Shown: positions 1-31,458 of the stretch, one piece after another
How the letters are laid out: every line of letters begins with the position of its first letter
Position numbering within the stretch: position 1 is the stretch's first letter
Origin: an uncultured bacterium
GTDB lineage: Bacteria; Krumholzibacteriota; Krumholzibacteriia; Krumholzibacteriales; Krumholzibacteriaceae
DNA length: 31,458 nucleotides
Direction of reading: 5' to 3'
NCBI GenBank assembly: GCA_965369375.1
Contig: CBDUQN010000031.1
Span: forward strand, 1-31,458
The notes under the pieces: model-generated
Told to the model about the DNA's origin: nothing
Database searches by the model: none
What the model saw: only the letters and a program-made list of their open reading frames with translations
Translations under genes and position numbers: made by a program

Positions 1-2
1 AT

Positions 3-197
3 GTTACCCTTGACATTTATGATGTCAGGGGAAGCCGTATTGTCCGGCTCATCGACGCAGCGAGAGCGCGCGGCGACCACACGGTTGCCTGGAACGGCCT
101 CGATAGCTCGGGAAGCCCTGTATCCTCAGGGATTTACATCTACACGTTGAAAGCGGGCAAGACCGCGAAGGCAAAGAAGATGATCCTCCTGAGATAG
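3..197 (+). CDS. Last 64 codons (window-truncated 5' end) of a secreted protein ending in a T9SS C-terminal sorting domain (Por_Secre_tail / FlgD-Ig-like).
   Basis: Frame 3 is open from the window edge to TAG at 195-197. It translates to ...LDIYDVRGSRIVRLIDAARARGDHTVAWNGLDSSGSPVSSGIYIYTLKAGKTAKAKKMILLR. This carries the hallmark T9SS CTD pattern (D-x-x-G-R-x-V, HTV-W-G-D-x-G-x-x-V-SG-YIY-L-AG, K-x-ILL-R/K at the terminus). Confidence 0.7.
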   Translation, partial: VTLDIYDVRGSRIVRLIDAARARGDHTVAWNGLDSSGSPVSSGIYIYTLKAGKTAKAKKMILLR

Positions 198-306
198 TAC
201 GGACCGGGGAAGACCGAGAACGGGATCGCGGGCGTTCGAGATACATATTCAAGCTCTACAGAGGGCCGCGGGGACATGCATGTTGCTTCGCGGCCTTATT
301 TGCTTA

Positions 307-334
307 TTTACAGGGAAACAAATTAGTCTATAAT
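307..334 (+). promoter_or_regulatory. Sigma-70-like promoter candidate upstream of the first S9 peptidase gene: TTTACA, 16-nt spacer, TATAAT.
   Basis: TTTACA at 307-312, a 16-nt spacer, then a perfect TATAAT at 329-334. AGGAG sits about 9 nt before the ATG at 385. This is sequence match only; the organism's true promoter consensus is unknown. Confidence 0.35.
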
Positions 335-384
335 CACGGGAACAAATGGTCACCCTTCACCTGCATCCGAAAGGAGCATCCTGG

Positions 385-2505
385 ATGAAACGCTTCCCTC
401 GGTCCACAGCTTCACTACCTGCGCTCATTGTTCTCCTAGCCGTTCTCACATTATCACTTCCGAATGATGCTGCGGCGTCCGGAATCTTTACCCCTGAGGA
501 TGCGCTGAGCCTCAAATACAGCTATTCGACTGCCATAAGCCCGGATGGAATGTGGGTCGCATACACGGTCTCTGTGCCACGCACGGCGGACGAAGATGCG
601 GGCTCCGGGTACAGCGAACTCTACCTCGTCTCGACAAAGACGGGAGAAACACGTCCCTTTATCACGGGAAAGGTCAATGTCAGCTCTCCCCGTTTCAGCC
701 CCGACGGCAAGCGGATCGCCTTCCTTACCCGGCGCGGGAAAAAGACCGAGAATCAGGTCTGGATGATCCCGGTCGACGGCGGCGAGGCGATCAAGGTGAC
801 GAGCGCAAAATCGAGCGTGTCCTCCTTCCGCTGGCATCCGGGAGGAGAAAAAATAGCCTATGTTGCAACGACGCCACAGTGCAGCCGGGAAAAAGAACTC
901 GATGAAAAGGGCTATGGATTCGTTTTTTACGAAGAGAATCTCAAACACAGAAATCTCTACATGATCGGGGTCGGAGAGGACGGCGGCGCCGGAGAGGCCG
1001 AGCTGCTCATCGAGGAAATTAGCGTCTGGAACTTTGAATTCAGCCCCGACGGCAAAACGATAGCAGCGGCGGTCTCGAAGAAAAACCTGATCGATCATAA
1101 CTATATGTTCAAGAAAATTCACCTGCTCGATATCACAACGAAAGAGCTCACCCAGCTCACGGACAATCCGGGAAAGCTCGGAAGTTACGCCTTCAGCCCT
1201 GACGGTAAGAAGATCGTCTACACCGCCGCGCTCGAGCGGAAAGACCATGCGGTGAGCCAGGTGTACGTGATCGATGTTTCCGGCGGTGAGCCGCTGAACC
1301 TGACGGAGCCCGGTTTCAAGGGCCACGTAGGCTGGGCCCGCTGGAAGGACAAGAAGAATGTTATTTACATCGGTGAAGAGGGAGCGTGGAATACGCTGAA
1401 TATCGTCAAAGCGAGCGGCGGCAAGCGTAAGATGATCCTGCATTCGAAGGATACCGGCGTTGTCTTTTTCTCGCCCGGTTTTGCCAAGGATCGCAAGCAT
1501 TTCGTTTTCATCTGCTCATCTCCCGAAGTTCCACGGGATGTCTACTACTGGCAGTACGGAAAGAAAACCCTGAAGCGACTCACAACGCTGAATCCGTGGA
1601 TCGCCGAGCGCACGCTAGGGAAACAGGAAGTGATCCGATACAAGGCGCGTGACGGCCTCGAGATCGAAGGAATCATCGTCTATCCCGTCGGCTACGAGGA
1701 AGGCGCGAAATATCCCCTGATCATGTGCGCCCACGGAGGACCGGAGTCCCACTATACGAACAGGTGGCTCACCGGTTACTTCAACTCCGCGCAAGTTTAC
1801 GCGGGAGAGGGATACGTCACCTTCTGCCCCAACTACCGTGCCAGCACCGGATACGGCGTCGAGTTCGCCCTCAGGGGGTACAAAGATGCGGCCGGTAAGG
1901 AGTTCGACGACATTGCGGACGGGATCGAATTCTTGATTTCGAAGGGAATCGCCGATCCGGATCGCATCGGCCTCGGTGGGGGCTCATACGGCGGATTCGC
2001 GGCGGCCTGGTTCGCATCTTACTACACAAAGTATGCTCAAGCGGTGTGCATGTTCGTCGGGATAAGCGATCTCATCAGCAAGCGCGGAACAACCGATATC
2101 CCATACGAGGAACTCTACGTGCATTCCGGAGAGCCCCTCGAACGGATGTGGGAACAGAATCTCAAACGAAGCCCGATCTATTGGGCTCACCAGAGCAAAA
2201 CAGCTGTTCTGATTCTCGGCGGCACCGCAGACCCGCGTGTGCACCCCTCACAGAGTCTCGAGTTCTACCGGCGCCTCAAGATGAACGATCACCCGGCCGT
2301 CAGGCTCGTCCAGTATCCCGGCGAGGGACACGGTAACAGGAAACAGCCCGGCAGGATCGATGTTTTGTACCGCCAGCTTCAGTGGTACAACTGGTACGTC
2401 CGGGACAAGAATCCACTCGGCGGCCCCATGCCGCCGTTCGATATCAGCGACCAATACGGACTCGAATTCGAAGAAGCGGAGAAAGAAGAAAAGAAAGACG
2501 AGTAA
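385..2505 (+). CDS. Secreted S9 family serine peptidase (prolyl oligopeptidase / acylaminoacyl-peptidase type). The N-terminal half is a TolB-like beta-propeller and the C-terminal half an alpha/beta hydrolase.
   Basis: MKRFPRSTASLPALIVLLAVLTLSLPNDAAASG reads as a signal peptide. Repeated SPDG(K/M)xIAF/VAY propeller blades follow. The nucleophile elbow is GLGGGSYGGF (GxSxG). The ATG at 385 has AGGAG about 9 nt upstream; the ORF track's alternative start is 346. Confidence 0.88.
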   Translation: MKRFPRSTASLPALIVLLAVLTLSLPNDAAASGIFTPEDALSLKYSYSTAISPDGMWVAYTVSVPRTADEDAGSGYSELYLVSTKTGETRPFITGKVNVSSPRFSPDGKRIAFLTRRGKKTENQVWMIPVDGGEAIKVTSAKSSVSSFRWHPGGEKIAYVATTPQCSREKELDEKGYGFVFYEENLKHRNLYMIGVGEDGGAGEAELLIEEISVWNFEFSPDGKTIAAAVSKKNLIDHNYMFKKIHLLDITTKELTQLTDNPGKLGSYAFSPDGKKIVYTAALERKDHAVSQVYVIDVSGGEPLNLTEPGFKGHVGWARWKDKKNVIYIGEEGAWNTLNIVKASGGKRKMILHSKDTGVVFFSPGFAKDRKHFVFICSSPEVPRDVYYWQYGKKTLKRLTTLNPWIAERTLGKQEVIRYKARDGLEIEGIIVYPVGYEEGAKYPLIMCAHGGPESHYTNRWLTGYFNSAQVYAGEGYVTFCPNYRASTGYGVEFALRGYKDAAGKEFDDIADGIEFLISKGIADPDRIGLGGGSYGGFAAAWFASYYTKYAQAVCMFVGISDLISKRGTTDIPYEELYVHSGEPLERMWEQNLKRSPIYWAHQSKTAVLILGGTADPRVHPSQSLEFYRRLKMNDHPAVRLVQYPGEGHGNRKQPGRIDVLYRQLQWYNWYVRDKNPLGGPMPPFDISDQYGLEFEEAEKEEKKDE

Positions 2506-2530
2506 TGAATCTCATTCGAAAGGAAGGTGC

Positions 2531-3772
2531 ATGATGAAAAAATCATCAGATACTATGTCGAGAAGATCCTTCCTTGGTCAAAGCGCTGCGTCCGTCATCG
2601 GCGCGGGGCTCGGTCTCGCCGGAACATCGAGCGTCCTCAAAGGTGGGCAGGCCGAGAGCGCACCGGGACAGGAGCCGGAGAAGTCAGGCGGGAAACCATA
2701 CATCAAGGAGTACCGGGAGCTCGGAAAGACCGGATACAAGGTTTCCGATATCTCCTTCGGTAACGGAAGGCTGCAGGATCCGGCCCAGCTCGAATACGCC
2801 ATCGAGCGCGGGATCAACTACGTCGACACCGCGCGCCAGTATTTCGATATGGAAGTCATCATCGGAAAGATCTTTCCCGCGAAGCGGGACAAGCTCTTCG
2901 TAACAACAAAACTCGAGCCGGAACTGGTAACGGCGACCGTTTCCGAAGCGGACCTGGCCAAGGGCATCGAGGAGAGCCTGCAGCGTCTCAATACCGATTA
3001 TATCGACTGCTGCCTCATACACTCGGTCGGCGATCCGAATCTCGGAGACCGGACACGCATCGAAAATCCGAATATCTACAGCGCGTTCGAAAAGGCGAAG
3101 AAGGCGGGGAAGATAAGGTTCTGGGGGGCAAGCTCACATGGCCCGAAGATGATCGAGGATTTCGACTGGCTCCTCGACAACACCGAAATCGACATGATCA
3201 TGCCGGGGATGAATCTCATGACAAAGGGGCTCGAACCGGTTCTGGCAAAGGCGAAAAAGAAAAGCGTTTCCATCGTCGCGATGAAGAGCCTCTCGGCCGC
3301 CCGCAAGATCGATTACTCGGATTATATGAAGGAGGGACGGACGGTCCGTCAGGCTGTAATCAAATGGATGCTCGCCCAGCCGAATATCGACACACTCTCG
3401 ATAACGATGGGGTCAATCGAGCAGATCGATGAGTACGTAGACATGTCGGGCAACTCCGGGCTCGGCCTCAACGAGAAGAAGATCCTCGAAAAATACGGAT
3501 CGCTCCTGGACCGTGACTATTGCAGACCCGGTTGCGACGGCTGCCTCGGCACCTGTCCGCACAACGTGCCTATACACGACATCCTGCGCTACCGGCTCTA
3601 CTTCAACAACTACGGACAAGAAAAGTACGCCATGAGCAAGTACGCACGTTTGCCGAAATCCCGGAATGCGACCATGTGCAGATCCTGCCCGGCACCGTGC
3701 GAAAGTCATTGCCCGTATAAACTGGCAATACGAACGAAACTCATCGACGCGCATTCGGAATTAACCGTTTGA
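2531..3772 (+). CDS. TAT-exported aldo/keto reductase family oxidoreductase with a C-terminal Cys-rich region resembling two 4Fe-4S binding motifs (COG1453-like).
   Basis: ATGATG at 2531 is preceded by GGAAGG. The N-terminus MMKKSSDTMSRRSFLGQSAASVIGAGLGLAG has a twin-arginine motif (SRRSFLG). An AKR core follows (GINYVDTARQY, CCLIHSV). The C-terminus carries CRPGCDGCLGTCP and CRSCPAPCESHCP. The gene lies 25 nt after the S9 peptidase stop. I rejected the upstream in-frame extension to 2360 because it overlaps the peptidase gene. Confidence 0.8.
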   Translation: MMKKSSDTMSRRSFLGQSAASVIGAGLGLAGTSSVLKGGQAESAPGQEPEKSGGKPYIKEYRELGKTGYKVSDISFGNGRLQDPAQLEYAIERGINYVDTARQYFDMEVIIGKIFPAKRDKLFVTTKLEPELVTATVSEADLAKGIEESLQRLNTDYIDCCLIHSVGDPNLGDRTRIENPNIYSAFEKAKKAGKIRFWGASSHGPKMIEDFDWLLDNTEIDMIMPGMNLMTKGLEPVLAKAKKKSVSIVAMKSLSAARKIDYSDYMKEGRTVRQAVIKWMLAQPNIDTLSITMGSIEQIDEYVDMSGNSGLGLNEKKILEKYGSLLDRDYCRPGCDGCLGTCPHNVPIHDILRYRLYFNNYGQEKYAMSKYARLPKSRNATMCRSCPAPCESHCPYKLAIRTKLIDAHSELTV

Positions 3773-3793
3773 TAGCCTGGGGAGGTTTTGAGA

Positions 3794-4591
3794 ATGAATC
3801 TCTTGAAGAGATATAAAAAGAACGGCGAGATAATCATTCCCATGCTCATCTGCGTCATATTCGTCCTTTCCGTATTACTGACCGGGTGTGCCAAGGAAGA
3901 AACCGATCCCGTCAAAGCGCTCGTTTCAAAATCAGTCAAGGCCCTCGGCGGTGCGAAGAGGGCTACGGCCTGGACAACGAGAACCGAAAAAGGTCTCTTT
4001 CAGACGACATGGCCGGGCTGGGGCGATTTGAACGCCGCATGTACACGATTGGTTAAAAAGCCGGACAAGCTAAAGATCGATCGCGACTTCAGCGCCTACG
4101 ACCACCCATTTTTCCAGACATACTTCTACAACGACGGCGAAGCATGGATGATCATCAATCTCAATACAAGGCAGTATCCCACCCTCGCTTCGAACCTGCA
4201 GGATTACCTCGAAAGCGTCGACGGTCTGCCATACTATTACACGGCATGTGACACATTCTTCCTGGAAACGACAATCCCCGACGACTCGCTCTTCGCCGGA
4301 TCAACGCTCGATCGGGTCGGTCTCATCCACGAGGGTGACACGATCTTCTACGATCTGGGTAAGCAGGACCACCTTCCCGCCAGGATCATCGAAAACGGCG
4401 GGAGCCGGCATACCATTCTCGAAGATTACCGGAAGGTGAGCGGCATGAAGGTGCCGTTCCATATCACCGTCTTTGAAAACGGGACAAAACAGGCCGAATA
4501 TACATGGGAAGAAATACAATTCAATAAAAAGATCGACGACAAGCTATTCGAGGAGGGACGTCCGGCGCCGCCGGACACCTCGTCGGGATAA
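3794..4591 (+). CDS. Lipoprotein of unknown function (lipobox LLTGC), possibly LolA-like in fold.
   Basis: GGAGG lies 8 nt upstream of the ATG at 3794. MNLLKRYKKNGEIIIPMLICVIFVLSVLLTGCAKEE is a signal peptide with Cys at the lipobox. The gene sits 21 nt after the AKR stop, consistent with the same operon. The LolA-like suggestion comes from my memory of that family, not from any search. Confidence 0.65.
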   Translation: MNLLKRYKKNGEIIIPMLICVIFVLSVLLTGCAKEETDPVKALVSKSVKALGGAKRATAWTTRTEKGLFQTTWPGWGDLNAACTRLVKKPDKLKIDRDFSAYDHPFFQTYFYNDGEAWMIINLNTRQYPTLASNLQDYLESVDGLPYYYTACDTFFLETTIPDDSLFAGSTLDRVGLIHEGDTIFYDLGKQDHLPARIIENGGSRHTILEDYRKVSGMKVPFHITVFENGTKQAEYTWEEIQFNKKIDDKLFEEGRPAPPDTSSG

Positions 4592-5573
4592 GCAGAGATC
4601 CAGCCATCAGTTGATGCGGTTCCGCCGGTCCTGATGTAAAATGGCGTGAGAGCCTCGGTACCCTGCAATCCCTTTTGCGATCCGGTCATCCTTTCGTCGA
4701 GTTCATCGAGAGACTGAATACGGAGCTCTCTCCCCGGACACGCAAGAAACTGATATCGAACCTTCTCGTGCGCGCGCGGCTCCTCAACAGAAAACATTGT
4801 GAAACGGCGAATAATGAATCATGCGTCGAGAAAAAGCACGTACCGATTGCGAAATGAGAAACCTGTCTTCCTCGTTGAGAAATGCAATTCCATTCGAATG
4901 GAATTCCCTGCGATGCTGTATGCTTCTCGATCGCTCCGAATTCTTCTTCAAAACTCTCGAGCTCCATCCTTCAAAATCGAACATTTCAGGCGAGGAGGAA
5001 AATCTCAAAGCGATGAAAGTCGACCTGACACATTACTCGAACGAGATGCGGGAAATCTACGATGAAGCGTGGGAACATGGGAACTGGCAATCACTTATCA
5101 GATCAATCTGGCGGGAAGTCGGCACCCGACCGTCCACGAGCTCCCTTTTGTCACGCTTCTTGCAAAAGTACCGGTGAAATCAGACAATAAATCCTTTGGT
5201 TGGCGCATTGTTTAATAAAAGACGGTTGGCAGTCCGGGATGAAACTCTGATCAGTTTCAACCCGAGGAATCGAGGATAATGACAGGGACTCTCAGTATTA
5301 AATTCAACAACGCAAGTCCAGACGGCGAGAAAGGAGCGTTGCACCATTGAAGCGCAGACCTAACTTGCATAAGAAGAAGAACAGTCGCTCAGCTTCACAA
5401 ACAAAAAGAAAAGTAAAATGCCGCGACGACAAATCCGATAGATGGTCAAAAAAATACGGACCGGTTCAAGCGTTGCTCGATGAAAAACATGATGATTACG
5501 GGAGGTAGATGCCGGCTACATTAGAAGGGAGAATACCCCGAAGATAAACCGCTCTGCTCCAGACATTCGACTA

Positions 5574-6695
5574 CTACTCCTGAAGCATGGTCATCATATT
5601 GATGACCTCCATCAGGTCACGTCTCGTGACGATTCCTACCAGACCCCCGTGCTCGTCGACTACCGGAATGCGCCCATGACCCTTCCTCATGATGAGTCGC
5701 AGCAGCGTCTCGGCCGGATCGGACGGATGCAGGGTGAACTCTCCTATTTTCCTGTCTATTACATCCCCGACCGTTGTCTCGCGCCATAGATCCCGTTCGA
5801 TCTGCTTGACATCCTTGAGTGATACCAATCCCGCCAATGCTCCGTTCTCGAGAACAGGAAACGAGCCGTAATGGTATTTCAAAAAGTAATCATCTACAAG
5901 GCTGCTCAGGGTCAAACTCGTATCAACGGTAATGACACCGGTGCGCATGATGTCTGCAACGCGCATGTGCCCAAGTGTCTCTTTGAAGGCGACCATGAGA
6001 TAGCCTGATTGAGCCGCCTGCCTCAAAAAGAAGCCGATGAACACGAGCCACAGGCCGTGAATCAGATTCCCATCAACGACAAAAACAAAGAGTCCGAGGA
6101 TCATGAGAAATGTCGCAAAGACGGTGCCGATCCGGCTGGAGATTTTCGTTGCCCGCCGCACATCGCCGGTTTTGTACCAGATCGCCGATCTCAGAATCCT
6201 GCCGCCATCGAGGGGAAATCCGGGTACGAGATTGAACAGAAGAACCATGACATTGATATAGGCGAGAAACCTGAAAATGACGGGGACAAACTCGACCTGC
6301 TCGAGCACGAGGGATAGGAGAAAAAACACCACGGCGAGCATGAGTGACATGAGCGGTCCGGCCGCAGCCATCTTGAACTCGAGGACGGGATCGTCCGACT
6401 CACGGTCCATCTGCGCGACACCACCGAACATGAAAAGGGTAATCTTCCTTATTGGAAGACCGCCTCTCGATGCAACCAGCGCATGGCTGAATTCGTGCAT
6501 CAGAATGGAGACGAAGAGCAGCATCGCCGTAATAAATCCGAGAATCCATCGCCCGGCCCCGAGCTCCGGGAATTCCAACGCATAGTAACCGTTGGCGAAT
6601 GTCCATGTGATCAGTGTCAGGACGAGAAGCCAGCTCACGTGCACCTCAACCGGTATACCCCATAAGCGGAACAATCGGATGCTCCTGCGAATCAT
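5574..6695 (-). CDS. Site-2 protease family (M50) zinc metallopeptidase with a C-terminal tandem CBS pair.
   Basis: HEFSHAL is an HExxH motif inside a polytopic membrane region. There are multiple TM segments. The C-terminal part (VADIMRTGVITV..., IPVVDEHGGLVGIVTRRDL) matches CBS motifs. GGAGA lies 4 nt upstream of the ATG at 6695. Confidence 0.85.
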   Translation of the reverse strand: MIRRSIRLFRLWGIPVEVHVSWLLVLTLITWTFANGYYALEFPELGAGRWILGFITAMLLFVSILMHEFSHALVASRGGLPIRKITLFMFGGVAQMDRESDDPVLEFKMAAAGPLMSLMLAVVFFLLSLVLEQVEFVPVIFRFLAYINVMVLLFNLVPGFPLDGGRILRSAIWYKTGDVRRATKISSRIGTVFATFLMILGLFVFVVDGNLIHGLWLVFIGFFLRQAAQSGYLMVAFKETLGHMRVADIMRTGVITVDTSLTLSSLVDDYFLKYHYGSFPVLENGALAGLVSLKDVKQIERDLWRETTVGDVIDRKIGEFTLHPSDPAETLLRLIMRKGHGRIPVVDEHGGLVGIVTRRDLMEVINMMTMLQE

Positions 6696-6731
6696 ATTGT
6701 CTCCTTTGCGGGGAATGCGGAACCGATAGGG

Positions 6732-7091
6732 CTAATCCGTGAATTCATTGATATAGCGGACGAATCGGTTCTTCCCGTCAACTTCGATAAAGAGCGGGTG
6801 AACGTTACCGGTCGACCAGGTGAATGCCATGATATCTACACAATCACCTTCATTGATGAGATGGGCGGCTGCACCGTTCATGCCTATCACACCGCTGCCG
6901 CGCTCGCCCTGAATAACGTACGTCTGCAGGCGCTTCCCGTTCGTACGATTGACAACAATGACACTCTCGTGCTCGCTCAGGTTGGCCTTGTCGATCAGAT
7001 CTTCATCGATCGTTATGCTTCCGACGTAGTTCAGATCCGCCTGCGTAACGGTGGACTTGAGGATCATCGATTTCAGTAGAAGCCGTTTCAT
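6732..7091 (-). CDS. panD: Aspartate 1-decarboxylase (pyruvoyl-dependent).
   Basis: MKRLLLKSMILKSTVTQADLNYVGSITIDEDL...GERGSGVIGMNGAAAHL matches the conserved PanD pattern, including the Gly-Ser self-cleavage site (VGSITID). GGAGTGA lies 5 nt upstream of the ATG at 7091. Confidence 0.92.
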   Translation of the reverse strand: MKRLLLKSMILKSTVTQADLNYVGSITIDEDLIDKANLSEHESVIVVNRTNGKRLQTYVIQGERGSGVIGMNGAAAHLINEGDCVDIMAFTWSTGNVHPLFIEVDGKNRFVRYINEFTD

Positions 7092-7191
7092 AAAACTCAC
7101 TCCTGTACAGCTATCATGCCTGATCGTCTCACAAGAAACAATATAACAAAAATCGAGAGTGAATGAAAGAAGCGACTAAGGGCCGGCCCGC

Positions 7192-8340
7192 TCATGCCCG
7201 AAGGCGCCTCTTCTCCTCAAAAAGCCTTGCATAGAGCTCTCCGGTGAGCTTCGCCGTCCGGTGGATGCTGAATTGCTCCTCGACGACCCGTTTGGCCGCC
7301 CTGCCGAGGCGCCTGCGAAACTCTATAGCGCCGAGAAGCTTCCCGATTGCCGATGCCAGGGCACCGGCATCCCCCGCCGGCACGAGCAGCCCGTTCTCGC
7401 CGTCGGTAATCGCATCCAATATCCCGCCGACCGCCGTCGCCGCGATCGCTGTACCCGATGCCATGGCCTCGAGGAGTGAAACGGGCAATCCCTCACGCAC
7501 GGATGAGAGAACAAACACATCCGCCGCCGCGAGAAGATCCGGTATATCCGTCCTCGCGCCGGCCAGTCTCACGTGTTCTTTCACATCCAGTGAATCGATC
7601 CGTCCGGCTATCTCACTGCGGTGATCCCCTTCTCCGACAATGAGACATCGCACATGCGCCGCTGATTTGCGGAGGCGAGCGATCGCTTCGACGAGGAGGG
7701 GATAGTTTTTCGCGGAAACGAGCCTCCCGACCGACACAACGAGGGGATCGGCCGGCGGCCAACTGAACTCCGCCATTACCGCCGCCCTCCCCTTTCCCGG
7801 TCCCTCGAACCGTGACGGATCAACGGCATTGGGGATATACTTCAGCTTTTGCCAGTGAGTTTTCTCGCGCCGCGCCCTGATCTCCATGATATCACGGCTG
7901 ACGCAGATCCTCGCGTCGGTTACGCGATCGAGCATGCGCTCGAACATCAAATGTGCGGTGTTCTTCCACAGATGCTTGCCGTGCTCTGTCGTCACGAGCA
8001 CCGGAATGCGCGCGAATCCGCCGGCAACACGACCGACCGTGTCGGCGAGGGGCAAATGGCAATGCAGGATATCGAACTTCCCGTTTCGAAGGAAACGCAC
8101 CAATCTCGCAAAGGACGCGGGCAGCGACCGCCAGCGAAATCCGACGCAACAGAACGACTCGACATGCCGCTTCGCTTCCTTCTCCATTTCATCATCAGCC
8201 GCAACAAGACAGCATATCGACACGCTGAAGCGTTCACGATCGAGATTATTAACCAGATAGAGGACCTGCATCTCCGCGCCGCCGATCGCGAGCTTCGGGA
8301 TCAGCATGCAGATCCGCAGCTTCCTGTCACTGCCTTCCAT
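7192..8340 (-). CDS. Glycosyltransferase, GT4 (group 1) family.
   Basis: The N-terminus IGGAEMQVLYLV is of the GT4 type. The C-terminal EX7E region is REGLPVSLLEAMASGTAIAAT, followed by GENGLLV. Confidence 0.85.
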   Translation of the reverse strand: MEGSDRKLRICMLIPKLAIGGAEMQVLYLVNNLDRERFSVSICCLVAADDEMEKEAKRHVESFCCVGFRWRSLPASFARLVRFLRNGKFDILHCHLPLADTVGRVAGGFARIPVLVTTEHGKHLWKNTAHLMFERMLDRVTDARICVSRDIMEIRARREKTHWQKLKYIPNAVDPSRFEGPGKGRAAVMAEFSWPPADPLVVSVGRLVSAKNYPLLVEAIARLRKSAAHVRCLIVGEGDHRSEIAGRIDSLDVKEHVRLAGARTDIPDLLAAADVFVLSSVREGLPVSLLEAMASGTAIAATAVGGILDAITDGENGLLVPAGDAGALASAIGKLLGAIEFRRRLGRAAKRVVEEQFSIHRTAKLTGELYARLFEEKRRLRA

Positions 8341-8631
8341 GCGGGTAACGCTCCATCAACTGCCATTTCCCCGATGCCGAGTAATGTTAAGCGGACATGC
8401 GATTTTCGGACACACAGAGATGTCGAATCATAATGTATTATCCCTCGTCTGACTAGTAACTTTCACATCTATCGAAAAACGGCTCGTTTGATCCCCCCGT
8501 TCCTCTCTACAACACGTATCACGAAATCCGGCGGGTCGTGCAGCAGTTGAAAGAAATAATCGACGGCGGCGAATATAACTCGTTTCCCCAAAACAGGAGA
8601 GCGATCCCCTAATTATACCTTGACTCCCCTC

Positions 8632-8964
8632 CTACCGCAGAACGAGCTGGTGGACAAAAGCGCCTGCAAGCCACGCCCCGAAACTCGCCACGAGAACATA
8701 CGAGAACGGCAGCTGCTTTTTGAGGCAGAAGAAAGCAACGGCGAAGAAGAGGATCGTCGGGGCAATCCCCCAGAGGGCGCCGAGCGAATATTCCCGCAGG
8801 AGTTTATGATCGGCGGGATTATCTGTGTATATCCACAGCAGGACAACGAGGCTGGTCAGCGGCATCGTCGCTATGAGACCGCCGAGGGTCGGATATCTCC
8901 GGCCGATCTGACTGGCGATGATAATGATTGCCAGACTCGCCGCCAGCTTCAAGATGAATTGCAT
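8632..8964 (-). CDS. Small polytopic membrane protein (about 110 aa, four predicted TM helices; reminiscent of DUF3147).
   Basis: MQFILKLAASLAIIIIASQIGRRYPTLGGLIATMPLTSLVVLLWIY... is strongly hydrophobic. GGAGG lies 5 nt upstream of the ATG at 8964. Confidence 0.6.
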   Translation of the reverse strand: MQFILKLAASLAIIIIASQIGRRYPTLGGLIATMPLTSLVVLLWIYTDNPADHKLLREYSLGALWGIAPTILFFAVAFFCLKKQLPFSYVLVASFGAWLAGAFVHQLVLR

Positions 8965-9042
8965 ACGTACCTCCCGGGACGACAATTCGTATCTATTCAG
9001 CGCAATTCAACATTGCTTTCGCAGAAGCGCGGAATTCCATCT

Positions 9043-9447
9043 TCAGTCCAGGCTTCGTTTCTCACCGGAGAGTGTTCGAATCTCCTCGATATCCTGCACG
9101 GAAGAAAAGCATCCGATATAGTTCCCGCCTGGATCCCTCAAGGCGAAATACTCGACGAGCAGTTTGCGCTTCACTGAAGCATCTCCCGTATCATCATCAA
9201 ACCAGAATCTGGCACTCTCCCGTTCCCCCGCTTTCATCTCGTCGAGCAGGCGCTCGAGCATGTCCATGCTCTTATGCGTATGGCAATCCCGTATATCGCT
9301 TCCGAGAATCTCGACGGATCTCGTGAACATTCTCTCGTCACCCTTGTTCCATGCGATGATCCGATCTTGCTCGTCTATTACGGTGAACTCCAGCGGAACT
9401 GCGTCCAGAAGCGCCGAGAGAATATGTTCCGGCAGTTTTCCCACCAT
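9043..9447 (-). CDS. Small cytoplasmic PAS-like domain protein (PAS_10 / DUF438-associated type).
   Basis: A 134-aa protein, ...PLEFTVIDEQDRIIAWNKGDERMF...RDCHTHKS..., resembles single-PAS sensor modules. GGGAGGT lies 8 nt upstream of the ATG. Confidence 0.5.
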   Translation of the reverse strand: MVGKLPEHILSALLDAVPLEFTVIDEQDRIIAWNKGDERMFTRSVEILGSDIRDCHTHKSMDMLERLLDEMKAGERESARFWFDDDTGDASVKRKLLVEYFALRDPGGNYIGCFSSVQDIEEIRTLSGEKRSLD

Positions 9448-9595
9448 CGGGTGTTACCTCCCCACTGTACAAAATCAATCCGCCGTCATCATGAAGGGCG
9501 GGCGGCTGCGCCTAAAATGCAACATGCTTCCCCCGGGAATACCGAATCCGGCATGCCCATTGAGGGAAGCACGTCGTCTCATCATTTCGCTATGC

Positions 9596-10288
9596 CTAGA
9601 AACCGTACCCGAGCATGATCGTGAGACAATGATGCTTCATATCGGGTTCATCGCTACCTGTAGGAGCTTCAAAAATGTTCTGCAAACCAAGCATATACCG
9701 GACATCAAAGACCAGCAGGCCGCCGTTGCTCAGCTCGTAATCGAGACCGCCGCCGAAAACGAACCCCCAGTCGACGGATCTCGCCCTGTTGAGCATTGCG
9801 TTCCAATTTTCTTTTATATCATCCATAAGATCCGGATCCGGATCTGGATCCATATCCCACCCGTCACCGATCTTGAAGCCGACATACGGTCCGAGAAAGA
9901 GGGCCGGCTTCACGGCCGATTCCGTCGGAATCGTTATCCGTGCAAGTACCGGAATATCGATGTAATAGAGCTTTGTCTGGATATCTATCTCTTTATCGAC
10001 ACCACCCGGAACCGATACGATGTAGCCTTTCCAGTACCACAGCGCTTCCGGCTGGATTGTGAAATACGGATTTATCTTGTAGTACATGAATACGCCGGCG
10101 GCGGCGCCGTACGCCCAATTCACATCTCCAAAATCGTCCCAAACGTCCTGGTAGCTTCCCCAGATGTTCATCATATTCAAGCCACCCTTGATGCCGAAGC
10201 GCATCGGCTTCTCTTCCTGAGCAAAGGCCGGAAACGCAACAAGGGCAATGAGCGCTAGCACGGTCGCCATCAATAGTACTCTTTTCAT
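9596..10288 (-). CDS. Outer membrane beta-barrel protein (OmpW / OMP_b-brl-like porin family).
   Basis: MKRVLLMATVLALIALVAFPAFAQEE is a signal peptide. Alternating amphipathic beta-strands run through the protein. The C-terminus MLGYGF ends in the aromatic residue typical of Bam substrates. An Asp-Pro run (DPDPDPD) sits in a loop. Confidence 0.8.
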   Translation of the reverse strand: MKRVLLMATVLALIALVAFPAFAQEEKPMRFGIKGGLNMMNIWGSYQDVWDDFGDVNWAYGAAAGVFMYYKINPYFTIQPEALWYWKGYIVSVPGGVDKEIDIQTKLYYIDIPVLARITIPTESAVKPALFLGPYVGFKIGDGWDMDPDPDPDLMDDIKENWNAMLNRARSVDWGFVFGGGLDYELSNGGLLVFDVRYMLGLQNIFEAPTGSDEPDMKHHCLTIMLGYGF

Positions 10289-10628
10289 TTCACTCCTCCA
10301 TGCAGCAATGGTTCTTCGTTACACACCGCGTGATTCGATTCACATGAAACCCGGCGCACGGCGCCACGAACATTCAGACACATCACCTCCTTCTCATTCC
10401 CGAATGCTCTTCATTGCAAATACACCTAGAGGTATACGATTATCACCAAACCGACCGTCATGATGAGCAAACCGCCAGCTTTGTTGTCATGTCGGATAGT
10501 TGAAATCGACGATATCAGCAACGTATATATTGTCAAAGGGAAATTTGAAAAAACATAGCATGCTTTTATAACATGCTATTAATCAATAAAATGCTGCGCT
10601 GCACGCATTGGTTTCTGTGCGCACTGCG

Positions 10629-10658
10629 AGGGAGGACCGGCACAGACGCCTCCTCCCT
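10629..10658 (-). terminator. GC-rich hairpin about 33 nt downstream of the T9SS cargo gene stop. It has no clear U-tract.
   Basis: AGGGAGGA, a 14-nt loop, then TCCTCCCT: an 8-bp GC-rich inverted repeat. Confidence 0.3.
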
Positions 10659-10690
10659 GATTTACTATAAGAATCATCAGGAATGTCACA

Positions 10691-12862
10691 TCAGCGGATC
10701 TTGAGCATTTTCCTCGTCAGCGAAATGGAACCCGTCCGCATTGTGCAAAAGTAAACTCCCGAAGCGACCGGATATCCATCGGCATCCTTCCCGTCCCACG
10801 TCACGGTGTGACTTTCGGCGGTTCTTCCGGAAAGGAGTTCGCACACCTTTCTACCGGCAGCATCGAAGATCGAGAGGGTTATTTCCTGCTCTTCGGGTAG
10901 CGTGAGCGTTATCACCGTCGATGCTTCAAACGGATTCGGCGCATTGGTCAGAACGCTCACCGGCGGCATATGCGGCTCACACCCCGTGCTGATTCCGAGA
11001 ACCGAGGTAAGCTCCCCAGGATCTTTACGTCCGTAGAGGTCGGGACGATCCGTCGAGAAACTCCCGTGCTTCATGAAGTGCAGATTGTAGTAACTTAGAC
11101 TGGCGCACCCGCCGCTCGATGGATCGTGGATATCCATCCACCCCATGTTGATAAATTCGCCGCACGTGAGGCACTGGTACATCCCGTACGTCTGGAAGTG
11201 TATGACGTACCGCCCGTCCGGCAGCGGTCCCTCGGGAAGGGTTTCGATGATCTGCGATAGAAAGATCGACAGGTCGGGTCCGTCCGGCACTCCGTCATGG
11301 TCTGTGTCTTCGTCATACGGCTCATACCCGAGAGCGAGTTCCTCATCGTCTGTAAGACCGTCGTTGTCACTATCATTCCCGATAGGTATCCGGTGAGCGC
11401 CGCCGGTACCGTAGAGAACGGAAGAGAGAACGGTCGGAAGCGTGCGGCCCGCATGAAGATCACTGCTGTACCCGAGCCCCCCGTGTCCGAGGTAGTGAAG
11501 CGCGATGTATGGAAGATCGATCGATATATTTTCGAGCGGGTTTATCACCGTGATCCAGCCCATGTTCATCGTCTCGCCGCATACGTCACATGTCTCCAGT
11601 CCTCGAAGCTTGTTCTCCGTGACGTACGGCCCGTCTTCGCGGGGCTCACGGGGCAGCATGCTCAGCGTCGCTACCAATCCCTCGACGACCTGGGGACCGT
11701 CCTCGAGAGAGTCGCCGTCCGTATCAGGATCGAGCGGATCGGTCAGAAGAAGCGGCTCTTCCCCGTTTTCGAGTTGATCATTGTCATCGTCGGAGAGCGC
11801 CGATACGAGAATATGAGGTGCATCGACGGGAGTCAGTATTCTTTTGAGCAGATCCACATCCACCCTTCCCGAATGTATGCTGCCGTCGTATCCGATGCTG
11901 CCGTGCTCCAGGTAGTGAAGCGCAATCTTGTGAACGACCGTCTCGAGCCCTCTCACGGGGTGTATGATCTGAAAAAATCCCATGCCGATCCACTGCCCGC
12001 AAACGGCGCACTGCTCGACGCCATCCATCGCCCAATCCACCTTGTAGGGACCATCCGGCAACGGTACGGTCGGCAGCGACTCGATGATTGAATACAGTCT
12101 CAGGCCTTCATCTACCCCGTCGGGAATGCCATTGCCGTCAGAATCGTTGAGCGACAGGGCACTGCCGATTACCATCTCCTCGGCGTACGACAACCCGTCA
12201 CCGTCAACGTCGTCCGGTGCGGGCAGCCTGTGCGGATCATCGTCGAGTGCTCCGGTGAATCCGGGCAGCAGAACAAGCGTTGCGAGAGAGGCAACCCAGG
12301 GCAGGGCCCTGCGCAGCCGCAGGGCGCGGGACCGCTCCGGTATCCGTGCATAACACCGTGAGGCGATATGATCGGGCACACAGCCGCCGAACATATGCAC
12401 GCATTCACGATATATCACCGTATATTCACGGAGAAGCGACCGGGTACTCATGCAATCGGGGCAGGCCCAGTGGAAGAGGATTCGCTGGTCGGCTCTCGGT
12501 ATGTTGTTGACTACATAGGGCTTTCGTATGAATTGCTCAACACAGCAGGAGGGATATCCGAAAAACCACCCCTCTTCTCGTACCACTACCGGCATATCAT
12601 TCAATCGCTTCCCATCGAACCTCTTTTTATACTCGTCAATGCGGCGATCGCTCTTTGAAAAAACCACACGCGGCAGGCGGCGGCCGAAAAGCGTCGAGCG
12701 GATGACGGGCGCAACTTCCAATCCGTACCCGTTGAGGAGGTCCGTTTCGCTCGGCGTCAGCGCGGCTTCCCATCGGCTCAGGGGTTTGAGTTTCGAGCGG
12801 GTAAGCAGAACAAGGTAGGCGAGCTCGAAGGGAAGGCACGTTAGATCTCTGAGACGACTCAT
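10691..12862 (-). CDS. Large secreted repeat protein with a T9SS C-terminal sorting domain. It has an N-terminal Cys-containing domain of unknown function, an internal hydrophobic segment, and three roughly 135-aa tandem repeats with Asp-rich Ca-binding-like loops.
   Basis: A strong RBS (GGAGG, 7-nt spacer) precedes the ATG at 12862 (MSRLRDL...). The ORF track extends it to 12901. The C-terminus ...LSIFDAAGRKVCELLSGRTAESHTVTWDGKDADGYPVASGVYFCTMRTGSISLTRKMLKIR is the T9SS CTD consensus. The three repeats share LPxxPLPDGxY...C-x2-CGE...MGW..I..P......Y.ALHYL.HG and are preceded by DxDxDG-type loops. Confidence 0.8.
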   Translation of the reverse strand: MSRLRDLTCLPFELAYLVLLTRSKLKPLSRWEAALTPSETDLLNGYGLEVAPVIRSTLFGRRLPRVVFSKSDRRIDEYKKRFDGKRLNDMPVVVREEGWFFGYPSCCVEQFIRKPYVVNNIPRADQRILFHWACPDCMSTRSLLREYTVIYRECVHMFGGCVPDHIASRCYARIPERSRALRLRRALPWVASLATLVLLPGFTGALDDDPHRLPAPDDVDGDGLSYAEEMVIGSALSLNDSDGNGIPDGVDEGLRLYSIIESLPTVPLPDGPYKVDWAMDGVEQCAVCGQWIGMGFFQIIHPVRGLETVVHKIALHYLEHGSIGYDGSIHSGRVDVDLLKRILTPVDAPHILVSALSDDDNDQLENGEEPLLLTDPLDPDTDGDSLEDGPQVVEGLVATLSMLPREPREDGPYVTENKLRGLETCDVCGETMNMGWITVINPLENISIDLPYIALHYLGHGGLGYSSDLHAGRTLPTVLSSVLYGTGGAHRIPIGNDSDNDGLTDDEELALGYEPYDEDTDHDGVPDGPDLSIFLSQIIETLPEGPLPDGRYVIHFQTYGMYQCLTCGEFINMGWMDIHDPSSGGCASLSYYNLHFMKHGSFSTDRPDLYGRKDPGELTSVLGISTGCEPHMPPVSVLTNAPNPFEASTVITLTLPEEQEITLSIFDAAGRKVCELLSGRTAESHTVTWDGKDADGYPVASGVYFCTMRTGSISLTRKMLKIR
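10984..12229 (-). repeat. Three diverged tandem coding repeats of about 400 nt (about 135 aa) inside the T9SS cargo gene.
   Basis: The repeats are R1 (aa 225-360), R2 (aa 370-500) and R3 (aa 505-640), aligned by eye. Conserved motifs: PDGPY / EDGPY / PDGRY; CAVCGQ / CDVCGE / CLTCGE; MGF / MGW / MGW; ALHYLEHG / ALHYLGHG / NLHFMKHG. Confidence 0.7.
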
Positions 12863-13043
12863 GATACTTCCTCCTTGCGTCTCCCGGACACACACATACA
12901 ATGCATGCCGTTACTCCGGCTGCATTGTCTTTCGACAACATCTATCGGGTCGGCGTTATGTGCAGCGTAATGTCCTCGTTGATCTTCCCTCTACACCTAT
13001 AATGTAATATCTTTTTTTCAATCGTCAAATGGAATATCAGGCG

Positions 13044-13427
13044 TTACAGACAGCCGAGAACCGCAAGTGAGCCTGCTGCAAAAAGGATCGCGATCAGCAT
13101 CGCTATGATCTTCGCAATTATATCGAAAATCCATACAAGCACAGCTTTTCCGAAGGACGTATCGAATGCTCCCTTGATGACGAATAGCGAGAGGAATAGA
13201 CCGATAATGAATCCGAACAGATTTCCGATAATGGGAAAGAAATCGAAGATGAAGGATATCACAAGGGTAACCGCCGAGGAACCGATCGCGGCGACAATCG
13301 CGCGGCCGAATGTGGACTTTTCGACATGTGCAATCTTTGCGGCGATCCACATGAAGAATCCGCCGATGATTACCATCAGGATAAAAGCGAATACCATACC
13401 CAGGCCGAATCCCATGAATATATCCAT
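13044..13427 (-). CDS. Small integral membrane protein of unknown function (four predicted TM helices).
   Basis: MDIFMGFGLGMVFAFILMVIIGGFFMWIAAKI... is hydrophobic throughout. GGGAGG lies 7 nt upstream of the second ATG at 13427; the ORF track start is 13433. Confidence 0.55.
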   Translation of the reverse strand: MDIFMGFGLGMVFAFILMVIIGGFFMWIAAKIAHVEKSTFGRAIVAAIGSSAVTLVISFIFDFFPIIGNLFGFIIGLFLSLFVIKGAFDTSFGKAVLVWIFDIIAKIIAMLIAILFAAGSLAVLGCL

Positions 13428-13528
13428 GTGCATACCTCCCTGATTCCTATAGGAACGGATTGCGACGGTTATTGTTTCAATAATTACTACAGGCCGGCAC
13501 CTGATTCATCCGGATCTTTCGCGCCGCT

Positions 13529-16198
13529 TCAGGGTCGCCGTCTCTTCGCACCCTCACCTTGTTCGAGAATGAAGTTTGATCTAAAGAGCGGATCTGCGGC
13601 CTGGAGTACCAGCAAGCGCAGCCTCTTCGGATAATCCGGATCTTTCGAGAGGAATTCTTCAACCGTTCTCACCGCTTCATCAGATGTATGATACCGCAAC
13701 GTGGCCTCGATCCAGTCCCTCGGAAAAAAAATGTTTCCGGTCCTGCGTATCTCTTCGAGAAGCTCCAGGCTCGGTTCGATATAATCCACCGCTGCTTCCA
13801 CCCTGAGGGGGTGATGCAGGTAGTACAGGGCCTCGAGAACCCATGGCTCGTGGCGCCTGTTTCCAACCTCGGACAACTCCCCGAAGAATGCATCTCTTTT
13901 ACCTTTATCGGCCGAAACGGCCCTTCGGACAAAGAGAAAGCGCGCCTTTAGCTCTTCATTTTCTATTCGTTCGTACTGATTATCCAGTATCTCATTCCAA
14001 CCGCCCGTCTCTCTCGCGGCGAGCTCGAGAGCTGCGGTGCAGTAATCTCTTTCGGAGAGAGTCAGACCCTCGATCTCACGTTCTCCCGACCAGATCTCCT
14101 TTACAAGACGTACCCCTTCTTCCGTCGAGACGATAGACTCGAATGCCTCGAAACATGCCGCCTTTGTCGACGCACAAGGCGAATTTTGCATCTTCTCGAT
14201 TAACAGTTCTTCGACCCCCGCAGCCAGCGCTTCTCGCTCCTCGTCGGCAATGAATTTCCAGAACGCCTCGGCGAGATAGCCGAGGAGGATCTGCAAGTTC
14301 AACTCCACCGTCTCCCGTTCGATCTCGGCGAGAAGCAACTGCAGGTACCGCAGAGGATCGCCGAAATGCTCTTCGAGGAGGTTATCCCTGAGAATCTGAA
14401 CGAATCGCGCCCGCTGAGCGGATGACTTAAATACGAGGTTCTCTGTGCCGAGCAGACGGACACTTTCTTTGTCGAGCTCGAAATAACCGAATCCGCGGCC
14501 GGTACCGTCCGGAAGCAGGAATACCTTCCCCCTCGCCGCATGATCAATAACGACAGAAGGGCCGACGAGATCGACGGGAATCACCGTTTGCTTCTTGCCC
14601 ATGTGATTGACAACAATATCGAACGCCTGCGGCCATACGAGGCCCCTCCCGAGAGGATCGCTCTGCGAAATTTCGAGACCACTGGGATTCCCATTCTTAT
14701 CGTAAATCCTCCGTATCGATATCGCGGGGCGCGCCCTTTCCATCACCCACGCCGTGCTCCATTCGACGAGGTCCACACCGGTCAGGGAATCGAGAATGCC
14801 AATGAGATCCTCCCACCGCGCATTGCCATAGCGATACGATTCCAAATACGTGGATAATCCTTCGCGCAGCCTATCCTCTCCCATCAATGCCTCGAGCTGG
14901 TTGAGCATCACCGGCGGTTTATGGTATATGATGTTCCCGTAGAGCGAACCTGCTTCGTTGAGGTTTGCCAACTCCTGCCGTATCGGGTGCGTGCCCCGCG
15001 TCCTCTCGACGTCATTGAGGGGATCGTAATGCGAAGCAACGAAGAGGAGCTCATGGCTCACGCCGGGGAAGGCGGAACGGATGATCCGGTCGGCCATGAA
15101 TTGCGCGAAAGCCTCCTTGAGCCAGACATCATCGAACCACGTCATCGTCACGAGATCGCCAAACCACATGTGCGCCGTTTCGTGGCTTATAACGGAAGCA
15201 CGCCGGAGGCGGTCGTGCTCGGTCGCACTCTCATCGAGCAGGAGACGTTCGGCCCGGTAGAGGATGGCGCCGGGATGCTCCATCCCGCTGTACGTGAAGG
15301 CAGGTATCACCACGATATCAAACTTGCCGAACGGATAGTCTATGCCCGTGTACTCCTCCATCCATCTGAGAGCCTCGGCGTGGAGATCGAAAATCGCCCC
15401 CGCGTTTCGAGTTACTTTCGCCGAATCCGGTTCGAGGTGGAACATCCTCATGTTACGTTCGCCGATTGCACCTTCTTCCACCAAGAACTTCCCCGCGGCA
15501 AAGGAAAAAAAGTAGGTGCTGAGCGGCTCGGTCGTTTCAAAGAGCACATTCTTGCGCGTCCCCTTCTCGTGAACACGGCTCTCGAGAATATCCGCGTTTG
15601 ATACCGCACGCCAATCATGGGGAATATCGAGCGCCAGGGCGTAACGGGCCTTGATGTCCGGCTGATCGAAACACGGAAAGGCGAAACGGGCGCGATCGGG
15701 AACGAAAAGGGTGTAGAGATAGTTCTCTTCCCTGTGGAGCGGCCCCTCGTCCGGAATGAAGAGAATTTCAAAAGTGTTTCTGCCCAGTTTAAGATTCCCG
15801 GGCTCGATAAGGATATGCTCGTTCTCGAACAGAAACGGAACCTCCCCGCCGCGAGTCCTGACCGACTCGACTTCCCTGCCGGCAAAATCTATCACCAACG
15901 GCCCACCGACGTAGTCGAGTTCGAACCGCAGCTCCGCCCGGCCCCGGATCTCTCTCCCCTGCTCTATGGAAAACCCCAGCGAATAGCGCACCTCCGAGAT
16001 TGTTCGGGACCGTTCCCGGGCGACAACGTGCGGCACTCCCTTTTCAATGGCGCTTTCAGCCCGTGCAGTAACCCTTGCGAAGCTTTCAGCCGGCGCGGGA
16101 GCTCTCACGGTGCATGCAGCCCCCGGCGCCTCCAGCGCTGGATAACAAACAAAAACCAAGGCGGTTACCATCACCATTGTCGCGGTACCGATACGCAT
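13529..16198 (-). CDS. Secreted M1 family zinc aminopeptidase (aminopeptidase N-like) with a large C-terminal helical domain.
   Basis: There is an N-terminal signal peptide. The exopeptidase motif is GMEHPG, and the zinc site is HETAHMWFGDLVT...WLKEAF (HExxH-x18-E). Confidence 0.88.
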   Translation of the reverse strand: MRIGTATMVMVTALVFVCYPALEAPGAACTVRAPAPAESFARVTARAESAIEKGVPHVVARERSRTISEVRYSLGFSIEQGREIRGRAELRFELDYVGGPLVIDFAGREVESVRTRGGEVPFLFENEHILIEPGNLKLGRNTFEILFIPDEGPLHREENYLYTLFVPDRARFAFPCFDQPDIKARYALALDIPHDWRAVSNADILESRVHEKGTRKNVLFETTEPLSTYFFSFAAGKFLVEEGAIGERNMRMFHLEPDSAKVTRNAGAIFDLHAEALRWMEEYTGIDYPFGKFDIVVIPAFTYSGMEHPGAILYRAERLLLDESATEHDRLRRASVISHETAHMWFGDLVTMTWFDDVWLKEAFAQFMADRIIRSAFPGVSHELLFVASHYDPLNDVERTRGTHPIRQELANLNEAGSLYGNIIYHKPPVMLNQLEALMGEDRLREGLSTYLESYRYGNARWEDLIGILDSLTGVDLVEWSTAWVMERARPAISIRRIYDKNGNPSGLEISQSDPLGRGLVWPQAFDIVVNHMGKKQTVIPVDLVGPSVVIDHAARGKVFLLPDGTGRGFGYFELDKESVRLLGTENLVFKSSAQRARFVQILRDNLLEEHFGDPLRYLQLLLAEIERETVELNLQILLGYLAEAFWKFIADEEREALAAGVEELLIEKMQNSPCASTKAACFEAFESIVSTEEGVRLVKEIWSGEREIEGLTLSERDYCTAALELAARETGGWNEILDNQYERIENEELKARFLFVRRAVSADKGKRDAFFGELSEVGNRRHEPWVLEALYYLHHPLRVEAAVDYIEPSLELLEEIRRTGNIFFPRDWIEATLRYHTSDEAVRTVEEFLSKDPDYPKRLRLLVLQAADPLFRSNFILEQGEGAKRRRP

Positions 16199-16304
16199 GG
16201 CGCCCCTTTCAAGACGTTGGGATAAAAGTCACCCGATTCGAGCCCGTCTCACTTCGCTGATAGTGTAGCGGTACAGGATTCCCATATCCAGAAACATTTC
16301 ACAT

Positions 16305-16320
16305 TGGCATTTAGTTTGCT
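16305..16320 (+). promoter_or_regulatory. Sigma-54 (RpoN) type -24/-12 promoter candidate, about 95 nt upstream of the SPFH operon.
   Basis: TGGCAT-ttagt-TTGCT matches the consensus TGGCAC-N5-TTGCW at 14 of 16 positions. The invariant GG and GC are present and correctly spaced. It is oriented toward the + strand operon that starts at 16415. Confidence 0.5.
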
Positions 16321-16414
16321 GTTCACTGGATTGGATAATTTACCTGCAAGAATTTCAATCATTTGCATCTAGAGGTACGTGCACAAATCGAAGAGGTAAG
16401 ACTGGAGGCCGAAT

Positions 16415-17560
16415 ATGTCACAATTCATGGAAGTGTTGGAGTGGTTTGACCTTACAGGAGAAGAGATCGTCCACAGGATTCCGCCGGAAGGCTCCGCCGA
16501 GATCAAGATGGGCGCCCAGCTCGTGGTGCGTGATAATCAGTCAGCGGTCTTCTTCAAGGACGGCAAAGGGCTCGATATATTTTGCCCCGGCCGCCACACG
16601 CTCACCACGAAGAATCTCCCGATCCTGACAAAGATGCTCGCCCTTCCATGGGGTTACAAGAGCCCCTTCCGGACCGAGGTCTACTTCGTGAACCTGAAAA
16701 CGTTCCTCAACCAGAAGTGGGGAACAAAGGATCCCGTGGCGTTCAAGGACAGCAAGCTCGGCCTGGTGAGGCTGCGCGCATTCGGAATCTACACTCTGAA
16801 AATCACCGAGCCGGTTCTTTTTATCAATACCGTCGTCGGAACGCAGGGCGTATACACGAGTGAAATGATCGGCAACTATCTGAGAGACGTCATTGTCGCC
16901 AGGATCAACGATCTTTTCGGCGAGAAGCTCGATTCCATATTCGAGCTCCCGCAGTTCTACGACGAACTCGCTATCGAGATCAAGGAACGGCTCGTCAACG
17001 ACTTCGAAAAATACGGAATGGAGCTTATCGATTTCTTTATAAATTCGATCACTCCCCCAGCCGAAGTTCAGAAGATGATCGACGAGAGAAGCGGCCTTCA
17101 GGCCGTCGGCGACCTCGACCGCTTTTTCAAGTTCAAAGCCGCCAAGGCGATGGGTGATGCGGCATCGAGCGGCGGCGCGGGAGGCGCAGGCGCGGCTGCC
17201 GCCGGCGGCATGGGCATCGGGGTGGGCGCCGGACTCGGCATGATGATCCCCGGCATGCTCGCCCAGACCATACAGGGCGGAAGTACCACGACCAAGGAAC
17301 AGTTGCAGTGTCCCAAGTGCCACAACGAAGTTGCGCCCGATTCCCGCTTCTGCAAGAACTGCGGCACGCAGCTCGTTGTCATGAACCGGTGCCCCGAGTG
17401 CCAGACCGAGCTTCCCGCGGAGGCAAGGTTCTGCTCCAGCTGCGGGAAGAAGCTCGGTGAAACCCTCAGCTGTCCGCATTGCGACACGAAGCTTCCTCCC
17501 GGAACGAAATTCTGCACGAGCTGCGGGGAGAAAGTGGAAAAAGAGGACGATGCAGGTTAG
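16415..17560 (+). CDS. SPFH/Band-7 family protein of the YdjI-like subgroup (Band_7_1), with a Gly/Ala-rich linker and three tandem C-terminal zinc-ribbon motifs.
   Basis: GGAGG lies 6 nt before the ATG. The N-terminal 240 aa match my recollection of B. subtilis YdjI ([67 protein letters not shown]). [24 protein letters not shown] linker follows. The three zinc ribbons are CPKC...CKNC, CPEC...CSSC and CPHC...CTSC. Confidence 0.85.
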
Positions 17561-18251
17561 ATGTAGCCTCTGCGGCGGGGAAAACAATATCCATCCGGGG
17601 CAGGAGATGCTCTTCTGCTCCTACTGCGGCTCCGCACTCGCGCTGAAAGATAAGGCCGGTCCCGAACATCTGATTCTTCCCCACAAGCGAAACGACAAAT
17701 CGGCTGTGGAAGCGCTCGGCTCCTTTTTCCTGAGCAGAAACAGGGCCCATCCGCGGGAAATGGAAGCGGAATTCTCCTACGTTCCCTACCTGGTGATTGA
17801 GGGCGAAAACGAGCGTACCGTTACGATCCCAGCCCTCAAGAATTCCGTGCTCTTCGATCCGATCCCCTTTCCGCCCGCGGGAAGTTATCGTTTCTTCGAT
17901 GAGAAATTCGCCGAAAACGAGAAGATCCAGAAGATCGAAAAAACCGAGGACGGTGTCCTGCGCATCCTGCACCTCCCCGTCTACCTGGTTCGCTATAAGT
18001 CGGGGAAATGGAGCGGCACCGCGATGGTTATCGGAGAGAGCTGGCAGGTGGTCACCGACGATCTCCCGCCGGAGCGGGCCGTCTCGCTCGATATGCCGCG
18101 CATCCTTGCCGCATTCGGCCTCTTCGTCGTGTTTCTATTCCTCGGCAGAGCCGTTTCGAGCTGGTCGGCACGCCTCTTTCTCCTGTTCGGTGCTTCAGCG
18201 TTCGGTTTCGCCATATTGAGCCTGCGTGACAAGTTGGTGAAGAAGACATGA
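17550..18251 (+). CDS. Zinc-ribbon membrane protein: an N-terminal C4 ribbon and a C-terminal two-helix TM hairpin. It is a paralog of the next two genes.
   Basis: The ATG at 17550 overlaps the upstream stop by 11 nt, consistent with translational coupling. The protein begins [32 protein letters not shown]. The C-terminal hydrophobic stretch is [15 protein letters not shown]...[17 protein letters not shown]. Confidence 0.7.
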
Positions 18252-19294
18252 GTGACGTGGACATACAGGTCGAAGAATCCGCGATCGGTGCGTCCGGCGC
18301 ATCCGCACCGGCAGAAAAAGCGGATTCTCCATCCGAAACATACGGGGCTACCTGCCCCTCGTGCGGCGGTTCGCTGCGTATTCGCGAGGGAGAGAGAAGC
18401 ATCCGGTGCACGTACTGCGATTCCGCCCTCTACATCGCGAGACCGAAGGGTGTGCGGAGTTTTATGCTGCCTCCGAAGATCTCGGCCGGCAGGGCGCGGA
18501 TGACGGCACTCCGGTATCTCTCCGAACAGACCGGGGGCAGGGTGAAAGGACGCCATGCGTCGATTGTCGATCTGCAGCTCATTCACGTTCCCTTCTGGAG
18601 AATGCACGGCCGCCTGATGGGATGGGTATGCGGGGACAGGATCAATTTAAAGGAAGTCGAGGTCGTCTCGGAAGTCGGCGATGCCCGGCATTCGATCAAG
18701 TCGCTGCAGGAGGAGCGAATTCCCTATGCAAAACTCGTATTCAAAAAGGTCGACTGGAGCACACCCGCCTGCGTGCTCCCGTACCTCGGCATACAGGGCA
18801 TAAGCCTGCGATCCTCGTTTATCAACTGGGATATTTTCGACCATAAAATGAGAACGAAGAACAAGTTCGCTCTCCCCATGAAAAGCGTACAAAACGCGCA
18901 AAAAGACGCGTTCAATTATCTCACAAAGCTTACAACGCCGCACAAGTCGACGGTGCTGGGGAGCAAGTTCCACATGTTCGATCGCAATTTCTCACTCTAC
19001 TACTATCCCGTTTACTTCATCTGCTACCGTCATAACAAGAGAATATACACGATCACGATAGACGCCAACGACGGCCGCATCGCGCGCGGCGATGTGCCGC
19101 GGTTCACCAAGACAAACTACAGGAAGTTATTCTTCGTTCCGGCCGCTTTCGCATTCCTCGCCGGCACGTACCTGCCGCTCGCGTTTATTGCGCTCGTGAT
19201 CGTCTATGCAGCCGACGTATTCAGCAGCGAGGGATTCATTCTCCCGCACCGGTGGCTTCTCGGGCGCCTGAACAAGTGGTTTGGAGGTGAATGA
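18248..19294 (+). CDS. Zinc-ribbon membrane protein: an acidic/Ala-rich N-terminus, a C4 ribbon, and a C-terminal TM hairpin. It is a paralog of the flanking genes.
   Basis: It shares an ATGA start/stop overlap with the upstream gene. The ribbon is CPSCGGSLRIREGERSIRCTYCDSALYI. The conserved core has HVPFWRM. The C-terminal TM stretch is FFVPAAFAFLAGTYLPLAFIALVIVYAADVF. Confidence 0.75.
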   Translation: MSDVDIQVEESAIGASGASAPAEKADSPSETYGATCPSCGGSLRIREGERSIRCTYCDSALYIARPKGVRSFMLPPKISAGRARMTALRYLSEQTGGRVKGRHASIVDLQLIHVPFWRMHGRLMGWVCGDRINLKEVEVVSEVGDARHSIKSLQEERIPYAKLVFKKVDWSTPACVLPYLGIQGISLRSSFINWDIFDHKMRTKNKFALPMKSVQNAQKDAFNYLTKLTTPHKSTVLGSKFHMFDRNFSLYYYPVYFICYRHNKRIYTITIDANDGRIARGDVPRFTKTNYRKLFFVPAAFAFLAGTYLPLAFIALVIVYAADVFSSEGFILPHRWLLGRLNKWFGGE

Positions 19295-19297
19295 GAT

Positions 19298-20122
19298 ATG
19301 GACGACGGATTCATCGTTAAGCCACTGAAATGCAACCACTGCGGGCACCAACTTCCCGTCATGGGACAATTCGTCACCTTTCAATGCACAACCTGCTTCA
19401 ATTACTGGGTATTGACGCCGGAGGGATTGGCCCCGATAACCGTCTACCGGGCGATTCACGATGCAGACATCGAGCAGGAACCCCTCTATCTCCCCTTCTG
19501 GGCAATTGCGGTAGACAGCGATTCGTACCGTAAACAGATGGAAGTGATCACCGGAGAGCTCCAGAAGGTAAGCCAGGCGATCATCAACACTAATATACAA
19601 CTGGAAGACGATCAGATCGAGCGCCTGGCAAGCTGCAATCCCGACCTGGACATAGGACTCATAAAAACATCCATCGTATGCGAGGCGAGCACGACGAAAA
19701 AGATACCGTCGAGCAGCGAGATCAATTACTTGCTGAGCAGGATACGCGGAACGGCGACGTATCTTATTTACGTCCCGGCCTTTCAGTCCCGGAATACCTT
19801 CACGTATCTCAAGGTCGGACGTCTCCTGACGAAACGCCAGCCGTCGTTCAAGATCGAGAAATCGCGCGGTCTCGGGCACCGCATCCTCTGCGCGCTCCAG
19901 GCCGATGAGGCGGTCGCGCTCATGGATTTCATCTTTATCGCCACGCTGCCCGATTCAATCCAGCAGAACGGGGACTTTCTTAAAGATATTCACATAGAAC
20001 CTGACGGCTCCCCGAGACTCATCGAGTTTCCATTCGAGCACCGCGGCACTCATCTCCTGTGCCTCTTGGGCAACTTCACCATCTCCAGGCGTCTCGTCGA
20101 CGGGCTGCCGAGAGTGTATTGA
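19298..20122 (+). CDS. Soluble zinc-ribbon protein, the third and most diverged paralog, with no TM segment.
   Basis: GGAGG lies 10 nt upstream of the ATG, which is 3 nt after the upstream stop. The ribbon is CNHCGHQLPVMGQFVTFQCTTC. The YLPFWAIA motif matches the HVPFW / YVPYL motifs of its paralogs. Confidence 0.7.
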   Translation: MDDGFIVKPLKCNHCGHQLPVMGQFVTFQCTTCFNYWVLTPEGLAPITVYRAIHDADIEQEPLYLPFWAIAVDSDSYRKQMEVITGELQKVSQAIINTNIQLEDDQIERLASCNPDLDIGLIKTSIVCEASTTKKIPSSSEINYLLSRIRGTATYLIYVPAFQSRNTFTYLKVGRLLTKRQPSFKIEKSRGLGHRILCALQADEAVALMDFIFIATLPDSIQQNGDFLKDIHIEPDGSPRLIEFPFEHRGTHLLCLLGNFTISRRLVDGLPRVY

Positions 20123-20141
20123 TTTACAAATCCTTCGATAT

Positions 20142-20170
20142 GAAATTCCCGGAATACGAATTTCTCTCTC
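20142..20170 (+). terminator. Weak hairpin plus T/C-rich tail about 20 nt after the last gene of the SPFH operon.
   Basis: GAAATTC, a 9-nt loop, then GAATTTC, followed by TCTCTCTC. The stem is AT-rich, so the structure is only marginally stable. Confidence 0.2.
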
Positions 20171-20358
20171 GACCGGTCATAACTGACAACGCCGAAGTCC
20201 TCGTGGATCTCGCCCTCCGGCTCCCTCCCACTTTCCCGCCAATGCCCTGAAAGGGCACCACACATCTTCGCTCTGCCGACTCTGCGCCAGGAGCGTGCAG
20301 GGTATCACAATAATCGCCGGCAGAACGAATCGCAGTCGAGAAATCGTGGAAAATCGCC

Positions 20359-20907
20359 CTAGAACGCGACGCCGACGTTGATCAGCCGGATCGTCGGCAG
20401 TGTCAGGGCGACATCCTCGAGGTCACCGCCGAAGATCCGTACCGCCCCGACACCGAGGCTGACATTGAATCTTCTGCTCTCGCCGAGCAGCCAGCCGTAC
20501 CCGATATCTATGCCGAATCCGTAGAAGTTGCCCGTTCCTCTCTCTTGCTCGTCCTCATCCCAAGCATCTACATAATATAATCCAAAGCGCGCGCCGAAGA
20601 AGAATCCGGCGAAAGCATCATTCTGTGGATAGTACCGGTAGAAACCTGCAAAGCTCTTGAATTCTTCTTTCTCGGTGTCCTCGTCACCGCCGATAGAGAT
20701 GTACGATCCGGCCACTCCAACGGTGCTGTGCGAAGCGATCTTGACTTCCACTTCACCGTTCCACCAGGTGAACATATCAAGGATCGGATTCGTGGAGACA
20801 ACTACCTTTCGTTCCACCTTCCCTTCCTGACCGACCGCCGCGGACGCATTCAACAACATGAAGGCGACAAGCATGCAAGCCAATAACAGTGGCCGCTGGA
20901 TTCTCAT
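20359..20907 (-). CDS. Small outer membrane beta-barrel protein (DUF3575-like, about 180 aa).
   Basis: MRIQRPLLLACMLVAFMLLNASAAVGQE is a signal peptide. The protein has alternating Gly/aromatic beta-strands and a C-terminal NVGVAF ending in Phe. Confidence 0.65.
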   Translation of the reverse strand: MRIQRPLLLACMLVAFMLLNASAAVGQEGKVERKVVVSTNPILDMFTWWNGEVEVKIASHSTVGVAGSYISIGGDEDTEKEEFKSFAGFYRYYPQNDAFAGFFFGARFGLYYVDAWDEDEQERGTGNFYGFGIDIGYGWLLGESRRFNVSLGVGAVRIFGGDLEDVALTLPTIRLINVGVAF

Positions 20908-21139
20908 GACCGCTCCTTTCGTCTGTGCCCCTCGCAGCAAACTCATTCGACCAACGCTAATTGCATAAGTTAAACAGGGAAGCGTGGACTCACGTCAAGT
21001 GTTTTTTATTCGGAAAACGGTTCCCCGCATGCGGATTCGAAGCAATTTCTTCCCGGAAAAAAGGAGTCGGCGCCGCAGGTGCCGAGAAGCGCCATGAAGG
21101 GCGACCCGCGGCACGCTTCTTCAGTCCAGATGTAGCTGT

Positions 21140-22549
21140 TTAGTTTTTTCCGATGATGAAATTCCAGAGCAGGAGAGGCAAAGCGTGGAGTGGTTTAAAT
21201 GTTTCCCGCCACAGCTTGGAAGCAATAAATTGCATCATCCCCGGGAATACTCTGTAAACCGTACGCCCATTCTCGAACCCTTTTTTCGGTCTCAGATAAA
21301 AAGACATGTAAGCCCAAAGGAGGTATCTGTTCACCTGGTGGGTTGTCAGGTTATCGAGCTTTATTACCGGGTCGAGGGCGGTGAACATCCCCCAGTTGCG
21401 GGTCAGAAGACGGTTACGCACCTTTTCGTAGAGTTTCGTTCCGGGGTAAGGGGTCAGAATCGAGAATTGAACCTTGACGGGATTGAGGGACTTTGCAAAG
21501 TTGATCGTTTCCATCATCGTACGCTTGGTCTCGTTGGTTGCGCCGAGAATGAAAGCTCCCGTTACCTTTATGCTGTTTTCATTGAGAATCTCCATAGCCC
21601 GCACGGCATCGCAGAGAAGCGCCTTCTTGTTGTATCCATCGAGCACTTCCTGACTGCCGCTCTCGAATCCGAGAAAGGTCCACCTGAATCCACCCTTCGC
21701 CATCGCTCCAACCATCCCGGGATTCTTCACAATGGTATCGACCCTCGACCATGCCTCCCATATGAGGTCCCACCCTTTCGCGTGTATCCGTTCGGCCAGC
21801 CGAACTGCCCGGTCGGGATCCAGCGTGAAGTTGTCTTCGGTAAAACAGAGTGCCCGGTAGCCGTATTTCTTGTAGAGCAACTCCACCTCTTCGAGGATGC
21901 TCTCGACCGATCTCGAACGCCAGCGCACGCCAAAGAACTCCGATGAAGCGCAGAAATCACAATTGAAGGGACAGCCTCTCGACGTCACGAGTGTCGTCAT
22001 CGGGCGGCCGTTCAATTTTTCGTTGTATAGATCGAGGGACAAAAGATCCCGTGCCGGAAAGGGAAGAGAATCCAGATCATCGATGAATGGTATATCGGGG
22101 CTTCTGTCTATATTTCCATTGTTTCGATACGAAACGCCCCTCACATCTTCAAAGGGCAGTTCACGCGATAAAAAACCAACCAGCGAATGGAATGCATATT
22201 CACCTTCGTTGCGCACGACATAGTCCACCACACCGCTCTCGAGAGTCTCCTCGTCCAGAAAACTGACATGAGGACCTCCCGTCACAACGATGGCGCCTTG
22301 TTGTTTGGCCCGACGGGCGATCTCGAGGGAAACGGGATACCGCGCGGTGTCTACCGAGATGCCTACAATATCAAATTCGTTGTATGGATAATTTTTCCAG
22401 TTGTGCTTTCCGACATTGAAATCAACGATCCGCACCCGGTGCTTGTCTATCAATACAGAGGCCAGGTATGCCAGGCTGAGTGGTGGTCTTCTGATACCTA
22501 TATTGTAATACGAAAACCCGGCGGGCGGATTAACCAGTAGGATATTCAT
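21140..22549 (-). CDS. Cobalamin-binding (B12-binding) domain radical SAM enzyme (class B) of unknown substrate.
   Basis: The N-terminus is a B12-binding Rossmann-like module (MNILLVNPP..., VVTGGPHVS). It is followed by CPFNCDFC (CxxxCxxC) and a radical SAM core. The ATG at 22549 is my choice; the ORF track extends to 22687 but would overlap the upstream gene. Confidence 0.8.
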   Translation of the reverse strand: MNILLVNPPAGFSYYNIGIRRPPLSLAYLASVLIDKHRVRIVDFNVGKHNWKNYPYNEFDIVGISVDTARYPVSLEIARRAKQQGAIVVTGGPHVSFLDEETLESGVVDYVVRNEGEYAFHSLVGFLSRELPFEDVRGVSYRNNGNIDRSPDIPFIDDLDSLPFPARDLLSLDLYNEKLNGRPMTTLVTSRGCPFNCDFCASSEFFGVRWRSRSVESILEEVELLYKKYGYRALCFTEDNFTLDPDRAVRLAERIHAKGWDLIWEAWSRVDTIVKNPGMVGAMAKGGFRWTFLGFESGSQEVLDGYNKKALLCDAVRAMEILNENSIKVTGAFILGATNETKRTMMETINFAKSLNPVKVQFSILTPYPGTKLYEKVRNRLLTRNWGMFTALDPVIKLDNLTTHQVNRYLLWAYMSFYLRPKKGFENGRTVYRVFPGMMQFIASKLWRETFKPLHALPLLLWNFIIGKN

Positions 22550-22574
22550 TGATGAGCCCGAGCCTTTGTCGATA

Positions 22575-22874
22575 TTAGAAGTGCCTCTGGCCTCCACCTC
22601 CACCTCGTCTTCCTCCACCCCTGCGATTATCGCTTCGTGGGCGAGCCTCGTTGACGGTGAGCGTGCGACCCTTGAAATCCTTCTCATTCAAGCCTTCGAT
22701 GGCGGCTTTGGCTTCGTCATCATTAGGCATTTCCACGAAGCCGAATCCCTTCGACTGATCGGTATATCTGTCCTTGATCGTAACCGCACTGAATACCTGG
22801 CCGAAGGATTCAAATGCTTGCCGAATCTCGTCTTCGGTCACATCATACGGCAAATTACCCACATACAGTTTCAT
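22575..22874 (-). CDS. Small RNA-binding protein with a single RRM domain and a Gly/Arg-rich tail.
   Basis: AAGGAGAT lies 6 nt upstream of the ATG at 22874. The RNP-2 motif is LYVGNL and the RNP-1 motif is KGFGFVEM. The C-terminus is RRGGGRRGGGGG. Confidence 0.85.
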   Translation of the reverse strand: MKLYVGNLPYDVTEDEIRQAFESFGQVFSAVTIKDRYTDQSKGFGFVEMPNDDEAKAAIEGLNEKDFKGRTLTVNEARPRSDNRRGGGRRGGGGGQRHF

Positions 22875-23320
22875 AGTGATCTCCTTGTAGCGCCTTGCCG
22901 GTTTTGGATTCACTAAAATACGGCCTTAGGAAGAAAAAGTCATTTAAAGCCTCTGATAGAGATGACGAACGAGGAAAGAATAGCTTATCGTCTTTACGCG
23001 GATTTTAAACAAATTCAATCCTAACTACTTCCTTCGGCAGCTCAAGTATACAAAATTGCCTATCGAGTGCAAGCAATTGTTTATCGGGAGCTGAAATTGG
23101 CTCAGCGCGTTCATAATTGTTTTAGAATAGGCCTAATTGATTATATTACAACTATTAAAGAATCCCTCTGTTTCCGTTGAAGTCTGTTCTCTCACTCCTT
23201 CGTGGGCCGGGGGATTTCGAATGAAAAAATCCTTGATTCTCACTATTTTGCAGCTCTTGCAATTTTCTCGAGAAAATGGCATTTTCTCAATACACATTTT
23301 CAAGGACACGGAGAATAAAA

Positions 23321-24094
23321 ATGAGAACGCGGCTCATACCAATAAGCATCCTGATTCTTGCAGCGGTTTTACTTATGCCAAATCCTTGCGACGGCCCCCG
23401 CGCCGCGCAAGAAAAGCCCACCGGCATCGACGAATCGTCTCTCGATATCAGGATTTTCAGATTTATTAACGGTTCGATAGTAAATCCGGCATTCGATTGG
23501 CTCATGCCGTTCGTCACAGAGCTGCGAAGATGGAGGGTTTTTCTCATACTCGTCTGGTGCTGGCTCGTTCTCTTCGGAAAAACAAAGGGGCGCTGGGCGG
23601 CGCTGATGCTCATACCGCTCATTGCCGCCTCGGATCAATTGACCGCCGCCGTTATCAAACCGATCACCGAGCGGCTTCGGCCCTGCGAGGTGCTCGGAAA
23701 CATCCACTTCTGGCACAGCGTGAACGGATGGATATGGACGCCGGCCGATGTGGTGGGAGGTTTCAAAACATCCCACTCGTTTCCGTCGACCCACGCCGCA
23801 AACATCACTTCTTCGATGCTCTTTCTGAGTCTCGTATACAGACGGTGGGTCTATTATGCCTGCCTGCCCATCGCCGTTCTCGTTTCATTCTCGAGGATAT
23901 ACAACGGGGTACACTGGCCATCAGACGTTGTCGTGGGGATCCTCGTCGGCGCCGCTCTCGCCTGGATCGGGTATGCGATCTTCAAACGGGCGTATAGGGA
24001 AAAGAGGGCCGAACAGATACCGTCCGCCCCCGCGGCGGGGCCGGGCGGTGCGCAGATACCTGATACGGAACCGAGCACAGACACGGACACTTGA
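23321..24094 (+). CDS. PAP2 family membrane-associated phosphatase with a signal peptide.
   Basis: The three PAP2 motifs are present: KPITERLRP (KxxxxxxRP), PSTHAAN (PSGH-like) and SRIYNGVHWPSDVV (SRxxxxxHxxxD). GGAG lies about 10 nt upstream of the ATG at 23321. Confidence 0.8.
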   Translation: MRTRLIPISILILAAVLLMPNPCDGPRAAQEKPTGIDESSLDIRIFRFINGSIVNPAFDWLMPFVTELRRWRVFLILVWCWLVLFGKTKGRWAALMLIPLIAASDQLTAAVIKPITERLRPCEVLGNIHFWHSVNGWIWTPADVVGGFKTSHSFPSTHAANITSSMLFLSLVYRRWVYYACLPIAVLVSFSRIYNGVHWPSDVVVGILVGAALAWIGYAIFKRAYREKRAEQIPSAPAAGPGGAQIPDTEPSTDTDT

Positions 24095-24151
24095 TACGGA
24101 GCCTATCGGGGACACAGACACCTGATAACGGGCGAATTCTCCGAAGGATAG

Positions 24152-25063
24152 TTAAACAGTGAGCACCGGGCAGATCGCTTTCTGGATGACACGCGCGGCC
24201 GTGCTTCCGAAGAGAAAATCACCGATACCGTGCGAGCCGGCTGATCCCATGACAACGAGGTCGATGTTTTCATCCTTGGTGAGGGACCGGATTTCTTCAA
24301 CGGCCTTACCTTCGGCCACGGCGTAGCGCACGGTAATCCCTTCGAGCTGCTTCCCTACGAGATCCTTCATCATCCTCGCTACACGCTCGTTCAGTTCTGG
24401 ATCGAGCTGCAGAATCGAATCTATGCCCGACGTATAGTAGATCGGCGGGATTTCGACGTCCACGGCGTGAAAGGCGATCACTTCCGCATTGTAATGTTCG
24501 GCGATAAACTTGATGAAATCGACCGGCTTGACCGATTCCTTAGAAAAATCGATCGGAAAGAGTATCTTCCGTATATGAATCTCGCCGGTCGTCGGATCGA
24601 TGAACTCGTGCTCGGGTTGCTTTACGAGGAGAACGGGGCACGGCGAATATCGAATTACATTCTCCGCCACGCTCCCGAGAAGCACGTGCTTCAATCCACT
24701 CCTTCCGTGCGTCGACATGACAATCAACCCAACGTCACCTTCCTCGTTGATATAATCGAGGATGGCCGCGTGAGGAGAAATGCCCTGCACGATAGATCGC
24801 TTTACTTTGACCCCGGCATCGCCGATCAAATCGACGCAGACCTGAAATCCGGTCTCCGCGGCATCGCTTACCTCCGTACAATAGCTCTGCAGCGACGGAA
24901 AGTGATGAGCAGGGTCGTTCGGGTCGTGCTCGTAAAGTGTCACAGCGTGGAGCATAACGAGCTCCGCATCGAATATCTTCGCCATCTTTATCGCATACGG
25001 CAGCGCGTGGTTTGCAAGCTCGGAGAAATCCGTAGGGAAAAGCACCTTCTTTACTTCGGGCAT
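24152..25063 (-). CDS. Tandem universal stress protein (two UspA domains).
   Basis: Two USP-like halves, each with the ...VLHV / GSHG... architecture (MPEVKKVLFPTDFSE..., VVMGSAGSHGIGDFLFGSTA). GGGGGA lies 8 nt upstream of the ATG. Confidence 0.8.
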   Translation of the reverse strand: MPEVKKVLFPTDFSELANHALPYAIKMAKIFDAELVMLHAVTLYEHDPNDPAHHFPSLQSYCTEVSDAAETGFQVCVDLIGDAGVKVKRSIVQGISPHAAILDYINEEGDVGLIVMSTHGRSGLKHVLLGSVAENVIRYSPCPVLLVKQPEHEFIDPTTGEIHIRKILFPIDFSKESVKPVDFIKFIAEHYNAEVIAFHAVDVEIPPIYYTSGIDSILQLDPELNERVARMMKDLVGKQLEGITVRYAVAEGKAVEEIRSLTKDENIDLVVMGSAGSHGIGDFLFGSTAARVIQKAICPVLTV

Positions 25064-25210
25064 TATTATATCCCCCTTGGTTTTTCAGGTCCCGGCTAGG
25101 ATGCGATCCTCACCTAATCTGTTTGTTGTAATAAAGTTCCTGGCTCCTCTGATGCTAATGTCCCGGCAGCAGCGGTGTCAAGATGTATCGGACGTGTGCG
25201 CTTTGCGCGG

Positions 25211-25993
25211 CTATTCAGCAGGAACGCCGACCGGAACGATGAGATACGGCTCCCATTCACTGGGAAGCTCGAGCACCTTGCTCACCCTGTCATCGTGGTA
25301 CGCGCCGATGGCGACGCTGCCCAATCCGAGTGCCGCCGCCTCGAGCATCAGGTTTTCCGATGCACACCCCACCTCGATGTGCACGTACCGGCCGGCCCTG
25401 TCTCCGTAACGGCCGGCGGTTCTCGAAACCTCGGCCGCAAATATGAACACGAGCGGGGCTTGCGCAATGCAAGACTGACCCAGTGCGGCCCCGGACAGTT
25501 CCTCTCTGATATCCCTGCGCAGCATGACGACAAGACTGTGTCGCTCCGGCACGTAGCGTGCGAGATACTCGGATGTGGCGAGCAAGAGCTCGAGGGGGTA
25601 TGTTGCGCCGGCCGAGGGAGCGCTGCGGAGTCCGTACACGCCTTCGGTGATGCCCTGGGCGGCCCAGAGCAATCGCGAAACGGCGTCACGTTTCGGCACC
25701 TCCCCGGAATAGCTCCTGATGGATCTTCGGCGCCATATCGCCTCCTCTATCGAAACGGCGCCTTTGCGGGGAACCTCGGGAAGCGAAATCGTGTCCCCAT
25801 TACCTCCTGCATTTGAATCCGACATTGAACCTCCTCCTCCGGCGGCCGGCGCCGGCGCGTCGTGCCCGGCGCAGAAGCCGGGCCGCGCAATGCCGGGCGT
25901 CGAGAACGCATTATCGATAATTGCAGCGCAAAAATACATTATCAGTATCGCAGCAAGCAAAACATACATCATTCCCTTTGCTGAATTAGACAT
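25211..25993 (-). CDS. Membrane-anchored SagB-type dehydrogenase domain protein (nitroreductase superfamily).
   Basis: An N-terminal TM/signal segment is followed by a Gly-rich linker. The domain ISLPEVPRKGAVSIEEAIWRRRSIRSY...LLWAAQGIT...SAGATYPLEL...IEVGCASENLMLEAAALGLGSVAIGAY matches the SagB/ThcOx-type pattern. GGGGAGG lies 7 nt upstream of the ATG. Confidence 0.7.
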   Translation of the reverse strand: MSNSAKGMMYVLLAAILIMYFCAAIIDNAFSTPGIARPGFCAGHDAPAPAAGGGGSMSDSNAGGNGDTISLPEVPRKGAVSIEEAIWRRRSIRSYSGEVPKRDAVSRLLWAAQGITEGVYGLRSAPSAGATYPLELLLATSEYLARYVPERHSLVVMLRRDIREELSGAALGQSCIAQAPLVFIFAAEVSRTAGRYGDRAGRYVHIEVGCASENLMLEAAALGLGSVAIGAYHDDRVSKVLELPSEWEPYLIVPVGVPAE

Positions 25994-26070
25994 AGCGCTA
26001 CCTCCCCATATTGTTTTCTAATCAAAGAACGGCCTTGCGGGTAGCCGGATTTTAGAATAAAACTATCAAC

Positions 26071-27636
26071 ATGGGAAGCAGTGATATACGGCGCCCCGCG
26101 CCAAACGGATACGGGCCGGCCTGGGTGATCCTTGCTGCGGCACTCGTTGTCCGCCTCTTTCACATATACTTCACGGCACGGTACAATCCCCTCTCGGAAA
26201 ACCTGACACTCGATGCCGCTATTTACGAGCGGTGGGCCCGGACGATCGTCTGGGGTGGCGAACCGGAACCGACAAACCTTATGCAATCACCGCTCTACCC
26301 GTGGTTCATAGCAATCGTCTACCGCATCTTCGGCTCGAGTCTCACTGCGCTCAGATGCATCCAGGCGGTGCTCGGAGCATTCTCATGTTCATTCGTGATG
26401 ATTATTACAAAAAAGCTTCTCAGATCAACGGCCGCGGCGCTGATCGCGGGAGCGGCTGCGGTCTTCTACCTTCCGCTCATCTTCTACGAAGGAGTGCTCG
26501 TTCCGGCAACGATCCTCATTTTCTTGAATCTCCTCTTTGTCACACTTGTCGTAGTGGGGGACAAACCGCCCGGCGCGTTCCGGCTCATCATAGCCGGTCT
26601 CGTGCTGGGGATCGCCGCAGTGACCAAACCTGTATCCATGCTGCTCTTCCCCTTTGCAATCCTTCATATTTTTATCAGCACAAGCAATGGTGAAGCGGGA
26701 AAAGGAGCGGACACGGAGCGAGCCGCGCCCGCCATGAAGCGCGCGGTCGTGTTCACTGCGGGAGTAATCATTGCGTGCGCTCCTCTCACCATTCGCAACG
26801 CGCGTCTTACGGGGGAGTTCATACCGTTTACAACAGGAGGCGGCATCAACTTCTTTATCGGCAACAACGAGAACGCAAACGGATTTTACGCCGTCCCCGT
26901 CTACAGGAACGAGCACCTCGGCGCGACTCCCGGGCGCCAGCTGCGGAATATGCATCGAATAGCCTCAGCAGAGACGGGCAGGGAGCTCTCGCCGAAGGAG
27001 GTTTCGGAATTCTGGTTTCAAAAGGGATTCGAATATATTAACGAAAACAAGCGAAACGCGATCACTCTCCAGTGGCTCAAGACAATCTACTTCTGGAACG
27101 AATACGAACGGGCCAACGTCGAAAACTTCACGTTTCACCGGATGTTCCCGGGAATCCTTCGCGCGCCGCTTATCACTTTCGGATTAATCGCTCCGCTCGG
27201 CCTGCTCGGACTGTTCCTCACGCGAAACCGCTGGCGAAACCTCTGGCTTCTCTATGGCGGTGTTCTCGCGTATCTGCTCGCCGCGTTGATATTTTACGTC
27301 CTGTCCCGATACCGGCTCCCGGTCGTCCCGTTTCTCTTGCCGTTCGCCGGGGCATGCATCTGTGAGATCTTCTCCCTCGCGCGGCACCGGCGCTTCGGGG
27401 AACTGACGCTCGTCATTGCGGCGGCGGCGATCCTGTTCTACTTCGTCAATCTTACCGTGGCATTTGATACGCCGGAAGGGAGTTCGATCAACTACACGCG
27501 TCTTGGAAGCGGATACGTCGCGAGAGGTGATACCATGTCGGCGGCGGCGGCGTACCGCGAAGCGGTCAGGCTCCACCCGAAAAACTCAACGGCTCAAGAA
27601 AACCTCGAGTTACTCTTGCGCAAACAGAACAAATAA
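26071..27636 (+). CDS. Polytopic membrane glycosyltransferase, GT39/PMT_2 (ArnT-like) family, with a C-terminal TPR-like tail.
   Basis: About 11 TM helices and an N-terminal D/E loop are typical of GT-C enzymes. The C-terminal soluble part (AAAAYREAVRLHPKNSTAQENLELLL) looks like a TPR repeat. No clear SD, so the start is uncertain. Confidence 0.65.
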   Translation: MGSSDIRRPAPNGYGPAWVILAAALVVRLFHIYFTARYNPLSENLTLDAAIYERWARTIVWGGEPEPTNLMQSPLYPWFIAIVYRIFGSSLTALRCIQAVLGAFSCSFVMIITKKLLRSTAAALIAGAAAVFYLPLIFYEGVLVPATILIFLNLLFVTLVVVGDKPPGAFRLIIAGLVLGIAAVTKPVSMLLFPFAILHIFISTSNGEAGKGADTERAAPAMKRAVVFTAGVIIACAPLTIRNARLTGEFIPFTTGGGINFFIGNNENANGFYAVPVYRNEHLGATPGRQLRNMHRIASAETGRELSPKEVSEFWFQKGFEYINENKRNAITLQWLKTIYFWNEYERANVENFTFHRMFPGILRAPLITFGLIAPLGLLGLFLTRNRWRNLWLLYGGVLAYLLAALIFYVLSRYRLPVVPFLLPFAGACICEIFSLARHRRFGELTLVIAAAAILFYFVNLTVAFDTPEGSSINYTRLGSGYVARGDTMSAAAAYREAVRLHPKNSTAQENLELLLRKQNK

Positions 27637-27715
27637 ATAATACATGCCGCGATTCGGGGTCTGCCCTCTGCAAAATCCTCCCTCGCCGCCCGGGACATCA
27701 TGCCCGATGCACCGG

Positions 27716-29800
27716 CTATTCCGCCTCGGCTTCTTCTTTCTCCTCGCCATCGCGCTTCAGCCACTGATCGAACCAGTCGAGGATCGACGCATACCAGAAT
27801 CGCCGGTTGTGCGGTTTCATGATCCAGTGGTCCTCATCGGGGAACCTGATCATCTTCGATGGAACACCGAGGCGCTGAAGGGCCGTAAACATCTGTTCGC
27901 TTCCGGTAACCGGCACGCGATAGTCGAGGTCGCCGTGTATGATGAGGTGCGGCGTCGAGAAGTTCATCGCGTAACGTATCGGAGAAAACTCATCGTAGAG
28001 CTCGGGATTATCCCACGGAGCGCCGATGAACTCCCATTCGGGAAACCACAGCTCCTCGGTCGAACCGTAAGAGCTCCACTGGTCGGCTTCGCCCGCGTGG
28101 GAGACGAGGACGGAGAACATGCCCTCCTCGTTATGCCCCTGCAGCCAGTTGCAGACGAATCCTCCGAATGAGCCTCCCCAGGCGCCGACCTTATCGGCAT
28201 CGATCCATGAATGGTTATCGGTGATATAACGCACGCCGCGCTCGATATCCTCGATGACCTTCCCTCCCCAGTCAGCACGAATCTCATCGGTTATTCTCTG
28301 TCCGTAGCCGGTGGAGCCTCTGGGATTGCAGAAGAAGACGGCGTAGTCCGCCCCCGAAAAGATCGCGTATTCGGTGCGGTACGCATAGCCGAACATTTGC
28401 TGGGGTCCCCCGTGGATACGGACCATCAGGGGATACTTTCTACCGGGATCGAAATTCATCGGCTTGACGAGAAAACCATGGATCATCGTCTCCTCGGCGC
28501 CTTCGAACCGGATCTCCTCGGCGCCGGGGAAATGGTACGTGTCGTAGACTTCCTGATTGACGAATGTAAGCTGCTCGACCTTCCTCCCCTTGCGGTCACA
28601 CCTGAAGATCTCGTAGTAATGATCTATCGGACGGAAGCGGTAGATGAAGAATCTGTCTTTCGGGCCCGCCTGAACGCTCACATGGTATCCGTGCCCGGCC
28701 GGGCCTTCCCCGCCCACGACCGTTTTCACATCGTCGCCCTCGATCGAGACGCTGAAGAGATTGATATCGGCCCGGTCCTCCGCTTCGAAGTAGAGCGTCT
28801 TCCCGTCGTACGACCAGAAGAAGGTTCCGACACTGCGGTCGAAGTGCCCGGTGAGACTGCGCGGCTCGCCGTCGGGCAGCTCCATTACCATGAGCTGGTA
28901 GCGATCGGACTCGTAATAGGGGCGGCGGGTCGCCCGGTAGGCGAGATACGCGCCGTCCGGCGAGATGCGGGGATGGGTGTCCGCTGCGGGATTATCCGTC
29001 ACCCGCTCGATGTCGCCGCCGTCGAGGGAGACGCGCCAGATCTCTTCATTGTACGAGACGGCCTGATCGGCGTCCTGCTTGCCCGCGAAGTAGAGTGTCT
29101 TTCCGTCCGGCGTGAGATCGAATTCGCGGCCCCAGGACGCAAGCCAGTACGTGAGGGCGTCATGCTCGAGGCCGGGAGTCAGATCCCTCGGATCCCCGCC
29201 TTCAATCGATATGTAAAAGAGATGATCGGCCTTGCCGTCCTCATACGTATCCCAGTGACGGTAGAGGAGGCGCTTGTGAACCATGGCCGAGACCTTCTCC
29301 TTCTCTTTCTCCTCATCCCGCTCCGTTACACAGTCGAGATCGGGACAGTCGGGGTAAACGCGTCCCGTGAAGATCAATCCCGTACCGTCGCGCGTCCACA
29401 TCATGTCCCCCACCCCTCCCGGAAAATCGGTCAGCTCTTTAGCTTCACCTCCCGTTACGGGGAGCAGATATATCTGCAGTGCCCCGTCACGGCTCGAAAG
29501 GAAGGCGATCGTCCGCCCATCGGGGGACCACCGCGGGTGATTGTCACCCTTCTCACTCGTCGTCATGCGGCGTGCCTTGCCGCCGTTCGAGGGGATGATC
29601 CAGATGTCCGAGTTTCCGCTGTTTTCATCAAAATCGGTGACCGAAACAACGTACGCGATCCATTCGCCGTCCTCCGAGAGCTGCGGATCGCTCACGCTCC
29701 TGAGTTTCCAGATATCCTCCGGCGTCCAGGGCTTCTTTTCAGCGACAGCGGAATCAGCGAGAAATCCTGAAAGAATCACCGAACCGATCAGAAAGGCCAT
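27716..29800 (-). CDS. Second secreted S9 family serine peptidase (TolB-like propeller plus alpha/beta hydrolase), a paralog of the one at 385-2505.
   Basis: The signal peptide MAFLIGSVILSGFLADSAVA starts at my chosen ATG at 29800; the ORF track extends to 29980. SPDG(R/A)xIAF/LAY blades recur through the propeller. The nucleophile is GAWGGSFGGF. The acidic tail is DGEEKEEAEAE. Confidence 0.85.
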   Translation of the reverse strand: MAFLIGSVILSGFLADSAVAEKKPWTPEDIWKLRSVSDPQLSEDGEWIAYVVSVTDFDENSGNSDIWIIPSNGGKARRMTTSEKGDNHPRWSPDGRTIAFLSSRDGALQIYLLPVTGGEAKELTDFPGGVGDMMWTRDGTGLIFTGRVYPDCPDLDCVTERDEEKEKEKVSAMVHKRLLYRHWDTYEDGKADHLFYISIEGGDPRDLTPGLEHDALTYWLASWGREFDLTPDGKTLYFAGKQDADQAVSYNEEIWRVSLDGGDIERVTDNPAADTHPRISPDGAYLAYRATRRPYYESDRYQLMVMELPDGEPRSLTGHFDRSVGTFFWSYDGKTLYFEAEDRADINLFSVSIEGDDVKTVVGGEGPAGHGYHVSVQAGPKDRFFIYRFRPIDHYYEIFRCDRKGRKVEQLTFVNQEVYDTYHFPGAEEIRFEGAEETMIHGFLVKPMNFDPGRKYPLMVRIHGGPQQMFGYAYRTEYAIFSGADYAVFFCNPRGSTGYGQRITDEIRADWGGKVIEDIERGVRYITDNHSWIDADKVGAWGGSFGGFVCNWLQGHNEEGMFSVLVSHAGEADQWSSYGSTEELWFPEWEFIGAPWDNPELYDEFSPIRYAMNFSTPHLIIHGDLDYRVPVTGSEQMFTALQRLGVPSKMIRFPDEDHWIMKPHNRRFWYASILDWFDQWLKRDGEEKEEAEAE

Positions 29801-30021
29801 GAGTGTGATTTTACTTCGCAACACGATACTCCTTTCCAGCATCAATTGTTGGTATTCCCGCAAGAAGAGAAACGGCTCCGGCGGGATTCTCCGCCGGATG
29901 CGAAAGAGACAGTGTACCCCATCACGGCGCCATTTTGCCAGCGGCAATTTACAATTCGCCGTTTGAACTCCCGGGCACAAGGTGATATAAACTTCCTAAG
30001 CAGAGAAACAGGAGGATATCG

Positions 30022-30807
30022 ATGGTAAAGGAATCGGAAGAAGCGCGGGACGAGAGAAAGAAGCGATTCATTTCGGCTCTCAGGGACAAGAAATGCAGGG
30101 ACTTGCTCGAGCCCCTGGCACGCAAAATGGAATCTTACATGGAAGGCGAAATTACCCCTGAGGATGTTTTCAAAACGGTAAAGTATGTAGCGAGAGAAAG
30201 CGATGAAGTCGTTAACGCGTTCAAGAAACGCCCCGATGTAATACTCGCAGGCATCGCGATGGAGGAAAACAGGTATGTAACGGAAATAAGCGAGATCAAC
30301 GTCAAGGCGAGGCAGGGCGACATCACGGCGGTTTTCACCGACGGTATCGTCAATCCCGCAGATGAAAAAGGCGCCATGACGGACGGCGTCGCGGGAGCCA
30401 TCAAAGAGGCCGGCGGGGACGAAATCGAGAAGGAAGCCGTTTCGAAGGGACCGATCACGATCGGAGAAGCGATCGCGACCGCCGCCGGCTCACTCCCCAA
30501 TCACTACGTGATACACGCCGCGACGGTGACCGGACCGCCGGGACCGAGCTCGAAAGAGACGATAAGAAAGGCGCTCACCGCAGCTCTGAAAGCGGCCGAA
30601 GAAACCGAGTGTGAATCCCTCGCCATACCGGGAATGGGAACGGGAGCCGGCAAGACGGTCCCTGAAGAGGCCGCCCGGGCGATCGTAGACGCAATCAAAT
30701 CGCACACGGCCGAACATCTTTCAGATATTATACTCATCGATAGAAACGAGGAGATGGTCGAGGCGTTCGTAGAAGCGCTGGAAAAATACGACGCGGAGAA
30801 TGAATAG
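30022..30807 (+). CDS. Macro domain protein (ADP-ribose binding / O-acetyl-ADP-ribose deacetylase-like) with an N-terminal extension of about 90 aa.
   Basis: GGAGG lies 6 nt upstream of the ATG. The macro signature is GDITAVFTDGIVNPADEKGAMTDGVAGAIKEAGG, followed by IHAATVTG. Confidence 0.8.
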   Translation: MVKESEEARDERKKRFISALRDKKCRDLLEPLARKMESYMEGEITPEDVFKTVKYVARESDEVVNAFKKRPDVILAGIAMEENRYVTEISEINVKARQGDITAVFTDGIVNPADEKGAMTDGVAGAIKEAGGDEIEKEAVSKGPITIGEAIATAAGSLPNHYVIHAATVTGPPGPSSKETIRKALTAALKAAEETECESLAIPGMGTGAGKTVPEEAARAIVDAIKSHTAEHLSDIILIDRNEEMVEAFVEALEKYDAENE

Positions 30808-30901
30808 AGGAAGGGCTATTCGATCCGCGCGGACCTCCGAATGAAGCCCCCGGGCACCGCGTGAATCATCTTATAAAACCCCGGGCACATTACCTGCGGT
30901 T

Positions 30902-31405
30902 TTATTTATTAAGCAAGTCTTTCTGCGTTCTCAGCGCAAAGCTCTTTCCGTCTATCGCGCGCTGAACGGCGAGAATTCCAGCGAGATGATCGCACTCGTG
31001 CTGGAGCAGCTCCGAGAGATCACCGTCGAGATCCATCGAGCATTCATTCCATTCGTTATCACGAAACTCGAGCCTGAATTTCTTGTGCCGCCGCACCTTG
31101 ACGAGCAGATCCGGGAAACTCATGCAATCGTCCCAGAGCTCGACCATTTCTTCGCTTGCATTCTTTATGACCGGATTGATAAAGATGGCCGGTTTGTCTG
31201 TGTGCATGTAAAAGAGTTTCTTCTTGACGCCGATTTGGGGAGCCGCGATCGCTCTGCCATAACCATAACGCCCCCTGAAATCCATCATTGTATCGTGCAG
31301 GTCGTCCACAACCATTTTCATCGGCTCGAGCTCATCCTGTTCGACCTCGGACGCAACGTCGTAGAGAGTGGGATTGCCGAGTAGCAGAATCTCACGAATA
31401 GCCAT
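30902..31405 (-). CDS. def: Peptide deformylase.
   Basis: All three PDF motifs are present: GRAIAAPQIG (motif I), DDCMSFPD (motif II, an EGCLS variant with the Cys conserved) and QHECDHLAG (motif III, HExxH). Confidence 0.88.
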   Translation of the reverse strand: MAIREILLLGNPTLYDVASEVEQDELEPMKMVVDDLHDTMMDFRGRYGYGRAIAAPQIGVKKKLFYMHTDKPAIFINPVIKNASEEMVELWDDCMSFPDLLVKVRRHKKFRLEFRDNEWNECSMDLDGDLSELLQHECDHLAGILAVQRAIDGKSFALRTQKDLLNK

Positions 31406-31458
31406 GCTGGATTCCTATTGCTTCGATAAGACCGTTTCCTCGGCGGCGGATTTCTTCG

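Follow-up and report, generated by a model that had tools for sequence, protein, structure and literature searches.

The closest described counterpart of the locus analysed here is the pspA-ydjGHI (= pspA-samGHI) operon of Bacillus subtilis, in which the genes are tightly packed and co-transcribed, with expression that depends on sigma-W and is induced by envelope stress. Its SPFH protein YdjI (SamI) is the sole studied member of its subfamily and has been read mainly through its link with PspA. YdjI is soluble and needs both YdjG and YdjH for its membrane foci; bacterial two-hybrid contacts have been reported, and the direct two-hybrid partner of YdjI is YdjH, a TPM protein, not YdjG (PMC8581546). 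PspA foci in turn require YdjI (PMC8581546). YdjG (SamG) consists of zinc ribbons, an NTF2-like domain related to YpeB, and a transmembrane segment (Ravi et al. 2024; PMC11237479). The same authors find the conserved partner of PspA to be the TPM protein and not the band-7 protein, and suggest that operons without pspA may use PspA homologs encoded elsewhere (PMC11237479). The SamGHI phenotypes in B. subtilis are PspA-independent, and in a model put forward in a 2026 preprint SamI holds back signalling by SamGH; in that model the signalling depends on SamH, the TPM protein (bioRxiv 10.64898/2026.02.06.704340).

The window (the whole stretch of DNA that was analysed, 31,458 nt from an uncultured Krumholzibacteriaceae bacterium) carries a four-gene cassette that is a widespread version of this known YdjI-YdjG membrane-stress module and not a wholly new system. 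It is probably an expanded SamI-SamG (YdjI-YdjG) sub-membrane module, without an adjacent pspA gene or a TPM partner. The genes and the upstream DNA are:

16199..16414, + strand, 5′ intergenic region upstream of g1, shared with a divergent M1 aminopeptidase gene
16415–17560, + strand, g1, 381 aa, stop codon TAG at 17558–17560
17550–18251, + strand, g2, 233 aa, ATG start at 17550
18248–19294, + strand, g3, 348 aa, stop codon TGA at 19292–19294
19298–20122, + strand, g4, 274 aa, ATG start at 19298

g1 and g2 overlap by 11 nt, g2 and g3 have the ATGA at 18248–18251 in common, and g3 and g4 are separated by 3 nt; an earlier reading of the DNA from sequence only had described just these four packed genes and junctions, and its coordinates for them are exact. 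The four + strand genes form a tightly packed operon and not a chance array, since orthologs of all four are found in the same order on many unrelated contigs from at least three phyla. The mechanical open reading frame of g2 opens earlier, at a GTG at 17457; the start is placed at 17550 on the basis of independent gene calls (233 aa) and of the N-terminus MxVRCxLCGG, which is conserved in orthologs.

The sequence-only reading had begun the cassette at 16305, which lies 110 nt ahead of the g1 ATG. The frame of g1, taken from stop to stop, opens only at 16400 and no open reading frame allows an extension upstream of this point, thus positions 16305–16414 are 5′ untranslated or promoter DNA. A GGAGG is present 9 nt ahead of the g1 ATG. 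The promoter of g1 presumably lies within 16199..16414; a promoter/terminator scan of the g1 upstream region with the sigma-70 consensus gave zero promoter-like sites, and an Rfam search matched no family.

The first gene encodes a soluble, cytoplasmic SPFH protein of the Band_7_1/YdjI (SamI) family, without a membrane anchor. Its Band_7_1 (PF13421) domain scores 213 bits in Pfam, where the cutoff is 24 (E = 4.6e-63), and BLASTP aligns g1 with YdjI of Bacillus stercoris over its full length (residues 2–321, 26% identity, 8e-34). No hydrophobic or transmembrane segment was found in g1 by the Kyte-Doolittle method. The protein contains a Gly/Met linker, and its mapped features are:

16490..17098, + strand, SPFH (Band_7_1) domain, residues 26–228 (Pfam)
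17207..17257, + strand, segment nearly invariant across g1 orthologs (Krumholzibacteria, Geobacter, L013, L036 and L037)
17309..17524, + strand, three C4 zinc ribbons, residues 299–370, with six CxxC motifs and matches to Pfam Zn_Ribbon_1 and DZR

The assignment of g1 as a YdjI-type SPFH protein with three zinc ribbons therefore holds, given the Band_7_1 score, the full-length YdjI match and the six CxxC pairs. YdjI likewise is a soluble Band_7_1 protein with a Gly/Met-rich linker and a C-terminal ribbon, so that possession of ribbons by the SPFH protein, which had been taken as a departure from Bacillus, is not one; the difference is in number, three in g1 and one in YdjI. Orthologs of g1 have one to three ribbons, irrespective of the number of partner genes downstream. 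The counterpart of the segment at 17207..17257 is the “low-complexity region” of YdjI (PMC8581546).

The second and third genes encode YdjG-like proteins with the following features:

17562–17627, + strand, C4 ribbon of g2, N-terminal, followed by a compact core
18096–18224, + strand, two C-terminal hydrophobic helices of g2 (Kyte-Doolittle segments)
18353–18418, + strand, C4 ribbon of g3, after a disordered N-terminus
18455–19090, + strand, two PepSY/YpeB-like alpha+beta units of g3
19127–19213, + strand, hydrophobic anchor of g3
19244–19282, + strand, amphipathic C-terminal helix of g3

A C4 ribbon at the start of each of genes 2–4 had been proposed, and its cysteines are indeed invariant or nearly so within each family. 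Profile-profile alignment with hhalign detects the kinship of these zinc-ribbon proteins, but the mutual homology claimed for all three is full-length only between g2 and g3; that of g4 is limited to the ribbon and the PFW module (see below). g2 and g3 align over their full length (BLASTP 1e-7; hhalign 99.4%, E = 1.6e-21), and g2 aligns with A6, a wide g3 profile of 64 sequences from a HMMER representative search, over 229 columns (hhalign 99.75%, E = 2.5e-27). g2 also aligns with YdjG over its N-terminal 88 columns (hhalign 96.3%, E = 1.9e-9). The A6 profile matches the YdjG profile (A2) over 262 columns, encompassing YdjG residues 51–338 (hhalign 98.9%, E = 1.4e-17). The link of g3 to YdjG is clear only with this 64-sequence profile, because the narrow Krumholzibacteria-only profile (A1) is too weak; it gives only 45–58% over a 47-column motif with the YdjG sequence or profile. 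The fold of g3 also matches YpeB/PepSY in a fold comparison, in keeping with a YpeB-related NTF2/PepSY-like core, and there is no Pfam PepSY match at the sequence level in g3. Thus both profile-profile comparison and fold show g2 and g3 to be homologs of YdjG along their full length, and the cassette is a rearranged and expanded ydjG-ydjI module, not an unrelated system. The contrast earlier drawn with a rearranged ydjGHI locus fails for YdjG, to which g2 and g3 are related from end to end, and stands for YdjH, which has no counterpart. YdjH was considered as a relative of genes 2–4 and rejected: it is a TPM protein (TPM_phosphatase, 1.1e-23) and does not align with g3.

Like g3 and g2, YdjG/SamG has a C-terminal transmembrane segment, which it combines with a zinc ribbon and a YpeB/PepSY-like domain. 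YdjG has two ribbons (Pfam Zn_Ribbon_TF, PF08271, at 1.8e-12), whereas the YdjG-like proteins of the window have one each; the second N-terminal ribbon is absent from g3, and none of g2–g4 scores above threshold with a Pfam ribbon family. Of the C-terminal transmembrane hairpin proposed for both g2 and g3, the two hydrophobic segments are present in g2, while g3 has a single hydrophobic stretch of ~29 residues with a conserved Pro at its centre, followed by the amphipathic helix. This stretch could be a single transmembrane helix or a re-entrant hairpin. Most known PepSY domains are located outside the cytoplasm. In contrast to PepSY, YpeB and YpmB proteins, the PepSY-like domain here is predicted to be cytoplasmic, because it is placed after the cytoplasmic zinc ribbon and before the anchor.

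The fourth gene encodes a derived soluble paralog rather than a YdjG/SamG-like family member:

19331–19396, + strand, C4 ribbon of g4
19493–19501, + strand, PFW strand of g4
19517–19696, + strand, variable helical-hairpin insertion of g4
19745–20086, + strand, C-terminal alpha/beta domain of g4, without a recognised fold

In profile comparison the similarity of g4 is confined to the ribbon and PFW module, ~70–80 residues (g2 90.6%, g3 96.6%, YdjG 92.1%). The Kyte-Doolittle method gives no transmembrane or hydrophobic segment in g4, and comparison of its C-terminal domain with the PDB gave no PepSY or other match. These three properties, i.e. alignment of the ribbon and PFW module only, lack of a transmembrane segment and a C-terminal domain without a PepSY match, place g4 outside the YdjG-like family. 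A fused g3-like plus g4-like protein adjoins the SPFH gene in three loci (L014, L037 and L038); some fusion-type relatives are without a transmembrane segment, and one (L015) is without an SPFH neighbour.

The cassette is present with tight junctions in the Krumholzibacteria loci L002–L006, L016, L018, L022, L025 and L029, and also in Geobacter sulfurreducens (L011/L012), in L013 and L036, and in a Bacillota metagenome-assembled genome (L067). It is therefore not peculiar to one FCB-group bacterium. In several phyla the four genes are inherited together, their order is fixed, and their frames overlap or abut. A locus search with profile A7 yielded 49 loci, ~20 of which match the ribbon only (L044–L063, ~400–700 aa, mostly ~600 aa).

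Absence of pspA from the 31 kb, as first read, is borne out by Pfam tables and a local HMM: no PspA/IM30 (PF04012) was found in the window or in the ~6 kb beyond its right end (~37 kb inspected). The Bacillus PspA HMM has no match at any non-Bacillus locus, and Pfam finds no resemblance to PspA/Snf7 in a 169-aa upstream protein of other lineages. Nor is there a gene for a TPM (YdjH) protein in the window, in the ~6 kb to its right or in the non-Bacillus cassettes. The SPFH gene is first in the window and last in Bacillus. This SPFH-first order had been noted and is confirmed, but it is also present in Firmicutes-like metagenomic loci (L041, L043, L042 and L064), which have a YdjG-type gene next and no detected PspA (SPFH-YdjG-TPM and SPFH-YdjG). 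These loci differ from the window in having a single Bacillus-subtype YdjG gene, often with TPM, and no equivalents of g2 or g4. Tight packing of the genes is common to the window and Bacillus; in place of the one Bacillus YdjG gene, the window has two full-length paralogs and the soluble derivative g4. The conserved core is the SPFH-YdjG pairing. At least three phyla have it without pspA or a TPM protein, and its expansion there consists of two anchored paralogs and a soluble derivative, fused to an anchor-type protein in some lineages. The idea of a possibly undescribed module is upheld in part: no description of the four-gene arrangement was found in the searchable literature, yet it is an expanded version of the known ydjG-ydjI module.

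A mechanism for this expanded SamI-SamG module can be transferred from the homologs, at 26% identity for g1 and profile-level similarity for g2 and g3. If the B. subtilis experiments are a guide, g2 and g3 would be anchored in the inner membrane, with most of each protein in the cytoplasm, and would recruit g1 SPFH oligomers to the cytoplasmic face of that membrane. Soluble g4 may bind g3, serving as an adaptor or cap. Most likely the four proteins would make up an SPFH scaffold beneath the membrane, tethered by the tail-anchored YdjG-like proteins; this scaffold would sense or buffer membrane stress, or organise a patch of the membrane. Against this reading stand the absence here of YdjH, the direct two-hybrid partner of YdjI in B. 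subtilis, and the fusion-type relatives that lack a transmembrane segment or an SPFH neighbour. In stomatin/QmcA-NfeD (YbbK-YbbJ) and HflK/C-FtsH, an SPFH scaffold is encoded with the membrane partner(s) dedicated to it, which it organises. The operon logic of the window cassette is the same. However, the SPFH proteins of those systems are membrane-anchored and periplasm-facing or protease-enclosing, whereas g1 has no anchor, and the window partners are YdjG-like, without a protease domain and with no NfeD match in g2–g4.

Neither PspA nor the TPM protein YdjH seems to be obligatory; both look like lineage-specific additions to operons of the Bacillus type. From gene neighbourhood only, we infer that the cassette may work without PspA. 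A bolder version of this reading, tentative and somewhat doubtful as a whole, is that the cassette is an ancient, self-sufficient sub-membrane machine shared across phyla, in which YdjG-like heteromers are the dedicated partners of Band_7_1 SPFH proteins (cf. NfeD and stomatins), g4 is a new fold plus adaptor, and PspA and TPM were recruited later in Firmicutes. If PspA and TPM joined later, the core function of YdjI/SamI would be independent of the ESCRT-III-like PspA. The cassette offers a testable handle on the role of a Band_7_1 SPFH protein on its own and on the manner of its membrane tethering, and the core is present in the genetically tractable Geobacter sulfurreducens.

The cassette might instead be the anchoring half of a Psp-type system, with g1 recruiting a PspA/IM30 encoded elsewhere, and so be PspA-dependent. 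The need of B. subtilis PspA foci for YdjI, the suggestion by Ravi et al. that PspA-less operons may use PspA homologs encoded elsewhere, and the fact that the inspected DNA is only the ~37 kb around the cassette all speak for this. It is nevertheless rather unlikely: PspA is missing from the 6–8 kb around each of >15 independent cassettes, which come from at least three phyla, the B. subtilis SamGHI phenotypes do not depend on PspA, and PspA's conserved partner, the TPM protein, is absent here.

A role of g2 and g3 as stress-signalling sensors with the SPFH protein as a brake, so that the output is gene expression and not a scaffold, follows the SamI/SamGH proposal, and zinc ribbon plus PepSY-like cytoplasmic domains could serve interaction or signalling. 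This is improbable, since the activity in that model depends on SamH (TPM), missing here, and output domains, such as those of a transcription factor or kinase, are neither encoded in the cassettes nor conserved beside them.

A defence system against phages, or some other mobile accessory system centred on the SPFH protein, would fit an operon that is compact and translationally coupled, that encodes mostly uncharacterised zinc-ribbon proteins and whose flanks vary among genomes. It is very hard to credit, as PADLOC gave no match (nothing below E = 0.06), tblastn with g3 found nothing among 72,556 plasmids and 50,697 phage records, GC content is that of the surroundings, no integrase or transposase neighbours the cassette, and g3 proteins within Krumholzibacteriota have 44–80% identity to that of the window, as expected under vertical inheritance.

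That genes 2–4 are nucleic-acid-binding zinc-ribbon proteins, as automatic names of relatives (“TFIIB-type zinc ribbon”, “RPC12/RpoP”, “ribosomal protein S27AE/L37AE”) and the YdjG match to Zn_Ribbon_TF would suggest, merits virtually no credence, because these labels stem from the ~25-residue ribbon only, with genes 2–4 reaching no Pfam ribbon threshold, the remainder of the proteins is a PepSY-like fold with membrane anchors, and the gene that invariably accompanies them encodes an SPFH membrane scaffold. The misleading database names of the partner proteins (RpoP/RPC12, TFIIB-type, ribosomal S27AE) are corrected by these comparisons.

Four open reading frames on the forward strand make up the cassette, an SPFH protein gene (g1) followed by three zinc-ribbon protein genes (g2–g4):

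16415–17560, forward strand, g1, 381 aa, TAG stop at 17558–17560, inside g2
17550–18251, forward strand, g2, 233 aa, start ATG at 17550
18248–19294, forward strand, g3, 348 aa
19298–20122, forward strand, g4, 274 aa, starts with ATG

Read directly in the sequence, the junctions are an 11-nt overlap (g1/g2), a common ATGA at positions 18248–18251 (g2/g3) and a 3-nt spacer at positions 19295–19297 (g3/g4), all in agreement with the tight packing described in the sequence-only reading. A public contig that carries this DNA was gene-called independently, and the four products agree. The span proposed earlier, 16305–20122, is correct at its right end, the g4 stop, but position 16305 is 110 nt 5′ of the g1 start codon. 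The g1 frame is closed before position 16400, thus the stretch 16305–16414 is an untranslated leader or promoter. A promoter/terminator scan shows neither a sigma-70-like promoter nor a convincing terminator, and Rfam families give zero matches over the entire window. The GC content of the cassette is unremarkable. Of the window, the public ENA contig NODE_34 carries the part from about position 6028 on (1–6027 are outside); the deformylase gene at 30902–31405 encodes 167 aa in the window and is called as a 101-aa gene on NODE_34. The window thus belongs to another assembly, of either the same organism or one almost identical to it. The organism is itself a Candidatus Krumholzibacteriota member.

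Residues 26–228 of g1 match Pfam Band_7_1 (4.6e-63), and several zinc-ribbon families are matched as well; g2, g3 and g4 reach no threshold in Pfam, NCBIfam or PADLOC. g1 aligns over its whole length to the YdjI protein from the Bacillus subtilis group (26% identity, E = 8e-34), and with the Band_7_1 match this upholds the assignment of g1 as a YdjI-type SPFH protein. (The pspA-ydjGHI locus of Bacillus stercoris was located by a primer sequence printed in PMC8581546.) The C-terminal part of g1 displays a Gly/Met-rich segment and then six CxxC motifs, i.e. the three C4 ribbons reported before. These ribbons are not a distinguishing mark, as had been supposed: YdjI itself ends in one ribbon, so that ribbons on the SPFH protein are characteristic of the family. 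Among g1 orthologs their number is one, two or three, irrespective of the number of partner genes downstream. No hydrophobic segment is present in g1. An alignment of orthologs shows a conserved 17-residue glycine-zipper-like segment, residues 265–281 (window 17207–17257). Its mean hydropathy is about 1.5, just below a transmembrane threshold; it may serve for contact with the membrane or for oligomerisation.

g2 and g3 are paralogous over their full length (BLASTP 1e-7; hhalign 99.4%, E = 1.6e-21), and a second hhalign comparison gives 99.75% and E = 2.5e-27 over 229 columns that include the hydrophobic tail. The alignments of g4 (90.6% with g2, 96.6% with a wide g3 profile, 92.1% with YdjG) are limited to its first 70–80 residues, a C4 ribbon and a strand with an invariant P-F-W. 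The mutual homology claimed for the three genes thus stands in full for g2 and g3, and by profile-profile alignment only for the ribbon and P-F-W part of g4. That each begins with a C4 ribbon is borne out by the four cysteines, which are invariant or nearly so within each family. All hydrophobic segments of g2 and g3 are C-terminal; the g3 stretch may be a single transmembrane segment or a re-entrant hairpin. g4 is a soluble derivative. Candidatus Krumholzibacteriota, a member of the FCB superphylum, is the label of all named close g3 homologs except for one Patescibacteria group and one Bacteroidales label. The NCBI taxonomy places this phylum directly under Bacteria.

A g3 profile built from Krumholzibacteria only shows a weak match to YdjG (45%–58% probability); with HMMER it finds 1527 relatives among 1.84 billion cluster representatives, 253 of these below 1e-10. 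The wide alignment of 64 g3 relatives matches the YdjG family profile with 98.9% probability (E = 1.4e-17, 262 columns), from the second YdjG ribbon through the YdjG transmembrane segment. Homology of g2 and g3 to YdjG is very likely. YdjH is a TPM-domain protein that displays no similarity to g3, and no cassette product is a TPM protein. The cassette therefore resembles a rearranged ydjGHI locus with respect to YdjG, but not with respect to YdjH.

Several automatic names attached to g3/YdjG homologs in public databases (DNA-directed RNA polymerase subunit RPC12/RpoP, ribosomal protein S27AE/L37AE, TFIIB-type zinc ribbon-containing protein, Replication restart DNA helicase PriA, Phage replication protein) are misleading and reflect the zinc ribbon alone. 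Proteins of about 400–700 aa, mostly about 600 aa, from rumen/gut metagenome contigs (L044–L063) also match the g3/YdjG profiles, only at 1e-7 to 1e-13 and chiefly via the ribbon region; an SPFH neighbour is absent.

The absence of pspA from the 31-kb window is confirmed: Pfam and a Bacillus PspA HMM detect no PspA/IM30 there, nor in about 6 kb past its right end. As to whether PspA is consistently absent, among the loci compared it is found in Bacillus only. A PspA encoded elsewhere in the genome might still be the client, which we regard as unlikely. The cassette is homologous to the YdjI-YdjG part of pspA-ydjGHI and would work like it; it differs in that two defining features, PspA and the TPM protein YdjH, are missing, and in that the anchor is duplicated and a soluble component, new to the module, is added.

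The order g1–g4 is kept, with overlapping or abutting frames and different flanks, in other Krumholzibacteria (L002, L003/4, L005/6) and is present in a further dozen metagenomic contigs. The four genes, again in this order and with overlapping or abutting frames, are also found in Geobacter sulfurreducens (L011/L012; products of 358, 239, 325 and 217 aa), a MAG (L013), a distant metagenomic lineage (L036) and a Bacillota MAG (L067; GCA_040755005.1). Alignments and HMM scores support g2 and g4 orthology between loci. In a variant (L014, L037, L038) a single gene follows the SPFH gene; its product, about 490 aa long, joins a g3-like half that has no transmembrane segment to a g4-like half. Firmicutes-like contigs (L041–L043, L064) have SPFH-YdjG-TPM or SPFH-YdjG and no PspA match. 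A solitary g3-like/g4-like fusion of 481 aa is present in a Deltaproteobacteria bacterium (CP070692.1; L015:8001–9446); no Band_7_1 gene lies less than 8 kb away.

Directly 5′ of the SPFH gene, several cassettes outside Krumholzibacteria encode a protein of about 169 aa that is conserved and entirely helical:

L013:4614–5123
L014:4752–5261
L036:3066–3638
L067:4717–5226

Its motifs are PGxxxY(K/R)(D/E)(R/K)ExRR and R(Y/F)AxYGYxG(F/L)FD. It matches no Pfam family, shows no similarity to PspA/Snf7, is missing from the window and from Geobacter, and may be an optional fifth component.

The four-gene set is strictly co-inherited, and fusion of g3-like to g4-like sequences elsewhere is the kind of event classically taken to indicate that two proteins are associated, physically or in function. 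The soluble YdjI of B. subtilis requires YdjG and YdjH to form foci at the membrane; YdjG interacts with YdjH, and YdjH with YdjI and PspA (PMC8581546). For SamI a higher-order oligomer is predicted, and SamGHI has roles that do not depend on PspA (bioRxiv 10.64898/2026.02.06.704340). By analogy, g2 and g3 would sit in the inner membrane as tail-anchored proteins, with the ribbon and the PepSY-like domains facing the cytoplasm, and would hold a scaffold of oligomeric g1 at the cytoplasmic leaflet; g4 would bind g3 as an adaptor, and the glycine-zipper-like segment of g1 may give additional direct membrane contact. Presumably the module buffers or senses membrane stress, or organises a membrane patch. 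This overall picture is somewhat favoured, its mechanism taken separately being about evenly balanced; tethering is subject to the caveat that the direct two-hybrid partner of YdjI in B. subtilis is the TPM protein, which the cassette lacks. A signalling sensor with the SPFH protein acting as a brake is improbable, since the cassette has neither a SamH component nor any output domain. An anti-phage defence or mobile element is effectively excluded (PADLOC, plasmid and phage searches were negative, including tblastn of g3 against plasmid and phage collections), as is a nucleic-acid-binding function for g2–g4.

The cassette is no surprise in kind. The suggestion of a possibly undescribed module is sustained in that no description of the four-gene arrangement or the g4 family was found in the searchable literature, and is qualified by the homology to YdjI-YdjG; the relevant passages of two comparative Psp papers treat the Firmicute ydj operon only. 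The module is solid, widely conserved and experimentally approachable, and it recasts the YdjI/SamI family.

The immediate neighbours of the cassette in the window, none of them kept beside it in other genomes, are:

13529–16198, reverse strand, M1 aminopeptidase, divergent, upstream
20359–20946, reverse strand, DUF3575 outer-membrane beta-barrel-like protein
21140–22687, reverse strand, B12-binding radical SAM enzyme

Three Krumholzibacteria loci have a PAP2-family phosphatase gene 3′ of the cassette (window 23276–24094; L002:9814–10593, directly after g4; L005:10689–11582). This proximity may reflect no more than synteny within the lineage, or a connection with lipids.
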